64,000 nt of DNA from an uncultured Planctomycetales bacterium. GTDB taxonomy: Bacteria > Omnitrophota > Gorgyraeia > Zapsychrales > JANLHA01. The position numbers and the translations under genes are program-made. Location of the stretch: assembly GCA_964595465.1 (NCBI GenBank), contig CAZQQI010000007.1:3930-67929 (forward strand), read 5' to 3'. The notes below the pieces were generated by a model. That model was not told the DNA's origin. It saw nothing but the letters and a program-made list of their open reading frames with translations, and made no database searches. How positions within the stretch are numbered: the first letter of the stretch is position 1; each line of letters starts with the position of its first letter. This document shows positions 1-64,000 of this stretch, piece by piece.

Positions 1-1
1 C

Positions 2-943
2 CTGGGAGAGACGCGGTCGGGCTGCCGGATCAACCAGATCGGCGTTAAGGATATTGAAGAAAGCGGTAAAAAGAACGTGGTCTTTAAAGACGGTCCCAGC
101 CGGAAGATCGCCCGGGAAAAAGAGAGTCTTGACCGCTGGGCAGAGATCGCGCCTGGTCTGACGCCGCGTGTTCTGGGATTCCGTAAAGGAAAGCGTGATT
201 CCTCGATCCTGCTGGAATTTTTAGCGGGGAGGAATTTTCGCGATATTGTGATCGAAGGTTCAGGCCGGGACGCGTCCGCGGCTTTTGATCGTATCGGTCA
301 CGTTGTCGATGACCTCTGGAGCCGGACGATCCGCAAGCGGCGGGTTCAGGTCAACATGGTGGATCAGATACGGGAGCGGATCGCGGATGTTTATACCGTT
401 CATCCTGATTTCCGTGCTCCGCATTATAAGATCGGGGCGCTGGACGTTCCGTCTTTTGAAGAACGTCTGCGTTCAGCCCGTCAGATTGAAAAAGAGCTGG
501 CTGCGCCGTTTTCGGTCTGGACCCACGGGGATTTTAATTTGGACAATATTCTGTTTGATCAACAGGAAAAGCAGGTGCATTTTCTGGATGTCTACCGTTC
601 CGGCAGAAAAGATTATGTCCAGGATGTCTCGGTCTTTATTGTGTCCGCGTTCCGCCTGCCTGTTTTTGAGCCTGCCGCGCGCCGCCGCATTTATCGCACG
701 ATTGAACGCATGTATGAATTTGCCCGCGGATTCGCATCCCGGCATCATGACGCCACATTTCAGGCGCGCCTGGCCTTCGGTCTGGTGCGTTCGTTCACAA
801 CGTCTACCCGGTTTGAACTGGACCAGGAATTTGCCAAGGATATGATGCTGCGTGCTTTTTATCTGCTGGAAAAAATAACCGATCACAAGGGGGAGGCCTG
901 GGAGGAGTTCTGTATTCCCGGGCATGTTTTGACGACGGCGTGA
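2..943 (+). CDS. Protein-kinase-like phosphotransferase of the APH/choline-kinase fold. The reading frame is open to the window edge, so the gene is 5' partial.
   Basis: The HGDFNLDNILF motif matches the Brenner catalytic loop (HGDxxxxN) of the aminoglycoside phosphotransferase / choline kinase family. A DVY-like motif follows. The frame has no stop back to nt 2. Confidence 0.55.
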   Translation: MGETRSGCRINQIGVKDIEESGKKNVVFKDGPSRKIAREKESLDRWAEIAPGLTPRVLGFRKGKRDSSILLEFLAGRNFRDIVIEGSGRDASAAFDRIGHVVDDLWSRTIRKRRVQVNMVDQIRERIADVYTVHPDFRAPHYKIGALDVPSFEERLRSARQIEKELAAPFSVWTHGDFNLDNILFDQQEKQVHFLDVYRSGRKDYVQDVSVFIVSAFRLPVFEPAARRRIYRTIERMYEFARGFASRHHDATFQARLAFGLVRSFTTSTRFELDQEFAKDMMLRAFYLLEKITDHKGEAWEEFCIPGHVLTTA

Positions 944-950
944 AAGGAAG

Positions 951-1847
951 ATGCCAATGGTTTTACATAAACCCCGTGTCGGGGTTATCGGTGTTGAAGA
1001 AAAATGGTCATGCGCCCGTCTGGCTGATGCGTTCGCGGAGCGGACCGGGTTCCGCCTTCTGGTGGATCTGACAGACGTGTCTCTGGATACCGGCACCGGT
1101 GTCATCTTATGCGGAGATGTTGATATCGGGGAACTGGACGCTTTAGTGATCAAAAAGATCGGGCCTGTCTACAGTCCGGAGATCCTGGACCGTCTGAACC
1201 TGCTGCGGTATCTGGAGCGCGGAGGCCTGCCGGTATTTTCCAGTCCCCGCTCGATAGCCGGGATGGTCAACCGCCTGCATTGCACCACCGAACTTCTTCT
1301 GGCGGGGATCCCGCTTCCGGAAACCGTCATTACGGAAAAGATTTCCATAGCCGCGGATGCTGTGAGGAGATATCGTAAAGCTGTTCTTAAGCCGTTATAC
1401 ACATCAAAAGCGCGCGGCATGGTTGTTGTTGCGGACAGCCCTTCTTTGGAGGACAGCATCAGCCGCTACCAGCAGGACGGCAATCCGGTGATCTATGTTC
1501 AAAAATTTTTGAAGCATTCCGGCCGGGATCTGGGGCTGGTATTCCTCGGGGGACGTTACTTAGGAGCCTATGCCCGTGTTCAGGGTTCAGAGTCCTGGAA
1601 CACGACAACCGCTTCCGGCGGAAAGTACGAAGCCGCCCAGGTGCCGGATGATCTGGTCGGTCTGGCCCACCGCGCCCAGGAGTGTATGGATCTGGATTAT
1701 ACCTCTGTTGACCTTGTTGAGACCGCAGAGGGACCGAAGATCTTTGAAGTCTCTGCTTTTGGAGGATTCAAGGGGCTCTGGGAGACCCAGCGCATCGATG
1801 CCGCCGGGTTATACGCGGATTATGTTCTGGAAAGGATCACGGTATGA
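951..1847 (+). CDS. ATP-grasp family ligase (RimK / glutathione-synthetase-like).
   Basis: The translation shows the typical ATP-grasp layout: VLKPLYTSKARGMVVV, then YVQKFL...GRDLGLVFLGG, then C-terminal DYTSVDLVE...KIFEVSAFGGF. It lies 8 bp after the upstream kinase. Confidence 0.7.
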   Translation: MPMVLHKPRVGVIGVEEKWSCARLADAFAERTGFRLLVDLTDVSLDTGTGVILCGDVDIGELDALVIKKIGPVYSPEILDRLNLLRYLERGGLPVFSSPRSIAGMVNRLHCTTELLLAGIPLPETVITEKISIAADAVRRYRKAVLKPLYTSKARGMVVVADSPSLEDSISRYQQDGNPVIYVQKFLKHSGRDLGLVFLGGRYLGAYARVQGSESWNTTTASGGKYEAAQVPDDLVGLAHRAQECMDLDYTSVDLVETAEGPKIFEVSAFGGFKGLWETQRIDAAGLYADYVLERITV

Positions 1848-2920
1848 GGGGCCCGAAGCCGTCAGCCCGTTTTTTATTAGAACAGCGGCTGATCCTGCAG
1901 TCCGATACAATCACCTTTCAGCTGAACTTTGACGGCTGCATCATTGAAGTGCGCACCAATGACCGCTGTCTGGCCGAACAGCTGCAGAATTATTTTGCGC
2001 TTTTTCAGGATCGGCAGCATCAGGCTCACTATGTGGTTCATGCTGTTCAGCAGCCGGAATGGGATCCGGGATTGGTTTTTGAGGAACGCCCGAGGGAAGT
2101 GCCGGGCAAAAAGATCAAAGAAGCAGTGTGTGACCTTTCAGACGGCCGGGCTGTCCGCAAGATTCAAACCGGCATGATCATGGTGATGACCGGCAACCGG
2201 AATGCCGTGGTCGGACCCTGCCGTCAGAACATTAATCAGGTCATCAATTTTATTAATAACCGCTATATTGAATGGCGGCTGAATCAGGGGGCGGTTCTGC
2301 TGCATTGCGCCGGTGTTCTTTTGCGGGGCAAAGGAGCGGCTTTATGCGGATTTTCCGGCGCCGGCAAATCGACCCTGGCCCTGCATTTGATGAATGAGGG
2401 CGCCAAGTTCGTGAGTAATGATCGGATTGCGGCCGCCCGGCAGAATGATCGGGTCAGGATGTATGGTGCGGCAAAACAGCCGCGGGTCAATCCCGGAACG
2501 ATCGTCCATAATCGTTCACTCTGGCACCTGATCCCCAAACAGCGCCGTCATGAACTGCAGGGGCTCACTCCGTCCGAATTATGGGCCCTGGAAGAAAAAT
2601 ATGATGTGGACATCCTTCGTTTGTATGGACAGGACAGTTGGCGGCTGCATTGTGCGATGGATCGTCTGGTCGTTTTGAATTGGCAGCGCGGCGCCGGGAG
2701 CACGAAGATAACGGAAGTGGATCTTTCCGCCCGCCGGGATCTTTATCCCGCGTTTATGAAGGGCCCCGGCGTATTTTTCCGCCCGGGCTGCGATGATTTT
2801 TATGACACGTATTGTACGGCGGAAGCATACCGGAAATGCCTGGAAGGGGTTCCGGTCTATGAGGTCACGGGCGGGGTGGATTTTCATCACCTCTGCAGAG
2901 AACTGAAAACCTTGTTATAG
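1844..2920 (+). CDS. HprK-related P-loop kinase (HPr kinase/phosphorylase C-terminal-like).
   Basis: The Walker-A-like motif GFSGAGKSTLALHL resembles the HprK family GxSGxGKS. The start overlaps the ATP-grasp stop as ATGA, which indicates translational coupling. Confidence 0.6.
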   Translation: MRGPKPSARFLLEQRLILQSDTITFQLNFDGCIIEVRTNDRCLAEQLQNYFALFQDRQHQAHYVVHAVQQPEWDPGLVFEERPREVPGKKIKEAVCDLSDGRAVRKIQTGMIMVMTGNRNAVVGPCRQNINQVINFINNRYIEWRLNQGAVLLHCAGVLLRGKGAALCGFSGAGKSTLALHLMNEGAKFVSNDRIAAARQNDRVRMYGAAKQPRVNPGTIVHNRSLWHLIPKQRRHELQGLTPSELWALEEKYDVDILRLYGQDSWRLHCAMDRLVVLNWQRGAGSTKITEVDLSARRDLYPAFMKGPGVFFRPGCDDFYDTYCTAEAYRKCLEGVPVYEVTGGVDFHHLCRELKTLL

Positions 2921-2930
2921 GGAGGACAGA

Positions 2931-3206
2931 ATGAAACAGGAGATCAAAACCATGGGCTTTTGGACCGGAGAACAGATGATCGCTTATCTGGAAAATCTGG
3001 TTAAGGCGTATAAATCCGGCAAGATCGTTCTGGAAGAGGACGGGAAAAGAATTGAACTGCAGCCGCCCGAACAAGTGGCTGTTGAGATCAAGGCAAAGAG
3101 TTCGGAGCAAAAAGGCAAGTTCAAGCTGGCCTTTTCTTGGAAATCGCCTGATCCCTCTGAAATCCCGGAAGAACCTGAAACGGTGAAATCAAAACATTCC
3201 GTCTGA
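2931..3206 (+). CDS. Small acidic/basic amphipathic protein (91 aa). It is a candidate amphi-Trp-type partner of the upstream ATP-grasp and kinase genes.
   Basis: It sits 10 bp after the HprK-like gene. The core IAYLENLVKAYKSGKIVLEEDGKRIELQPPEQVAVEIKAKSSEQKGKFKLAFSWK ends in a conserved-looking Trp. It has no signal peptide. Confidence 0.4.
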   Translation: MKQEIKTMGFWTGEQMIAYLENLVKAYKSGKIVLEEDGKRIELQPPEQVAVEIKAKSSEQKGKFKLAFSWKSPDPSEIPEEPETVKSKHSV

Positions 3207-3372
3207 ACTTGGGTTTTTCTTGATCAGCAAAGCTAAGGAGTTGCGGCGTCTTTTTTGCTTGCAAAGCGGCTGCGGATCATGTCAAAGAAATTGTCTTGTA
3301 CTTTTTTAAAATAAGAATAAAATTTATGAGGAGTTGATGGTGGAAGAAGGTTAATAGCCAAGGAGGGGAAGA

Positions 3373-3714
3373 ATGGTGCGTATTATCACAGGTGCTTTTT
3401 TGTTTTTTTTGCTGGGAGCGGCTGGAGTGTGGGCGCATCCCCCGCAAAGGATTGTCGCGGATTTTGACACGGCCAGAAATGAATTAAATCTTAAGGTCAC
3501 GCATTCCACGTCCAGTCCCGGATACCATTTTGTCAAGAAAGTCATTATTACAATTAATGGGGAAAAGGTGAAAGAAGAGAATCTTTCCGCGCAGAAAAGT
3601 GACGTGTTTGAATATTCCACCCGGCTTTATGGTGTTGGTCAGGGGGACCGTATCGGGATCGAGGCGCAATGCAGCCGTGCCGGCAGCAAGAAAGCCTCAT
3701 TCACGGTTGAGTGA
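3373..3714 (+). CDS. Small secreted protein of unknown function (113 aa) with a signal peptide.
   Basis: A strong RBS (aaggagggg) precedes the ATG. The hydrophobic N-terminus FLFFLLGAAGVWA is followed by a beta-rich mature region with His residues and a single Cys. Confidence 0.5.
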   Translation: MVRIITGAFLFFLLGAAGVWAHPPQRIVADFDTARNELNLKVTHSTSSPGYHFVKKVIITINGEKVKEENLSAQKSDVFEYSTRLYGVGQGDRIGIEAQCSRAGSKKASFTVE

Positions 3715-3811
3715 TCCGCGGGAATTTCTGAGATGGCTGTATTGTTAGAAGTGAAAACAGTTGGGTTAGGATTATCCTGATATTCTGATTGTTCGTGTTT
3801 TTCATGAAAAG

Positions 3812-3847
3812 AGCCTGCATAGAGATTTTCTTGCAGGCTTTTTTGTT
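3812..3847 (+). terminator. Rho-independent terminator.
   Basis: An 8-bp perfect stem (agcctgca / tgcaggct) is followed by TTTTTGTT. Confidence 0.5.
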
Positions 3848-3909
3848 GTTTCCGGTCCTGATTTAAGTTAAAATACCCGCGTTTCCTGCAATTTGAATGA
3901 AAGGATGTT

Positions 3910-6627
3910 ATGAGCGAGGCCGAACACTTTTTTCGATATCTGGATGACGGCGTCAGTTTTCAGTCAGAAAAAGCCGCGGATATCCGTGAGCTGTATTTTC
4001 CGTTATGCGGTGTGGACGGGAAGAGCGCGAAGTCTTCTATCACGCCGTATCTCAGCGGTGATATCAAGGTCGACCGGGACCGCTATATTACCCGACCGGT
4101 GTCCCGGCAGGATCTGCGTTTTCCTCTGCGCAATTTCTTTCTCTACATTGACAAGAGTCGAACGGTTGCGTTGACCGACCGCGGCGAACATATGGAAACT
4201 GCGGTTCGGATTGGTCAGCTGTGGCATCAGTTGACCGTTCGGGATCTGAATAATGGTCTGGAAATAGAGGCCCTGAATTTTGTCCCGGCGGACGGCGAGC
4301 CGGTAGAATTGATGAGGGTCGTCGTCCGTAATAAATCCGACAGCCTCCGCGTGGTGACACCCACGGGCTGTATTCCGATCTTCGCCCGGTCTCTGGCCAA
4401 TAAGCATGACCATGAACATGTTACGTCTCTCTTGAACCGCGTTGAGCAGCTGCCTGAGGGTATTCTTGTCTTTCCGACCATGAGATTTAATGAGCAGGGG
4501 CATTATGAGAACCATGATCAGTACTTTGTTTTCGGAATTGAAGGCAACGGGGTTTTGCCGGCGGGAAGTTTCCCCACGGTCGAGAGTTTTCTGGGCCGGG
4601 AGGGAACATTTGAGCGGCCGCGGGCGGTTTATGAAAATATGCCGCCGCGGATGATGGATCCCGTGCAGATCCAGGGAAAAGAGATCGCCGGCGCCCTGCG
4701 TTTTGACGCGGTCGAGATCGCGCCGGGAGAGTCCCGGGATTATTATATACTGATCGGTGCGGCGGAAAACGAGCAGCAGGCGCGTCAGTTTTTTTCGCGT
4801 TATCAGAATGCTTCCCATTTTGAAGCGGCTTTTGAGAAGGTGCGCAAATACTGGGACTCCCGTTCCACGGCTGTGATGTGCCGCACTGCCGACTCCGCGT
4901 TCGATTCCTGGATGCGCTGGGTCGCGATCCAGCCGGTTTTGCGCCGTATCTTCGGCTGTTCTTTTTTGCCGGATCATGATTATGGTAAAGGCGGACGCGG
5001 CTGGCGCGATCTCTGGCAGGATCTTTTATCGCTGATCCTGATCGAACCCGAGCATGTCCGCGGGGCTTTGATTAATAATTTCGCGGGCGTGCGTATTGAC
5101 GGGAGTAACGCCACGATCATTGGAGATAAACCCGGAGAATTTTCAGCAGACCGCAACGCGATCACCCGTGTCTGGATGGACCACGGTGCCTGGCCTGTCA
5201 TGACGACGTTAATGTATATAGAACAGTCAGGAGACAGTGATATCCTTTTTGAGCGCCAAAAATATTTCCGGGATCCCCAGCAGTCACGCAGCCGGTATAA
5301 AGATGAAAATTGGCAGGCCTCTGACGGGAATGTACTTAAAACTTCTGCCGGTAAGGCCTACCTGGGGACGGTGCTCGAACATATGCTGGTGCAGACACTG
5401 GTCCAGTTTTTTAATGTCGGAGAGCATAATATGATCCGTCTGGAAAGCGCTGACTGGAACGACGGTCTGGATATGGCCTTTGAACGGGGAGAAAGTGTGG
5501 CCTTCAGCGCTTTTTATGCGGGCAATCTTATGGCCTTGGCCGATATGCTGGAATATCTGAAGATGTTCAGCGGCCTGCCCAGCGTGACCGTACTGAAAGA
5601 GCTTGAGATCCTGTTTGATTTGGACGGACAGGCTGAAGAATGGGAGGATCATTCTGCCAAGCAGAAACGGCTGGATCATTATTTTTCCGCTGTTCAGCCT
5701 GACATCAGCGGGGAAGTGTCTGAAGTCGGCATTGAAACCCTGTCCGCTGATCTCCGCAGAAAAGGGCATTGGCTGATCGAGCGCATCCGGTTTCAGGAGT
5801 GGATAACGGCCGAAGAGGACGGGCAAATGTTCGGGTGGTTTAACGGGTATTATGACAATCAGGGTCGCCGGGTTGAGGGACAAAGTGAAGGGGATATCCG
5901 CATGACATTGACCGGACAGGTTTTTGCTCTGATGGCGGGGGCTGCGGGCCCGGAACATGCGCGCGGGATCATATCGAGTGCGGATCATTTTCTGAGAGAA
6001 CCGCGTCATGGCGGTCATCGGCTGAATACGGATTTCGGTGTGCGTAATGATCTGGATTTGGGCCGGGCGTTCAGTTTTGCGTACGGGACCAAAGAGAACG
6101 GCGCTGTTTTTTCTCACATGACCGTGATGTATGCCTACGCTCTGTATCGGCGCGGGTTTGCGCGGGAAGGATACACGGTCATACAAGCCCTTTATCATCT
6201 GGCCATGGATTCGGAACACAGCGGGATCTATCCTAATCTTCCGGAGTATTTTGATAGCCAGGGGAAAGGTATGTATTGTTATTTAACCGGTTCGGCCAGC
6301 TGGCTGGTGCTGACAATGCTCACGCAGAGTTTCGGAATGAGAGGGGATAAGGGAGATCTTTGTCTTGAGCCCAAGCTGGTAAGCGAACAGTTTGATGACG
6401 GAGGCTGCGCCGCCGCAGAAAGTTATTTTGCCGGGCGGCGGATCATTGTGTCGTATCATAATGCGGATCGCCTGGACTACGACCGTTACCGTATCGGCGC
6501 AGTCCGTGTCGGAGAAAGATCTTTGCCGGAGAAGCATATTGACTGCCGCAGGGCTTTGGTCCCGCGCGGGGAGCTTTCAGCAACCTCCGGCCCTCTTGCG
6601 GTCCGGGTGGAGTTGGTCGGCAAATAA
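3910..6627 (+). CDS. Glycoside phosphorylase / hydrolase with an (alpha/alpha)6-barrel, GH94-like (cellobiose/chitobiose phosphorylase-like).
   Basis: At 905 aa it fits the family size. An ADWNDGLDM motif resembles the DWND catalytic region of GH94 phosphorylases, and the C-terminal half shows barrel-type conservation. Confidence 0.5.
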   Translation: MSEAEHFFRYLDDGVSFQSEKAADIRELYFPLCGVDGKSAKSSITPYLSGDIKVDRDRYITRPVSRQDLRFPLRNFFLYIDKSRTVALTDRGEHMETAVRIGQLWHQLTVRDLNNGLEIEALNFVPADGEPVELMRVVVRNKSDSLRVVTPTGCIPIFARSLANKHDHEHVTSLLNRVEQLPEGILVFPTMRFNEQGHYENHDQYFVFGIEGNGVLPAGSFPTVESFLGREGTFERPRAVYENMPPRMMDPVQIQGKEIAGALRFDAVEIAPGESRDYYILIGAAENEQQARQFFSRYQNASHFEAAFEKVRKYWDSRSTAVMCRTADSAFDSWMRWVAIQPVLRRIFGCSFLPDHDYGKGGRGWRDLWQDLLSLILIEPEHVRGALINNFAGVRIDGSNATIIGDKPGEFSADRNAITRVWMDHGAWPVMTTLMYIEQSGDSDILFERQKYFRDPQQSRSRYKDENWQASDGNVLKTSAGKAYLGTVLEHMLVQTLVQFFNVGEHNMIRLESADWNDGLDMAFERGESVAFSAFYAGNLMALADMLEYLKMFSGLPSVTVLKELEILFDLDGQAEEWEDHSAKQKRLDHYFSAVQPDISGEVSEVGIETLSADLRRKGHWLIERIRFQEWITAEEDGQMFGWFNGYYDNQGRRVEGQSEGDIRMTLTGQVFALMAGAAGPEHARGIISSADHFLREPRHGGHRLNTDFGVRNDLDLGRAFSFAYGTKENGAVFSHMTVMYAYALYRRGFAREGYTVIQALYHLAMDSEHSGIYPNLPEYFDSQGKGMYCYLTGSASWLVLTMLTQSFGMRGDKGDLCLEPKLVSEQFDDGGCAAAESYFAGRRIIVSYHNADRLDYDRYRIGAVRVGERSLPEKHIDCRRALVPRGELSATSGPLAVRVELVGK

Positions 6628-6645
6628 ATAAGGGATAGAGATGAT

Positions 6646-7512
6646 ATGACCCCTGAGCTGCGCAAAGATGTCTGTGATGCTCAGCGCGCTGAAATCACCG
6701 AACACATGATCTATCGGCGGCTGAGCAGGATGGAGAAGGACCCGAAGAACTGCGAGATCCTGCGCTTGATCGCGGAAGATGAGTTGCGGCATTATCAATT
6801 TTACAGCAAGTTCACCGAGCGCGATATTGCGCCTGACAGGGTTAAGGCCTGGGGTTATATTTTGCTGGCGCGTTTGTTCGGGTTGAGCTTTATTCTCAGG
6901 CTCATGGAGCAGGGTGAGAATCTTGCTCAGAATAAATATGATCGTCTGCGTGTTTTGGATCCAGGGATTGACAATATCATACGGGATGAGGAGGAGCACG
7001 AACATCAGCTGCTCGCGCGTATTGATGACGAAAGCATGCGGTATGCCGGATCGATTGTGTTAGGTCTGAATGATGCTTTGGTCGAACTGACCGGAGCTCT
7101 GGCCGGGTTCACGCTGGCTCTGCCTAATACCCGTTTGATCGCCACGTCCGGACTTATTGTGGGTATTGCGGCGTCGTTATCTATGGCTGCGTCAGAATAC
7201 CTTTCCACCAAAGAAGAATCCCGGGACCGGCGTCCGATCAAGGCCTGTGTCTATACCGGTATAGCGTATATTGGTGTGGTCGTTTTGCTGATCCTGCCGT
7301 ATTTTTTTATCCCCAATGCTTTTGTATGTTTAGGCGTCGCCCTCGTTACTGCCGTAGTGGTGATCGCGGGTTTTAATTATTATATTTCCGTGGTCAGGGG
7401 CACAGGATTCCGCCGGCAGTTTCTGGAGATGCTGGCGATCAGCCTGGGTGTGGCGGTCCTGAATCTTTTTGTGGGGATGGCCGCCCGGCATTGGCTGAAT
7501 GTTGAGGTGTAA
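6646..7512 (+). CDS. mbfA: Membrane-bound ferritin-like / VIT1-CCC1 family iron or manganese transporter (MbfA-like).
   Basis: An N-terminal ferritin/erythrin-like four-helix region (EHxxY...EExRH...EEEHEHQ) is fused to a C-terminal multi-TM CCC1/VIT1-like domain. Confidence 0.7.
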   Translation: MTPELRKDVCDAQRAEITEHMIYRRLSRMEKDPKNCEILRLIAEDELRHYQFYSKFTERDIAPDRVKAWGYILLARLFGLSFILRLMEQGENLAQNKYDRLRVLDPGIDNIIRDEEEHEHQLLARIDDESMRYAGSIVLGLNDALVELTGALAGFTLALPNTRLIATSGLIVGIAASLSMAASEYLSTKEESRDRRPIKACVYTGIAYIGVVVLLILPYFFIPNAFVCLGVALVTAVVVIAGFNYYISVVRGTGFRRQFLEMLAISLGVAVLNLFVGMAARHWLNVEV

Positions 7513-7522
7513 GGAGGGGGCA

Positions 7523-7750
7523 GTGTTTTATCAGTATTATTGCGAACAGAACGGCCGCACGGTCGAAGTGGAGCATGGCGCGTCAAGGCGTTTCAAGACC
7601 TGGGGGGAGGTCTGCAAGAGGGCGGGGATCGCATGTGGAGACGTTTCTCCGGGTGCGCCGGTAACCCGTCTGATCAGCCGTCCCCAGCCGGCAATCTGGC
7701 GGCTGAAAGGTCTGGATAAAGATGCTCCGTCGGACAAATTAGAATTTTGA
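7523..7750 (+). CDS. FmdB-family-like zinc-ribbon small protein with degenerate Cys motifs.
   Basis: A GTG start sits 5 nt after a perfect SD (aaggaggggg). The sequence FYQYYCEQNG...VTRLIS aligns with the FmdB pattern IYEYxCExCG...KKLIS, but the second Cys of each pair is replaced. Confidence 0.4.
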   Translation: MFYQYYCEQNGRTVEVEHGASRRFKTWGEVCKRAGIACGDVSPGAPVTRLISRPQPAIWRLKGLDKDAPSDKLEF

Positions 7751-7756
7751 TGGCTG

Positions 7757-7905
7757 TGTGATGATATTGTGTTTTGAAGGACTTCGGAAATCCGGAGCGG
7801 GCAAGGTTCATCACGCGAAAGCGTGATGAGAGCGAAGGATTTTCGTTGAGTGAAGGTCTGCCTCGCCGGGGCAGAACGAACGATCCGAAAAAACACAATA
7901 TGATT
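7757..7905. repeat. Imperfect 15-bp inverted repeats flanking a structured core of about 112 bp. The core contains three tight hairpins. The right arm carries the CCGAAAAAACACAATATG motif that is also found upstream of nrdD.
   Basis: ATgATATTGTGTTTT at 7761-7775 is matched by the reverse complement of AAAACACAATATgAT at 7890-7904. Internal hairpins include tcatcacgc-GAAA-gcgtgatga and tctgcc-tcgccgg-ggcaga. Confidence 0.4.
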
Positions 7906-7997
7906 GCCGCATCGTTAACATCGTTTCTGAATACGACAAAGACATATTGAAATGATATTTTTGACAGTGCAATGTATTTGATGATTGGTGATTAAAA

Positions 7998-8918
7998 ATG
8001 GATTATGTTTTAAAGGACAAGATCAGGATCGGTATCAGCGCCTGTTGTTTCGGTGCCCGGACCCGCTATAATCACCGCGGTTGGGATTATGTGGAGAATC
8101 TGGGCCGTCAGCAATGGGACTATGAGTGGACGCCGGTCTGTCCCGAGGTTATAGCCGGCTTGGGTGTGCCCCGCGATCCGGTCCGCATGGTTAGCGGCAG
8201 CGGCGATGACCTCTGGCAAGGCGAGGCCAAGATGAAAAACCGGCACGGACGTAATGTTACGGGCCCGGTTAAGGACGCTTGCCGGGAGGCGGTGGTGACA
8301 TTGCAGCGGGCCGGGGTGGATGCGTTTGCCTTTATGGAGGGCAGTCCGACCTGCGGGGTGTACCGGACCACGCTTAAGGAAAAGCGTTTGGGCAGGCCGC
8401 CGGGCGCCTTCGGATCGCTTCTGCTCAAAGAGGATTGGTTCCTGATCCCGGCGATCAATCTGCAGAGTCCCTGGAAATGGTGGGACTGGAGCCGCCGTCT
8501 GGATGCTTTTGTCTGGCTTAAACGTCAGGAGATCAGCGGCAAGGCGGACATTTATGATATTTGGCATGCTTTGAAATTTTTATGTCAGGAAGCGGATGAG
8601 CCGGAGGCCCGCCGGATCGGGACCGATGTCGCGGCGATGCCCAAAAAGCTTAATGCGGAATTCATTGCTGAATGGAGGTCGCGCGTCCTGCGCCTGCTAC
8701 GCCGCCCGTCGACCCTTCCGCGTATCTCCAATGCGTTGTTCAAGCATTATAAACATTACCGCAGGACCTTCGGATTGAGTTTGGAAGAGAACCGTCCGCC
8801 GCGTAATGATCAGAGCCGGCACGTGTTTGTTGAAGAGGTGCAGAAACTTGAACGTCAGGCCTTTGACCAGGGCTATCAGTTCGCCGGCCGCCCTGTTATC
8901 TACCGTCCTTCCCGCTGA
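7998..8918 (+). CDS. DUF523 (TudS-like, putative 4Fe-4S thiouracil desulfidase fold) fused to DUF1722 (YbgA-like).
   Basis: The N-terminal IGISACCFGARTRYNHRGWDY...EGSPTCGV Cys pattern is typical of DUF523. The C-terminal region is DUF1722-like (LKFLCQEADEPEARRIG...). Confidence 0.65.
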   Translation: MDYVLKDKIRIGISACCFGARTRYNHRGWDYVENLGRQQWDYEWTPVCPEVIAGLGVPRDPVRMVSGSGDDLWQGEAKMKNRHGRNVTGPVKDACREAVVTLQRAGVDAFAFMEGSPTCGVYRTTLKEKRLGRPPGAFGSLLLKEDWFLIPAINLQSPWKWWDWSRRLDAFVWLKRQEISGKADIYDIWHALKFLCQEADEPEARRIGTDVAAMPKKLNAEFIAEWRSRVLRLLRRPSTLPRISNALFKHYKHYRRTFGLSLEENRPPRNDQSRHVFVEEVQKLERQAFDQGYQFAGRPVIYRPSR

Positions 8919-11256
8919 TCGATTTTTTTCGCATCAGCAGAGACCAAACGATAAAACTGAAGAGGGAAAGGATAATTCCCAGCCGGAATGATTCCGGGCG
9001 GAACCGCATTTTTACAGTGTGTTTTCCGGCAGGGACAAAGACCGCGCGGGTCAGGATGTTGGCAGGGTAGATCCGGGCGGGGCGGCCGTCGACGGTGGCC
9101 TCCCAATCCGGGTGATACGTGTCGCTTAAGACCAGCAATCCGTCATGTTCCATATCAGCAGAGATTGTAAGGCTGTTTGGTGTGTAGGAAAGGATTGTTG
9201 CGTGAGAGTTATCCCGCAAAGGGGTTTGTGCCAGACGATTGATGAGGGACTCGTCCGGCGCTGCTTCGAGGATAACACCGTCGGAGAGCGTGCCTCTGGA
9301 CCGTTGCAGGAGAGTTTCGCTTTGTTCGGGAGAGGAGGTCATGATCGCGCGGTGCACAATATACGCGCGGGGGAAGGCGGTATGCGCATAAACCGCGGCT
9401 TCTTTCCGGTAAACCGGCTGTCCTGTTGCAGACAGGTTGAAGCGGTTGAGGTAGGGATGGGTCGGGTAAGGAGCAGCGGTGTAACGGACGTTCAGCATAT
9501 CGAGATACGGCCGGGCAGACGGCATAAACGTGAGAGGCGTCGCGTGGATGGCTGAGGTGTCGCGTTCTTTGTTAAAATGTCCGGGGATCAGAACGGCGTT
9601 GGTGAAACGGACTAGGCGGTCCATAAGAAGTCCCTGATTGATCCCCAGATCATTCAGCCGGTAGGCGGTGGCGGTATTAGGGTAAAGGGTCCAGAAGACT
9701 CCGTAAGTGCGGTTGGGGCCGGGCTGGTTCTTGATATATTCAATATAGGGGGTTTTAGGGAATGAATCAAAACGCCGGGCATGGTCACGGGGGATATAGC
9801 TAAAGATCTCAATGGTCAGGATAAAAAAGAGAGCGGTCGCGGCGGTGCGATGAGAAAGAACCCGGTATCGGTATAAGAGAATGATGATAATAAGAATAAT
9901 TAAAAAAATCCCGCTCTTGGTCAATGCCGGAACAGCTGTCTGGTGATACGGGTTCCCGTAGGATAGCCAGGCCCATATACCCGCGGCAATAATCAGGGAT
10001 GAATACAGCAGGATCTTTGCGTCGATCAAGCGGCGGGAAAGTAATGTCCGCATCCCCATGCCGGCCAGCAGCGCAGTAAAAAACCCAAAGATATGCGGTG
10101 TATGAAAATCAAAGCGGATATGCCGGACCAGCGGAAGATAGCCGATCCAGTTGACGGCTGGGTGGTTGATATGATTTTTGGCAAAGACCAGAAAAAACAG
10201 GGCCAGAAAGAAAAAATTCAGGCCCCTCCGCTGCCGGGAGAAAATACTGAGAACGATCAGGCCTAGCGGAATGATGCCGATATATCCCCACCAGGAGGGG
10301 CGGGTGAAGTCCAGGGTGACCGGAACATTTTGAAAGAAGTGGGGAAAGACAAAGCCGATCAGACTTTCATGGATATGCCGGGATCCCGCTGCAGAGACAC
10401 CCATGGTTTCGGTATGGGAATGCCAGAAGACCCTCAGCCAATCCGCCAGAAAAGGCAGAAAGACGATGGCCGACAGGCCGAGGGCCAGGACATAGCTTCC
10501 CACGGCATACGCGCAGACAGCCGGCGGACGGGTTGATCTCCGCAGAACAATGCAGCGGAAGATCAGATAGAGCGCCGCGGCGCCGTTCACGATCACAATG
10601 TGCTCCGGGTGTCCGGCAAAAAAGGTCAGGGCAACGGCCAGGCTGAAAAAAGCGGCCCGGCGCCGGTCCGGCCGGCGGATGAGGCGTTCGGCGAAAAGCA
10701 GAAGGAGGGGGGTCAGGATCTCAACATTGGCATAGGCGTACTGGAACAGCACCATAGCACTGCTGAGCATAAAAATCACGCCGGTGGTCAGGGCCGGAAG
10801 AAAACGGTAACGCAGCTCCCGCATAAAACAGAATGCGAAAAATCCGCCCAGCAGAAGGCGCAGGAGGGTTACCGCGTCCCAGGCCCAGGTGTTGGGCAGA
10901 ATATAGAAAAGAAAATTCAGCGGCCAGAGCAGCCCCAGGTTCATCATGGCGATAAGCGGATAACCGCAGCCTTGATGAGGGTTCCAGAGAGGAAAAATGC
11001 CGTCCCGTAATGAGCGCCGGACAAATTCAAACATGGGCTCTTCCATAAAAGGTGTGGTGGTGCTGTGGACCGGGAAGGAGTCGAGCCGGTTTCCGGCCTG
11101 TTTGTAAGGTCCGCTGGTCAGGGCCTGGGGGTTGGCCGTCGAGACCTTGAGCGTGCGGTCGAAGAAAAGAATATCGTAAAAACAAAGTGCCAGCACGGCG
11201 CTGAGCAGCAGGCCGGCCCATAGCATGGTGTATTTGCGGGAAAATGGTAAATGCAT
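8896..11256 (-). CDS. YfhO-family polytopic membrane protein (putative glycosyltransferase for envelope glycans).
   Basis: At 786 aa it carries many TM helices and ends in the typical YfhO C-terminal beta region (ANILTRAVFVPAGKHTVKMRFRPESF) before a final TM. Its 3' end converges on the DUF523 gene. Confidence 0.55.
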   Translation of the reverse strand: MHLPFSRKYTMLWAGLLLSAVLALCFYDILFFDRTLKVSTANPQALTSGPYKQAGNRLDSFPVHSTTTPFMEEPMFEFVRRSLRDGIFPLWNPHQGCGYPLIAMMNLGLLWPLNFLFYILPNTWAWDAVTLLRLLLGGFFAFCFMRELRYRFLPALTTGVIFMLSSAMVLFQYAYANVEILTPLLLLFAERLIRRPDRRRAAFFSLAVALTFFAGHPEHIVIVNGAAALYLIFRCIVLRRSTRPPAVCAYAVGSYVLALGLSAIVFLPFLADWLRVFWHSHTETMGVSAAGSRHIHESLIGFVFPHFFQNVPVTLDFTRPSWWGYIGIIPLGLIVLSIFSRQRRGLNFFFLALFFLVFAKNHINHPAVNWIGYLPLVRHIRFDFHTPHIFGFFTALLAGMGMRTLLSRRLIDAKILLYSSLIIAAGIWAWLSYGNPYHQTAVPALTKSGIFLIILIIIILLYRYRVLSHRTAATALFFILTIEIFSYIPRDHARRFDSFPKTPYIEYIKNQPGPNRTYGVFWTLYPNTATAYRLNDLGINQGLLMDRLVRFTNAVLIPGHFNKERDTSAIHATPLTFMPSARPYLDMLNVRYTAAPYPTHPYLNRFNLSATGQPVYRKEAAVYAHTAFPRAYIVHRAIMTSSPEQSETLLQRSRGTLSDGVILEAAPDESLINRLAQTPLRDNSHATILSYTPNSLTISADMEHDGLLVLSDTYHPDWEATVDGRPARIYPANILTRAVFVPAGKHTVKMRFRPESFRLGIILSLFSFIVWSLLMRKKSISGKDGR

Positions 11257-11369
11257 ATGCCGTTATTATAGCCGTGGCGGGGGTATGACTCAAACAGAAT
11301 TTGCGGACTCTTGTCCGTCCCTGCACCCTTTGCTATTCTCCATTCGCTATTCGCTATTCTCTTGCCTCC

Positions 11370-11397
11370 TTGACAGGCGGGCGCAGGGATCTATAAT
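11370..11397 (+). promoter_or_regulatory. Near-consensus sigma-70 promoter (TTGACA-16-TATAAT) that gives a leaderless transcript for the downstream gene.
   Basis: TTGACA lies at 11370-11375 and TATAAT at 11392-11397. The start codon at 11407 is only about 10 nt downstream and has no SD. Tandem GCTATTC heptamers lie just upstream. Confidence 0.55.
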
Positions 11398-11406
11398 TAG
11401 GCCGCA

Positions 11407-12876
11407 ATGTCTACGCATAAAGTCCATATCCAATTTCCTCACAGCAAACGTCTCCGCAGGCCGACTGAAGCGGTCATCGCGCAAGTGGTTCGGGAGTTAT
11501 TTTCTGATAGCCGGCGCCCGGTTTTGATCGCGGTGGGTGGTCCGGGCGGGATCGGAAAATCCCGTTTCAGCCGCGCTTTAAAGAAAGAGCTGAAAGAAGC
11601 CGCCGTTCTCACATTGGATGATTATAAAACGCCTCGGGTCGAACGCGCGCGAAGCGGTGTCTTCGGCGCTGATCCCCGCGCGAACAAGATGGATCTTATC
11701 CGGGAACATCTGCGGGCGCTCCGGGAACGCCGCGCGGTCCGCAAGCCGGTTTATGATGCCGTGACCGGGGGTGCGGACCGTGACGAGTCTTTTGCACCGG
11801 AGTCTTTCGTCATCCTTGATGGGGAGATCTCGACTTATCGTCAATTTCGTGATCTCGTAGATTTTGCTGTCTTTATTGACGCGGATTGGAAGACCCAGCT
11901 GGCGACCCGTCTGGACCGGGATATTCAGGTCCGGAAATACAGCCATGAAAAGGCTGTGGCTACGTTTCTGCAAAGCAATTTACGGGAATTCAGTGTTCAT
12001 GGAGCAGAGAGTAAGAGCTGGGCGGATCTCCATCTTTTCTGTCTCGATGATTACCGCCTGGTGATCGAAGCCTTTCATGAAGATGTTTTTCAGCGTTGCC
12101 GTCCATTTCTGGACGATGGTATTCATACCCTTGACCTCAGGGAAGGGGTTATTGTTCCTGTGCTGACTCCGTTCCAAGAAGACGGTTCTGTCGATCAGCA
12201 GGCCTTTGCTGAACACCTGGCTTTTTTAAGCAGTGCCGGGATCCGCCGGATCCTGGTCAGCGGGTTTAGCGGAGAATTTTTTTCTTTGACGTATCAAGAG
12301 AGGCGGCTCCTGCTTAAGTTAGCCTGCGAATATTTTCCAGGGATGATACTCTTTCATACCGGCGCGGAAGGTCTTGCTCAGATCGAGGCCGAGGCGCATT
12401 GGGCAGATACTTATGGGGCTGACGGTATTGTTGTCAGCGTGCCCTATTTTTTAAGATCTTTTTCAGCAGAAGGTTTGCGCGCGTTCTTCCAGAGTGTAGG
12501 CGAAAGTGTTCAGCATCAGCTGGTCGTTGATGATCGGGAAGGCCTGATACCGGACGCGTTATACAAAAAGATCCCCTGCCATGCGGTAATTACTCGGCCT
12601 GCTTCCGGTTTTGAGAGGCGGATCGTTTTTTCGGATGATCTTGAATGTCCCGGTCCGGGCGCGGGAAGGATCAGCCAATTGGCGAACGCTTTTCCTGAGT
12701 GTTTCACCTCCGGGAGTGCGGGAAAAGGGTTTGTTATGGACATGGCGGACATGCCGTCCCGGCACGCGGGAAATATAGAAATGATCTCGCCGCTCAAACA
12801 GGCCCTGTCCCGGCGGATAGCGGGCTATCCGTCACGGGTGCGGCTTCCTCTGCTTGACGCAGCCGAGGAAAAATAA
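11407..12876 (+). CDS. Fusion protein: an N-terminal uridine-kinase/phosphoribulokinase-like P-loop domain joined to a C-terminal DapA/NAL-family (class I aldolase-like) domain.
   Basis: The N-terminus has the GGPGGIGKS P-loop and PRK/Udk-like core (VILDGE...FAVFIDAD). The C-terminus has the DHDPS-like VIVPVLTPFQEDGSVD...ILVSGFSGEFFSLTYQER. The region where the Schiff-base Lys is expected reads IPCHAVITRPASG, with no Lys. Confidence 0.55.
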   Translation: MSTHKVHIQFPHSKRLRRPTEAVIAQVVRELFSDSRRPVLIAVGGPGGIGKSRFSRALKKELKEAAVLTLDDYKTPRVERARSGVFGADPRANKMDLIREHLRALRERRAVRKPVYDAVTGGADRDESFAPESFVILDGEISTYRQFRDLVDFAVFIDADWKTQLATRLDRDIQVRKYSHEKAVATFLQSNLREFSVHGAESKSWADLHLFCLDDYRLVIEAFHEDVFQRCRPFLDDGIHTLDLREGVIVPVLTPFQEDGSVDQQAFAEHLAFLSSAGIRRILVSGFSGEFFSLTYQERRLLLKLACEYFPGMILFHTGAEGLAQIEAEAHWADTYGADGIVVSVPYFLRSFSAEGLRAFFQSVGESVQHQLVVDDREGLIPDALYKKIPCHAVITRPASGFERRIVFSDDLECPGPGAGRISQLANAFPECFTSGSAGKGFVMDMADMPSRHAGNIEMISPLKQALSRRIAGYPSRVRLPLLDAAEEK

Positions 12877-12934
12877 GGGGGCTGGCGACAAAAATCCTTT
12901 TGAATAAGGTGATTTCATTTTATACTGTTAATAT

Positions 12935-13324
12935 ATGAAGATGCGTTATTTCAAAATTTCAGCTGCCGTCCTTTTTCCTTTGATACTGGGCTGTGCTTCG
13001 GCAGTCCAGAGAGACTCCCGTTTAGCCACAGAAAAGGGGAGTCTGCTTAACACCAGTGAGACAGAGGATCTCGGAGAGGCGGCCGCGGCGCTCAAGTCAG
13101 TGGCCGGGTCACTCACGGAGAAAGAAATGACCAATGAAGAGGCCCGCGAGGCAGTGCAAAGGCTGAAAAATGACGAGGAGGCCCAATCAGCTGTCCGGGC
13201 GATATCGACCTCGTTTGATCATGAGGTGTCCAATGTCAAGTATTCCCCGGTGACCGGAAAGCGTTACAGCGGGGACCTGGAATATGATCCCGAGACCGGG
13301 GTGAAGCTGCTGCCGGTGGAGTAG
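12935..13324 (+). CDS. Hypothetical lipoprotein.
   Basis: A signal peptide carries the lipobox LILGC. The mature protein is acidic and low in complexity. Confidence 0.5.
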   Translation: MKMRYFKISAAVLFPLILGCASAVQRDSRLATEKGSLLNTSETEDLGEAAAALKSVAGSLTEKEMTNEEAREAVQRLKNDEEAQSAVRAISTSFDHEVSNVKYSPVTGKRYSGDLEYDPETGVKLLPVE

Positions 13325-13332
13325 GAGAGTTT

Positions 13333-13851
13333 ATGTTTGAAGGACTAAAGGGTAAAATTCTGGTGCTCGTGCTGATCATTTTTGCGGCGCGCGCGGCGGT
13401 TCACAATCTGCATGACCCTTTCCGCTATAAAGGTCCCTGGTATACGGTTAACCGTCCGGTAGGATGGAAGGTCGAAGAAGTCGAAAATGAAGTTCTTTTC
13501 AAAAGTCCGAAAACCCGCGGGGCAGTCCCTGAGGCGATCTTTTCCATCTACGGGATCAAGCCCGAGCAGGCGATCTTCATGGAGGATTTTTTTGCTGAGG
13601 TCCTGGAGCAGCTTCGTTATCAGAAGGGTGAACTGCTGGACAAGGGGCAGATCGAGATCGATGGGCAGGTTTCCCATTGGACCCTGTTCAAGAACCGCAC
13701 CCCGCCCCTGGCGATCCTGACTTTTTATACGGTGGATGATTTTAACCGGCTTACCAAGATTCAGTACATTGCTCCTTATCAAACCTTTGATGACTATCGG
13801 GAAAAATTTGATGCGTTCAAAGACAGCTTTCAATTCAAGGGAATTTTTTAA
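13333..13851 (+). CDS. Hypothetical exported protein.
   Basis: An N-terminal hydrophobic signal (ILVLVLIIFAARAAV) is followed by a mixed alpha/beta region with no recognisable catalytic motifs. Confidence 0.4.
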   Translation: MFEGLKGKILVLVLIIFAARAAVHNLHDPFRYKGPWYTVNRPVGWKVEEVENEVLFKSPKTRGAVPEAIFSIYGIKPEQAIFMEDFFAEVLEQLRYQKGELLDKGQIEIDGQVSHWTLFKNRTPPLAILTFYTVDDFNRLTKIQYIAPYQTFDDYREKFDAFKDSFQFKGIF

Positions 13852-13927
13852 GCTGTTAATTTTACATGAATGAATGCCTTCTCCTTACAGCATTAGAATT
13901 CTCCCCTCAGGATCTTTTCCGAGGTTT

Positions 13928-13977
13928 TTCACATGAATGTCACACCCATCCCGCCGTTTCTTCACTCACTATCCACA
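13928..13977 (+). promoter_or_regulatory. Pho-box-like direct repeats (hexamers with 11-bp periodicity) upstream of phoBR.
   Basis: TTCACA-N5-GTCACA lies at 13928-13944 and TTCACT-N5-TCCACA at 13961-13977. A TTTACA-tgaat-GAATG element lies near 13866. Confidence 0.3.
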
Positions 13978-14269
13978 TACTTTAAGCAGAGAAATGGATC
14001 AATGTTATACAGAAAGTGTGGGGAACTATGCAGAAAAAGATTTTTTTGCGTTATCGGATGAGGTATCAACCACGATTAGCCTCGAAAATCCGGTATAAAA
14101 AAGAAACACGGTCCAGCATTCTCGATTGGCGGCCTCAAGAAAATGTTCCGCGTCAGTTCAAAAACCGCCGGTTTATTTTTGCGGGCTGAAGAGATTGCCG
14201 GGATAGCTGTTGCGGGAAGTTCGGATTTTGGATACTATATTTATAAGGAATACATAAGGAGTAAAGGAT

Positions 14270-14965
14270 ATGGGGACAAAAGAATCTATCCTGATCGTTG
14301 AAGATGACAAGCATATCGCCAAGCTGATCCGGTATAATCTGGAAAAAGAAGGGTATGACTGTTCCCTGGTCATTACCGGGGAAGACGCCCTGGAAACGCT
14401 GGAAACAGCCCCGATCGATCTGATCGTGCTTGATGTCATGCTGCCCAAGATGGACGGGTTTGAAGTCTGTAAACGAATCCGTCAGGATAAATCCGTGTCC
14501 CATATTCCGATTATTATGCTCACAGCGCGCGGAGAAGAAGTCGACCGCATTGTGGGCCTGGAACTCGGCGCAGACGATTACATGATCAAGCCGTTCAGCC
14601 CGCGGGAGCTGATTCTGCGTATTAAATCCATTTTGCGCAGAGGAATACACAAAGAAGATGCCGAGCAGGATGTCTTGTCGGCGGATTGCATATTGGTCAA
14701 TATTCCTCGCCATACGGTTAAAGTGGATGGAGAAAAGGTCAATTTGACGCCGATGGAATTTAAACTGCTGACCACGATGCTGAAACGTAAAGGCCGTGTT
14801 CAATCCCGTGATATTCTGCTCGATAAAGTGTGGGGGATTTCGGCGGACGTGACCACCCGTACCGTGGATACTCATATTAAGCTTTTACGTCAGAAGCTGG
14901 GTTCTGCCGGGAAACTGATCGAAACCGTGCGCGGCCTGGGGTATAAGATCAATGATGACGAATAA
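14270..14965 (+). CDS. phoB: OmpR/PhoB-family response regulator, likely the phosphate regulon regulator.
   Basis: The receiver domain (LIVEDD...DLIVLDVMLP..DG) is followed by a winged-helix output domain (LTPMEFKLL...VRGLGYKI). Assignment as phoB rests on synteny with the phoR-like kinase and pstSCAB-phoU. Confidence 0.75.
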   Translation: MGTKESILIVEDDKHIAKLIRYNLEKEGYDCSLVITGEDALETLETAPIDLIVLDVMLPKMDGFEVCKRIRQDKSVSHIPIIMLTARGEEVDRIVGLELGADDYMIKPFSPRELILRIKSILRRGIHKEDAEQDVLSADCILVNIPRHTVKVDGEKVNLTPMEFKLLTTMLKRKGRVQSRDILLDKVWGISADVTTRTVDTHIKLLRQKLGSAGKLIETVRGLGYKINDDE

Positions 14966-16733
14966 GACAATCCGCTTTCCGGTCTATATCAAGATCACTA
15001 TAATTTTTACTCTCATTACCGCTGTTCTGCTTATCGGCCTATATCTGTCTTTACGCAGCAATTTCCGGGAAATGGCTTACAGCAACATTGAGCGGAGGCT
15101 TGAACACGAGATCTCCCTGGTGAGATACATGGCCGAACAGCAGCTTCCGGCAATGCATGCTGATGCCTTCGCGGACCGTATCGGCCGCGCCCTGGATTTG
15201 CGGGTCACGGTTATTGATATGACGGGGCGGGTGATCGGGGATTCTCAAGTTCCCGGACAGCACCTTGATCAGCTGGAGGACCACAGCACACGTCCGGAAG
15301 TTCAGCAGGCCCTGGCTGGAGAGATCGGCCGGAGCCGGCGCTTCAGTACAACGATCCAGCAGAATTTATTATATATGGCTGAAACCTATAGTCAGCCTCC
15401 GCAAGGGATTATCCGCCTGGCGATTCCGCTCATTGATATTGCGCAGATCTCCCGCCGTTTGAATAAGGACCTGTTGGGCGCGCTTGCCGGTGTTTTCTTT
15501 TTTACGATCATCATTGCTGTGATCGTTTCCCGCTGGATCACCCGCCCTTTGGCAGAGATCGTCCGCGGCGCCCGGCGTATTTCTGTAGGGAATTTCGGCA
15601 CCCGTATTATGATCAAGGCACGGGATGAGATCGGGGATCTGGCCCGGGTCTTTAATGATATGAGTGATCAGATCCGTTCCCGGATCAGTGACGTCTCTAT
15701 AGAGAAATCCCGTCTGGAAGCCGTTTTTTCCAGTATGATGGAGGGGGTTCTGGTCATAGACCGTCAGGGGCAGATCCTTCTGCTGAATGATGCTCTGCGT
15801 AATCTGCTGCATATCTCTAATAAGGCCGAAGGCCTCAGGCCTCTGGAGGTGATCCGTAACGCGGATATTCAGCAGATGGTCACGGAATGTCAGCAGAAGA
15901 AAGGGGCGGTTCTTTCCCGCGAAGTGGTTTTCATGCGGGAAGAAGAACGGGTTCTGCAGGTCCATGGGGCCTCTGTGATCAGAGAAGGAGAGAGTGAAGG
16001 GGTCGTGCTGGTTTTCCATGATATTACAGATATGCGTCATCTGGAAAAGGTTCGCAGGGATTTTGTGGCGAATGTTTCTCATGAATTACGCACTCCGATC
16101 GCCAGCATCAAAGGATATGCTGAGACATTATTAGACGGCGCTTTGCAGGATCAGGAGAACGCTGAAGAATTTGTGCGGATCATCTTTGCTGATTCCGACC
16201 GGTTGGCAAAATTGGTTGATGATATTCTGGCGCTTTCGGCGATCGAATCAGGAAAATTGATCCATGAGTTCGGCCCGTGTGAGCTTGAGCCTTTGATCGA
16301 TCGTGTTTTTCAGAGCGTTAAGGTTTTGGCTGAGGCGCGCCGGGTCCGCTTGGTCAAGCAGGGAGATTTTCAGGATCTTATCGTTCATGGAGATGAGATG
16401 AGCCTGTTCCGTATGCTGTTAAATCTGGTCGATAATGCTGTGAAGTACAATTCAGAAGGCGGTACGGTTACGGTTTCAGCCTTCCGTGAAGGGACGCGGA
16501 TCATTTTAAGTGTCCGCGACACCGGTCAGGGAATCCCCGCGGAAGATCAGTCCCGCATCTTTGAACGGTTTTACCGTGTTGATAAAGCGCATTCCCGCCA
16601 GATGGGCGGCACCGGGCTCGGTCTGGCCATCGTCAAACATATTGTCCAAGCGCACGGCGGTATGATCTCCCTGGAAAGTGCCCCCGGTGAAGGTTCCGTC
16701 TTTACTGCAGACTTACCTGCCTCTGACGCTTAG
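14952..16733 (+). CDS. phoR: Sensor histidine kinase with two TM helices, a periplasmic domain, and HAMP, PAS, HisKA and HATPase domains (PhoR-like).
   Basis: The H-box is HELRTPIASIKGY. The G-boxes are GGTGLGLAIVK. The start overlaps the response regulator stop. Confidence 0.75.
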   Translation: MMTNKTIRFPVYIKITIIFTLITAVLLIGLYLSLRSNFREMAYSNIERRLEHEISLVRYMAEQQLPAMHADAFADRIGRALDLRVTVIDMTGRVIGDSQVPGQHLDQLEDHSTRPEVQQALAGEIGRSRRFSTTIQQNLLYMAETYSQPPQGIIRLAIPLIDIAQISRRLNKDLLGALAGVFFFTIIIAVIVSRWITRPLAEIVRGARRISVGNFGTRIMIKARDEIGDLARVFNDMSDQIRSRISDVSIEKSRLEAVFSSMMEGVLVIDRQGQILLLNDALRNLLHISNKAEGLRPLEVIRNADIQQMVTECQQKKGAVLSREVVFMREEERVLQVHGASVIREGESEGVVLVFHDITDMRHLEKVRRDFVANVSHELRTPIASIKGYAETLLDGALQDQENAEEFVRIIFADSDRLAKLVDDILALSAIESGKLIHEFGPCELEPLIDRVFQSVKVLAEARRVRLVKQGDFQDLIVHGDEMSLFRMLLNLVDNAVKYNSEGGTVTVSAFREGTRIILSVRDTGQGIPAEDQSRIFERFYRVDKAHSRQMGGTGLGLAIVKHIVQAHGGMISLESAPGEGSVFTADLPASDA

Positions 16734-16767
16734 AATTCAGAGACGAAATATCCCGGACGGCAATGCC

Positions 16768-16806
16768 TTCACATACTTATCACAATCTCTTCATATATTG
16801 CACATG
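16768..16806 (+). promoter_or_regulatory. Pho box array: TTCACA-N5-ATCACA-N5-TTCATA-N5-(CACATG), followed by a TAATAT -10 element.
   Basis: Three to four hexamer repeats at an exact 11-bp period occupy 16768, 16779, 16790 and 16801. A -10-like TAATAT lies at 16816-16821 upstream of the small-ORF/porin/pstSCAB/phoU operon. Confidence 0.45.
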
Positions 16807-16848
16807 CTGCCCCGTTAATATGAACTTGGCAAAGAAAGGAGGTGAACC

Positions 16849-17052
16849 ATGGATTTGATAACCCGTGCCGACAGACCTTCGAGTCTGCACAAAGATGTTA
16901 TTTCTCGCTGTCTGAGAACAGAAATTCAATGTCTGGAAAGTCTTCTGAAAACCCTTGAGCAGTCAGAATGGCCGAAGGATGATTATATACAGGAGTCTTT
17001 GAAATTTTCCTGTTCCAACCTCAAAGACTTGACCCGTTATCTGTCGAATTAA
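16849..17052 (+). CDS. Hypothetical 67-aa protein. It is the first cistron of the putative Pho-regulated operon.
   Basis: A strong SD (aaggaggtgaacc) precedes the ATG. No motifs are recognised. Confidence 0.35.
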   Translation: MDLITRADRPSSLHKDVISRCLRTEIQCLESLLKTLEQSEWPKDDYIQESLKFSCSNLKDLTRYLSN

Positions 17053-17067
17053 TCAAGGGGGAGAGAA

Positions 17068-18348
17068 ATGAAACGAATTTTAAGTTTGCTGTTAGCGGTC
17101 ATGATGCTGTCCGGTGTTTCGGCTCTGACGGCCCGTGCCGCGGAGATCGATGTCCTGCTGAATAAACTGGTGGAAAAAGGTGTTCTGACGCCGCTGGAAG
17201 CCCAGATCATTCAGGATGAAACAAAACAGGATGTGGCAGAGCAGATCGCTAAGGGCACGCATAATACCCTGCCAAGCTGGCTTCAGACGATCAAGCTCAA
17301 AGGGGATCTGCGTCTGCGTTATCAGGCGGATGAAAAGGAAAGCGATACCAGTGTCCGCAATCGCGGCCGATACCGTCTGCGCCTGGGAGCGTATGCCCAG
17401 CCTCATCCTGATCTGGCTGTCGGTATGCGTATTGCCACCGGAAGCAGTAATGACAGCCGGTCCACTAATGAGACCATGGGAGACAATTTCAGCAAGGACG
17501 ATCTCTGGATCGATCTGGCCTATGCTGAGTACACTCCGACGACCAATTTTTCATTGATCGGCGGAAAATTCAAACGCAAATCCTATCTGTGGGCGGCGAC
17601 CGACCTGTTGTGGGACGGAGATATCAATCCGGAAGGTGTGTCCGCACACGTCAGTTATCCGCTGATGGGCGATACCACCTTATTTGGAAACGCGGGTGCC
17701 TGGCTGATCGATGAAAAAGATGGGCAGTCGACCAGCGATACGGATCCGTTCCTGCACTATTATCAGGGCGGGATGAAGATGAAGTCCGGGAACCTGGACG
17801 GGAAATTGGCCGCGATCTATTACGGATTCGATGGTGTTCAGGGCGAGCCGTTGGATAACTCCGCGGAGAGTAACACGGTAATCGATACGGTAATCAATGA
17901 AAAAGACGTAGGTTTGCTGGTTTATGATTACGATGCTGTGGGGGCTTCTGCCGAGTTCGGCATCAAAAAGCTCTTTGGCGGCCTGCCTATGGGGATCGAT
18001 AACAGGATCGCGGTGTTCGGCGATTATATCCAGAACATCTCGGATAATGTGGAGAAAGACAGCGGATTTGCTGTCGGTGCCAAATTCGGGCATAAGAGCG
18101 TGAAGAAACCCGGGACCTGGCAGATGAAGTACATCTATGCCGAACTGGAAAAAGACGCCTTTATCGACGCTTATCCGGATTCTGACCGCTACGGAGGGCA
18201 AACCGATATTCAGGCGCATGAACTTTCCTGGAAATATGCCTGGAAAAAGAATGTAACCTTCGGCCTGGATTACTATCATAGCGATAAATTGGATGCGGAC
18301 TCTGACGCCGAAGATCTGCTGCAGGCAGACCTTCTGATCAAATTCTAA
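17068..18348 (+). CDS. Outer-membrane beta-barrel porin, probably a phosphate-selective OprO/OprP-like porin.
   Basis: It has a signal peptide (ALTARA-AE), an N-terminal coiled segment, a porin-like alternating pattern (KLKGDLRLRYQ...) and a C-terminal aromatic residue (KF). It sits immediately upstream of pstS. Confidence 0.5.
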   Translation: MKRILSLLLAVMMLSGVSALTARAAEIDVLLNKLVEKGVLTPLEAQIIQDETKQDVAEQIAKGTHNTLPSWLQTIKLKGDLRLRYQADEKESDTSVRNRGRYRLRLGAYAQPHPDLAVGMRIATGSSNDSRSTNETMGDNFSKDDLWIDLAYAEYTPTTNFSLIGGKFKRKSYLWAATDLLWDGDINPEGVSAHVSYPLMGDTTLFGNAGAWLIDEKDGQSTSDTDPFLHYYQGGMKMKSGNLDGKLAAIYYGFDGVQGEPLDNSAESNTVIDTVINEKDVGLLVYDYDAVGASAEFGIKKLFGGLPMGIDNRIAVFGDYIQNISDNVEKDSGFAVGAKFGHKSVKKPGTWQMKYIYAELEKDAFIDAYPDSDRYGGQTDIQAHELSWKYAWKKNVTFGLDYYHSDKLDADSDAEDLLQADLLIKF

Positions 18349-18367
18349 CCAGTCAACCGAAATAGGA

Positions 18368-19246
18368 GTGATTATGAAAACATGGACACGAATTTTAGCA
18401 ATGATTATGATCCTTGCTGTGGGTGCCGGTGCTGCCGGCGCGGAGATGATTCAGATCAAGGGATCGGATACCCTGATCAACATGGTTCAGCGTATAGCCG
18501 AGGTCTATATGGAAAAGAACCCCGGGGCTATGATCGCGGTCACCGGTGGGGGGTCAGGGACCGGGATCGCGGCCTTGATCAACGGCAAATGTGATATCGC
18601 CAATGCCTCACGCACGATGAAGCCTAAAGAGACCAGCAGGGCGGTCGCCGCGGGGGTTCAGCCGATCCGTGTTGTTGTGGCTATGGACGGCTTAAGTGTT
18701 ATCGTGAACGATAAAAATCCTATTGATAAACTGACGGTTCCTCAATTAGGCAAGATCTTCCGCGGCGAAGTGACTAATTGGTCTGATCTCGGCGGTCCGG
18801 ATATGCCGATCACGCTCTATGGGCGTCAGTCGAATTCCGGGACGTTCGTCTTTTTTATGGATCAGATCCTCAAAGGAGACTATTCTCCTAAAATGAACCG
18901 CATGAACGGTAACGCCCAGATCGTGGCCGCAGTCCGCAGTGATCCGTCCAGTATCGGTTATGTCGGTGTGGGATATGTCAAAAACGCAGGCGGGATCACT
19001 GTCCTTAAGGTCGCACGCAATGCTGATGCCGAATACGCCAGTCCTCTGAGCACAGCAGATGTTCAAAGCGGCGCGTATCCGATCGCCCGTCCTTTGAACC
19101 AGTATCTGAACGGAACACCGGAAGGGGATGTGCGCAAGTTCATTGAGTTTGAGCTGAGCCCTGAAGGACAGAAGGTCGTTGAAGAAGAAGGTTTCTTTGT
19201 GCTTCCTGAGGAATACGAAGCATATAACAAAAAAGCAGGACTTTAA
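18368..19246 (+). CDS. pstS: Phosphate ABC transporter substrate-binding protein PstS.
   Basis: A signal peptide is followed by the PstS-family core (GSDTL...TGGGSGTGIAAL...ANASR). Confidence 0.85.
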   Translation: MIMKTWTRILAMIMILAVGAGAAGAEMIQIKGSDTLINMVQRIAEVYMEKNPGAMIAVTGGGSGTGIAALINGKCDIANASRTMKPKETSRAVAAGVQPIRVVVAMDGLSVIVNDKNPIDKLTVPQLGKIFRGEVTNWSDLGGPDMPITLYGRQSNSGTFVFFMDQILKGDYSPKMNRMNGNAQIVAAVRSDPSSIGYVGVGYVKNAGGITVLKVARNADAEYASPLSTADVQSGAYPIARPLNQYLNGTPEGDVRKFIEFELSPEGQKVVEEEGFFVLPEEYEAYNKKAGL

Positions 19247-19270
19247 TTGCAGAATTAATGGTGTTTGATT

Positions 19271-19325
19271 ATAATATGCTCGCTGCGGGACCGCCTGGCA
19301 GGGGATTCTGCAGTGAGCATATTAT
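19271..19325 (+). promoter_or_regulatory. Intercistronic hairpin between pstS and pstC. It may stabilise the pstS mRNA segment or act as a partial terminator.
   Basis: A 15-bp inverted repeat (ATAATATGCTCGCTG / CAGtGAGCATATTAT, one mismatch) encloses a 25-nt loop. Confidence 0.4.
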
Positions 19326-19342
19326 CAACCGGGGTGTTGGGC

Positions 19343-20230
19343 ATGAATAAAGCCAGAATAAAAGAGAAACTGATTGAAGTTGTTTTTTTCGTCAACGGGA
19401 TGATCGTGGTCGGGGCCCTGGCCGCGATCTTTCTGCTGCTTTTGCGCAGTGCCTTGCCTGCTTTTGAAGAGATCAAGATCACTGAATTTTTATTCAGCGC
19501 CCGCTGGAATCCCACATCGTACTATAAAGAAACATACGGTATCCTGGCTATGGTGGCCAGCACGTTTATGGTGACTATCGGCGCCTTACTGATCGCGGTG
19601 CCTCTGGGGGTCGGGACGGCCGCGTATTTGTCTGATGTGGCCAGCCCAAGGGTGCGTGAGATCGCCAAGCCTGTCGTCGAGATCCTGGCCGGGATCCCCT
19701 CGGTCGTTATCGGGTTTCTGGGTATCGTCCTGGTGGGGCCGATGATCGCTAAATTAACGGGTCAGTATAACGGCCTGAACGTGCTTAACGGTTCCGTGCT
19801 TCTGGCGGTTATGGCCTTGCCCACGATCGTCAGTTTGTCCGAGGACGCTCTGGGCAGTGTTCCCAACGGCTTCCGCGATGCCTCATTGGCGCTGGGCGCC
19901 AACCCCTGGCAGACCCTGATCCGGGTGCGTATCCCGGCGGCGTCTTCCGGGATCCTGGCCGCCTGCATGCTGGGGATGGGGCGGGCCATCGGTGAGACCA
20001 TGACCGTTTTGATGGCGACCGGGAACGCTCCGGCGATGCCGTCTTCGATCCTTGATTCTGTGCGGACCATGACCGCGACCATAGCCATTGAATTGGGCGA
20101 AGTGCCGTATTTCACGACGCATTATTATGCTTTGTTCGCTATCGGACTGGTCCTGTTTATTATTACCTTTATCATCAATATGATCTCAGATATTGTTCTG
20201 GAAAATTATAAAAAGAAAACCCGTTATTAG
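19343..20230 (+). CDS. pstC: Phosphate ABC transporter permease PstC.
   Basis: It carries the PstC-type EAA loop region (ALGANPWQTLIRVRIPAASSGI). The start is taken at the internal ATG (MNKARIKEK) after the hairpin. Confidence 0.85.
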   Translation: MNKARIKEKLIEVVFFVNGMIVVGALAAIFLLLLRSALPAFEEIKITEFLFSARWNPTSYYKETYGILAMVASTFMVTIGALLIAVPLGVGTAAYLSDVASPRVREIAKPVVEILAGIPSVVIGFLGIVLVGPMIAKLTGQYNGLNVLNGSVLLAVMALPTIVSLSEDALGSVPNGFRDASLALGANPWQTLIRVRIPAASSGILAACMLGMGRAIGETMTVLMATGNAPAMPSSILDSVRTMTATIAIELGEVPYFTTHYYALFAIGLVLFIITFIINMISDIVLENYKKKTRY

Positions 20231-20241
20231 GATGACCGGCT

Positions 20242-21105
20242 ATGCCTGTTAGGGATAAACGAAAATTGATACAGCGTATCGGGTTCCTTATGCTCCGGGC
20301 CTGCATGGCCTTTGTTGTGCTGATCCTGATCGTGATCTTTTATGACATTTTCAGTAATGGGGCGCCGGTGATCAACTGGGAATTTATTTCCAAGCCTCCG
20401 CGTCAGGGCATGACCGAAGGCGGGATCTTCCCGGCGATCGTCGGGACCTTTTTTGTAACCCTGATCACCGCGGTTTTTTCCGTTCCCCTGGGTATGGGCT
20501 GCGCGATCTACCTTAATGAATACGCCGAACCGAACATGCTGACCCGGCTGATCCGTATGTCGATCCGCAATCTTTCCGGCGTACCGTCGATCGTTTACGG
20601 CCTTTTTGGTGTGGCCTTATTTGTAGAGATGCTCAATATGGGGACGGGGATTTTAGCTGCGGGGTGTACTCTTGGACTAATGACCTTGCCCTGGACGATC
20701 ACGGCCTCGGAAGAAGCGCTGCGTTCGGTTCCGAAGTCGTACCGGGAGGGATCGTTGGCTTTAGGCGCGACCAAATGGCAGTCCATCCATACCAATGTCC
20801 TGCCGTATTCCATTCCCGGCATGCTGACCGGAACGATTCTTGGTCTGGCCCGCGCTGCCGGAGAAACCGCGCCGATCCTGTTCACCGGGGCCGCGTTTTT
20901 TCTGCCGTATCTGCCCAAATCATTGTCTGATCAATTTATGGCTCTGCCGTATCACCTCTATATCATGGCGACCCAGCATCATGATATTGACGCTGTGCGT
21001 CCGATCGCCTATGGGACGGCGCTGGTCCTGATCACACTGGTTTTTATGATGAACCTGACCGGGATTATTTTCCGGTATCATCTGCGTAAATTAAAAAAGG
21101 AATGA
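20242..21105 (+). CDS. pstA: Phosphate ABC transporter permease PstA.
   Basis: The core is PstA-like ([27 protein letters not shown]). Confidence 0.85.
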
Positions 21106-21109
21106 CGTT

Positions 21110-21868
21110 ATGCCACAGGTACGAGTCCGCATTAAAAATTTCGATTTTTATTATGGTGATAATTATACGGTCAAGGATGTGACCTTTGATATCCTGCCGT
21201 GCGAGGTGACGAGCATCATCGGTCCCTCGGGCTGCGGAAAATCCACGTTTCTGCGCTGTCTGAACCGCATGAATGATCTGATCCCGGGTACGCGGTCCAG
21301 CGGATTGATCGAGATCGACGGTGAAGATATTAATCAGGCCCATTTGGACGTGGTTCAGCTGCGGAAAAAGGTCGGCATGGTCTTTCAGAAGCCCAACCCC
21401 TTTCCCAAATCTATTTTTGAAAATATTGCCTACGGGCTCAGGATTAATGGTATAAAGAATAGAGATTATATCACGGAAAAGGTTGAGCAAAGCCTGAAAG
21501 ACGCCGCGTTATGGGATGAAGTAAAAGACCGCCTGCAGGAGAACGCCCTGTCTTTATCCGGCGGCCAGCAGCAAAGGCTGTGTGTGGCCAGGGCCCTGGC
21601 TATTGAACCGGAGATCATTTTGATGGACGAGCCGGCTTCTGCCCTGGACCCGATCGCGACCGCGAAGCTGGAGGAATTGATCATCCGCCTGAAAGAGAGA
21701 TATACGATCATTATTGTGACACATAACATGCAGCAGGCGGCACGGATCTCGGATAAGACCGCGTTTTTTATGCAGGGGGAATTGATCGAGTTCGGAGTGA
21801 CTAAAAACGTGTTTACTAATCCGGAGAAGCCGATCACTGAAGAATATATTACCGGCCGGTTCGGTTAA
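21110..21868 (+). CDS. pstB: Phosphate ABC transporter ATPase PstB.
   Basis: Walker A is GPSGCGKST, the ABC signature is LSGGQQQRL, and Walker B is IILMDEP. Confidence 0.9.
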
Positions 21869-21944
21869 TGGCTGTCATCAGTTTCCCGGCGGCAGGAGGC
21901 GCATGGCCGGCTGCGGGATACTGTATTAAGGAAAGGAACGAGCT

Positions 21945-22628
21945 ATGGAGCGGCATTTTCATGAAGAGCTGGAACAGTTCAATGCCAATATATTAAAAAT
22001 GGCGGAATTGACCGAGCAGGGCCTTGATAAGGCCTTTCAGGCCCTGCGTGATCAGAACGTCCCTCTGGCGGAAGAGGTGATCAGGGCGGATAAGGTTATT
22101 GACGAATTGGAGTTAAAGGTCGATGAGCTGGCTGTGGCCCTGCTGGCCCTGAACCAGCCTATGGCAGTCGACCTGCGCATGATCACGACGGGCATGCATG
22201 TGAACGCAGCGATCGAACGCATCGCGGATCTGGTCGTCAACATTGCCCAGCGCGCCATTGAGGTGTCTCGTGAGCCTCTGCTTAAGCCCTTGATCGATAT
22301 CGAAAAAATGACCCATGTGGCCAAGCGCATGGTCCGGGGGGCCAGCGATGCCTTGATCCAGCGGGATATCAGGCTGGCGAAAGAGGTGATCATGTCGGAT
22401 GGGGAGTCGAACGCTTTGCGGGATGCCGTGTATGATGAGGTGATCCATGATCATATTGTGAAAGACGGCAGTCTGGCCCCGCGGGCCGTTCCGCTGATCC
22501 TGGTTGCCAGGGACCTGGAGCGGATCTGTGATAATGCCGCGGCCATTGCCGAAGATGTGATCTATATGATCCAGGCCAAGACGGTGCGGCATCATCCCGA
22601 GCGTCTGGAGAATGGGGGATTATCGTAG
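21945..22628 (+). CDS. phoU: Phosphate signalling complex protein PhoU.
   Basis: Two PhoU repeats are present, each with an ...ADLVVNIAQRA... / ERICDNAAAIAEDVIYM pattern. Confidence 0.85.
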   Translation: MERHFHEELEQFNANILKMAELTEQGLDKAFQALRDQNVPLAEEVIRADKVIDELELKVDELAVALLALNQPMAVDLRMITTGMHVNAAIERIADLVVNIAQRAIEVSREPLLKPLIDIEKMTHVAKRMVRGASDALIQRDIRLAKEVIMSDGESNALRDAVYDEVIHDHIVKDGSLAPRAVPLILVARDLERICDNAAAIAEDVIYMIQAKTVRHHPERLENGGLS

Positions 22629-22654
22629 ATCCTTAAAAACTAGTGCGGGTTTTC

Positions 22655-22684
22655 AGCGGGCCTGATTTCAGGCCCGCTTTTTTT
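22655..22684 (+). terminator. Strong rho-independent terminator ending the pst-phoU operon.
   Basis: An 11-bp GC-rich perfect stem (agcgggcctga / tcaggcccgct) is followed by T7. Confidence 0.7.
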
Positions 22685-23134
22685 AACTCAACTAAATAAA
22701 TCTGACTCTTTGAAAAAATAAATGGGTATGACGGATACGATAATGCTTTCGTGTGCCATTTTGCAGGCGAATGGCTCAGGAAGATCGGGAGAGACTCGTT
22801 CGCTCAAACAACCTCCCGAACGTTTTTATAATGACCCGTTCGGTTCGGAACTCGCTCTGCGTGTCCCTCCCGATCTTTTTTATCGCCATTCGAGCAGAAA
22901 CTGTTTAAATACGAAACATCACATTATCCTTTGTTTTATCCACGCAAAAGTTCATAGAGCCATAAATCTACGTAATTCTTTCGATTACCAACTTTTTTCC
23001 ACTATATTGGCATTAATATTGCTTCAGTTTAGAGTGGGTAAAGCAATTTATGTTGAATTAACGTTTTGTTTACATTGCCCCTTGTTTTTTTGCCTGTTTT
23101 TCCGGCATACTTATGAAAATCTGTAAACGGTGTT

Positions 23135-24799
23135 ATGAGAATGATTTTGAACCTAATGGAAAACCGGACACAAAAAATCGGCGAAATTCTTCTAGGTCAG
23201 GGTCTGATCCAGGAGCATCAGCTGGAGGACGCGCTTTCCGAGCAGAAGAATGACCAGCGCCGCCTGGGTGAGCTTCTTGTGGCTAAAGGTTTGATCAAAG
23301 AAGAGGTGCTCTATGAGATCCTGGCTGAATTATTTCAGGTTCCTTTTATTCAGGAAAGCGATATTCTGCCTGAAGAGGAGGCGGTCAGGGCCGTTCCGCT
23401 GGACCTTATCGAAGGGAATCATATTCTGCCTTTGACGGTTGAAGGGAAGAATTTAACGGTCGCCACCAGTGATCCGCTGAATTTTGATATTATTCAGAAA
23501 GTTCAATATAAATCAGGATTTTTCGTTCGGGTCGTTATGACCACTCCCCGGGCGGTGGAAGCAGGCCTGCAGGATGTTCTCGACACCCTGAATACCAGCG
23601 CTGCTGTTAAGGCCCTGAAAGGCGATTCTGGTGATCACAGCAATATTCGTGAGCTGGTTCACGCCATTCTGAACAGAGCCATAAGGGAACGGGCATCAGA
23701 TGTCCATTTTGAGCCTCTGCCGGAATTTTTACGTGTCCGTTTCCGTATTGATGGTGTCCTGCATGAACGCAATACCATCCCTAAAGAATTGGAACGCAAC
23801 ATTTTATCACGTATTAAGATCGTGTCGGGTATGGATGTTGCAGAAAATCGACGTCCGCAGGACGGACGCACATCATTTGAAAACCGCAATAAAGAATATG
23901 ATATACGGGTTTCGTCCCTGCCGGATGTTCAGGGAGAGAACCTGGTATTGCGTATTCTCAGCAAAGAGGCTATAGGATGGAGTTTCAAACACCTGGGGGT
24001 GTCTGACAACGATCAGAAAACTCTGCACCGCTTGTTGAGACTGCCTTATGGATTGATCCTGGTGACCGGGCCGACCGGGGCAGGGAAGACGACAACACTT
24101 TATTCCATGCTGAATCTCTTGAATAAAACTGAACGCAAGATCATTTCAGTGGAAGAACCGGTTGAATATCAGCTGAAGGGGGTCACCCAGACCGCGGTGA
24201 ACCCGCATATTGACTACACCTTTGCCAATGCGATCCGTCAGATCCTGCGTCATGATCCCGACGTGATCATGGTCGGGGAGATCCGCGATCTCCCCACTGC
24301 GGAGATGGCAGTGCGCGCGGCATTAACCGGACATCTTGTGCTATCGACTATGCACACGAATACGGCGGCCGGGGCCATTACCCGCCTTTTGGAAATGGAT
24401 ATTGAGCCGTTTTTGATCAGCTCAGCCCTGTCAGGGGTTTTAGCTCAGCGTCTGGTCCGGTCGGTCTGTCCGTATTGTGTGCAGGAAAGCCGCTTGCCCG
24501 GAAATAAAAGGCAGAAGCTGTCCCGTCTGGGTGTCAGCATAGAAGATGTGAAAGAAGTTAAGGCTGCAGGGTGCGCGCGGTGTCACCAATCGGGGTATCG
24601 AGGCAGGGAAGGTCTTTTTGAGATTTTGGAAGCTGATAGTGAAATTCAGGCCATGATCCTTAAACGCTGTTCAGAGAAAGAGATCATGGAGAGGGCTCAG
24701 GAAAAAGGCATGGCGGATTTGAGGGAAGCCGCTCTGCAGAAATTTTTGAAAAAACAAACCACCTGGCAGGAGATCATGCGGGTGGTTGCTTTTGAGTGA
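23135..24799 (+). CDS. pilB: Type IV pilus / T2SS assembly ATPase (PilB/GspE family).
   Basis: It has an N-terminal MshEN-like domain, the Walker A GPTGAGKTT, Asp and His boxes, and the tetracysteine motif CPYC...CARC. Confidence 0.85.
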   Translation: MRMILNLMENRTQKIGEILLGQGLIQEHQLEDALSEQKNDQRRLGELLVAKGLIKEEVLYEILAELFQVPFIQESDILPEEEAVRAVPLDLIEGNHILPLTVEGKNLTVATSDPLNFDIIQKVQYKSGFFVRVVMTTPRAVEAGLQDVLDTLNTSAAVKALKGDSGDHSNIRELVHAILNRAIRERASDVHFEPLPEFLRVRFRIDGVLHERNTIPKELERNILSRIKIVSGMDVAENRRPQDGRTSFENRNKEYDIRVSSLPDVQGENLVLRILSKEAIGWSFKHLGVSDNDQKTLHRLLRLPYGLILVTGPTGAGKTTTLYSMLNLLNKTERKIISVEEPVEYQLKGVTQTAVNPHIDYTFANAIRQILRHDPDVIMVGEIRDLPTAEMAVRAALTGHLVLSTMHTNTAAGAITRLLEMDIEPFLISSALSGVLAQRLVRSVCPYCVQESRLPGNKRQKLSRLGVSIEDVKEVKAAGCARCHQSGYRGREGLFEILEADSEIQAMILKRCSEKEIMERAQEKGMADLREAALQKFLKKQTTWQEIMRVVAFE

Positions 24800-24833
24800 T
24801 GCGTACCGGGTGATACAGGGGTAACATAAGCAT

Positions 24834-26039
24834 ATGAAGACGTTTATTTATCAGTTGCGGGATAAAAAGGGGCGGTCTCTCTACGGTTTTGAGCGGGCCG
24901 CGGACAAGCGCGCCCTGCGCCGCAAGATCGTGGATAAAAATCTGTTTTTCGTCTCCGCGCAGAAAACAGACCGCAAAAAGATCTTTCGTCAGGGGATCTC
25001 TTTAACCGCCTTGTCGGTTTTCACGCATCGTCTCAGTTCATTGGTCGAAGCCGGGATCCCGATCCTTTCCGCCCTTAATGTTCTTTGGCATCAGACAGAA
25101 GACAAACAGATGCAGCTGGTCATCAGTTATTTGACCCGACGGCTGGAACAGGGCGCGCGGATTTCTGAGGCTATGGCCAGTTTTCCCAATGTCTTTCCGC
25201 CGGTCTACCGGGCTCTGGTGGGCATCGCGGAAAAATCCGGTGGTCTGGTCGAGATCCTGCGCCGTCTGGTCATTTATCTGGAATATCAGCGCAATCTGAT
25301 CATGCGGACCAGAAAGGCCATGTTTTATCCGATCGTCGTTTTGGTCTTTTCTCTGCTGATCCTGATCGGCATGTTTGTCTTTGTGGTCCCGGTCTTTCAG
25401 CGTTTTTTGGAAAAATTAAACGTCGAATTGCCTCTTTTGACCCGGGCGGTGCTGAACGTATCTGCCTTTTTACGGAATCCGTTCGCTATCGCCGGTATTT
25501 TCCTGCTTATTGCTGCGGGGTATTTTGTGCATCGATATATCAAGTCCTCGGTTTCAGCACGGCAGGTGCTGGACCGCATGAAGCTCAGGATCCCCTTTTA
25601 TGGGAATATTTTATATACGTCGAATATGAGCCGTTTTGTCAACGCCTTCAGTCTGATGGTCGGCGCCGGACTGCCTTTATTGGAAAGTTTTCAGGCGGCA
25701 GCCTCAACCGTGGACAACCGCTCTGTGTACAAGAGTATTGACCGGGTCCGCGCGCGCGTTGAGCAGGGGATGGGTCTGCATGAATCATTTGACCGGGAAC
25801 GGGATTTTCCGCAGATGATGGTGGAAATGGTCGGGATAGGGGAGCAGAGCGGCAAGATCTCCCGCTCTCTGGACCGTATGGCCCAGCATTTTGACGAAGA
25901 TGTGGATTATAAATTGAACCGGGGTCTGACATTATTGGAGCCCGCTCTGATCGTAGTCGTCGGTGTTATGGTCCTGCTGACTTTGATGGCGATCTATCTA
26001 CCGGTGGTCTCAATGTGGCAGGGCTTGTCGGGAGGATAA
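24834..26039 (+). CDS. pilC: Type IV pilus / T2SS inner-membrane platform protein (PilC/GspF family).
   Basis: Two GspF repeats and three TM helices are present. The size (401 aa) is typical. Confidence 0.8.
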   Translation: MKTFIYQLRDKKGRSLYGFERAADKRALRRKIVDKNLFFVSAQKTDRKKIFRQGISLTALSVFTHRLSSLVEAGIPILSALNVLWHQTEDKQMQLVISYLTRRLEQGARISEAMASFPNVFPPVYRALVGIAEKSGGLVEILRRLVIYLEYQRNLIMRTRKAMFYPIVVLVFSLLILIGMFVFVVPVFQRFLEKLNVELPLLTRAVLNVSAFLRNPFAIAGIFLLIAAGYFVHRYIKSSVSARQVLDRMKLRIPFYGNILYTSNMSRFVNAFSLMVGAGLPLLESFQAAASTVDNRSVYKSIDRVRARVEQGMGLHESFDRERDFPQMMVEMVGIGEQSGKISRSLDRMAQHFDEDVDYKLNRGLTLLEPALIVVVGVMVLLTLMAIYLPVVSMWQGLSGG

Positions 26040-26232
26040 AAAAAATGTTATATTTATTTAATTATCTTTCGGAGTAAAAATACAGCGGATAATGTGCTGA
26101 ATCATTTAAGGGAGGGCGGACTGACAAATGGTACCAATATGATCGATTATGACCTCTCAGCCTGCAGCACTTGGAATAGAACATGAAAAAATAGCGATAA
26201 CAACGATAACGAAAAAAATAAGGAGCAAGAAA

Positions 26233-26559
26233 ATGAAAAAGATGAATACACAAGGGTTTTCATTGGTAGAGGTCCTGGTCGTTTTAGCGATCATCGGAGC
26301 GTTGGTCGCGATGATCCTGCCGAACGCTTTTCGCGCTATGAATCAGTCTGACAGCACCCGTTCAACTGCTTCGGACCGTGCTGTCGAGGCGGCTTACGCG
26401 GCCTGCCGTCTGGATAACAACACCGATCATACAGCTTGTGATACCGCAGCTGAATTAGCACCGTACGTTGACGGGACCATTCCGAATTCGTGTACGATTA
26501 CAGGGGTTGATCAGGACGGCGACGGTACGGATGACAGCATAAACGTCACCGGATGTTAA
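26233..26559 (+). CDS. Type IV major pilin / pseudopilin with a class III signal peptide.
   Basis: The leader MKKMNTQG precedes the mature FSLVEVLVVLAIIG, with Glu at +5. A C-terminal disulfide loop lies between C...C. Start is taken at ATG 26233 with the RBS aaggagc. The long upstream ORF extension is rejected. Confidence 0.8.
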   Translation: MKKMNTQGFSLVEVLVVLAIIGALVAMILPNAFRAMNQSDSTRSTASDRAVEAAYAACRLDNNTDHTACDTAAELAPYVDGTIPNSCTITGVDQDGDGTDDSINVTGC

Positions 26560-26602
26560 ATTCCGTTTTGGTGCGTTTATCAGCGACTAAGGACGATCAT
26601 TT

Positions 26603-28120
26603 ATGAGAAAAGGGTACTTAGCGATAGATATTTACGGGCCCGGGTTGAGATGGGTCTTTGCCGAACCGAAGGGGCGTTCTCTGCGGATTGTCCGCAGCGG
26701 CGTTTGTCCGGCTCCGCAGGGATTTCTTCAGCCCGGTGCCCTGCGCACTGTTCTGGTCGATCTTTTCCGTGAAGAAGAGATCGCGGTTAAGAGGATCTTT
26801 GTGTCCTATTCGGATCCGGATACCCTGATCCATAAAGCCGTCTTTCCTAAAATGACGCAGGCCGAGCTGAAAGAAGCTGTTACGGCGGAGATTGAACGGG
26901 TCCCATCCTTTGAAGACCGGCCGTTTGATTTCGTTTTTACCCGCCGCCCGTTGCCGGATGATAAAGAACAAATCATTTTCGCGGCGGTTTTGCAGGAATC
27001 CCTGGACCGGATTATGGATGAGATCCGGGAGACAGGTATTCCCGCTGATCATTTGGAATTGGCACCTATTCATTTGGATAAGGTCTTCTCTCTCATACAG
27101 AGGCCGGATGTCCCTGAAAAGTCACAATCGGAGTTGTCTTCCGGCGTTGAGGCGGTCATCGTGGTCCATGAACAGGCATCTTCGGTTCTGTTGAGTGAGG
27201 ACGGACACATTGAAGAATTTTTCCGCTCTTCGGCCGGGATGCATCAGATCAAAAAGGGCACGGACCCGTCCGGCATTGTCAAGCAATGGACATCGGAATT
27301 TGTCCGTATGATGCGCTCTTATGAAGAGGTGCATGGCGGAAAACGTGTTCAGCGGGTTTGGCTGGTTTGGGATAAAACACGCTTGGAAGATCTGCCGCGG
27401 GCCTTTGAGCGTGCCATGCCCATTGAGATTATTGAGCCTAAATTGGAATGGATTTCCCGTCTCGAAACGGCGGGTGAGTCGGATAATCCTCTGAACCTTG
27501 TCGCTTTGACACCGCTGATTTGCGCCTGGAAAAAGATGCGGACACGTGTATCTCTTCAGCATTTCTTCCGCCGGATGCAGACCCGCAAAACGATTTTGAC
27601 TGCCGCTGTGATCACCGCGGTTCTGATCGCGGGGATGAGTCTGGGGCTGAAAATGTATACCCAGCAGTTGACCAATAAAGTTGAACGTGTCAAACAGGCT
27701 TCCCAGATCGAAATGTTGGAAATCAAGGGTCTGAAGAAAGAGGCTCAGGAATTGTACGCGGAACAAAAAGAATTTTTAGAGAATCAACAGCGCCTTCTGG
27801 AACAGGCTATGTTTGTGCGTGCTCTTAACCGGGTGAGCTGGGCCCAGGTCCTGTCGGAATACGCGCGTGAGATGCCGGAAGATCTGGCGCTGACGCATTT
27901 TCGGTTTGCTGATGACGGCAAGGCCACCATTAAAGGACAGAGTTTCGATATGGATTCGGTCGCGGAGATGATCCGCCGCATTGAGGATTCCGATATTCTC
28001 GAGAACGGCATGTTTGACTTTTTAAAAGAACGCACGATCCGTGATCAACAACTCTATGAGTTCGGCATTGTCGCGCGTTTGAAGAGACAGAAAGAGGTTC
28101 CGGAGAGTGAGTATGAATAA
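26603..28120 (+). CDS. Fused PilM-PilN (GspL-like architecture): a cytoplasmic actin-like domain, then a TM helix, then a coiled-coil periplasmic domain.
   Basis: The first ~300 aa form an actin/FtsA-like fold. A TM helix (ILTAAVITAVLIAGMSLGL) follows, then a coiled coil and a ferredoxin-like C-terminal region. Confidence 0.55.
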   Translation: MRKGYLAIDIYGPGLRWVFAEPKGRSLRIVRSGVCPAPQGFLQPGALRTVLVDLFREEEIAVKRIFVSYSDPDTLIHKAVFPKMTQAELKEAVTAEIERVPSFEDRPFDFVFTRRPLPDDKEQIIFAAVLQESLDRIMDEIRETGIPADHLELAPIHLDKVFSLIQRPDVPEKSQSELSSGVEAVIVVHEQASSVLLSEDGHIEEFFRSSAGMHQIKKGTDPSGIVKQWTSEFVRMMRSYEEVHGGKRVQRVWLVWDKTRLEDLPRAFERAMPIEIIEPKLEWISRLETAGESDNPLNLVALTPLICAWKKMRTRVSLQHFFRRMQTRKTILTAAVITAVLIAGMSLGLKMYTQQLTNKVERVKQASQIEMLEIKGLKKEAQELYAEQKEFLENQQRLLEQAMFVRALNRVSWAQVLSEYAREMPEDLALTHFRFADDGKATIKGQSFDMDSVAEMIRRIEDSDILENGMFDFLKERTIRDQQLYEFGIVARLKRQKEVPESEYE

Positions 28121-28742
28121 ATCGCGTATTATCATAGCCGCTGTTGTTTTGTGTCTTGCCTTTGCCGGCGTGTGTGTTTATATCGGCTGGCAAAGCTATC
28201 GATCCTTTTATCAACTGCAGGTGGATCGGCAGGCGCATGAGAATCGCATTGTCAAATTGAAAAAAGATATCCGCGAGATTAAATCTTTTATCAAACGGTA
28301 TAAGCGCGATAACGAAGAATTTCAGAAATTTTTATTCAAAGAAAAAGATGTCCCGGAATTCCTGGAGGGAGTCTCTCAGTTTGCCGGTAAGGCGGGAGTC
28401 GATATTATCGATATGAAAACTCAGAAGTTTGAAGAAGTCCGCTCCGCGTATGTGAAGCAGGCGCAGTCCCCTGTGGTCCAACGGCGAATGCGGAAGCGCG
28501 TCGGGGAGGACAGCCAAAAGCAGAGAATGGAGGAATTTACCCTGGCGGCTATGCCGGTCCACATTACGGTTAAGGGAGAGTTTGAAGCGTTCGTGTATTT
28601 TCTGAGTTATTTGGAAAAATTCAAACAATTGATCACGGTCAACGCTGTTGAGATCGCATCCGGTACGGATTACCCGGTTTTACGGTATTCGTTCACCGTG
28701 AAGATCTACAGCTTGAAGACTGTGGAAGATCTTATGGAATGA
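28107..28742 (+). CDS. PilO / GspM-like inner-membrane pilus alignment protein.
   Basis: An N-terminal TM helix, a coiled coil and a C-terminal ferredoxin-like region are present. The start overlaps the upstream gene. Confidence 0.5.
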   Translation: MSMNKSRIIIAAVVLCLAFAGVCVYIGWQSYRSFYQLQVDRQAHENRIVKLKKDIREIKSFIKRYKRDNEEFQKFLFKEKDVPEFLEGVSQFAGKAGVDIIDMKTQKFEEVRSAYVKQAQSPVVQRRMRKRVGEDSQKQRMEEFTLAAMPVHITVKGEFEAFVYFLSYLEKFKQLITVNAVEIASGTDYPVLRYSFTVKIYSLKTVEDLME

Positions 28743-28746
28743 TGAT

Positions 28747-29199
28747 ATGAAACGGAAATTTATTTTTATGATGATCGTTGTCCTGTTCGCAGGCTGCGGT
28801 TATATGGATGCGGGTGAGGACAGGCCTGCGGCATTAGAACAGGAAGACCAGCGCGTTGTTGAACGGATCGAAGATCCCCGGCTGGCCAAGCTGATTTTGA
28901 CGCCGAAAGAGTATAGGGTTGATATTTCCCGTGACCCTTTTAAGCCGCTGATCAGCCGTGAGAAAAATATGGAAAAAAAGAGTGACCCCCAGAGCGAGGC
29001 TATTGAACGGATGGAGTATTTAGGGAGTGTTCAATTCGGAGATGATGTTCAGGCCTTACTCAAGAGTCAAACTCAAACGGGTGTCTATCGTTCGGGCGAT
29101 GTGATCGGCCCATATACAATTGATTCTATTAAGGTGGATGAAATCCGGTTTTCTCATCGCGATTCCGGGGAAGCCGTTGTCTTAAAAAGGAGAGAATGA
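28747..29199 (+). CDS. PilP-like lipoprotein.
   Basis: A lipobox (FAGCG) and the conserved RDPF motif (SRDPFKPL) are present, followed by a C-terminal beta domain. Confidence 0.5.
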   Translation: MKRKFIFMMIVVLFAGCGYMDAGEDRPAALEQEDQRVVERIEDPRLAKLILTPKEYRVDISRDPFKPLISREKNMEKKSDPQSEAIERMEYLGSVQFGDDVQALLKSQTQTGVYRSGDVIGPYTIDSIKVDEIRFSHRDSGEAVVLKRRE

Positions 29200-29200
29200 T

Positions 29201-30805
29201 ATGTGTTATAAATTTAAGTGTTTGGTCATGATGGCCGTGATCAGTTTTATATGCCCGCCGGGAATGGCAGCAGCTCAGAATTTTGCTTCGACGGCTCAGG
29301 AGCAGAGTTCTGAATCCGGCGATGTGCTGGCTCAGCTGGAGAATATGGAGACGATGATCACGGAGCAGGAACAGCAGGTCGAGCAGCTGAAAACCCGGGA
29401 TATTCCTAAGGATGATGTCGCGCCAGCGGCTGTGGTGGAGCGGGAGATGAGTATGGAGGAACAGCAGGCTTATTGGCAGCAGGACGTTGCTGATCAGAGT
29501 ATTCCGGATATCAAGAAACGTCTCAGGATCGATGCGGCTTTTCGGGAGGCCAAGGAATTCATGAAGCAGGTCGACCAGGATTTGGAAAATGTTCCGCAGC
29601 GTGTCGAAAAAGACGTTATTTACGAAATTAAGACCCCGGAAGAGATCATTCGTGGTGTGATCCCGGAAGAGGTCGCCGGCCGTGAGATCGATCTGGATTT
29701 TGACGAGACCCCGCTGGAAGATGTTTTAATGACGTTAGGGGCCAGTGCCGAGGTGAATATCATGCTTGATCCGTCTTTACGCGGAAAAACGCTGGATCTT
29801 CATCTGAAATCTGTGACCGTTGAGCATGCTTTGCTGCTTATCGCCCAGCCGTTTGATCTGGGGTTTAAGCAGATCGGGAATTCCCTGCTGGTCACCGAAC
29901 GTCAAAAATTGCGGAATGAGACTCTTGAATCCAAGGTCTTCACCCTGCGCAATATCAGCGCGGACCAGGTCGAGATCCTGGTGCGGGATATGGTCGAGAC
30001 GGTCAATATTAGTCCGGACATTAACAGCCTTCTGGTCATGGGGTCTCCCCAGGAGATCCGCAAGGTCGAACGAATCATAAAAGAGGTCGATAAGCCTCAG
30101 CTGCAGGTTATTCTTGAGGCTAAGATCGTAGAGGTCGACAAGGGGGCGTTAAAACAATTGGGCGTGGATTGGTCAGATTCGATCTCGCTTTCGTATCAGG
30201 AAAGCGGCCGCCCCAATGAGTTTGATACGACAGAAGATGCCCCGGATAATCCCTTTAAGATCTTTCAGCTTTCACGCAGCGCTTTGCAGTTTGATACGGT
30301 CTTAAAAATGCTGGAGACGCAGGATAAGGCAAAAGTTTTGTCTAATCCTCGGGTGGCGACTATGAACGACCGTCAGGCGGAGATATTTGTCGGAGACCGC
30401 ATTCCGTATACGGTCACGACCGTGTCCGGGGGAGTCGCGACCACAGATGTCCGTTTTGAAGAGCCCGGGATCCGCTTGCAGATCACCCCTTCGATCATCG
30501 ACGAGGATTTTGTTGTCATTAAGGTCGAACCGGAAGTGAGTTACATTTTTTCATTCCGGGGAGATGCCGATGAATATCCCTGGACCAAAAAGCGCAGCGC
30601 GACGGCATATGTGAGGGTGAAGAACAATCAGCCGTTTGTCATGGGCGGACTGTTAAGCCAGCAGGATAAAGAGACGTTATACAAGGTGCCGTTTTTGGGA
30701 GATATTCCGCTCATCGGCAATTTGTTTAATTATGATGACAGAACCCTGGAAGATGTTGAATTGATCATTACCGTCGTTCCCAAGATCGTCCGGGGAGAAG
30801 AATAG
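29201..30805 (+). CDS. pilQ: Secretin (PilQ/GspD family) outer-membrane channel.
   Basis: It has a signal peptide and N-domains. The C-terminal secretin motif is VPFLGDIPLIGNLF...ELIITVVPKIV. Confidence 0.85.
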   Translation: MCYKFKCLVMMAVISFICPPGMAAAQNFASTAQEQSSESGDVLAQLENMETMITEQEQQVEQLKTRDIPKDDVAPAAVVEREMSMEEQQAYWQQDVADQSIPDIKKRLRIDAAFREAKEFMKQVDQDLENVPQRVEKDVIYEIKTPEEIIRGVIPEEVAGREIDLDFDETPLEDVLMTLGASAEVNIMLDPSLRGKTLDLHLKSVTVEHALLLIAQPFDLGFKQIGNSLLVTERQKLRNETLESKVFTLRNISADQVEILVRDMVETVNISPDINSLLVMGSPQEIRKVERIIKEVDKPQLQVILEAKIVEVDKGALKQLGVDWSDSISLSYQESGRPNEFDTTEDAPDNPFKIFQLSRSALQFDTVLKMLETQDKAKVLSNPRVATMNDRQAEIFVGDRIPYTVTTVSGGVATTDVRFEEPGIRLQITPSIIDEDFVVIKVEPEVSYIFSFRGDADEYPWTKKRSATAYVRVKNNQPFVMGGLLSQQDKETLYKVPFLGDIPLIGNLFNYDDRTLEDVELIITVVPKIVRGEE

Positions 30806-30876
30806 TATTTTTCCGATCCAGCAATATTCTTCAGGCCCCGTCAGCGATGGCGGGGTTTTTTCTTAAAGAGGAGATC

Positions 30877-33138
30877 ATGCGCAATTTTTCAAAGGAACAA
30901 GGGCGTCAGGGATTTTCGCTGGTCGATGTTTTGGTCGGGACAGTGATCCTGTTCACTGTGGCGGGGTTCGGGCTGACGGCCAGCCGGGCGTTACGGTATT
31001 CTCATGAGATCGCCCGGAACAATCTCACCGCCACAAATCTTCTTCAGCAAAGCCAGGAAGAACTGCGGTATGCCATTGGGATCGGGAACAATTATGATTC
31101 GATCCAAGCCTGTGATTTTCCGGCGCCGGGGGAAGACGCGGCCTGCGGATTAGAGGCCCATGATCCCGTTATTTTTCCGGGAATGGAGCGTCACTATGAG
31201 ATCGATTTTATTGCCGGCAGTACAGAGCTAAAAAAAGCTACGGTTTCTGTGCGCTGGCAGGGGGTAATGGGAAGTCCGCGCCAGGTTCAATCAGTGATGC
31301 TGCTGGCCCGTCCGCCGGATCCTTTGCCGGCGAATCTTTATGGTCTGGTGAGCAATGCTCTGACCGGCCGTCCAGTCCGCGGAGCGCGGATTGTCCTGAA
31401 TCATGAAAGACAGGATGTGGTGCCCCTTTCGAGTGTAACCAGTGCGGAAGAAGACGGTATCAATTATGATTTCAGTGATCCTTCGACCGGGATTTACCGG
31501 CTTGAGACAGGTTCCTGGAGCGTCGAAGTGACGCATCGGGATTATGAAACCTTCGGTCCGGTGAACATTGTGCCTCATTTGGTTAACAATGAGTCCCGTC
31601 GTTATGATATCGAACTTGATCCTAAGCCGCGCGCGTATCTGCGGGTTAACATTGTGGACTTGGCCGGAAGCCCTGTGACCCTGCATGATCGGGATACCAC
31701 GCTCAGGGCTTATCATGACGGAGGAATTTTAACAGATCATGCGTCTCAAAAATGTGAAGTGAGGGGAGGCGGATTGCGTTCTGTGGAGTGGGAGTTTACG
31801 GATGAGCAGATCTCCGGAGGAGAATTAGCTGTTACGGTGAACACTTCTGACGCTTATCAGTCTTTTTATGTGGGCGATTTTGACTGTGATTCATATGCCG
31901 GGACCAGCCTGTGTGCCGACGGGTGGTCGTCATCTTTTTCTGCCGGTCACAGCTGGAACGGAGGCGGGGACGGTGATACCGTCATCCTGCGTATCGGAGA
32001 AACCACAGAAGTGGATGTTCCTTTACGGCCTGTTCCGCAGGCTGTTGTTTACGGTCAGTTCACATTGTCCGGACAGCCATTAACGCGCAGCGCGGCTCTC
32101 TATATGAAGACCAGCAGGTGGGCTTCTATCCATAGTTACGCGTCGTCTCGCTGTGACCCCGCGCAGGGACATTTTCCTTGTAACGGGATACGCACTACGG
32201 CGACAGGGACCTACCGCCTGCCGGTCCCGGCTCTGCAGGAGTTTTTGCCGGATACCGCTACGCATCAGCTGCGTATTCAGGCCAGAGAGATCTGGGCGGA
32301 TGTCGAACAATGCTGTCAAACGGTCGAGCAGACCCGTCTTTATGATTCGTACCGTTATCTTGACGCAGATGGCGAGGGAAGCCGGTCTTTATTATCCGGA
32401 ACGATAGAACAATATAACACGGACAAGGTGCCTCCGCCGCCGTATGTCTGCGGCGATGTTGAAGGTGAGGTCTTTGATGATAAAACCGGTGATCCCATTG
32501 TCAGCGGGGCGGTTCAGCTTTCTTACGGGGGGCGAGAATCTACCGACGGATCCGGAGATTATGAATATGTCTGTCCGGACCCGATGTTTGATGAACAGGG
32601 TAACCAGACAGCCTTCCGCGTTAAAAAAGGGAATAACGCATTATATGCCTGGAAAGGCGGGTATTATTCTTATCGTATGCCGGGGAATCTTTGGTATGAC
32701 AGCGGATCGTCTTATTTATATGTGAAGGAAAATGAGCGGATCGATGCCGGGCGCATTGAACTGTGGCCGCGGGGATACGGCGACCTGAGAGTTACTGTTC
32801 TGGATGCCGATACGGCGGAGCCGTTAAACGGGATGACTGTGGATCTTTCGTATTACAGTAGTGCCGGTCCTGGTGATCCGTCAGCTTTGACAACGGATGA
32901 TGCCGGAAGCGTTCTGTTTTCGCGGGTTCTGGAGACCTGGCCGCCGGAGGATCTTCCGGAAACCGGATACAAGACCACGGTACGTCGGCACAGCGCGGCC
33001 GCGGAGGATCCGGCGGGAAGATATCTTCAGGTTAACCGCGATGCCCAAGACCGGCCGGTACCGTACCCGGTTTCTGTGATTGCGGACGGCCTGCAGACAC
33101 TGACAATACTTATGGAGGATACCGGTGGCGGGATGTGA
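30877..33138 (+). CDS. Very large (753 aa) prepilin-type protein: an N-terminal pseudopilin helix fused to a Cys-rich extracellular region. It is a candidate tip adhesin or minor pilin.
   Basis: The GFSLVDVLVGTVILFTV cleavage/methylation motif lies after a short leader. Start is chosen at ATG 30877. Downstream are more than 700 aa with many Cys and carboxypeptidase-regulatory-like beta repeats. Confidence 0.55.
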   Translation: MRNFSKEQGRQGFSLVDVLVGTVILFTVAGFGLTASRALRYSHEIARNNLTATNLLQQSQEELRYAIGIGNNYDSIQACDFPAPGEDAACGLEAHDPVIFPGMERHYEIDFIAGSTELKKATVSVRWQGVMGSPRQVQSVMLLARPPDPLPANLYGLVSNALTGRPVRGARIVLNHERQDVVPLSSVTSAEEDGINYDFSDPSTGIYRLETGSWSVEVTHRDYETFGPVNIVPHLVNNESRRYDIELDPKPRAYLRVNIVDLAGSPVTLHDRDTTLRAYHDGGILTDHASQKCEVRGGGLRSVEWEFTDEQISGGELAVTVNTSDAYQSFYVGDFDCDSYAGTSLCADGWSSSFSAGHSWNGGGDGDTVILRIGETTEVDVPLRPVPQAVVYGQFTLSGQPLTRSAALYMKTSRWASIHSYASSRCDPAQGHFPCNGIRTTATGTYRLPVPALQEFLPDTATHQLRIQAREIWADVEQCCQTVEQTRLYDSYRYLDADGEGSRSLLSGTIEQYNTDKVPPPPYVCGDVEGEVFDDKTGDPIVSGAVQLSYGGRESTDGSGDYEYVCPDPMFDEQGNQTAFRVKKGNNALYAWKGGYYSYRMPGNLWYDSGSSYLYVKENERIDAGRIELWPRGYGDLRVTVLDADTAEPLNGMTVDLSYYSSAGPGDPSALTTDDAGSVLFSRVLETWPPEDLPETGYKTTVRRHSAAAEDPAGRYLQVNRDAQDRPVPYPVSVIADGLQTLTILMEDTGGGM

Positions 33139-33628
33139 GCAGATAAAATGTTATGCGGGCAAGGACTTGCGTCGCGGCTATAGTTTGATCGAAATGATCG
33201 TATCGATGATGATCTTTTCTACTCTTGCTGTGGTCGGGGGGATGGTGTTTTTTAGCAATGTGGTCATGTTTGATAAGCGGATGTCCAGTGCAGATCTTTG
33301 GCAGGAGGCCAATGTCTTTATTGAAGCGGTCACTGAAGATGTCCGGGAGGCCTCCCGTGTGGATGTTCCCAGCGGTTCGGACGATGTATTAATCGGGTAT
33401 GACCGTGATGGAAATCAGGCGTTCCGTTATGAAATTGCTGATGACGGCAAGGTCCGCGCTCTCTCGGGACCCTGGGGCGGCACGGTCTTTACCCGGCGTG
33501 CCGATAGCAGTAAGAGCGGGTTTGAACATTACGGCAATATGATCGATGTGAGCATAACGCTTATTGATCCGTCTTTTGTTAAAGATATAGCGGTCGCGAC
33601 CGGGACACGCATTGTTCTGAGGAATTAA
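33125..33628 (+). CDS. Minor pseudopilin (GspJ/PilW-like).
   Basis: The prepilin motif RRGYSLIEMIVSMMIFS is present. The true start is probably an internal TTG or GTG near 33161, which would give the leader MRRG. Confidence 0.55.
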   Translation: MAGCEQIKCYAGKDLRRGYSLIEMIVSMMIFSTLAVVGGMVFFSNVVMFDKRMSSADLWQEANVFIEAVTEDVREASRVDVPSGSDDVLIGYDRDGNQAFRYEIADDGKVRALSGPWGGTVFTRRADSSKSGFEHYGNMIDVSITLIDPSFVKDIAVATGTRIVLRN

Positions 33629-34936
33629 ATGAGAAAAAAAACACTGAAAATGCGCAGGTACAGGAACGGATCAAAAGGACAGGCCTTGCTGGGGGCGCTG
33701 TTTGTTATCATTATGGTCTTCGGCTACCTCACGGCGGCTGTGATCCGTTCCAACAGTGATATGCATCAGGCCGAATTTCGTAAATATTCACAAGAGGCTT
33801 TTTATGCTGCTGACTCAGGTGTACAGTGGGCTCTCTTTAATTTCCGTCGAGATCCGAGCTGGGGGTGGACGACCGAAAGCGGAGTGCAGACCTTTGATAT
33901 CAATGTCGCAGCAGAGAATTTCAGTTATCCGGTGGAGGATTGGGATTGCCGTGTCAGTGTGGATGACGGCGGCGCCTGGAGGGGGTGGACCAGAACACGG
34001 CTGGTGACGTCTGTCGGCAGGGATCCCGGTCGGAATGTGAACCGGACGGTCGTCGCACGTATCGTGGTCGAGAATCCTGCGCGCTTTCTGGTCTCGACGC
34101 TGGGGGATCTTATCCTGGAGAATGGAGCGGATATTCACGCACCAATTTTGGCCCAGAACATTATTTTTCGCGGACCGGATATTGATTTTATTGATCATGA
34201 CGTTTTGGGGATAGAGGCCAAGGCGTATTACTTTAATGCTGTTTTTGGTGCCGACAGCACTGGTACGCCGTATTATAGCGTTTCCGATGTTGAGGAGACC
34301 GATCCGATTGTCTTTTCATCTGTTGATGAACAATATTTCAGAACTCTCGCCAATGATGTCCGTTTAGGGGGGATGGTCGAATATTCTGCTTTGCCGGAAA
34401 AACATATGACTCTTCAGAATTATTCTGAAGGGTTTTCCGGTGAAGGGGCCGGTCTGATCTTCAGTGAAGGGGATGTCTATGTACAGGGAAGGTACGATCA
34501 TTCTATGATGGTTGTGGCAAAGGGGGATATCCATATAGCCGGCTCCCTGGATGCGCAGCTGCCGGATTCTGGTCCGGCTCCCCAATTAGCGCTTTTTTCC
34601 CGGGGGGATATTCTCATTGATGATGGGGCTGTTGATGCTGAAGGAAATTTAACAATAGAAGCAATGCTTGTCGCTGACGGTCAGGAAGATGGCGGGGACG
34701 GAAGGTCGTACGGGGGTGTGGTCCGTGCGCTGGCAGAGAATAATGTTTTTAATCATTTAAACTTTTTCGGGACCATTGCGGCCCGGGGGGAAGGGACGGA
34801 AGGCGACAGTTCGGCTGTAACGCTTTCGGCATTTCGCACTCGCAGTTATACGTTTAATCCCGCTTTGAGCCAGGACAACACCCTGCCGTTCAACATTCCG
34901 CATTTTGTCAATATTCTTTCCTGGGAACGGCAATGA
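33629..34936 (+). CDS. GspK/PilX-like minor pseudopilin (435 aa).
   Basis: The N-terminal GQALLGALFVIIMV matches the GspK-type non-canonical prepilin helix. A large periplasmic domain follows. Confidence 0.5.
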   Translation: MRKKTLKMRRYRNGSKGQALLGALFVIIMVFGYLTAAVIRSNSDMHQAEFRKYSQEAFYAADSGVQWALFNFRRDPSWGWTTESGVQTFDINVAAENFSYPVEDWDCRVSVDDGGAWRGWTRTRLVTSVGRDPGRNVNRTVVARIVVENPARFLVSTLGDLILENGADIHAPILAQNIIFRGPDIDFIDHDVLGIEAKAYYFNAVFGADSTGTPYYSVSDVEETDPIVFSSVDEQYFRTLANDVRLGGMVEYSALPEKHMTLQNYSEGFSGEGAGLIFSEGDVYVQGRYDHSMMVVAKGDIHIAGSLDAQLPDSGPAPQLALFSRGDILIDDGAVDAEGNLTIEAMLVADGQEDGGDGRSYGGVVRALAENNVFNHLNFFGTIAARGEGTEGDSSAVTLSAFRTRSYTFNPALSQDNTLPFNIPHFVNILSWERQ

Positions 34937-34964
34937 AAAGCTTTTCCTTGACGCATTGTATATA

Positions 34965-34992
34965 TTGACAAAAGCAACACATTGAATACAAT
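34965..34992 (+). promoter_or_regulatory. Sigma-70-type promoter (TTGACA-16-TACAAT) in an AT-rich gap.
   Basis: TTGACA lies at 34965-34970 and TACAAT at 34987-34992, upstream of the XRE::CBM48 gene. Confidence 0.45.
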
Positions 34993-35075
34993 ATAAAAGT
35001 CATGTGTATATAGTTATATTTTTTTACAATGAATGCAGCGCAAGGTTAACAGAGCGTTAATCTGATCTCTCTCTT

Positions 35076-35516
35076 ATGATCGGCAGTAATCTTAAAAAAT
35101 TTCGACAGCAGAAAGGTTTGACTCAAAAAGATCTGGCCGATATTTTGGGTGTTTCCCGTCAGGCGGTCTGTCTTTGGGAGGCAGGTAAGCGTGAAGTCCG
35201 TGTGGGTTTTTTAAGTCTGCTGGCCGATATCTTAGGGATTACGGTCGATGAATTGGTCCGCTGCGGATCGGCCACAGGTTTTCAGTACTTGTCTGTTTCT
35301 GCTGTAGAGGTTGGCCTGGTTGGGGATTTTAATCATTGGGCGAAACCGTTGCCCTTGAAAAATGAAGGGAACGGTCTTTGGCGCATCACGCTCGATCTTA
35401 AACCCGGACGCTATGAATATAAATTTTATGTCGACGGAGAATGGTGCCTCGATCCGGAAAACGGCCAGACAGTCAGCAATCGTTACGGAACACAAAATTC
35501 TGTTGTGACGGTTTAG
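35076..35516 (+). CDS. Fusion of an XRE-family HTH DNA-binding domain with a CBM48 / AMPK-beta-like glycogen-binding module.
   Basis: The N-terminal LKKFRQQKGLTQKDLADILGVSRQAVCLWE is a classic Cro/C1 HTH. The C-terminal GDFNHWAKPLPL...WRITLDLKPGRYEYKFYVDGEWCLDP is the CBM48/E-set starch-binding signature. Confidence 0.7.
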   Translation: MIGSNLKKFRQQKGLTQKDLADILGVSRQAVCLWEAGKREVRVGFLSLLADILGITVDELVRCGSATGFQYLSVSAVEVGLVGDFNHWAKPLPLKNEGNGLWRITLDLKPGRYEYKFYVDGEWCLDPENGQTVSNRYGTQNSVVTV

Positions 35517-35552
35517 TTTACGGCTGCAGGTCACTTAAATGGCGAATACGAA

Positions 35553-36971
35553 ATGTTAAGCAGGGGACAAGAAAAGGAGAATACGGTGGCAGATAAAAAG
35601 AAAACGCCTAAAAAAACAACCAGGCAAACATCCGCTAAATCAAAGTCTAAAAAATCAGCCGTAAAAAAATCTCCGAAAAAGAAAACGGGTAAAAAGGCGG
35701 CGAAAAAGGCGGTAAAAAAATCCCCGCTCCAAAAGGGCGCGTCTGTAAAGAAGAAAACGGCAGTGAAAAAAAAGGGTTTATCCGCAAAAAAGAAAACCGT
35801 TGCGAAGAAAAAAAGCTTATCCGCAGAAAAGAAAACGACAGCGAAGAAAAAGAGCCCGGTTACCAATAAGAGGGTAAAGGGCATGATCCGTACCAACCTG
35901 GAGTATGCCTCCCGCGCCAAGCGTCCGGTCTTTATCGACAGCGAAGCCATGCCGGAAAGTTACGGCTCCACCAGTGTGGTCTTGATCGCGCGTGATCCCC
36001 GCTGGATCCATGCTTATTGGGAGATCGCCCCGTCCAGTATTGAAGAGGTCCGCGCGCGTTACGGAAAATCTGTCGACCGCGCTGTTAAAGTCCTGCGCAT
36101 GTATGACGTGACCATGATCAATTTTGACGGCCGTAATGCCAATCATATTTTTGATATTGAGGTGGGGGACGCTAATAATTGGTATGTGAATTTGCCTAAT
36201 GATCATGTCTCCTATTGCGCGGACATCGGCTTATTGACCCCGGAGAGTGATTTTTTTACGCTGGCCCGTTCGAATTTTGTGACGACCCCGCGTGCTCATG
36301 TGTCTCCCCGCAAAGAATTGGTCTGGATGGCTGTCGAGCCCGGGGCTGAACCAACGGCTTTTGTCTATGACGGAGAGGATCCCGCTCTGGAGACGGGTAA
36401 GACAAGTGTGCCTTCAGATGTCGTGATCGGCGAAGCGCATATCCGTGATTATTATTCACGGGTCTTTCCCTTGCTGCGCCGTGTCCTGATGCGGCATGCT
36501 TCTGAAGAAGGAGCCACAGCCCAAAGCGCGGTGGACGCTGCTTTGCAGTATATCGAAGACCAGGATATGATGGCCTATGATTATTTCCGCCGGATCCTGC
36601 TCGGAGCTTCTGAAGAAATGATGGAAAAGGGCCGTATGGGGGAAGAAGGTATCGGCGGAATTTCCAGTGAAGAATTGGCCCCTTCATCCTGGGGCGGGGC
36701 CTCGGAAGAGGGTGCACCAGGTCCGCAGAGCGGATTCTTTTTTGAGCTCGGTACGGAATTGATCGTTTATGGGCGGACCGAGCCTGACGCGAAAGTGGAG
36801 TGGGGTGGGAAACCGATCATGCTCCGAGAGGACGGGACCTTTACGCTAAGAATGGCCCTGCCCACGGATACGCATATTCCTCTGGATTTTACTGCTGTTA
36901 AGTATGATGGGCGGCATCGCCGTTCGATCAATACAGCCGCACAGCGGGACTCTACGGAATATAAAGAATAA
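35553..36971 (+). CDS. DUF4912-like protein with a long N-terminal histone-H1-like Lys/Ala-rich tail.
   Basis: The first ~110 aa are KKKT/AKKK repeats. The remainder carries a DPRWIHAYWEI-type motif that I associate with DUF4912 proteins found next to GH57 genes. Confidence 0.45.
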   Translation: MLSRGQEKENTVADKKKTPKKTTRQTSAKSKSKKSAVKKSPKKKTGKKAAKKAVKKSPLQKGASVKKKTAVKKKGLSAKKKTVAKKKSLSAEKKTTAKKKSPVTNKRVKGMIRTNLEYASRAKRPVFIDSEAMPESYGSTSVVLIARDPRWIHAYWEIAPSSIEEVRARYGKSVDRAVKVLRMYDVTMINFDGRNANHIFDIEVGDANNWYVNLPNDHVSYCADIGLLTPESDFFTLARSNFVTTPRAHVSPRKELVWMAVEPGAEPTAFVYDGEDPALETGKTSVPSDVVIGEAHIRDYYSRVFPLLRRVLMRHASEEGATAQSAVDAALQYIEDQDMMAYDYFRRILLGASEEMMEKGRMGEEGIGGISSEELAPSSWGGASEEGAPGPQSGFFFELGTELIVYGRTEPDAKVEWGGKPIMLREDGTFTLRMALPTDTHIPLDFTAVKYDGRHRRSINTAAQRDSTEYKE

Positions 36972-37003
36972 TGTAACGGATATTTTCTGAAGACCTTTTT
37001 TTC

Positions 37004-38638
37004 GTGGTCTTATTTGAATATGTTAGGAGCAGTATGGCCCAGGGTTATCTTTCATTGGTTCTGCACGCGCACCTGCCTTTTGTCCGGCATCCGGAAGAAG
37101 AGTATTTCCTTGAAGAGAACTGGCTGTATGAGGCGATCACCGAGACCTACCTGCCTTTGCTGATGACGCTGGAACAGCTGGTCCGGGACGGGGTGTATTT
37201 CCGTCTGACTTTGTCGCTTAGTCCTACATTGGTCAGCATGTTGAGGGACCCTTTTTTACAAGAGCGGTATATCCTTCATTTGGACCGCATGATCGAACTG
37301 GCCGGCCGGGAGATCGAACGGACCGGTTTCGATGCCCGGTATCATGGATTAGCCCTGATGTATCATCGTCGTTTTGTTGATTTTCGTCATATGTTCTGCG
37401 AGACCTATCAGCGGGACCTGGTCGGTGCGTTCAAATACTTTCAGGATACGGGCTGTTTGGAGATCATGACCAGCTGTGCGACACATGGATTCCTGCCGAT
37501 TTTGGCCGTTAATCCGCGGGCAGCTGAGGCCCAGATCCGTATCGGTGTCGACTCGTATACAGAAGTATTCGGACGTCCGCCGCGCGGGATCTGGCTGCCG
37601 GAATGCGGCTTTGTCCCGGGCATCGACACGATGCTTAAGCGGGTCGGGATCAGATATTTCATAGTGGATTCCCACGGTCTGATGTATTCAGATCCGCGCC
37701 CTAAATATGGGATCTTTGCGCCGGTCTATACACCTGCGGGGGTTGCTGCTTTCGGCCGGGATTGGGAATCGTCCAAACAGGTTTGGAGTGCCAAAGAGGG
37801 ATATCCCGGGGATCCGGCCTATCGCGAATATTATCGGGATATCGGCCATGAACTGGAATATGAATACGTCAGGCCGTATATTGATCCGGCCGGCACCCGT
37901 GTCAATACCGGTCTGAAGTATTGGCGGGTAACGGGGCAGACCGCGGCCAAAGAGCCTTACCGTCCGGATATTGCCAGGGAAAAGGCGGCGGAGCACGCCG
38001 CGGATTTCATCGCCCGGCGGCAGTCTCAGGTAAGGGATCTTCATAATAGAATGCACCGTGATCCGATCATTGTCGCGCCTTACGATGCTGAACTTTACGG
38101 CCATTGGTGGTATGAAGGGCCTGTTTTTATGGATTTTCTTTTTCGTAAACTGGCTTTTGATCAGTCACTGATCCGTCCCGCGACGCCGACAGAATATCTT
38201 ACGGCTTACCGTGTGAACCAAATGGCCATGCCGTCATCTTCCAGCTGGGGTTATAAAGGTTACAGTGAGTATTGGCTGGATAAAAGCAACGACTGGATCT
38301 ACCGGCATATCCATAAGGCAGCTGAACGTATGCAGGAGCTGGCCGTTAAATTCAGCACAGAGATACAGAATCCCAAGGATTCTGTGACAAAGCGGGCACT
38401 TAATCAGGCGGCACGGGAACTTTTGTTGGCTGAATCCAGCGATTGGCCCTTTATTATGCGGACCGGGACGATGGTGGCATATGCCCAACGCAGGATCCGT
38501 CTGCATATTTCCCGGTTTACCCGTTTATATGATGATTTGCTGGAGAAAAACATATCGGAAGAATGGTTGACAGAAATCGAAGAACGCGATAATCTCTTTT
38601 CTGATATGGAATGTGCCCGTTATTATCTCCCTGAATGA
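37004..38638 (+). CDS. GH57 family alpha-glucan enzyme, probably a 1,4-alpha-glucan branching enzyme (DUF1957-containing).
   Basis: GH57 signatures are present: LVLHAHLPF near the N-terminus, a GIWLPECGF nucleophile region and a C-terminal helical DUF1957-like region. Confidence 0.8.
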   Translation: MVLFEYVRSSMAQGYLSLVLHAHLPFVRHPEEEYFLEENWLYEAITETYLPLLMTLEQLVRDGVYFRLTLSLSPTLVSMLRDPFLQERYILHLDRMIELAGREIERTGFDARYHGLALMYHRRFVDFRHMFCETYQRDLVGAFKYFQDTGCLEIMTSCATHGFLPILAVNPRAAEAQIRIGVDSYTEVFGRPPRGIWLPECGFVPGIDTMLKRVGIRYFIVDSHGLMYSDPRPKYGIFAPVYTPAGVAAFGRDWESSKQVWSAKEGYPGDPAYREYYRDIGHELEYEYVRPYIDPAGTRVNTGLKYWRVTGQTAAKEPYRPDIAREKAAEHAADFIARRQSQVRDLHNRMHRDPIIVAPYDAELYGHWWYEGPVFMDFLFRKLAFDQSLIRPATPTEYLTAYRVNQMAMPSSSSWGYKGYSEYWLDKSNDWIYRHIHKAAERMQELAVKFSTEIQNPKDSVTKRALNQAARELLLAESSDWPFIMRTGTMVAYAQRRIRLHISRFTRLYDDLLEKNISEEWLTEIEERDNLFSDMECARYYLPE

Positions 38639-38811
38639 GTTTCCCGGATCAAAGGAACTCCTATAAAAAACGCCTAATATATTGTTTTTATGTTAAAAAT
38701 ATTGCATACTTGAATAAGTATGTGCGAAGTAAATTGATGTTGCTTGATAGATGCGGCCGTACGGGGGAATTGGTCTTAGCGTCTAAAAGGAAATTCTAAA
38801 AAGGACAGGAC

Positions 38812-39459
38812 ATGGTCTGCTTAAAAGAATCGCCCCTGCGGATAGAACGTGTTTGTTTTACGGATAATGACCGCATGCGTCATCTTTATCGGCTCCGTTT
38901 GAAAGTTTATGGCGAGCAATGTGGTTTTTTTAATATTGATGAGTATCCTGAAGGCGAAGAGCGGGATAAATATGATGCCCAATCCGCGCATTTTCTGATC
39001 CGCGACGGGTTAAGCCGGAAAATCCTGATCGCTGCCCGTCTGATCTTACCCGGAGCACATCGTCTGCCGGTTTTTGATCATGTTCCTGAATTGTACCGTC
39101 AGTATGCTTCCTGCACGAAGGCCTGTGCCGAGATTTCCCGATTTGTCTTAAATAAATCTGCTTATTTTGATTATCAAAAACGCAGAGCGGCGGCTTTGGG
39201 GGGCGTCCCTACACTTGCGGTCTATCGTGAGATGTTCTCCATTCTCTATGCCCAGTTGTATCAGCGGGCGGTTGAATCGGGTATTCAGCATGGTTTTGCT
39301 CTGATGGAGAAGGGTCTTTACCGTTTGGCCAAATTGCAGGGGTTCTCTTTTGCGCCGGTCGGAGAGACCATTGATGTTTACGGCCCGGTCAAGCCGTATT
39401 ATCTTGAAGTCGCGTCTTTGGGCTATCTCCAGCAATATGCTGCCGCGCAGAACAATTGA
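38812..39459 (+). CDS. GNAT-fold N-acyltransferase of the LuxI / N-acyl amino acid synthase-like family, possibly of the exosortase-associated acyltransferase type.
   Basis: The 215-aa size, the HFLIRDGLSRKILIAARL core and the single-domain architecture fit. It lies 46 bp upstream of the giant gene on the same strand. An operator-like palindrome sits at 38705-38722. Confidence 0.4.
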   Translation: MVCLKESPLRIERVCFTDNDRMRHLYRLRLKVYGEQCGFFNIDEYPEGEERDKYDAQSAHFLIRDGLSRKILIAARLILPGAHRLPVFDHVPELYRQYASCTKACAEISRFVLNKSAYFDYQKRRAAALGGVPTLAVYREMFSILYAQLYQRAVESGIQHGFALMEKGLYRLAKLQGFSFAPVGETIDVYGPVKPYYLEVASLGYLQQYAAAQNN

Positions 39460-39505
39460 TAATACAATTTGATAGCATCGTAGAATATTCAACAAAGGAT
39501 TTGTC

Positions 39506-42500
39506 ATGACAGAAGCGCATCGGCACAAGCATCCTCTGCTTAAATTTATATCGCTCGTTCTCGCAACAGTCTTTTTAACCACCACAATTCTTCCGCCTCG
39601 GTTGGCCCGGGCGCAGGTCCTGCCGACCCTGCCGGTCCCCGGAACCCTTTTGAGCACCTCACAGGGGTATGTTCCGCTTTTGCTCAAGGGGATCCAGGTT
39701 GACCCGCAGAATCCGCTGTCCTTCAACTTTATTATGAATACCGGTGAACTGCGCGCCGATACCGATGGCCTGCGTGAAGAGATGCAGCGCCAGATCAAAT
39801 ATTTTCTGGCTTCGCTGACCGTGCCCGAGGCAGAGATGTGGGTCAACCTGTCGCCTTATGAAGGCGACCGTATCATCCCGGATGCCTTCGGGCAGACCGA
39901 GATGGGCATGGACCTGCTGGCCCAGGATTATCTGCTGAAACAGCTGACCGCCAGCCTGATGTATCCTGAAGAAGAACTGGGACAGGCCTTTTGGAAACGC
40001 GTGTATCAGCGGGCCGAAAAAGAGTTCGGGACGCGGGATATTCCGGTGGATACCTACAACAAGGTCTGGATCGTGCCTGAAGACGCCACGGTCTTTCAGA
40101 AAGACGGCAGTGCTTATGTGATCGAGAGCAGTCTGAAGGTCATGCTGGAAGAGGATTATGTGGCCAAGATGGAAGGCCGCCAGGTCAGCCGCAGCAGCAG
40201 TGTTCAGGATATTGATGCTCAGATCATCCGTGAAGTGATTATTCCTGAAATTGAACGGGAAGTCAATGAAGGGCAGACCTTTGCTAAACTGCGGCAGATC
40301 TATCAGGCCATGATCCTCGCGACCTGGTATAAGATCAACCTGCGGGAGACTTTGCTCGGCCGGATCTATGTGGACCGCAATAAAGTCGCCGGGGTTGACA
40401 CCGCAGACAAACAGCTCAAAGAAAAAATTTATCAGCAGTATATAGACGCCTTTAAAAAAGGTGTCTACAACTATATTAAGGAAGAGCAAGATCCGGTATC
40501 CGGTCAGATCATCCCGCGGAAATATTTTTCCGGCGGGTTTACGACAGATGAAGCCCTGCTGACTACTGTGCAGGGCAGCCTGATCGACGGGAATGGCGGA
40601 TTGGCGCCTTATCAGCAGGAGCAAATCGTAACATCCTTGGGCACATTCGCCGCCGGGAGCCGTACCATTGCGGTCGATGTTAACCTGGTTGAAGATCCCG
40701 CAGCTAAAGGATGGTCGCAGGTCGTCACGGCCGAGACCTTCAGCCGAGATGCCCAGGGTCTTGTCCGCGCGGATGCCGCCATGCTGACAGAAAACAGCAA
40801 GGATTATTTGCGAGACAATAATCCGGAGCTTCTGCACAATGTTGATAACGGTAATTTTTCGCCCGAGCAGGTCGAGGCAATTAATATTATGGTCGACATC
40901 GGTAATGCCGGTATACTCAAAGAGAGTTCTAACGTTGGAGGGCTGTTAGACCAAGTGGCCCGACGGGATAAGACCTATCCGACCGGGCTCCGAGGATATC
41001 ATGCAAATGCTGCTAGAAAGATGAAAATTTTTTATGAGGGCGGCAATCCCATGGCCGATGTCATCAAGATCAGTGCCCCTGCGACAAAAGATCTTACGTC
41101 GGCAGATTCTGAAACTCTTAATGTGCTGAATCGTGAAGGTTTAAAGGTTGTTAATAAAACAGTCTTTGTCATGCCAGCCGGGGGGCTGGGGGAACGGCTT
41201 GGCTATGGCGGATTAAAGTTGGATCTGCCGCTGGATTCGCTTACTCGGAAATCGTATTTGCAGATGTATGCAGAAAATATCCTGGCGCTACAAGAAAGGT
41301 CAAATAATTTAAATGGAGAAGATGAACGCATTCCTTTGGTGATGATGACCTCGGCAGACAATCATCAGCGGACCCTGGATTTTATTCAGAAAAACAATCT
41401 GTTCGGCATGGATGGGCTGACGGTTATTGATGTGACCAAGGATATTGCGGTCTATGATGCTGGCGCGGGAAAGGTCGTGGTTGCGGATCGCAGGGCATAT
41501 GAAGATCGTAATGAGATCGTTAACCCCCGTGATATCGGTCAAATGGTGATCTTTCAGCAGGATTCTGTTTTTGCTTTTACAGGAGAGGATGCTAAGTTTG
41601 TTCTGCAGGAAGATGGTCTTATTAAAGAAAAACCTCATAATCATGGAGATATCGAACTGCTTTTACATCTTTCCGGTGTGGCTAAAGCCTTTGAACAGGC
41701 CGGCAAGAAGCAGAGCCTCTTTTTCCAGGATACTAACGGAGAGGCCTTTAATGCGGTCCTGCCCGGATTGGGGGCATCGGTTACAGAAGGATACAAGGTA
41801 AATTTATTGGCCGTCGAACGCAAGCCCGGGGATGCTGTTGGAGCCATTGCCGAGATGACCCTTGAAAATGGGACGACACAGGTCGGGAATATCGAATATA
41901 ACGATGTGCCGAATGTCGCCAAAAATTATGGTCTTCCAGAAGAAAATTTTTCTTCAGGGAATATCAACATCTTTATTGTTAACCAGCAGGCATTGGCCGC
42001 TGCACTGGATGAAACTAATGGTTTAATGCCGGAGATTGTTAACCCCAAGCCGGATACCGGAGAAGCTCGCTTAGAAGCCATGATGCAGGATATCGCCAAA
42101 GCTGTTCCCGGTTCTCAGGTAGGGGTCACGTCATTCCCGGTAAGAATGATCTTTGCCGCCACCAAAAATGCTTTACCCCGGGCCTTGAGTAAGGTTGAAA
42201 AGGGCAATTTCCCCGAGCACCTGGCTGCGACTGAAGGCGTTTATCATATGAACACGCGGGAGATGTTGGCCCGGGCTGGTGTTGAGATTAATCCAGAAGG
42301 GAATACGAGGTACGCATTTGAGGATCTTTTACAACCCGCCTTTGGGCTTGAATCAGAAGTTCCCGGTATTCCTTATCAGGACGGAGCGCGGATATCTCTT
42401 TCCCCGTTTTTTGCTCAGTCTGTTGAAGACATTCAGCAAAAGATGAAGGGCGTCAGCATCAGCGACCGGTCTTTTGTGGTGATTGAAGGGGAACGTGTTT

Positions 42501-44527
42501 TCTTGAAAGATGTCAAGATCGATGGTGCTGTCGATATCCGGACCAATCCCGCTCAGACTCTTGTCCTCGAAAATCTCACGATAGAGAATGCCGGCTGGGA
42601 GTTTGTGCCTTTGACCGCCGAGGAAGTTTTGGATGAGCGAGGGCTGCCGGAAGATATCCGCATGAGAGGATATAAGCTGGTTAAACGCGATCAATTTTCA
42701 GTAGACATTACAGATCAAGGCCCTGGTGTGTACACGGTTGATACGGAAGGAAATGTCCGCCGGGCTGATCCGGCTGTGCTGACAGAAGTGCTGGATCCGT
42801 CAGAAGCTATCCGCCTCATTACAGAAAGTGCTGATCCCGGTTTTCTTGAATTTCTGCTCGACTATGCCCGTCATGACGGGCATGTTGAACAGCGTCAGAT
42901 CGACCCGCAGATATTAGCGCGGCAATTACGGGAGACCGGTCTGGCCGATGCCGGATCTGAACAGGATCGGGCTATTCAGCAGGGGATTCCCCGGTTAGGA
43001 GAATTGCGTGAGGCACGGGACCCGCGCGGGTATCGGATCTTAAGCGAGATGGCCGGCCGGGAGTTGTTCGCCGATCGTGATTTTCAGAGACAGATCCTGT
43101 CCGAGATCCGGCAGGGGAGGGTTACGTTCGCTTTATTGAAGCCCGACACCATTGGGTTAGGAGAAGAAGAACGGATGCTGGCGGCCTTGGAATCAGCGGA
43201 CTTTGAGGTTATTGAAGGCCCCCATATCCGTTTGTCGGAGGCTGAGGCGGAAGAGCTTTATCAGGAGCATAAAGGACAACGTTATTTTTCTGCTTTGATC
43301 GATTTTATGACCGGAACCGGAGAGTACGCCGGTCGGGAGCAGAGCGTGGTCCCGCTGTTTTTAAAAACGGCGGCTCAACGTGCCGAGACCGCGGCTCAGC
43401 TTTTTGAGAGAAACCGGAATATCTTGCGCGGAATTATTCCGCACTATGATCAGGATTTGGCTAAACGCGAAAATCGTATCCACGGTTCTGACAGCATCAA
43501 TAGCGCTGAACGCGAGGCCGGGCTGATCTTTAAGATGTTCCCGGAGAGAGAGGGTGTCGGGAAACCGGTGCTTTCATCCTCTTCGGATGTTATGAGTACG
43601 AGCGATGAGCAGGGAGAATTTGTTGCTCTGGAAAGTAGTGGAATATTTCGGACATCCCTGAAAGACGGACAGCATGTCCTTATTGATGTCACGGACTCCC
43701 GGTATGATATTGCTAAGACATTTCATGTGGCCAGGCAAGGCGGCCGGATCATGATCGATGGGGAAATTAAGAGACAATATACTGATGAGCGTGATCGTGA
43801 CGTCATGATTTTACCGGTCATTGATGATGCAGCAGCAGAGGGTCCTTTGCTGAGTATCGTTGTTGCCCAAAATGAGGGGGATCTGGAGGTGACGCACAAT
43901 CTTTCCGGACCCGGCAGCTCGGTCAAGATCCGCAATGTCGATGCGGCGCAATTGAGCCGTTCAGAGAGCGAGCAGGATCAGCAGTATGCCCTGGAGTTGC
44001 TGCAGAATCGGCTGTCCCTGCTCCAGCAGGAAGTTCGGAATATGGAAGCTGAGATCAAATCCATTCAAACTCAGCAGGCGCGTTTTCGAGATAATTCTGT
44101 TCAATGGAACCGCCGGCATAATCGGATGCAGGACTTAAGAGAACAGCTGAATAGAAAACGTGCGGAGATCGCTCAAACAGAGCAGCAAATACGCAGGGTA
44201 ACGGATCAAGCGGGCCCCGTTATGACGGCCCGCCAAGATGATGATAGAGTGGGTGGTATTGATCTGAACAGCGCGCATCTGAACCTCAAGATCGAACGCG
44301 ATGACCGCGGCGTGCCTCTGCCGATGGATCAGCAGCCCATGCCGGAGCTTATGAACATAGACGGGTTTTTGCCGGTGATCATTAATGTGACGCCTATCCA
44401 GAGCGTCCCGATGCTGTTGGGCCTGGAGGATTCTCCGGCTGATCAGCGGCAGACCGGGACAGAATCCGTGCCGGGTGAGCAGCCCCGTGCGCGTTTGGAA
44501 AAAGCGGTTATAGAGGCCGCCATTTAG
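39506..44527 (+). CDS. Giant (1673 aa) multi-domain protein. In order: an N-terminal signal anchor, an unknown domain of ~500 aa, a UDP-sugar pyrophosphorylase (UDPGP/USP)-like domain, a nucleoside diphosphate kinase domain, a coiled coil and a C-terminal tail.
   Basis: The ORF is uninterrupted. The N-terminus is positively charged (HRHKH) before a TM helix. A UDPGP motif (MPAGGLGERLGYGG, about 41171) and a pyrophosphorylase signature (KPHNHGDIELL) are followed by a beta-helix-like region. The NDK domain (about 43118-43540) reads RVTFALLKPD...YQEHKGQRYF...NRIHGSDSINSAEREAGLIF, compared with NDK ERTFxIIKPD...NxxHGSDSVESAxREIxxFF. A coiled coil lies at about 43980-44200. Confidence 0.75.
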   Translation: MTEAHRHKHPLLKFISLVLATVFLTTTILPPRLARAQVLPTLPVPGTLLSTSQGYVPLLLKGIQVDPQNPLSFNFIMNTGELRADTDGLREEMQRQIKYFLASLTVPEAEMWVNLSPYEGDRIIPDAFGQTEMGMDLLAQDYLLKQLTASLMYPEEELGQAFWKRVYQRAEKEFGTRDIPVDTYNKVWIVPEDATVFQKDGSAYVIESSLKVMLEEDYVAKMEGRQVSRSSSVQDIDAQIIREVIIPEIEREVNEGQTFAKLRQIYQAMILATWYKINLRETLLGRIYVDRNKVAGVDTADKQLKEKIYQQYIDAFKKGVYNYIKEEQDPVSGQIIPRKYFSGGFTTDEALLTTVQGSLIDGNGGLAPYQQEQIVTSLGTFAAGSRTIAVDVNLVEDPAAKGWSQVVTAETFSRDAQGLVRADAAMLTENSKDYLRDNNPELLHNVDNGNFSPEQVEAINIMVDIGNAGILKESSNVGGLLDQVARRDKTYPTGLRGYHANAARKMKIFYEGGNPMADVIKISAPATKDLTSADSETLNVLNREGLKVVNKTVFVMPAGGLGERLGYGGLKLDLPLDSLTRKSYLQMYAENILALQERSNNLNGEDERIPLVMMTSADNHQRTLDFIQKNNLFGMDGLTVIDVTKDIAVYDAGAGKVVVADRRAYEDRNEIVNPRDIGQMVIFQQDSVFAFTGEDAKFVLQEDGLIKEKPHNHGDIELLLHLSGVAKAFEQAGKKQSLFFQDTNGEAFNAVLPGLGASVTEGYKVNLLAVERKPGDAVGAIAEMTLENGTTQVGNIEYNDVPNVAKNYGLPEENFSSGNINIFIVNQQALAAALDETNGLMPEIVNPKPDTGEARLEAMMQDIAKAVPGSQVGVTSFPVRMIFAATKNALPRALSKVEKGNFPEHLAATEGVYHMNTREMLARAGVEINPEGNTRYAFEDLLQPAFGLESEVPGIPYQDGARISLSPFFAQSVEDIQQKMKGVSISDRSFVVIEGERVFLKDVKIDGAVDIRTNPAQTLVLENLTIENAGWEFVPLTAEEVLDERGLPEDIRMRGYKLVKRDQFSVDITDQGPGVYTVDTEGNVRRADPAVLTEVLDPSEAIRLITESADPGFLEFLLDYARHDGHVEQRQIDPQILARQLRETGLADAGSEQDRAIQQGIPRLGELREARDPRGYRILSEMAGRELFADRDFQRQILSEIRQGRVTFALLKPDTIGLGEEERMLAALESADFEVIEGPHIRLSEAEAEELYQEHKGQRYFSALIDFMTGTGEYAGREQSVVPLFLKTAAQRAETAAQLFERNRNILRGIIPHYDQDLAKRENRIHGSDSINSAEREAGLIFKMFPEREGVGKPVLSSSSDVMSTSDEQGEFVALESSGIFRTSLKDGQHVLIDVTDSRYDIAKTFHVARQGGRIMIDGEIKRQYTDERDRDVMILPVIDDAAAEGPLLSIVVAQNEGDLEVTHNLSGPGSSVKIRNVDAAQLSRSESEQDQQYALELLQNRLSLLQQEVRNMEAEIKSIQTQQARFRDNSVQWNRRHNRMQDLREQLNRKRAEIAQTEQQIRRVTDQAGPVMTARQDDDRVGGIDLNSAHLNLKIERDDRGVPLPMDQQPMPELMNIDGFLPVIINVTPIQSVPMLLGLEDSPADQRQTGTESVPGEQPRARLEKAVIEAAI

Positions 44528-44558
44528 ATTTGAGGCCGTATTGTCTGCTGGAAAAAAA

Positions 44559-44588
44559 CAGCGCTGAATCCAATTCAGCGCTGTTTTT
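44559..44588 (+). terminator. Rho-independent terminator after the giant gene.
   Basis: An 11-bp perfect stem (cagcgctgaat / attcagcgctg) with a 3-nt loop is followed by T5 and preceded by A7. Confidence 0.7.
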
Positions 44589-44725
44589 GCATATGGACAA
44601 AGTGATATATGGCCCATCAGATGACGTGTACCTTGAGACAGGTGATTTGCACTTCTTTCCTCTTGAGTTCCCGGTGTTAATTTATTACAATACAATTCAT
44701 CATTTAATATCGTGGAAGGACAGCT

Positions 44726-45448
44726 ATGAACATCGTCGATGGTGTGGTCTTGGGATTGTGCGCGGTCTATGCCTTTTTCGGCTGGCGTAAAGGATTGGCG
44801 CGGACTTTGATCGGTCCTGTTGTGCTGTTTTTGTGCCTCTATCTGGCCTGGGGGTATTGGCAGCGGGGAGGAGATTGGCGGTTGGTGATGACGATCTCTG
44901 TTCTGGGGCCCCTGGTGCTGACTTTTTTGCTGGGCATGATGCTGACATTGCTCTCCCAGGGGGAAAACGGTGAAGAGCAGAAAATGATGTCTCCGTTAAA
45001 CCGCACTTTGGGTGCTTTGACTAATACAGCCTGGAACGGCGCGCTGGTGATCGCCGCGGTTGTTTTTTTTGCGCTTATCCCGTTACGCTTTGAATCCTTA
45101 TTATCGTTTCGCGAAACTGTTCGGGAATCGCTGATCTTTCAGGCTGTCGGGCGGCCGATCGAAAAACGTTTTCCGCAGATCAGCCGTCTCGGTGATCCTT
45201 CGCGCATGTCTGCGGAGGATTTTCAGGACGTGCAGAAAACGGATGAATTTCAGCAGTTAATGAATGATGAACGGCTGCAGCAATTATTTCAGGACCCTGT
45301 CATTCAGGAAAAATTGCGTTCGCGTGATGTCGCCGGCCTGATTGAAGATCAACGGATCAAAGAGATCATACAGGACCGCGCCCTGCTGAAAAAGATGTGG
45401 TCTTTTCAAAAACGTCTTATGCAGCAGACTGATACTGGATCCAAATGA
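44726..45448 (+). CDS. cvpA: CvpA-family membrane protein.
   Basis: The N-terminus MNIVDGVVLGLCAVYAFFGWRKGL is CvpA-like and is followed by four TM helices. Confidence 0.55.
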   Translation: MNIVDGVVLGLCAVYAFFGWRKGLARTLIGPVVLFLCLYLAWGYWQRGGDWRLVMTISVLGPLVLTFLLGMMLTLLSQGENGEEQKMMSPLNRTLGALTNTAWNGALVIAAVVFFALIPLRFESLLSFRETVRESLIFQAVGRPIEKRFPQISRLGDPSRMSAEDFQDVQKTDEFQQLMNDERLQQLFQDPVIQEKLRSRDVAGLIEDQRIKEIIQDRALLKKMWSFQKRLMQQTDTGSK

Positions 45449-45464
45449 ATGGTAAGAGAGGAGT

Positions 45465-45854
45465 ATGAAAATGCCGACGATTTTCACCAAGATCATCAAT
45501 GGGGAAATTCCCTGTCATAAGATCGCCGAGGATGACAAGCATTTGGCGTTTCTGGATATACGCCCGATCCGGGAAGGACATACTCTGGTCATCCCCAAGA
45601 AAGAGGGGGACTACATCTTCGATATGAACGATCAGGATCTCTCTGATCTCATGGTTTTTGCCAAGGCCGTTGCCCGTAAAATTGAAGCCAAAATCACGTG
45701 CAAGCGTGTGGGCGTCATGGTCGCCGGGATTGAAGTTCCTCATACCCATGTGCATTTGATCCCTTTTGAAAAGATCCCGGATTTGAATTTCGCCAACGCC
45801 AAGGAGGTCCCGCAGGAGGAGTTGGCGCGGACCGCAGACAAGATCACCGGATAG
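45465..45854 (+). CDS. HIT-family nucleotide hydrolase (HinT-like).
   Basis: The histidine triad HTHVHLIP (HxHxHxx) is present. Confidence 0.85.
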   Translation: MKMPTIFTKIINGEIPCHKIAEDDKHLAFLDIRPIREGHTLVIPKKEGDYIFDMNDQDLSDLMVFAKAVARKIEAKITCKRVGVMVAGIEVPHTHVHLIPFEKIPDLNFANAKEVPQEELARTADKITG

Positions 45855-45955
45855 ATAATGGGATGCGTATGAATTTTATACCCCCTCTTTTAAAAAGGGG
45901 TGGGTGGATCCATTATTCTTTTTTCTTGTTTTCTCGACGATAAATTCTCCTTGCG

Positions 45956-45984
45956 TTGACTGCTCAATAGGAATAGAATACAAT
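45956..45984 (+). promoter_or_regulatory. Sigma-70-type promoter (TTGACT-17-TACAAT) upstream of the acetyl-CoA synthetase gene.
   Basis: TTGACT lies at 45956-45961 and TACAAT at 45979-45984. Confidence 0.45.
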
Positions 45985-46011
45985 CAGTTTTTCACTCCCA
46001 CATAAAATCCA

Positions 46012-48111
46012 TTGAATCCATTTCCAGAAAGGGGTATATCGATGTCTGAGGCATCATCCGGCAAAGACCTGACAGGACTGTTTTCTCCGTGCGGTATCGC
46101 TGTGATCGGCGCGTCGTCCAATCCGGAGAAGATCGGTTATCAAATTCTTTTTAATCTTGTCGAAGGCGGTTTTGAGGGCGAGATCTATCCGATCAACCCC
46201 AAGACGGATGAGATCCTGGGAAAAAAGGCTTTTGCCTCAGTGAATGATATCGGTAAAGATATCGGTCTGGCCGTGATCGCCATTCCTGCTCCTTATGTCA
46301 AGGCGGCCCTGGAAGACTGCGCCCAAAAAGGGATCAAGAATGTTGTGGTGATCACGTCGGGTTTCGGAGAAGTGGGAAAGAAAGACGAAGAGGAAGAACT
46401 GAAACGCATTGCCGATGAAAACGGCATGTCTCTGGTCGGACCGAATACTCTCGGCGTTGTCTACACTTCTGCCAAAATGAATGCCAGTTTCGGGCCGAAA
46501 GACGTCCTGCCGGGAAATATCGCTTTTATTTCTCAGAGTGGGGCCCTGGCCATTTCTTTAATGGGCTGGACCATGATGGAACGTATCGGTCTGGCCGCGC
46601 TGGTCAGCCTCGGGAATAAGGCTGATGTGGGCGAGAAGGAGCTGATCGAATATTTTAATCATGATGAGCAGACCCAGGTGATCGTGATTTACATGGAGGG
46701 GATCAAGGACGGGCGCCAATTTATGCAGACCGAGATCAAAAAGCCGGTGGTCTGTCTGAAAGTGGGCCGCTCACAGCGGGGGGCCAAGGCCGCTGCATCG
46801 CATACCGGCTCGCTGTCCGGTTCTGATAAGATCTATGACGCGGCGTTCCGCCAGATCGGAATTCTGCGTGCCGATACATTTACGGAGGCCTTTGCCTGGT
46901 CGCGGGCTTTGTCGCTGCCGGTCCCGGCGGGGGATGAGGCTGTGATCATTACCAACGGCGGCGGGATCGGGGTAGCCGCCACTGATGAATGTGAAAAGTA
47001 CGGCGTAAAATTGTTGGATGACCCGGATTGGCTGGAAGAGCAATTCCGTCCGACCATGCCGGATTACGGCAGTACAAAAAATCCGGTGGATATCACCGGC
47101 GGGGCGCACGGCGACAAATACGGCAAGGCCGCCCGGGTGGCCTTTGAGAGCGATAAGGTCGGGTCGGTTATTATTCTCTATTGTGAAACAGCGGTGACCG
47201 ATCCTTTGGAAATCGCTAAGTCCCTGGAGGGGGAATACACACGGACCGGGCGCAGTAAGCCGTTGGTTATCTCTATGGTCGGCGGTGAACGTTCCCGCGA
47301 GGCGCTTCATTTTCTCGATGAAAAAGGGATTCCGGCCTATACTTCGGTTGATGAAGCGGTCTCGGCGCTGGACGTTTTGTACCGCTGGCGTGAGATCCGG
47401 CAGAATCCCCGGGAAAAGATCGGGATCCCGGAGGCCCCGGATGATGTGAAGCAGTTTTTAAGCCGTCTGAAATCCGAAGGTCGAGAGGCTCTGCTGGAGC
47501 ATGAGGCCCGCGAGGTTATGGAAAAATGCGGTGTGCCGACTCCGAAATGGGGTTTTGCCTCCAGTCTGGATGAGGCCCTGGAGAAGGCCGACGGCATGTA
47601 TCCGCTGGCCATGAAGGTCGCCTCGCACGATATTCTTCATAAGACCGATGTCGGCGGTGTGGCGGTTAATATCCGCGACGCCGAAGAGCTCAAGCAAAAA
47701 TATGAGCAGATGATGGCAACGGTCAAAGACCGTCAGCCGGATGCCGAGGTTTTGGGCGTCAATCTGGTCCAGATGGTCAAGGGCATTGAATGTATTGTGG
47801 GGATGAGCCGGGACCCGCAGTTCGGTCCGGTGATCATGTTCGGTCTGGGCGGGGTCTTTGTCGAGGCTCTGAAAGATGTCACCTTCCGGGTGGTTCCCTT
47901 CGCCGAACGCGAGGCCGAGAAAATGCTGGACGAGATCAAGGCGCGTAAGATCCTTAAAGGTTTCCGCGGGATGCAGGCCCATCGTGAGACACTGGTCAAG
48001 ACCCTGATGGCGATCCAGAAATTAGCCCCCCTGGTTAAAGAGATCGATATCAATCCTCTGCTGACCGATCAGCAGGGAAGTTTCGCGGTGGACGCGCGGA
48101 TTATTCTTTAG
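46012..48111 (+). CDS. Acetate--CoA ligase (ADP-forming) with fused alpha/beta subunits (ACD family).
   Basis: A CoA-binding Rossmann region (GIAVIGASSNPEKIGY), a succinyl-CoA-synthetase-like flavodoxin domain and a C-terminal ATP-grasp domain (MKVASHDILHKTDVGGVAVNI...) are present. Confidence 0.75.
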   Translation: MNPFPERGISMSEASSGKDLTGLFSPCGIAVIGASSNPEKIGYQILFNLVEGGFEGEIYPINPKTDEILGKKAFASVNDIGKDIGLAVIAIPAPYVKAALEDCAQKGIKNVVVITSGFGEVGKKDEEEELKRIADENGMSLVGPNTLGVVYTSAKMNASFGPKDVLPGNIAFISQSGALAISLMGWTMMERIGLAALVSLGNKADVGEKELIEYFNHDEQTQVIVIYMEGIKDGRQFMQTEIKKPVVCLKVGRSQRGAKAAASHTGSLSGSDKIYDAAFRQIGILRADTFTEAFAWSRALSLPVPAGDEAVIITNGGGIGVAATDECEKYGVKLLDDPDWLEEQFRPTMPDYGSTKNPVDITGGAHGDKYGKAARVAFESDKVGSVIILYCETAVTDPLEIAKSLEGEYTRTGRSKPLVISMVGGERSREALHFLDEKGIPAYTSVDEAVSALDVLYRWREIRQNPREKIGIPEAPDDVKQFLSRLKSEGREALLEHEAREVMEKCGVPTPKWGFASSLDEALEKADGMYPLAMKVASHDILHKTDVGGVAVNIRDAEELKQKYEQMMATVKDRQPDAEVLGVNLVQMVKGIECIVGMSRDPQFGPVIMFGLGGVFVEALKDVTFRVVPFAEREAEKMLDEIKARKILKGFRGMQAHRETLVKTLMAIQKLAPLVKEIDINPLLTDQQGSFAVDARIIL

Positions 48112-48157
48112 CTGTACTGGGAATGTAAAATGATTTCTTTTTGGGTGGGCCAGCAGA

Positions 48158-48658
48158 TTATTGAACAGCATCGATAATAATAAAATCACCTTCGGGGCAT
48201 AAGTTCTGATCTGAGAAGCACAGGATTTCCCCTTCATCGGCATTTAACCAGTCTTCGAATCGAATGTACAATGAATACATAGTGTGACCGGCAACTTTTT
48301 TAGCTCTTCCCGCTCTGATAATATCATTGCCTGCGGAATAGCTGAATTTATCATCACGAGGCAGGTTTAAATGAAGTTTTTGATTGATTTCATCAAGGCT
48401 GTTTAGGAAGCCCGGGGGAAAGGGCTTTGCATCACATCCGTTATTTGAAGGGCCGCAAGAGGTCCCTCCGCCGGCCTCGTATTCTTTGCCCGCGAGATAG
48501 ATCGACTGCATATTTCGGGCGGCCTTTTCAGCATACTGTCGTTCTACGGAGTCCAGATACCGCGGCAGGGCCAGTCCGGCCAGAACGCCGATGATCACTA
48601 CTGTGATCATGATCTCGACCAGCGTAAAGCCCCAAGGGTTTTTAGTAAGATCGTTCAT
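48158..48658 (-). CDS. Type IV pilin / GspG-like pseudopilin, unlinked to the main pilus cluster.
   Basis: The leader MNDLTKNPWG precedes FTLVEIMITVVIIGVLAGLALP. The C-terminal region contains Cys. Confidence 0.8.
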   Translation of the reverse strand: MNDLTKNPWGFTLVEIMITVVIIGVLAGLALPRYLDSVERQYAEKAARNMQSIYLAGKEYEAGGGTSCGPSNNGCDAKPFPPGFLNSLDEINQKLHLNLPRDDKFSYSAGNDIIRAGRAKKVAGHTMYSLYIRFEDWLNADEGEILCFSDQNLCPEGDFIIIDAVQ

Positions 48659-48796
48659 ACGCCCCGTATTGTTAAACTGTTAAGGTTCTCTACATAAAGT
48701 ATACTGCATTTCTGCGGTGATAACGAATATTATTATTCAATATTAGTATTGAAAGAAATTTGTTGCGGCTGACAGGGAATTCCATATAATAGCTTT

Positions 48797-48834
48797 GGGG
48801 GGTGACAATCGGCTGATTGTCCCCTTTTCTTTTT
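48797..48834 (+). promoter_or_regulatory. Terminator-like hairpin plus T-run in the 5' leader of the ArsB/NhaD permease gene. It is a possible attenuator or riboswitch expression platform.
   Basis: The stem ggggtgacaatc / gattgtcccc with loop ggct is followed by TTTTCTTTTT. It lies 20 nt before the RBS and immediately after a TATAAT at 48785-48790. Confidence 0.3.
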
Positions 48835-48853
48835 ATATGCGGCAGGAGAGAGC

Positions 48854-50236
48854 ATGAAACAAAAATTTATTATTTTAGCGGCCATCGCCGTTGCTTTGGG
48901 TCTGTTAGGAAAAATGATCGGGTTTTCGCATGAACAGGCTCTGATCGTGTCGATCTTTACCATGTCCATTGTGGGGACACTGTTTTTTTGGGATTTCCGT
49001 CTGAGTTTTGTTTTTATCGGCGCCGGCATTCTGGTTTCGATGGGCGCTGTGGATATGGAACATTTTATCCAGTACGCGTCTCTGGATGTTATTTTGTTTT
49101 TGATCGCCATGATGATCATTGTCGGCATGATGAAAGATGCCGGCTTTTTTGAATGGCTGATCACGGTGGTCTTGCGGGTTAAAAATCTGACCGGGATCAA
49201 GATGTTTGCCATTCTCATGGTGGCCTCGGCGGTCTTCTCGGCTTTGATGGGGGAGGTGGCCTCGATCATTGTGATGGCTATGATCATCCTGAATATTTGT
49301 GATTTTCTGGAGATCGATCCGCTTCCCATGATCCTCTCGTCTGTTTTGGCCACAAATATCGGTTCCGCGTCCACGGTTTTAGGGAATCCGGTCGGCGTCC
49401 TGATCGCCGCGCGCGGAAATCTTTCGTTTGAAGATTTTATTACACACGCCCTGCCGTTATCATTTTTTGTGCTGATCATTACGATTCTGATCCTCTTGGT
49501 CTGGTACCGTAAATATCTGCGATTGCTGAACGAACGGATTCAGCCGTTTGAAGAAGATAAGGGTTTTTTATATTTGATCTCCATCCCCCCGGATCTGCGG
49601 ACTAAGGTCAGCATCGGGATCTTTTTAGTGACGATCGGTCTGATCGCGATGCACCGCCGCATTGAGGTGTTTTTGGGGCTGGAGCACAACACCATGCTGA
49701 TCATGATTCCCATTATCGCAGCCGGGATCGTGATGATCTACCGTTATGACCGCGCACGGCATTATATTGAACATGAGATCGAATGGCCGTCCCTGCTTTT
49801 TTTTATGTTTCTCTTTGCTCAGGCCGGCGTGATCCGGGCATCCGGTATTGCGGACATTCTTGCCGGGAAGATCTTCAGTTCGGTGGGGGATGCCCCGCGT
49901 GCCCTGACAGGCGTCGTGCTGTTTTCGGCCGGGATCCTGTCGTCGGGTCTGGATAACGTGGTGACCGTCGCTTCGTATGTTCCAATTGTTAAGAGCCTTG
50001 AGGCCTTTCATTATAATCTGAAGCCGCTCTGGTGGGCCCTTTTGTTCGGCGCCTGCTACGGCGGCAACATTACTATGATCGGTTCAACGGCCAACATTGT
50101 TGCACTCGGCCTGCTGGAAAAAGAACGCAACATCAAAGTCACGTTCGCGATGTGGCTGAAGGTCGGCGCGACTGTGGGTCTGATCAGTATGGCGATTGCC
50201 TACTTGGCGGTTCTTTTTATCCCAATTTATGGGTAA
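48854..50236 (+). CDS. ArsB/NhaD-superfamily ion transporter (Na+/H+ antiporter NhaD-like permease).
   Basis: It has 460 aa and about 12 TM helices with the internal repeat organisation typical of ArsB/NhaD/CitMHS permeases. Confidence 0.55.
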   Translation: MKQKFIILAAIAVALGLLGKMIGFSHEQALIVSIFTMSIVGTLFFWDFRLSFVFIGAGILVSMGAVDMEHFIQYASLDVILFLIAMMIIVGMMKDAGFFEWLITVVLRVKNLTGIKMFAILMVASAVFSALMGEVASIIVMAMIILNICDFLEIDPLPMILSSVLATNIGSASTVLGNPVGVLIAARGNLSFEDFITHALPLSFFVLIITILILLVWYRKYLRLLNERIQPFEEDKGFLYLISIPPDLRTKVSIGIFLVTIGLIAMHRRIEVFLGLEHNTMLIMIPIIAAGIVMIYRYDRARHYIEHEIEWPSLLFFMFLFAQAGVIRASGIADILAGKIFSSVGDAPRALTGVVLFSAGILSSGLDNVVTVASYVPIVKSLEAFHYNLKPLWWALLFGACYGGNITMIGSTANIVALGLLEKERNIKVTFAMWLKVGATVGLISMAIAYLAVLFIPIYG

Positions 50237-50411
50237 AATGGCCAAAATTATCCGTTTTTTCAGAATCCGAAACCTGGCGTTCGGAATTTAGACGGTCATT
50301 ATTCGGTCTATATAATTTTTCGGGAGTTTTCTGCCGGTCATTTCTGCGCGGATTGAACATTCAGGAAACATATTTTAATTTTTAAAAAAGCTGTGTGTTT
50401 GAGGTGCTGTC

Positions 50412-51128
50412 TTGGGGGGGAGAACTAAAAGCTATATTAAGCAGAAGCCGGAACCCGGTCACTGGCTCGCGGCCTCACGTGCCGCTGTTTTGTTATGCGT
50501 TATCAATATTGCCGTCTTTATTTGGATGCTTACTCCTGCCGGCCGGCAGTACTTCACCGAACTGATCGTTTACCCCGGCAACCTTATCAAGGGAAATTAC
50601 TGGTGCCTGCTGACCGGCGGGTTTGTGCACTCCAGCTTGAGCCATTTATTTTTTAATATGCTGGGTCTGCTGGCATTCGGTCATGTGGTGGAACGTCATT
50701 TGGGTTTTTGGAAAACGGTTTTTATTTATCTGGGCGCCTTATTGATCTCCATGCTGTTTTCTACAGTGGTCTATGCCCTGATCCTGCATAAAAATGTGGC
50801 GATCATGGGCGCGTCCGGTGCAGTGATGGGCCTCATGGGCGCGGCAGTCCTGCTGGCGCCGTTTTCCGTGACCTGGGAAATGATCGTCCCGATCCCGACC
50901 ATGTTCAAAGGCTGGCTGTTTCTTTATGCTGATCTGCAGGGCTTTCTGGGAGGCGAACGCGACGGGATATCACATCTGGCGCATCTGATCGGCTTTGCCT
51001 CGATCGTTATTCTGGTCTATTTTCTTACGGATGAAGACAAACAGCGTCTGTTCGCCGGTCTGGTGATCAACCTTGTTTCTCTGGCTCTGTTTGTCTGGAT
51101 CTGGCAAAAATATTTTATCGCGACTTAG
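50412..51128 (+). CDS. Rhomboid-family intramembrane serine protease (TTG start).
   Basis: The catalytic GxSG motif (GASGAVMGLMG) lies in a TM helix and the His (AHLIGF) in a later TM helix. Six TM helices are present. Confidence 0.7.
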   Translation: MGGRTKSYIKQKPEPGHWLAASRAAVLLCVINIAVFIWMLTPAGRQYFTELIVYPGNLIKGNYWCLLTGGFVHSSLSHLFFNMLGLLAFGHVVERHLGFWKTVFIYLGALLISMLFSTVVYALILHKNVAIMGASGAVMGLMGAAVLLAPFSVTWEMIVPIPTMFKGWLFLYADLQGFLGGERDGISHLAHLIGFASIVILVYFLTDEDKQRLFAGLVINLVSLALFVWIWQKYFIAT

Positions 51129-51146
51129 GACATTGAAGAAAAAGGG

Positions 51147-52004
51147 GTGATCATGGCACACGCAATTCTGTTGATTTCCTGCTCTGACCGCAAAGGCATT
51201 ACGGCCGCAGTGACCGGGTTTATCTCGGAACACAACGGAAATATCATCCATGCCGATCAGCATATTGATGAGCAAAGCAACACCTTTTTCATGAGGGTGG
51301 AATGGGACCTGCGGGAATTTGATATTGTCCGGGAAGATCTTCCGGCTTCATTTTCCCATGTCAGCGAGCCGTTCGGCATGGATTGGCAGCTTTTCTTTAC
51401 CGACGAGATTTCTCGTCTGGCAGTTTTTGTCTCAGGCCGGACGCACTGCCTTTACGATCTTTTGCTCAAATACCGATCAGGTCACTTGCCGTGTGAGATC
51501 CCGCTGGTGATCAGCAATCATGAACATCCCGGAGACATTGCCCGTGAATTCGGCATCGACTTCCGCTGTTTTCCCAAAACGCCTGAAAATAAAAAACAGC
51601 AGGAACAGCAGGAGATCGCGCTTCTTAATGAGAACGGCATTGATCTGGTTGCGCTGGCCCGTTATCATCAGATCTTTTCCCCGGAATTTGTTGAAGCGTT
51701 TCCGCAGAAGATCATCAATATTCACCATTCTTTTTTGCCGGCTTTTCCGGGCCGAGAGCCGTATGCCCGGGCGTATGAGAGAGGGGTTAAGATCATCGGA
51801 GCGACCAGCCATTTTGTTACCGCGGAGCTTGACCAGGGGCCGATCATTGAGCAGGATATTGTGCGGGTCAGCCATCGGGACACGGTCGAGGACCTGATCC
51901 GTAAAGGGGAAGATCTGGAGCGTCTGGTTTTCTCCCGCGCGGTTCGCTGGGCTCTTGAACGTAAGATCCTTTCCTACGGGAATAAGACAGTTGTGTTTGA
52001 TTAA
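51147..52004 (+). CDS. purU: Formyltetrahydrofolate deformylase.
   Basis: An N-terminal ACT domain precedes a formyltransferase core (IINIHHSFLPAFPG...GATSHFVTAELDQGPIIEQDIVRVSHRDTVEDL). Confidence 0.9.
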   Translation: MIMAHAILLISCSDRKGITAAVTGFISEHNGNIIHADQHIDEQSNTFFMRVEWDLREFDIVREDLPASFSHVSEPFGMDWQLFFTDEISRLAVFVSGRTHCLYDLLLKYRSGHLPCEIPLVISNHEHPGDIAREFGIDFRCFPKTPENKKQQEQQEIALLNENGIDLVALARYHQIFSPEFVEAFPQKIINIHHSFLPAFPGREPYARAYERGVKIIGATSHFVTAELDQGPIIEQDIVRVSHRDTVEDLIRKGEDLERLVFSRAVRWALERKILSYGNKTVVFD

Positions 52005-52161
52005 GCGCACAAGAGATCATGACAAAAAATGGTGCCGGATCTCATAAAATATTTATTAGCAATGGTTTATGAATAAATCATTTCTGATTTTCAAGGCTGG
52101 AGCGGTATTTGCGTATTGATAAATAACGAATTAATTATAACCTGCTGATTTCAAACAAGAT

Positions 52162-53397
52162 ATGAGATCCGACACCATTTTTTCCAAGCCGGAATTGCTG
52201 GCCCCGGCCGGGGACCGGGCTGCCTTGAGCGCGGCCCTGAATAACGGCGCGGATGCGGTTTATCTGGGTGTTAAGGGCATGAATATGCGGCATGCCGCCG
52301 CGAACTTTTCCCTTAATCAATTAGCCAAGATAGCCGGAGATATCCATCGCCGCGGAAAAAAGATCTATGTGACGTTGAATACGGTGATCCTTCCGGGGAA
52401 TATTAAGCGGACCGAGCAGATCTTGGCCGCGGCACAGGAAGCGGAGGTGGACGCGGTGATCGCCTGGGATATGGCGGTTCTGTCGCGCTGCCGGCAGATG
52501 GGGATCCCTCTGCACATTTCGACTCAAGCCAGCGCCGCCAGCTTTGAAGCTGTCCGGGCCTATGCCGAGTTCGGCGCGCGCCGGGTTGTTCTGGCCAGAG
52601 AGTGCACGCTGAATGATATCCGCAGGATTTCCCGGCGTGTCAAGGAAGAAAAACTCCCCTGCGGCATCGAGGCCTTTGTGCACGGGGCCATGTGTGTTTC
52701 CGTTTCCGGACGGTGTTTTCTCTCCCAGCAGGCCTTTGCCAAATCCGCCAATGAAGGACAGTGTCTGCAGCCCTGCCGGCGAGAATTCCACATCCGCGAT
52801 GCCGACGGAGAAACCGAATATATCCTGGGGCCGGATTATATTTTAAGTCCCAAGGATTTGTGCGCGATCGATTTTCTGGACCGATTGATCCGGGCGGGGA
52901 TCACGGCCTTTAAGATCGAAGGGCGGATGCGTTCTCCGGAATATGTCGCTGAAGTCACGGCCTGTTACCGCCAAGCCATTGATGCCTTTTTTGATTGCAA
53001 ATTTGATGATGCGTTGAAGACTGATCTGAAGACCCGCTTGAGCGCGGTTTACAACCGTGGGTTCTCTCCCGGGTTTTATTTCGGCCGGCCGGGTTATGAT
53101 GATTGGAGCACGGGCCTGGGGACACGCAGGGAGAAGGTATTCGCCGGTGAGGTAACGCGTTATTTCAAAAAGATCGGAGTCGCTGAAGTCTGCCTGCGGG
53201 CAGCGTCTTTGAGTAAGGGGGATGATATCCTGGTGATCGGTCCGCGGACCGGAGCGGAGACTGCCGTTATCGGTGAGATGCAGAATGCCGGGGAATTTGT
53301 CAAACGGGCAGAGAAAAAAGACACGGTCGGTGTCAAGCTGGATTTTTCGGTCCGTCCCGGCGACAAAGTATTTCTGTGGCGTGAAAGGAGGGATTAG
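52162..53397 (+). CDS. Peptidase U32 family protein.
   Basis: The U32 signature EAFVHGAMCVSVSGRC is present. Confidence 0.85.
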   Translation: MRSDTIFSKPELLAPAGDRAALSAALNNGADAVYLGVKGMNMRHAAANFSLNQLAKIAGDIHRRGKKIYVTLNTVILPGNIKRTEQILAAAQEAEVDAVIAWDMAVLSRCRQMGIPLHISTQASAASFEAVRAYAEFGARRVVLARECTLNDIRRISRRVKEEKLPCGIEAFVHGAMCVSVSGRCFLSQQAFAKSANEGQCLQPCRREFHIRDADGETEYILGPDYILSPKDLCAIDFLDRLIRAGITAFKIEGRMRSPEYVAEVTACYRQAIDAFFDCKFDDALKTDLKTRLSAVYNRGFSPGFYFGRPGYDDWSTGLGTRREKVFAGEVTRYFKKIGVAEVCLRAASLSKGDDILVIGPRTGAETAVIGEMQNAGEFVKRAEKKDTVGVKLDFSVRPGDKVFLWRERRD

Positions 53398-53450
53398 TAT
53401 ATTGTGTCCGTCATGGCCGCCTTTGGTTCAGACACGATGTTCTGATTGAT

Positions 53451-54776
53451 ATGATGACAACCAACGAGACATTTGATTTTAATACAGAATTTGCGGAAGC
53501 CTACAGCCTGATGGAAAATTCCCGCAGGCATATCTTTGTGACCGGCCAGGCCGGGACAGGCAAGTCGACCCTGCTGGGCTACTTCCGCGATCACACGACC
53601 AAGAATGTCGTCGTCCTTGCGCCGACCGGCGTTGCGGCCGTGAATGTGAAGGGGCAGACCATCCATTCGTTTTTTCATTTCCGTCCGGATATCACGCCTG
53701 ATTCTGTCCGTAAGATCTATCTCAGGAAAGAAGCCCGCAAGCTGTTCGCGAATCTGGAAACCATTATTATCGACGAGATATCCATGGTCCGGGCTGATCT
53801 GCTGGACTGTATCGATCTGTTTTTACGGATGCATGGGCCGGACGGGCGCAAGCCGTTCGGCGGTGTGCAGATGATCTTTATCGGGGACCTCTTTCAACTG
53901 CCGCCGGTCGTAACCCGGCGCGAAGAAGAGATCTTTCGTGATCATTATGAGAGCCCGTACTTTTTTTCGGCCCGGGTCATGCGCGAGCTGGATTTGGCCT
54001 GTATCGATCTTTCCCGGATCTACCGTCAGGCTGATGATGAATTTATCGCATTGCTTCAATCCGTCCGCACGAATACGATGCAGGCGGAAGATCTGGCTCT
54101 GCTCAATGAACGCTGCGCCCCCGGGTTCGCTCCGGATGATGAGGAGTTTTATATTTATTTAACCACGACCAACGCTTTGGCGGACAAAATGAACGCACGC
54201 CGTCTGGCCTCTGTTCCGGGAGAACCGTTTCTATTTCAGGCGACGCGCGAAGGCGCATTTGAAGGACGCGCGCTCCCGACGCAGGAGCATTTGAAGTTAA
54301 AGACCGGGGCGCAGGTTATGCTGCTGAATAATGATCCCGCCGGGCAGTGGGTCAACGGCAGTATCGGACGGATCACCTCTGTGGCGGAAGACCTGGCCGA
54401 AACCGATATTATCCGTGTAGAACTGGAGGACGGACGGGAGGTCGAGGTCGGGCCGTTCCGGTGGGACATGTATAAATTTTATTACGACGAGGTAACCAAA
54501 GAGGTTGAATCCGAGAGCGTCGGGGCGTTTATTCAGTATCCTTTAAAGCTGGCCTGGGCGGTTACCGTCCACAAAAGCCAGGGGAAGACCTTCCAGCGGG
54601 TCGTTCTGGATGTGGGCCGCGGCGCCTTCGCTCACGGACAGACCTATGTCGCCTTAAGCCGCTGTACTCATCTCAACGGATTGATCCTGCGCCGGCCGCT
54701 TAATTTAAGAGATATTATTGTTGACCCCCGCATTGGCAAGTTCATGCGGGGATTGGAATATCAGGGGAAAAACTAG
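53451..54776 (+). CDS. PIF1/RecD-like SF1B ATP-dependent DNA helicase.
   Basis: Walker A is GQAGTGKST and the DExx motif is IIIDEISMV. The Pif1 signature region and a C-terminal SH3-like or 2B domain are present. Confidence 0.75.
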   Translation: MMTTNETFDFNTEFAEAYSLMENSRRHIFVTGQAGTGKSTLLGYFRDHTTKNVVVLAPTGVAAVNVKGQTIHSFFHFRPDITPDSVRKIYLRKEARKLFANLETIIIDEISMVRADLLDCIDLFLRMHGPDGRKPFGGVQMIFIGDLFQLPPVVTRREEEIFRDHYESPYFFSARVMRELDLACIDLSRIYRQADDEFIALLQSVRTNTMQAEDLALLNERCAPGFAPDDEEFYIYLTTTNALADKMNARRLASVPGEPFLFQATREGAFEGRALPTQEHLKLKTGAQVMLLNNDPAGQWVNGSIGRITSVAEDLAETDIIRVELEDGREVEVGPFRWDMYKFYYDEVTKEVESESVGAFIQYPLKLAWAVTVHKSQGKTFQRVVLDVGRGAFAHGQTYVALSRCTHLNGLILRRPLNLRDIIVDPRIGKFMRGLEYQGKN

Positions 54777-54894
54777 TGCAGCTGGAGTGTCTGTTCTTTT
54801 TTCAGCCCGAACAGCGTGTTTACAAAGCCCGTCTTTAGTATTAATATAAAATCATAATCGAAAGCACTTAAGCCCGTAAAACAAGGAGGGCCGC

Positions 54895-56238
54895 ATGTCA
54901 TTTTTTAAAAAGATCAAACAGACAGTATCCAAATTATTTCATAAAGAGGGGGAGCCCATGACAAAAGAGCAGAAAGGGGAGGTGCATCCGGAAACCCTGG
55001 CGGTTCATGCCGGCCAGAAAGCAGACCCCGCGACCGGCGCCTGTGCCGTGCCGATCTATCAGACCGCGTCGTATGAATTCCGTGATACCGATCATGCCGC
55101 GGATCTGTTCGCGCTCAAAGAGTTCGGGAATATCTACACCCGCATTATGAACCCCACCAGTGAGGCCTTGGAGAAACGCGTGGCCGCTCTGGAAGGCGGT
55201 GTAGCGGCCCTGGCAACCGCCAGCGGCATGGCTGCGGTCACCCTTTCGATCTTAACCATTGCCCGTGCCGGCGATGAGATCGTATCCTCTGCCGAATTAT
55301 ACGGGGGAACGCGGACATTGTTTCAGCATACCCTGAAACGGTTCGGCATCACCGTTCATTTTGTCGACACCAATGATCCGGCGGCTGTTAATGCCGCTTT
55401 GACCGATAAGACGCGGGCGGTATACGCAGAGACCGTGGGAAATCCCAAGCTCAGAGTTCTCAATATCAAGGCTGTCGCGGATGTCGCGCATAACCATGGC
55501 GTCCCGCTGATCATTGATAATACGGCGTCTCCGTTTTTGATCAAACCCCTGGACCACGGCGCTGATATTGTCGTCTATTCCGCGACCAAATACCTCGGCG
55601 GTCACGGGACCACGATCGGCGGACTGATCGTCGACTCCGGCCGTTTTAATTGGGATAATGGGAAATTCCCGGAACTGACCGAACCCGAGGAAAGTTATCA
55701 CGGGATCACTTTTCTCGAGACGTTCGGGAACCTGGCCTATCTCCTGCGCGCACGCACGACTTTGCTGCGCGACCTGGGGCCGGCCCTGTCCCCGTTCAAT
55801 GCCTTTCTGATCCTGCAGGGGATCGAGACCCTGCATGTGCGCATGCCCCGGCATACCGAAAATGCTTTACGTGTCGCGCAGTATCTTAGGGAACATCCAA
55901 AAGTCAGCTGGGTCAATTATCCCGGTCTTCCCGGTCATCCTGACGCTGAAAGAGCAAAGGAGTATTCTCCGCAGGGTATTTGCGCCTTGATCGGGTTTGG
56001 GGTGAAGGGAGGGCTGGCCTCCGGAAAGGCCTTTATTAATAATCTCAAGCTGATCAAGCATCTCGCTAATATTGGCGACGTCAAGACACTGGCGATCCAT
56101 CCCGCGAGTACAACGCATCAGCAGCTGTCCGCGGAAGAACAGCAGGCGGCCGGTGTGACCGATGACTTTGTCCGCCTTTCGATCGGGATCGAACACGCGG
56201 ATGATATTATCGCGGATATTCAGCAGGCCCTGGAGTAG
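54895..56238 (+). CDS. metY: O-acetylhomoserine aminocarboxypropyltransferase (sulfhydrylase), a PLP-dependent enzyme.
   Basis: The Cys/Met-metabolism PLP fold is present, with ETLAVHAGQ and the PLP-Lys region [11 protein letters not shown]. Confidence 0.85.
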
Positions 56239-56246
56239 ATTTTACC

Positions 56247-59200
56247 GTGTGTGTTCTCTTAAAAAAGAGTGTGTCCAAAAAAGGCCTAATGTTCGCTTCG
56301 AAAAAAAACATTTTATGCGCTGTTCTGTTTGCGGCCTCGTTTTTTTGCGCCACCCCTGCGCCGGCTCAGTCCGCGGACGGGCCGGAATCGTTATATGAGA
56401 TCGGTGTTCTGGCGGATTACAGTCGTGATGATGTTATCCGGCACTGGGTCCCTACCGCGCGGTATCTTTCCGATTATATCCAGCACGCCGATTTTACCAT
56501 AGTCCCTTTAAATTATAGTCAGATCTACGGAGCGGTTTCAAAAGGGCAGGTGGATTTTGTCATTGCCAATCCTGGAATTTTAGTGGAGGCCATGTATTTG
56601 TATAAGGTCCGCTGTATGGCTTCTTTGTCCAGGGAATATAACGGGTGGGAATTCACTCATTATGGCTCGGTGCTTTTTACCGCCCAAGACAGCGGGATCA
56701 AGACACTAGGGGACTTGAAAGGCGCCCGGTTTGCCGCCCCGGCTCCGGATTCTTTCGGCGGCTGGATCCTCGCGGCCAGAGAAATGCAGTATGCCGGACT
56801 TAATGTCCAGTCAGATCTGAGTGAGATCATTTTTGTCGGATCTCATGATCATGTCGTTGACGCAGTGCTGGAAGGAAAAGCTGATGCCGGCGCGGTACAC
56901 AGCGGTGTTCTGGAACATCTTTCCTTATGGGCAGAAGTTGACCTTGGCCGGCTCCGTATTCTTAAAGGCCGTTTGACCATGAACAGGAGTCTGGAAGGAC
57001 TGCCGTTCCATACCAGTACTCCGCTTTTTCCGGAATGGTCGATCGCTAAATTGCCGCATGTTTCGGAAGATCTTGCCGGTTTGGTGACCGAAGGACTGTT
57101 CCGCTTGTCCCAACTGAATCCTGATGCCGCTCAGCAGGGAGGGTATAAACGCTGGATCGTGCCGCTGAATTATACATCAGTCAGACAGGCTTTAAGTGAT
57201 GTGCAGGGGAGTCAGCAGGGGGCGGCATACCGTTTGCTCTTTTTGGACTTTTTGAGGGATTATTGGTATGTGTTCTTTCTGGTATTTCTCATCTTTTTCT
57301 ATCTTATGTTCACCATCCTTCACCGCGCAGGTTTGTCCCGGGCGCTTCGCCGGTCCAAGCTGGCTTTGGAAAAAGAACTGCTTCAGCATAAACAGGCGGA
57401 AGAATCGCTGCGGGAATCTCAGAAAATGCTCACTCTGGTCATGGATTCCATACCGGTACGGGTGTTCTGGAAAGACCGCAACCTGACCTATCTGGGTTGC
57501 AATCAGGTTTTTGCCGAGGATGCCGGGCTGTTATCTTCGGAATCGATCGTTGGAAAAACAGATTATGAGCTCAGCTGGACCCGGGACCAGGCCGACAGCT
57601 TCCGGGAATATGATCAGCGCGTGATCGGGACCGGCCGGCCGATATACAATATCATTGAATCTCAGCAGCATGCCGATGGTAATCTTTATTGGCTGAAGAC
57701 CAATAAAGTGCCGATGCGCGACAGCTACGGCAACGTGATCGGTATGTTGGGAACGTATGAAGATATTACCGAATCCCGCCGTGCTGAGGAGGCGTTGCGG
57801 ACCAGTGAGGCGAAATACCGGGATCTGGTCGAAAACGCCAATAGTATTATTATCCGGCTGAACGCCCGGGGAGACATCCTGTTCTTTAATGAGTTCGCTG
57901 AAAAGTATTTCGGCTATTCAGAAGATGAAGTGGTCGGAAAAAATTTAAAAGAGACCATATTGCCGTCTGATATTGTTCCTCCGGAATGGGTCGACAATGC
58001 GCTGAACAAGATCCTTATGGATTCTGACGAATGGCGTTTTGCGGAAAATCAGAATGCCAAGAAGAATGGCGAGATTGTCTGGGTGGCCTGGACAAACCGC
58101 GCGGTTGTGAACGAGCAGGGGGAAAAGGAGATCCTGGCCGTCGGTACAGACATTACCCAGCGGCGCCATATGGAAGAAGAACTGCGTAAACTGTTTACCG
58201 CGGTGGAGCAGAGTCAGAATGTTATTCTGATCACAGATCCCCGCGGAGATATTGAATATGTGAATCCGAAATTCACCGAGCTGACCGGGTATCAGGAAGA
58301 GGAGGTTTTGGGAAAGAACCCCAGGCTGCTTAAATCCGGTGAATCCCCTCCTGAGGTTTATAAGGTTTTGTGGCAGACCATCCGCGATGGCGAGACCTGG
58401 CGGGGCGAATTTCATAATCGCAGAAAAGACGGTTCGCTCTATTGGGAACGGGCTGCAATCTCCCCGGTTAAAAACGACCAGGGTGAGACGGTGTATTATA
58501 TCGCGATCAAAGAAGACATCACTGAACAGAAGAAACTGTCTCAGGAGCTCCAGAAGGCCTTCGGCCGCCTGAAGGAGATGGAGAGGATCATCAATTTAAG
58601 TAACGCTATGGTCTTTCTCTGGGATCCCCAGGATGAATGGCCTGTCCGCTTTGTTTCGGATAATGTGCGCGTCCTGGGCTATGAACCCCGGGAGTTTTAC
58701 GAAAACCAACTGCATTTTCAGCATCTTATTTATGAAGAAGATGTGGCTATGGTCAAGGCAGAGGTTGAGCGCAATATTAAAGCTCGCAAAGATGAATTTT
58801 CTCAGCAATACCGGCTGCAGACCCGTGATGGACGTGTTCGCTGGTTTGAGGTCTACACTTGGGTGACCTATTGGAAGGCCGGACAGCCGTCGCAGTATCA
58901 GGGCGTGGCCTTTGATATCACTGAACGCAAACTTGCCGAAGAGCGCATGTTTGAAGCCATTAATATGAAGGCGGAATTCATCTCGATCGTGTCGCATGAA
59001 TTGCGGACGCCTCTGACTGCGATCAAGGAGAGTATTAATATTGTTATCGAAGATGAGGATAGCGGGATCAATGATTCTCAGAAGCATTTTTTGAGTATTG
59101 CCAAGAGAAATGTTGACCGTCTCGGCGTTCTGATCAATGACGTGCTGGATTATCAGAAGCTGGACGCCGGCCAGCTCAAATTTCAGTGGCAGGAAGGGGA

Positions 59201-59648
59201 TATCCGCACGGCGATCGATGAGGTCGTTCAGACCATGGGTGTGGTCGCAAAAAATAAAGGACTCAGTTTAAAAAAGAAAGTGCCGGAAAATATCCCTTCA
59301 GTTTATTTCGATCAATATCGGATTATACAGGTTTTGAATAACCTGGTGAACAACGCAATTAAATTTACTGAGAAGGGGGAGGTTGTCATCAGCGCTTCTG
59401 TTATGAAGGATTGTGTTGAGATCTCTGTGCGGGACACTGGGATCGGGATCAAGGCCGAGGATATGCATAAGCTGTTTCAGACCTTCAGCCAGATCCAGCA
59501 GGGGATCGCCCGTAAGCCCGGTGACAGCGGACTGGGTCTGGCGATCTCTAAAAAAATTATTAATGGACACGGCGGTGAGATTTGGGTAGAATCAGAACCC
59601 GGAGAAGGAAGCGCGTTCTTTTTTACACTTCCATTGACCCGGAGTTAG
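56247..59648 (+). CDS. Hybrid sensor histidine kinase: a periplasmic PhnD/SsuA-like substrate-binding domain, a TM helix, about four PAS/PAC domains, then HisKA and HATPase domains.
   Basis: A signal peptide is followed by a phosphonate-type SBP-like region (GVLADYSRDDVIRHW...FVIANPG), a TM helix (YWYVFFLVFLIFFYLMF) and multiple PAS domains. The H-box is HELRTPLTAIKES and the G2-box is GLGLAISKK. Confidence 0.8.
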   Translation: MCVLLKKSVSKKGLMFASKKNILCAVLFAASFFCATPAPAQSADGPESLYEIGVLADYSRDDVIRHWVPTARYLSDYIQHADFTIVPLNYSQIYGAVSKGQVDFVIANPGILVEAMYLYKVRCMASLSREYNGWEFTHYGSVLFTAQDSGIKTLGDLKGARFAAPAPDSFGGWILAAREMQYAGLNVQSDLSEIIFVGSHDHVVDAVLEGKADAGAVHSGVLEHLSLWAEVDLGRLRILKGRLTMNRSLEGLPFHTSTPLFPEWSIAKLPHVSEDLAGLVTEGLFRLSQLNPDAAQQGGYKRWIVPLNYTSVRQALSDVQGSQQGAAYRLLFLDFLRDYWYVFFLVFLIFFYLMFTILHRAGLSRALRRSKLALEKELLQHKQAEESLRESQKMLTLVMDSIPVRVFWKDRNLTYLGCNQVFAEDAGLLSSESIVGKTDYELSWTRDQADSFREYDQRVIGTGRPIYNIIESQQHADGNLYWLKTNKVPMRDSYGNVIGMLGTYEDITESRRAEEALRTSEAKYRDLVENANSIIIRLNARGDILFFNEFAEKYFGYSEDEVVGKNLKETILPSDIVPPEWVDNALNKILMDSDEWRFAENQNAKKNGEIVWVAWTNRAVVNEQGEKEILAVGTDITQRRHMEEELRKLFTAVEQSQNVILITDPRGDIEYVNPKFTELTGYQEEEVLGKNPRLLKSGESPPEVYKVLWQTIRDGETWRGEFHNRRKDGSLYWERAAISPVKNDQGETVYYIAIKEDITEQKKLSQELQKAFGRLKEMERIINLSNAMVFLWDPQDEWPVRFVSDNVRVLGYEPREFYENQLHFQHLIYEEDVAMVKAEVERNIKARKDEFSQQYRLQTRDGRVRWFEVYTWVTYWKAGQPSQYQGVAFDITERKLAEERMFEAINMKAEFISIVSHELRTPLTAIKESINIVIEDEDSGINDSQKHFLSIAKRNVDRLGVLINDVLDYQKLDAGQLKFQWQEGDIRTAIDEVVQTMGVVAKNKGLSLKKKVPENIPSVYFDQYRIIQVLNNLVNNAIKFTEKGEVVISASVMKDCVEISVRDTGIGIKAEDMHKLFQTFSQIQQGIARKPGDSGLGLAISKKIINGHGGEIWVESEPGEGSAFFFTLPLTRS

Positions 59649-59692
59649 CTTTTTATAAAGCGTGGCAAATGACCGTGTTTTAAGGGGGGCGT

Positions 59693-60055
59693 ATGGCTTA
59701 TAAAATTTTATTGGTGGACGACGAGCCTGATATCGTGCAGATCATATCTTTTCGGCTGGAAAAGGCCGGTTACGATGTTGACATTGCTGTGGACGGGGCC
59801 GGGGCGATGAAAGCGTATGAAAAAGGGTGCCCTGATCTGATTCTGCTGGATGTTATGCTGCCGGATATGGAAGGCTTTGATGTCTGTGCAAAGATCAAGG
59901 CCGCTGATCCCCAGCAGAAGATCATTATTTATACGGCCAAGGTCGACGGCGTTGATGCTGCTAAAGCCAGAAACTGCGGTGCCGATGAATTTACGGTCAA
60001 GACAACAGATTTGAAATTTATCCTCGAGGCGATTCAGAATTTGCTGTCAGCTTGA
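59693..60055 (+). CDS. Single-domain CheY-like response regulator.
   Basis: The receiver domain (ILLVDDEPD...DLILLDVMLPDMEGF...K) has no output domain. Confidence 0.85.
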   Translation: MAYKILLVDDEPDIVQIISFRLEKAGYDVDIAVDGAGAMKAYEKGCPDLILLDVMLPDMEGFDVCAKIKAADPQQKIIIYTAKVDGVDAAKARNCGADEFTVKTTDLKFILEAIQNLLSA

Positions 60056-60092
60056 TATTTCCGTTCCTTCATTGTTTTATTCTGCACACGAC

Positions 60093-60139
60093 CCCCGAAA
60101 AAACACAATATGTAAGTATAATTACGTATTGACACACAA
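60093..60139 (+). promoter_or_regulatory. Tandem NrdR boxes upstream of nrdD.
   Basis: Box 2 (ACACAATATCTAGTGT, 60124-60139) matches the NrdR palindrome consensus acaCwAtATaTwGtgt at 15 of 16 positions. Box 1 (ACACAATATGTAAGTA, 60093-60108) is a half-site match. The 31-bp spacing is typical. Confidence 0.55.
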
Positions 60140-60215
60140 TATCTAGTGTGTAAGATAGTGTTAGTCATAAGATCTCGTATTTCCCCTGAAGATGCTTTAA
60201 CCAAAGGAGGACGCT

Positions 60216-62324
60216 GTGGGTCCAACCGCAACCATCAGCAAAATCACCAAGCGCAATGGCGCCGCCGAAGAATTTGATCCCCAAAAGATTATCAATGCCA
60301 TTTTGAAAGCCGGCTCAGCGACCGGCGAGTTCGGAGACGTTGTCGCCCGTAATCTGACCATGCGGGCTATTAATATTGCCCAGCAGCTGTCGGCCAGCCG
60401 GTCTCTTTCCGTCGAAGATGTCCAGGATATTGTTGAAGAAGTCCTGCTGACGTCACCCTACCGCAAGACCGCTAAGGCTTACATTATATACCGTGACCAG
60501 CATGCCAAGATCCGTGAGATTACGTCTCGCAGCCAGGTGGGCCTGGTCGACCAGTATTTAGAGCGTCTCGACTGGAAGGTCAATGAGAACAGCAATATGT
60601 CTTATTCCCTTCAGGGGCTGAACAATTATATTTCGACGGAAGTCACCAAGATCTATTGGCTGAATAAGATATACCCGCCGGAGATCCGCGAAGCGCATAT
60701 GAACGGTGATCTTCATGTTCATGATCTGGGCCTGCTGAGTGTCTATTGTGTCGGCTGGGATCTGCAGGACCTTTTGCGTCAAGGGTTTCATGGAGCATCA
60801 GGAAAGATGGAGTCCTGTCCGGCCAGGCATTTCCGGACAGCCCTCGGACAAATTGTCAATTTCTTTTATACTCTGCAGGGAGAGGCGGCCGGAGCCCAGG
60901 CGTTCTCCAATTTCGACACCTTGCTGGCTCCGTTCATCCGGTACGACAGCCTGAGTGAGAAAGAAGTCAAACAGGCTCTGCAGGAGTTTGTCTTTAATGT
61001 TAATGTACCGACGCGGGTCGGTTTTCAGACACCGTTCACCAACCTCACGCTGGACCTGAACTGCCCATCGCATCTCAAAGATCAGGCTGTCATCTATAAA
61101 GGGGAACTGCAGAATGAGACGTATAAGGAATTTCAGCATGAGATGGATGTTCTGAACAAGGCCTTCCTTGAGGTTATGCTGGAAGGCGACGCCAAGGGCC
61201 GGGTCTTTACTTTTCCGATACCGACGTACAATATTACAGAGGATTTTGACTGGGATAATCAGAATATAGATCTGCTCTGGAAAATGACCGCCAAGTATGG
61301 GATCCCGTATTTCGCGAATTTTGTTAATTCGGAAATGAGCCCGGACGATGCCCGCAGTATGTGCTGCCGCCTGCGTCTGGACAATCGTGAACTGCGTAAG
61401 CGGGGAGGGGGCCTGTTCGGCGCCTCACCTCAGACCGGGTCTGCCGGCGTGGTGACGATCAACCTGCCGCGGCTGGGCTATCTGGCCAAGAACGCGGAAG
61501 ATTTCTATGCCCGCCTGGACCATTTAATGCTGCTGGCCCGGGAAAGCCTGGAGATCAAGCGCAAGGTTCTGGAAGACTTTACCGCTTCCGGTCTTTATCC
61601 GTATTCCCGGTTTTATCTGCGTGATGTGAAAAAGCGTAATGATCAGTACTGGATGAACCATTTTTCCACTATTGGTCTGGTCGGCATGAATGAAGCCTGT
61701 CTGAATATCTTTGGCGAGGACATCGCCTCGGAAAAAGGGCAGAAGTTTGCCGGTGAGGTGCTGGATTTCATGCGCGACCGCCTGGTCGCCTTCCAGGAGG
61801 AGACCGGAAATAATTATAATCTGGAAGCGACTCCGGCTGAAGGCGTGTCTTACAGAATGGCCCGTGTGGACAAGGACACCTATCAGGACATTGTCTGCGC
61901 CAACGAAGCGGATTATCAGGAAGGGAAGGATCCCTACTATACGAATTCGACCCATCTTCCGGTCAATTATTCTGATGATATCTTTGAGGTTCTGGATATC
62001 CAGGATAACCTGCAGATCAAGTATACCGGCGGGACGGTTCTGCATATCTTTGTCGGTGAACAGATCATGGATACTGAGGCACTCAAGCAGTTCATCCGTA
62101 CGGTGTGTCAGAAGTATCGTATGCCGTATTTCACCATCAGTCCGACCTTCAGTGTCTGTCCCAGCTGCGGCTATGTTGCCGGTGAGCACAGCCTTTGTCC
62201 TAAATGTGAAGATGAATGCGAAGTCTATTCCCGTGTGGTCGGGTATCTGCGCCCGGTCAAACAGTGGAATAAAGGCAAACAGGTGGAATTTCAGCAACGC
62301 AAGACGTTTAAAGTATGCGCATAG
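60216..62324 (+). CDS. nrdD: Anaerobic ribonucleoside-triphosphate reductase (class III).
   Basis: It has an N-terminal ATP-cone, a C-terminal Zn-ribbon (CPSCGY...CPKCEDEC) and a glycyl-radical motif (RVVGYLRP). The GTG start follows the SD aaggagg. Confidence 0.9.
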   Translation: MGPTATISKITKRNGAAEEFDPQKIINAILKAGSATGEFGDVVARNLTMRAINIAQQLSASRSLSVEDVQDIVEEVLLTSPYRKTAKAYIIYRDQHAKIREITSRSQVGLVDQYLERLDWKVNENSNMSYSLQGLNNYISTEVTKIYWLNKIYPPEIREAHMNGDLHVHDLGLLSVYCVGWDLQDLLRQGFHGASGKMESCPARHFRTALGQIVNFFYTLQGEAAGAQAFSNFDTLLAPFIRYDSLSEKEVKQALQEFVFNVNVPTRVGFQTPFTNLTLDLNCPSHLKDQAVIYKGELQNETYKEFQHEMDVLNKAFLEVMLEGDAKGRVFTFPIPTYNITEDFDWDNQNIDLLWKMTAKYGIPYFANFVNSEMSPDDARSMCCRLRLDNRELRKRGGGLFGASPQTGSAGVVTINLPRLGYLAKNAEDFYARLDHLMLLARESLEIKRKVLEDFTASGLYPYSRFYLRDVKKRNDQYWMNHFSTIGLVGMNEACLNIFGEDIASEKGQKFAGEVLDFMRDRLVAFQEETGNNYNLEATPAEGVSYRMARVDKDTYQDIVCANEADYQEGKDPYYTNSTHLPVNYSDDIFEVLDIQDNLQIKYTGGTVLHIFVGEQIMDTEALKQFIRTVCQKYRMPYFTISPTFSVCPSCGYVAGEHSLCPKCEDECEVYSRVVGYLRPVKQWNKGKQVEFQQRKTFKVCA

Positions 62325-63004
62325 GCGGACTGCAGAAAATCTCACTTATCGATTATCCCGGGAATGTTGCGGCCGTGGTCTTTACCCAGGGCTGCAACTT
62401 CCGGTGTCCTTACTGCCATAATGTCAATTTGGTATCCCCGGCATGTTTTGCTGATCCTATCTCAGAATACGATGTTTTGGATTTTCTCTCCACGAGAGTG
62501 GAAAAACTCAAGGGCGTTGTGGTGACAGGAGGCGAACCAACCCTTCAGCCGGATTTGCCGGAGTTTTTACAAAAGATACGCACGCTTGGGTTTTTGGTCA
62601 AGCTGGATACCAACGGCAGCCGCCCCGCTGTTCTGCGCTGGCTGATAGATGAAGGTTTGGTGGATTTTATCGCCATGGACATTAAGGCTCCGCTGGAACG
62701 TTATGACGAGGTTGCCGGTGTGCGTGTGAAGACAGACTATATCCGCCAATCCATTGATCTGATCAAGGGTTCCGGTATTTCTTATCAGTTCCGCACAACA
62801 GTTGTCAAATCACTATTGAGTGAAACAGATATCGGTCAGATTGCAGATATGCTGGGAGATATTGAGTACTATCGTCTGCAGAATTTTGCCGGTCAGGATG
62901 TTCTTTTGGATAACAGTCTTCTTGATCAGGCTCATTTTACTGAAGAAGAACTTTCCCGTCTCAGGGCACGCTGGGAGCGTCATCCCCAATCGGTGTGCTC
63001 TTAA
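62315..63004 (+). CDS. nrdG: Anaerobic RNR activating protein (radical SAM).
   Basis: The CNFRCPYCHN radical-SAM cluster motif is present and the gene overlaps the nrdD stop. Confidence 0.85.
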   Translation: MRIGGLQKISLIDYPGNVAAVVFTQGCNFRCPYCHNVNLVSPACFADPISEYDVLDFLSTRVEKLKGVVVTGGEPTLQPDLPEFLQKIRTLGFLVKLDTNGSRPAVLRWLIDEGLVDFIAMDIKAPLERYDEVAGVRVKTDYIRQSIDLIKGSGISYQFRTTVVKSLLSETDIGQIADMLGDIEYYRLQNFAGQDVLLDNSLLDQAHFTEEELSRLRARWERHPQSVCS

Positions 63005-63513
63005 TCTTTCTTTTCTTCTGAATCATCATCCTGGTTTTCCGCCTTTTCTCCGGAAGCGGAATGGTCCGGGGTACGGTAGGAGAGTTTTTTGATCTGGTCA
63101 AGGAAGCGGTCTGTGTCGAGGGGTTTGGGGTGGAAGGCATCGGCACCCGCGGCCAGAAAGGAATCTTCGGTATTGCGGCGGGCGGAAAGGACGAGGATCG
63201 GGATCTCCTTGGTCTCGTCATTCTTTTTCAGTTCTTTAAAGAAGCTGAAACCGTCCATTTCAGGCATCAGGAAATCTGTGACAATAATATGCGGCATGGT
63301 ATCGGGTTTCAGTGAGTCCCAGCCTTCCTGTCCGTTTTGAGCGGTCAGCACCTCGAACCCGGTGGAAGTCAATATTTTGGATACCAATTCTGCGCTGGTC
63401 GGGTCATCTTCAACCAGCAGAACACGTTTTCCCTCGCCGAAGGGAGGGAGGCTGTTTTCCGGTTTAGCTGCAGGTTCTTGAGAAGCTGTCTGCTCTGTGC
63501 TGGATTCATTCAT
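63001..63513 (-). CDS. Single-domain CheY-like response regulator with a low-complexity N-terminal extension.
   Basis: The receiver motifs are VLLVEDDP...IIVTDFLMPEMDGF...K. Confidence 0.8.
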   Translation of the reverse strand: MNESSTEQTASQEPAAKPENSLPPFGEGKRVLLVEDDPTSAELVSKILTSTGFEVLTAQNGQEGWDSLKPDTMPHIIVTDFLMPEMDGFSFFKELKKNDETKEIPILVLSARRNTEDSFLAAGADAFHPKPLDTDRFLDQIKKLSYRTPDHSASGEKAENQDDDSEEKKD

Positions 63514-63688
63514 AAAGGCATTCTCTTATAATTTGCGGATAAAGTCAATATCAGGAGGCTAGTATTTTTCTCCCGCAGAAATTTTTGCGATAATTGGGAA
63601 TTCCGCCTTTTCTTTTTTTGTTCTCTGGTATATAATGGAACAAATTTTCGTTATACATCCTGTTACAAATTCCACTGTGAAATATTAA

Positions 63689-64000
<312 letters not shown>

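Follow-up and report, generated by a model that had tools for sequence, protein, structure and literature searches.

A nucleoside diphosphate kinase domain lacking the Kpn signature, fused to a UDP-sugar pyrophosphorylase domain in a modular Omnitrophota protein

Introduction

Nucleoside diphosphate (NDP) kinases are obligate oligomers, in which the Kpn loop both clamps the phosphates of the substrate and builds the hexamer. All functional enzymes of this kind described so far are oligomeric, the head-to-tail dimer being the minimum, and in the canonical dimer strand β2 pairs between subunits, while residues R88 and T94 act as phosphate ligands (PMC7554756). For the mimivirus enzyme, a short Kpn loop together with two virus-specific active-site residues has been linked to a preference for pyrimidine/deoxy nucleotides (PMC7554756). 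Among the Omnitrophota, two preprints (10.1101/2023.11.21.568195, West-Roberts et al.; 10.64898/2026.06.07.730766) describe giant proteins in which PGM, starch synthase, PGI, TPI and FBPase domains occur in long chains that carry signal peptides or are membrane-associated, with secretion or pilus genes nearby.

Here we describe an NDP kinase (NDK) domain that forms part of a modular protein, 1,673 residues long, from an uncultured member of the Omnitrophota. The window, to which all positions refer, is the whole stretch of DNA that was analysed, 64,000 nucleotides in length. We give roughly even chances to the reading that the domain is a UDP-to-UTP recycling module for the UDP-sugar pyrophosphorylase fused to it, and that it works outside the canonical hexamer or tetramer.

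Organisation of the host protein

The protein is encoded in one unbroken frame and is composed, in this order, of a Sec-like signal peptide, an N-module of ~370 aa, a UDP-sugar pyrophosphorylase (USP) domain, a linker, the NDK domain, a coiled coil and a C-module of 58 aa:

Start 39494: ribosome-binding site AAAGGA, ahead of the ORF at 39506-44527
39506-44527, + strand: ORF holding the NDK domain, single frame, 1673 aa
39506-39613, + strand: Sec-type signal-peptide-like N-terminus, aa 1-36, with a basic n-region, a hydrophobic core and PP..ARA|Q
39614-40726, + strand: conserved Omnitrophota N-module, about aa 37-407
40943-42691, + strand: USP/UDPGP domain, about aa 480-1062
43118-43549, + strand: NDK-fold domain, aa 1205-1348 (Pfam envelope aa 1207-1343)
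43943-44215, + strand: predicted coiled-coil/low-complexity helical region with heptad-like sequence, about aa 1480-1570
44252-44425, + strand: conserved C-module, GGIDLN...FLPVIINVTP...LLGL, aa 1583-1640
44559-44588, + strand: hairpin and T-run, CAGCGCTGAAT-CCA-ATTCAGCGCTG-TTTTT

Segment 43118-43540, which an earlier note on this DNA took to be an NDK domain embedded in a large polypeptide, does lie in frame within the 1673-aa ORF, and its + strand translation is exactly the peptide quoted there. The coiled-coil region gave weak matches only, to coiled-coil families (SMC, PspA, CCDC). The hairpin with its T-run, likely the intrinsic terminator of the gene, was read directly from the sequence; a simple scanner did not report it.

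The N-module is present in all of the 120 best homologues (120/120, 50-60% identity) and the C-module in 113 of the 120, always 0-33 aa from the C-terminus; the corresponding HMMs match the 1673-aa protein with E-values of 5.5e-177 (aa 3-407) and 5.1e-33 (aa 1566-1668), respectively. Neither module found a match in Pfam, in NCBIfam or in the PDB, the latter being searched with single sequences and with a 13-sequence profile. Proteins with both modules make up a family of thousands in Omnitrophota (at least 3,615 matches) whose enzyme cargo between the modules differs and includes USP, PGM, PGI and TPI, and the 1673-aa protein belongs to it by its N-terminal hydrophobic segment, its N-module and its C-terminal C-module. 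No description of this cassette family was found in the literature, and in a keyword search of both Omnitrophota preprints neither the N-module/C-module cassette nor NDK turned up.

The metagenome-type origin of the sequence, and the fact that no homologue of more than 54% identity spans the NDK part, would both fit a fusion that is an artefact, either of chimeric assembly or of a missed stop or frameshift joining a separate ndk gene to its neighbours. Such an artefact is very improbable, since the frame runs unbroken from the family N-module to the family C-module and then to the putative terminator hairpin, an identical protein (P0001) was called on a Logan contig from SRR11308339, and the layout of N-module, NDK and C-module recurs in P0082, P0178, P0268, L030 and L083, all from other assemblies; an assembly chimera was rejected on these grounds. 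The closest homologue (P0002, 54% identity) is uninformative on NDK conservation because its contig ends 30 nt past the USP domain, and a search of species-representative genomes with the C-terminal 675 aa of the 1673-aa protein found no relative.

Identification and fold of the NDK domain

The segment is a true NDK-fold domain, by sequence as well as by fold. An alignment with canonical Ndk along the whole length had been claimed earlier and is borne out by profile PF00334, which matches segment 43118-43540 alone at profile positions 3-131 of 135 (65.6 bits, cut-off 27, E 5.6e-18) and the whole 1673-aa protein at residues 1207-1343. A sequence search of the PDB matched NDKs down to E 3e-12, with NRIHGSDS aligned with the catalytic N-x-x-H-G-S-D-S. 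The ndk equivalog models of NCBIfam match the domain at 53 bits against a cut-off of 155, so far under it that this is not an ordinary Ndk.

AlphaFold2 gave an unusable model from the single NDK-domain sequence (pLDDT 49.7), and a model based on a 120-sequence alignment was used instead (pLDDT 85.3, pTM 0.81). It has a ferredoxin-like αβ fold with the sheet order β2β3β1β4, all four strands being predicted and β2 being broken at a Gly-Pro, and it places a helix at model residues 2-7, before the NDK core, in a first 10-residue block with a mean pLDDT of 95:

43082-43117, + strand: clade-specific helix ahead of the NDK core, FQRQILSEIRQG, with similar sequence in P0178, P0268, P0186 and P0082

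Foldseek returned 232 PDB matches to this model at E<=1e-3, and among the matches listed NDKs account for 50 of 50. The best target-normalised scores were those of mimivirus NDK (TMt 0.78-0.80, rmsd 2.4-2.7, the high TMt stemming in part from the shorter target) and 5x00, both of them targets with a short or unobserved Kpn loop.

Seven embedded NDK domains, the query included, group as one clade in a neighbour-joining tree computed without support values, and the other members are the nearest relatives of the query domain at 35-37% identity. Judged from the sequences compared, this clade of embedded cargo NDK domains is small and specific to Omnitrophota. A word-indexed homologue search with the NDK domain alone recovered 7 distant standalone NDKs only and not the domain's own protein, and the same search with the clade alignment was dominated by canonical NDKs, which were used solely to deepen the alignment for the model. 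Degenerate DNA scans for NRIHGSDS..A..E picked up mostly canonical ndk genes of the standalone type, those in the genome scan coming chiefly from Rickettsiales, and added only three Omnitrophota genome loci (L030, L051, L063) and three long metagenome ORFs (L083, L115, L079), too few to strengthen the statistics on NDK and USP given below.

Catalytic residues and oligomer interfaces

Residues were numbered through an HMM-guided alignment to human NME2, by which the following elements can be placed:

43202-43234, + strand: strand β2, FEVIEGPHIRL, interrupted by Gly-Pro, the model breaking the strand at EGP
43322-43345, + strand: insertion EYAGREQS, 8 residues, between helix α2 and strand β3, unique to the query protein in the alignments
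43346-43366, + strand: strand β3, VVPLFLK, recognisable
43367-43471, + strand: α3/Kpn-equivalent segment, TAAQRAETAAQLFERNRNILRGIIPHYDQDLAKRE, without G92, T94 and P96
43472-43495, + strand: catalytic strand NRIHGSDS, aa 1323-1330, with the equivalents of N115 and S120
43481-43483, + strand: His1326, predicted phospho-histidine, equivalent by alignment to H118 of NME2

In this alignment K12, Y52, R105, N115, H118, S120 and E129 are all present in the embedded NDK. The phospho-histidine is intact, as had been proposed, with His1326 of NRIHGSDS aligned with the catalytic strand and its Glu partner (E129) being the E in AEREAG; the R105 equivalent is the Arg of ILRG, the least certain of these assignments because the position falls in a poorly alignable region. 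F60 is replaced by Tyr, R88 is aligned to a Gln with an adjoining Arg, and the Kpn signature is missing, with Thr for G92, Ala for T94 and Leu for P96. The divergence of the Kpn region claimed in the earlier note is therefore real, its boundaries having been drawn imprecisely: the stretch quoted as the loop contains most of the 8-residue insertion, and strand β3 as well, and the Kpn-equivalent segment comes only after these, at 43367-43471, having no sequence in common with the canonical loop. The AlphaFold model is least sure exactly at this rewritten loop, the lowest confidence within the domain being found at model residues 111-130 (pLDDT 63-65), a block that extends into the start of the catalytic strand.

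The Kpn motif was scored across the sequences by column statistics, a strict regular expression being too narrow for eukaryotic multi-domain NDKs. The G-x-T motif is missing from 7/7 embedded clade domains: T94 is absent from all seven and present in 40/40 standalone NDKs, and G92 is absent from six (it is kept in P0232), compared with its presence in 40/40 standalone NDKs and in 287/291 other multi-domain NDK domains. In three clade members, the query among them, R88 is either missing or of uncertain assignment. In strand β2, six of the seven have Gly at the position of NME2-M38, followed by Pro at the K39 position in four and one residue later in two more, whereas none of 40 sampled standalone NDKs (0/40) has Gly or Pro at the M38/K39 positions. 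The two surfaces through which canonical NDKs assemble are both changed, so that a hexamer or tetramer of the usual type is probably not built; the clade-level Kpn loss and the Gly/Pro in β2 support the suggestion of the earlier note that the domain works outside these oligomers. The residues missing from the loop serve as phosphate ligands too, and their loss bears on the binding of substrate as well as on assembly; with T94 absent and R88 uncertain, catalysis could be weak or altered.

A different view of the same residues, which we regard as somewhat improbable, is that the NDK still oligomerises and must do so, with the coiled coil or the N- and C-modules gathering copies, and that the Kpn divergence reflects altered nucleotide specificity, with assembly retained. 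A coiled-coil-like region of ~90 residues lies 130 aa downstream of the NDK and could bring copies of it together, the review cited above holds that monomers must dimerise for activity, and mimivirus NDK is hexameric though its Kpn loop is short (PMC7554756). However, Gly or Gly-Pro within β2 would upset the sheet that this strand forms with its counterpart in the canonical dimer, and nothing remains of the G92-T94-P96 signature, which contributes to the trimer contact.

It is also unlikely that the NDK has degenerated into a module without NDP turnover, like some eukaryotic group II domains, that only binds nucleotides, regulates or gives structure and was kept to bind UTP/UDP or to position the USP. 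Such degeneration would agree with the disappearance of T94 from the whole clade and of G92 from all members except P0232, with the loss or uncertainty of R88 in three, with equivalog scores well under the cut-offs and with the change of both interfaces of the active canonical assembly (PMC7554756); the NDK of P0004 is clearly degenerate, having NILHVPDD in place of the catalytic strand, no aligned K12 and a score of only 29.7 bits. Against it, Y52, N115, H118 and E129 are invariant (7/7) at an overall identity of ~35%, K12 and R105 are kept in 6/7 and S120 in 5/7, a pattern that indicates selection on catalysis and not on the fold alone, and these pocket residues are the ones given for M. tuberculosis NDPK (PMC7554756). 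Short-Kpn-loop mimivirus NDKs, moreover, have been solved with nucleotides and are described as functional kinases.

Coupling to the pyrophosphorylase domain

The USP domain matches PF01704 at 28.7 bits (cut-off 22) and, in the PDB, 9uml 'MbUSP' (E 1.6e-77) and the Leishmania USP 3oh0 (E 1e-35). It has an insertion of ~40 aa at aa 637-679 and two recognisable motifs:

41180-41203, + strand: GGLGERLG, aa 559-566, nucleotide-binding G-G-x-G-x-R-L-G loop
41633-41650, + strand: PHNHGD

A UDPGP/USP domain adjoins the NDK in 4/7 clade members, in either order: USP precedes NDK in the query, NDK precedes USP in P0004, UDPGP precedes NDK in P0268, and P0186 has a USP/UDPGP domain in the same chain as its NDK; in the three other clade members the NDK occurs without a detected UDPGP domain. 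This frequency can be compared with about 9/99 among family members found via the N-module alone (Fisher p 0.004). After ascertainment-biased cases are dropped the p value is 0.086, and the association, counted on seven proteins, is then only suggestive. A literature search returned nothing relevant on NDK in Omnitrophota, NDK-pyrophosphorylase fusions, GGIDL or MbUSP.

In the recycling mechanism that we favour, ATP would phosphorylate His1326 of the embedded NDK, the phosphate would move to UDP to give UTP, and the neighbouring USP domain would use this UTP with a sugar-1-phosphate to form UDP-sugar for glucan or glycan synthesis. The NDK would then be a tethered unit that acts singly or as a pair held together by other parts of the polypeptide. 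Family membership by sequence and fold, residue conservation, the clade, the domain neighbours and the synteny are direct results; that the NDK is catalytically active, prefers UDP and passes its product on to the USP is inferred, as is its oligomeric state. What can be said of the lineage is that it is a natural one that keeps the catalytic residues yet has dropped the Kpn signature and altered the dimer strand, and that in the query it adjoins a UTP-consuming enzyme. If the domain is active, it would show that the NDK fold can function without the canonical assembly, and the fusion would be a compact, naturally evolved means of regenerating UDP-sugar (ATP + UDP + sugar-1-P -> UDP-sugar).

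Cellular location and genomic context

A hydrophobic N-terminal segment was found in 103/120 family members, its N-terminal flank having a mean charge of +2.5 and its C-terminal flank one of about 0, and A-x-A-Q motifs occur repeatedly at the N-termini of the family; the signal-peptide reading comes from Kyte-Doolittle and charge heuristics plus A-x-A-Q motifs seen by eye. A cleavable Sec signal, which this N-terminus resembles, would export the enzyme and separate it from the cytoplasmic ATP, UDP and sugar phosphates. A GH57 branching enzyme, a DUF4912 gene and an HTH-CBM48 gene lie directly upstream of the 1673-aa gene, and the neighbouring GH57 enzyme does not obviously begin with a hydrophobic segment. 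Further upstream, at 23135-34936, is a T2SS/T4P gene set. The glycogen genes around the closest homologue, P0002, are the same, with a GT5 glycogen synthase in addition.

Pathogens with secreted NDKs are known, and the protein might likewise be exported, its NDK acting at the cell surface, in the periplasm or inside the cells of a host or prey, where it would interconvert or scavenge host nucleotides alongside other exported enzyme cassettes. Besides the conserved signal-peptide-like N-terminus and the upstream T2SS/T4P genes, Omnitrophota giant proteins with sugar-metabolism domains speak for this, the two preprints reporting such domains as predicted to be extracellular, with flanking secretion or pilus genes (10.1101/2023.11.21.568195; 10.64898/2026.06.07.730766). 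We nevertheless consider export doubtful: the location is based on a hydropathy and charge heuristic only, the USP, PGM, PGI and TPI cargo requires phosphorylated cytoplasmic substrates, and the gene is syntenic with cytoplasmic-type glycogen genes. Export concerns the location of the protein and is compatible with a supply of UTP to the USP.

Beyond the NDK itself, the protein in which it lies indicates that this uncultured, host-dependent phylum has a very large family of signal-peptide-bearing cassettes with cytoplasmic-type enzymes, and where these proteins act bears directly on the lifestyle of the bacteria. It is a long shot that the Omnitrophota have in this combination of Sec signal, N-module, interchangeable enzyme cargo and C-module a dedicated cassette by which a large share of their sugar-nucleotide and central-carbon metabolism is moved out of the ordinary cytoplasm, to a surface coat, a compartment within the cell or the cells of a host or prey. 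The Kpn-less NDK would in that case be the first tethered, non-oligomeric NDP kinase, tuned to regenerate UTP for a fused USP.

Comparison with known systems

The domain shares with canonical Ndk/NME1-4 (PF00334) the ferredoxin-like fold, the N-x-x-H-G-S-D-S strand, the Lys/Tyr/Asn/Ser/Glu pocket and an R105-like Arg. It differs from them in being embedded at residues 1205-1348 of a 1673-aa chain, in lacking G92, T94 and P96, and in having a Gly-Pro in β2, an additional helix at the N-terminus and an insertion of 8 aa. No other NDK domain in the comparison exceeds 37% identity to it, and a scan of 1.84 billion representatives gave at most 44% identity among the matches listed.

The NDK of Acanthamoeba polyphaga mimivirus (PDB 3b6b, 3fcw and others), a natural NDK with a shortened Kpn loop, is the best target-normalised structural match. 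Unlike the query it is a standalone hexamer, with ~25% sequence identity, and the loop of the query is replaced and not merely shortened.

Eukaryotic group II NDKs (NME7, NME8/TXNDC3, NME9/TXNDC6, Chlamydomonas RSP23) resemble the query in that the NDK lies within larger polypeptides; RSP23 (7jrj) and NME7-type chains are among its best PDB sequence matches, and tandem multi-NDK proteins head the representative search. In contrast with the query, group II NDKs keep G92 (in the 287/291 given above) and mostly T94, their partners are thioredoxin, DM10 or a further NDK and not a pyrophosphorylase, and they fall outside the Omnitrophota clade in the neighbour-joining tree.

The Omnitrophota giant-protein studies cover chains of at least 10,000-20,000 aa, compared with 1673 aa here. 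With the known USPs (9uml 'MbUSP', Leishmania 3oh0) the USP domain aligns over nearly its full length and keeps GGLGERLG and PH(N)HGD; those are standalone enzymes of ~600 aa, whereas the domain described here contains an insertion of ~40 aa and lies between the N-module and the NDK.

The NDK domain and its host protein

Positions 43118–43540 (+) of the window encode a nucleoside diphosphate kinase (NDK)-family domain, a placement on which profile match, fold and catalytic residues agree. The peptide quoted in the earlier note is the exact translation of this segment, which has no gene of its own and lies in frame within a single ORF of 1673 codons (39506–44527), and PF00334 matches it with an E-value of 5.6e-18, so that the reading of an NDK embedded in a large polypeptide was borne out. 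The Pfam comparison which that note proposed gave 65.6 bits for the segment alone (curated cut-off 27 bits; profile positions 3–131 of 135), and in the whole 1673-aa protein the match falls at residues 1207–1343. Solved NDKs in the PDB match the segment with E-values down to 3e-12, NRIHGSDS being aligned to the catalytic N-x-x-H-G-S-D-S strand. Since the NCBIfam "equivalog" ndk models reach only about 53 bits against cut-offs of 155–255, this is an NDK-family domain and not an ordinary Ndk. No second NDK was found in the 64-kb window.

Features of the host gene and protein (window coordinates, + strand)
5′ of ORF 39506–44527: ribosome-binding site AAAGGA, from the sequence
39506–39613 (residues 1–36): Sec-signal-peptide-like N-terminus ending ARA/Q, by the look of the sequence
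Residues ~37–407: conserved N-module
Residues ~480–1062: UDP-sugar pyrophosphorylase (USP) domain; 9uml "MbUSP", E 1.6e-77; Leishmania USP 3oh0, E 1e-35
Residues ~1480–1570: coiled-coil-like region
44252–44425 (residues 1583–1640): conserved C-module, GGIDLN...FLPVIINVTP...LLGL
44559–44588: strong hairpin and T-run, 3′ of the ORF

The USP domain contains both the GGLGERLG and PHNHGD motifs. Relative to 9uml and 3oh0 it is split by an insertion of ~40 residues (window 41414–41542, aa 637–679) between its two aligned blocks. Neither terminal module had a match in Pfam, NCBIfam or PDB sequences, a profile search being included for the N-module.

Active-site residues and the rewritten loop

Residues were compared in an HMM-guided alignment including human NME2, whose numbering is used here, and E. 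coli Ndk, the latter sequence agreeing with the 2hur alignment. The query keeps K12, Y52, N115, H118, S120 and E129; the catalytic His described earlier as intact is indeed present, as His1326. The F60 position is occupied by Tyr, R105 is aligned to the Arg of "ILRG", the R88 position is Gln with an Arg adjacent, and G92, T94 and P96 have no counterpart. In M. tuberculosis numbering, the NDPK active-site pocket comprises K10, Y50, R104, N114, H117, S119 and E128 and the phosphate ligands are Lys10, Tyr50, Arg86, Thr92 and Arg104, the Kpn loop contributing to the nucleotide clamp as well as to the trimer interface (PMC7554756). The loss of T94 and the uncertain R88 are a caveat to the kinase reading. 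The "divergent central region" of the earlier note holds for the Kpn-equivalent segment, but the stretch quoted for it also covers an insertion and a recognisable strand β3.

Features within the NDK domain (+ strand)
43322–43345: insertion EYAGREQS, 8 residues, found in the query protein only and mostly within the quoted stretch (alignments)
Between this insertion and the α3/Kpn segment: recognisable strand β3, VVPLFLK (alignments)
43367–43471: α3/Kpn-equivalent segment, 35 residues, near canonical in length and unrelated in sequence
43481–43483: His1326, equivalent to H118 (HMM-guided alignment)

AlphaFold was unusable on the single sequence (pLDDT 49.7), and with a 120-row alignment gave a model (pLDDT 85.3, pTM 0.81) in which the NDK fold's four strands and its flanking helices are predicted, together with an additional N-terminal helix. 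In this model β2 is broken at Glu-Gly-Pro, and in-domain confidence is lowest at model residues 111–130 (pLDDT 63–65), a stretch running from midway through the rewritten loop into the beginning of the catalytic strand. Of the 232 PDB matches that Foldseek returned at E<=1e-3, the 50 listed are without exception NDKs. Among these, the top target-normalised scores belong to mimivirus NDK (3fcw, 3b6b; TMt 0.78–0.80, rmsd 2.4–2.7) and to V. cholerae 5x00, the high TMt being partly due to shorter target structures. The Kpn loop is naturally short in the former and was not observed in the latter (PMC7554756), so the shared core is the NDK fold minus the Kpn loop.

Embedded relatives of the NDK domain

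An HMMER scan of 1.84 billion representatives yielded 740 relatives of the query NDK at E<=1e-3; among the 150 matches listed none exceeded 44% identity, the query itself aside, and the top scorers were tandem multi-NDK proteins, whose repeated domains raise their scores. Two matches, P0178 and P0268, share the N- and C-modules of the query, and the first, full-length search had supplied two more proteins of this kind, P0082 and P0004. In P0186 (3938 aa) and P0232 (934 aa) a related NDK domain occurs with neither module. The seven embedded domains are among each other's nearest relatives (35–37% identity) and form one clade in an unbootstrapped neighbour-joining tree of 106 NDK domains. They share a helix before β1 (F-x-x-x-F-L-x-x-I-x-x-G), and in most the loop is 8–12 residues shorter than the canonical one, whereas the query has kept its length and not its sequence.

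Residue conservation (NME2 numbering) in 40 standalone NDKs; 291 other multi-domain NDK domains; 7 embedded clade members
G92: 40/40; 287/291; 1/7 (P0232 only)
T94: 40/40; 166/291, the commonest residue; 0/7
Gly at M38 position: 0/40; outside the four commonest residues; 6/7
Pro at K39 position: 0/40; outside the four commonest residues; 4/7
Y52, N115, H118, E129: 40/40; 232–273/291; 7/7
K12, R105: 40/40; 245/291 and 285/291; 6/7
S120: 40/40; 258/291; 5/7

Both M38 and K39 map to β2, through which the subunits of the canonical dimer pair, and two more clade members have Pro one residue past the K39 position. Catalytic residues are strictly conserved at low overall identity and the loop serving assembly and phosphate clamping is lost, a pattern that speaks for a re-engineered, working kinase rather than a decayed relic; the P0004 domain, which looks degenerate, is an exception.

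P0232 and a 956-aa ORF at locus L115 (380–3247) are proteins of ~940 aa with a mid-chain NDK domain; neither showed an N- or C-module, and no Pfam domain besides NDK was found in P0232. In the tree the P0232 domain groups with the embedded clade as the sole member retaining G92. Genome scans gave three further NDK-bearing loci (L030, L051 and L063) in MAGs titled Candidatus Omnitrophota.

The cassette family and the problem of localisation

The full-length search scored 8,000 candidates, of which at least 3,615 proteins reached E<=1e-5. Entries with a named source carry the label Candidatus Omnitrophica/Omnitrophota, except for one Bathyarchaeia-labelled MAG contig and two hydrothermal vent metagenome entries. 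Their layout consists of a signal-like N-terminus, a ~370-aa N-module, interchangeable enzyme cargo and, at the very C-terminus, a ~58-aa C-module (GGIDLNPALLDLQIKRDGNGVPLP...GFLPVIINITP...LLGL). Among the 120 family proteins listed, all have the N-module (50–60% identity) and 113 the C-module, 0–33 residues from the C-terminus. Cargo enzymes include PGM, UDPGP, starch/glycogen synthase, PGI, TPI, enolase, transaldolase, FBPase, PGK, isocitrate lyase, malate synthase and acyl-CoA dehydrogenases, and receiver, GGDEF and HEAT domains likewise occur. No second family member was found in the 64-kb window. This family is the more striking lead, the NDK domain itself being of moderate interest.

An N-terminal hydrophobic segment is present in 103/120 family proteins listed, its N-terminal flank averaging a charge of +2.5 and its C-terminal flank ~0; recurrent A-x-A-Q motifs are seen at the N-termini. 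In the query and P0001–P0120, cytoplasmic-type enzymes (USP, NDK, PGM, PGI, TPI, enolase and others) sit behind a Sec-signal-like start of cleavable look, with a basic n-region, a hydrophobic core and PP..A-Q-A/Q, which conflicts with enzymes requiring ATP, UDP and sugar phosphates. The same paradox is raised by two preprints on Omnitrophota giant proteins, whose sugar-metabolism domains are predicted to be extracellular (10.1101/2023.11.21.568195; 10.64898/2026.06.07.730766); one of them also describes flanking secretion and pilus genes. The window likewise has a T2SS/T4P set at 23135–34936 (GspE/PilB ATPase, GspF/PilC, PilN, PilO, secretin, a CarboxypepD_reg-domain protein and N-methyl pseudopilins), ending ~4.5 kb upstream of the query gene. 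Assembly is a further problem: every functional NDPK yet described is oligomeric and needs at least the dimer (PMC7554756). The downstream coiled coil could supply proximity between NDK copies.

Possible coupling of NDK and USP

UDPGP/USP and NDK domains share one polypeptide in 4/7 embedded-clade proteins: USP precedes NDK in the query and UDPGP precedes it in P0268, NDK comes first in P0004, and P0186 has both in one chain. The frequency of UDPGP/USP in family members recovered by the N-module alone is about 9/99 (Fisher test, p 0.004, or p 0.086 without two cases found via their USP), making the association suggestive, not conclusive. The occurrence of both domain orders favours functional coupling over inheritance of one ancestral fusion.

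Directly upstream of the query gene lie genes for an HTH-CBM48 protein, DUF4912 and a GH57 branching enzyme, the last with no obvious N-terminal hydrophobic segment. These three (window 35070–38638) also precede the N-module-USP gene of a second genome (locus L069, 1–5764). That gene encodes the closest homologue, P0002 (54% identity), and its surroundings additionally include a GT5 glycogen synthase, which is absent from the corresponding position of the window. P0002 (GCA_964491705.1) ends at an in-frame TGA, L069 9169–9171, at the exact position of a Gly in the query (…EDIRMR-G-YKLVK…); beyond it the frame resumes with homologous sequence, YKLVKNDTGL, up to the contig end. A sequencing error near the end of the contig, a pseudogene or a TGA decoded as an amino acid could each account for this.

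Elsewhere in the window, a 489-aa ORF (11407–12873) unusually pairs a PRK/uridine-kinase-family domain (PF00485, aa 40–188) with a DHDPS-family domain (PF00701, aa 246–368). A porin with a PstS/C/A/B-like phosphate ABC transporter (17068–21865) and a 1133-aa sensor kinase with a phosphonate-binding periplasmic domain and several PAS domains (56247–59645) look like ordinary genes of phosphate acquisition and signalling.

In the function we propose, which has the simplest mechanism, ATP would phosphorylate His1326, the phosphate would pass to UDP released by glycosyltransferases, and the adjoining USP would consume the resulting UTP with sugar-1-phosphate, so that UDP and UTP would cycle in support of glucan or glycan synthesis. 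As the short Kpn loop of mimivirus NDK, with two virus-specific residues, is linked to pyrimidine preference (PMC7554756), a UDP-tuned query NDK is plausible by analogy.

Comparison with known systems

The literature searched yielded no report of NDK in Omnitrophota or of fusions between NDK and a pyrophosphorylase, nor was the N-/C-module cassette found by keyword in the Omnitrophota papers searched. The query differs from standalone NDKs in lacking the Kpn-loop/T94 feature, universal among those compared here. Its closest structural analogue is mimivirus NDK, and its closest architectural analogues are the eukaryotic multi-domain NDK proteins, which have kept G92 and have different partner domains.
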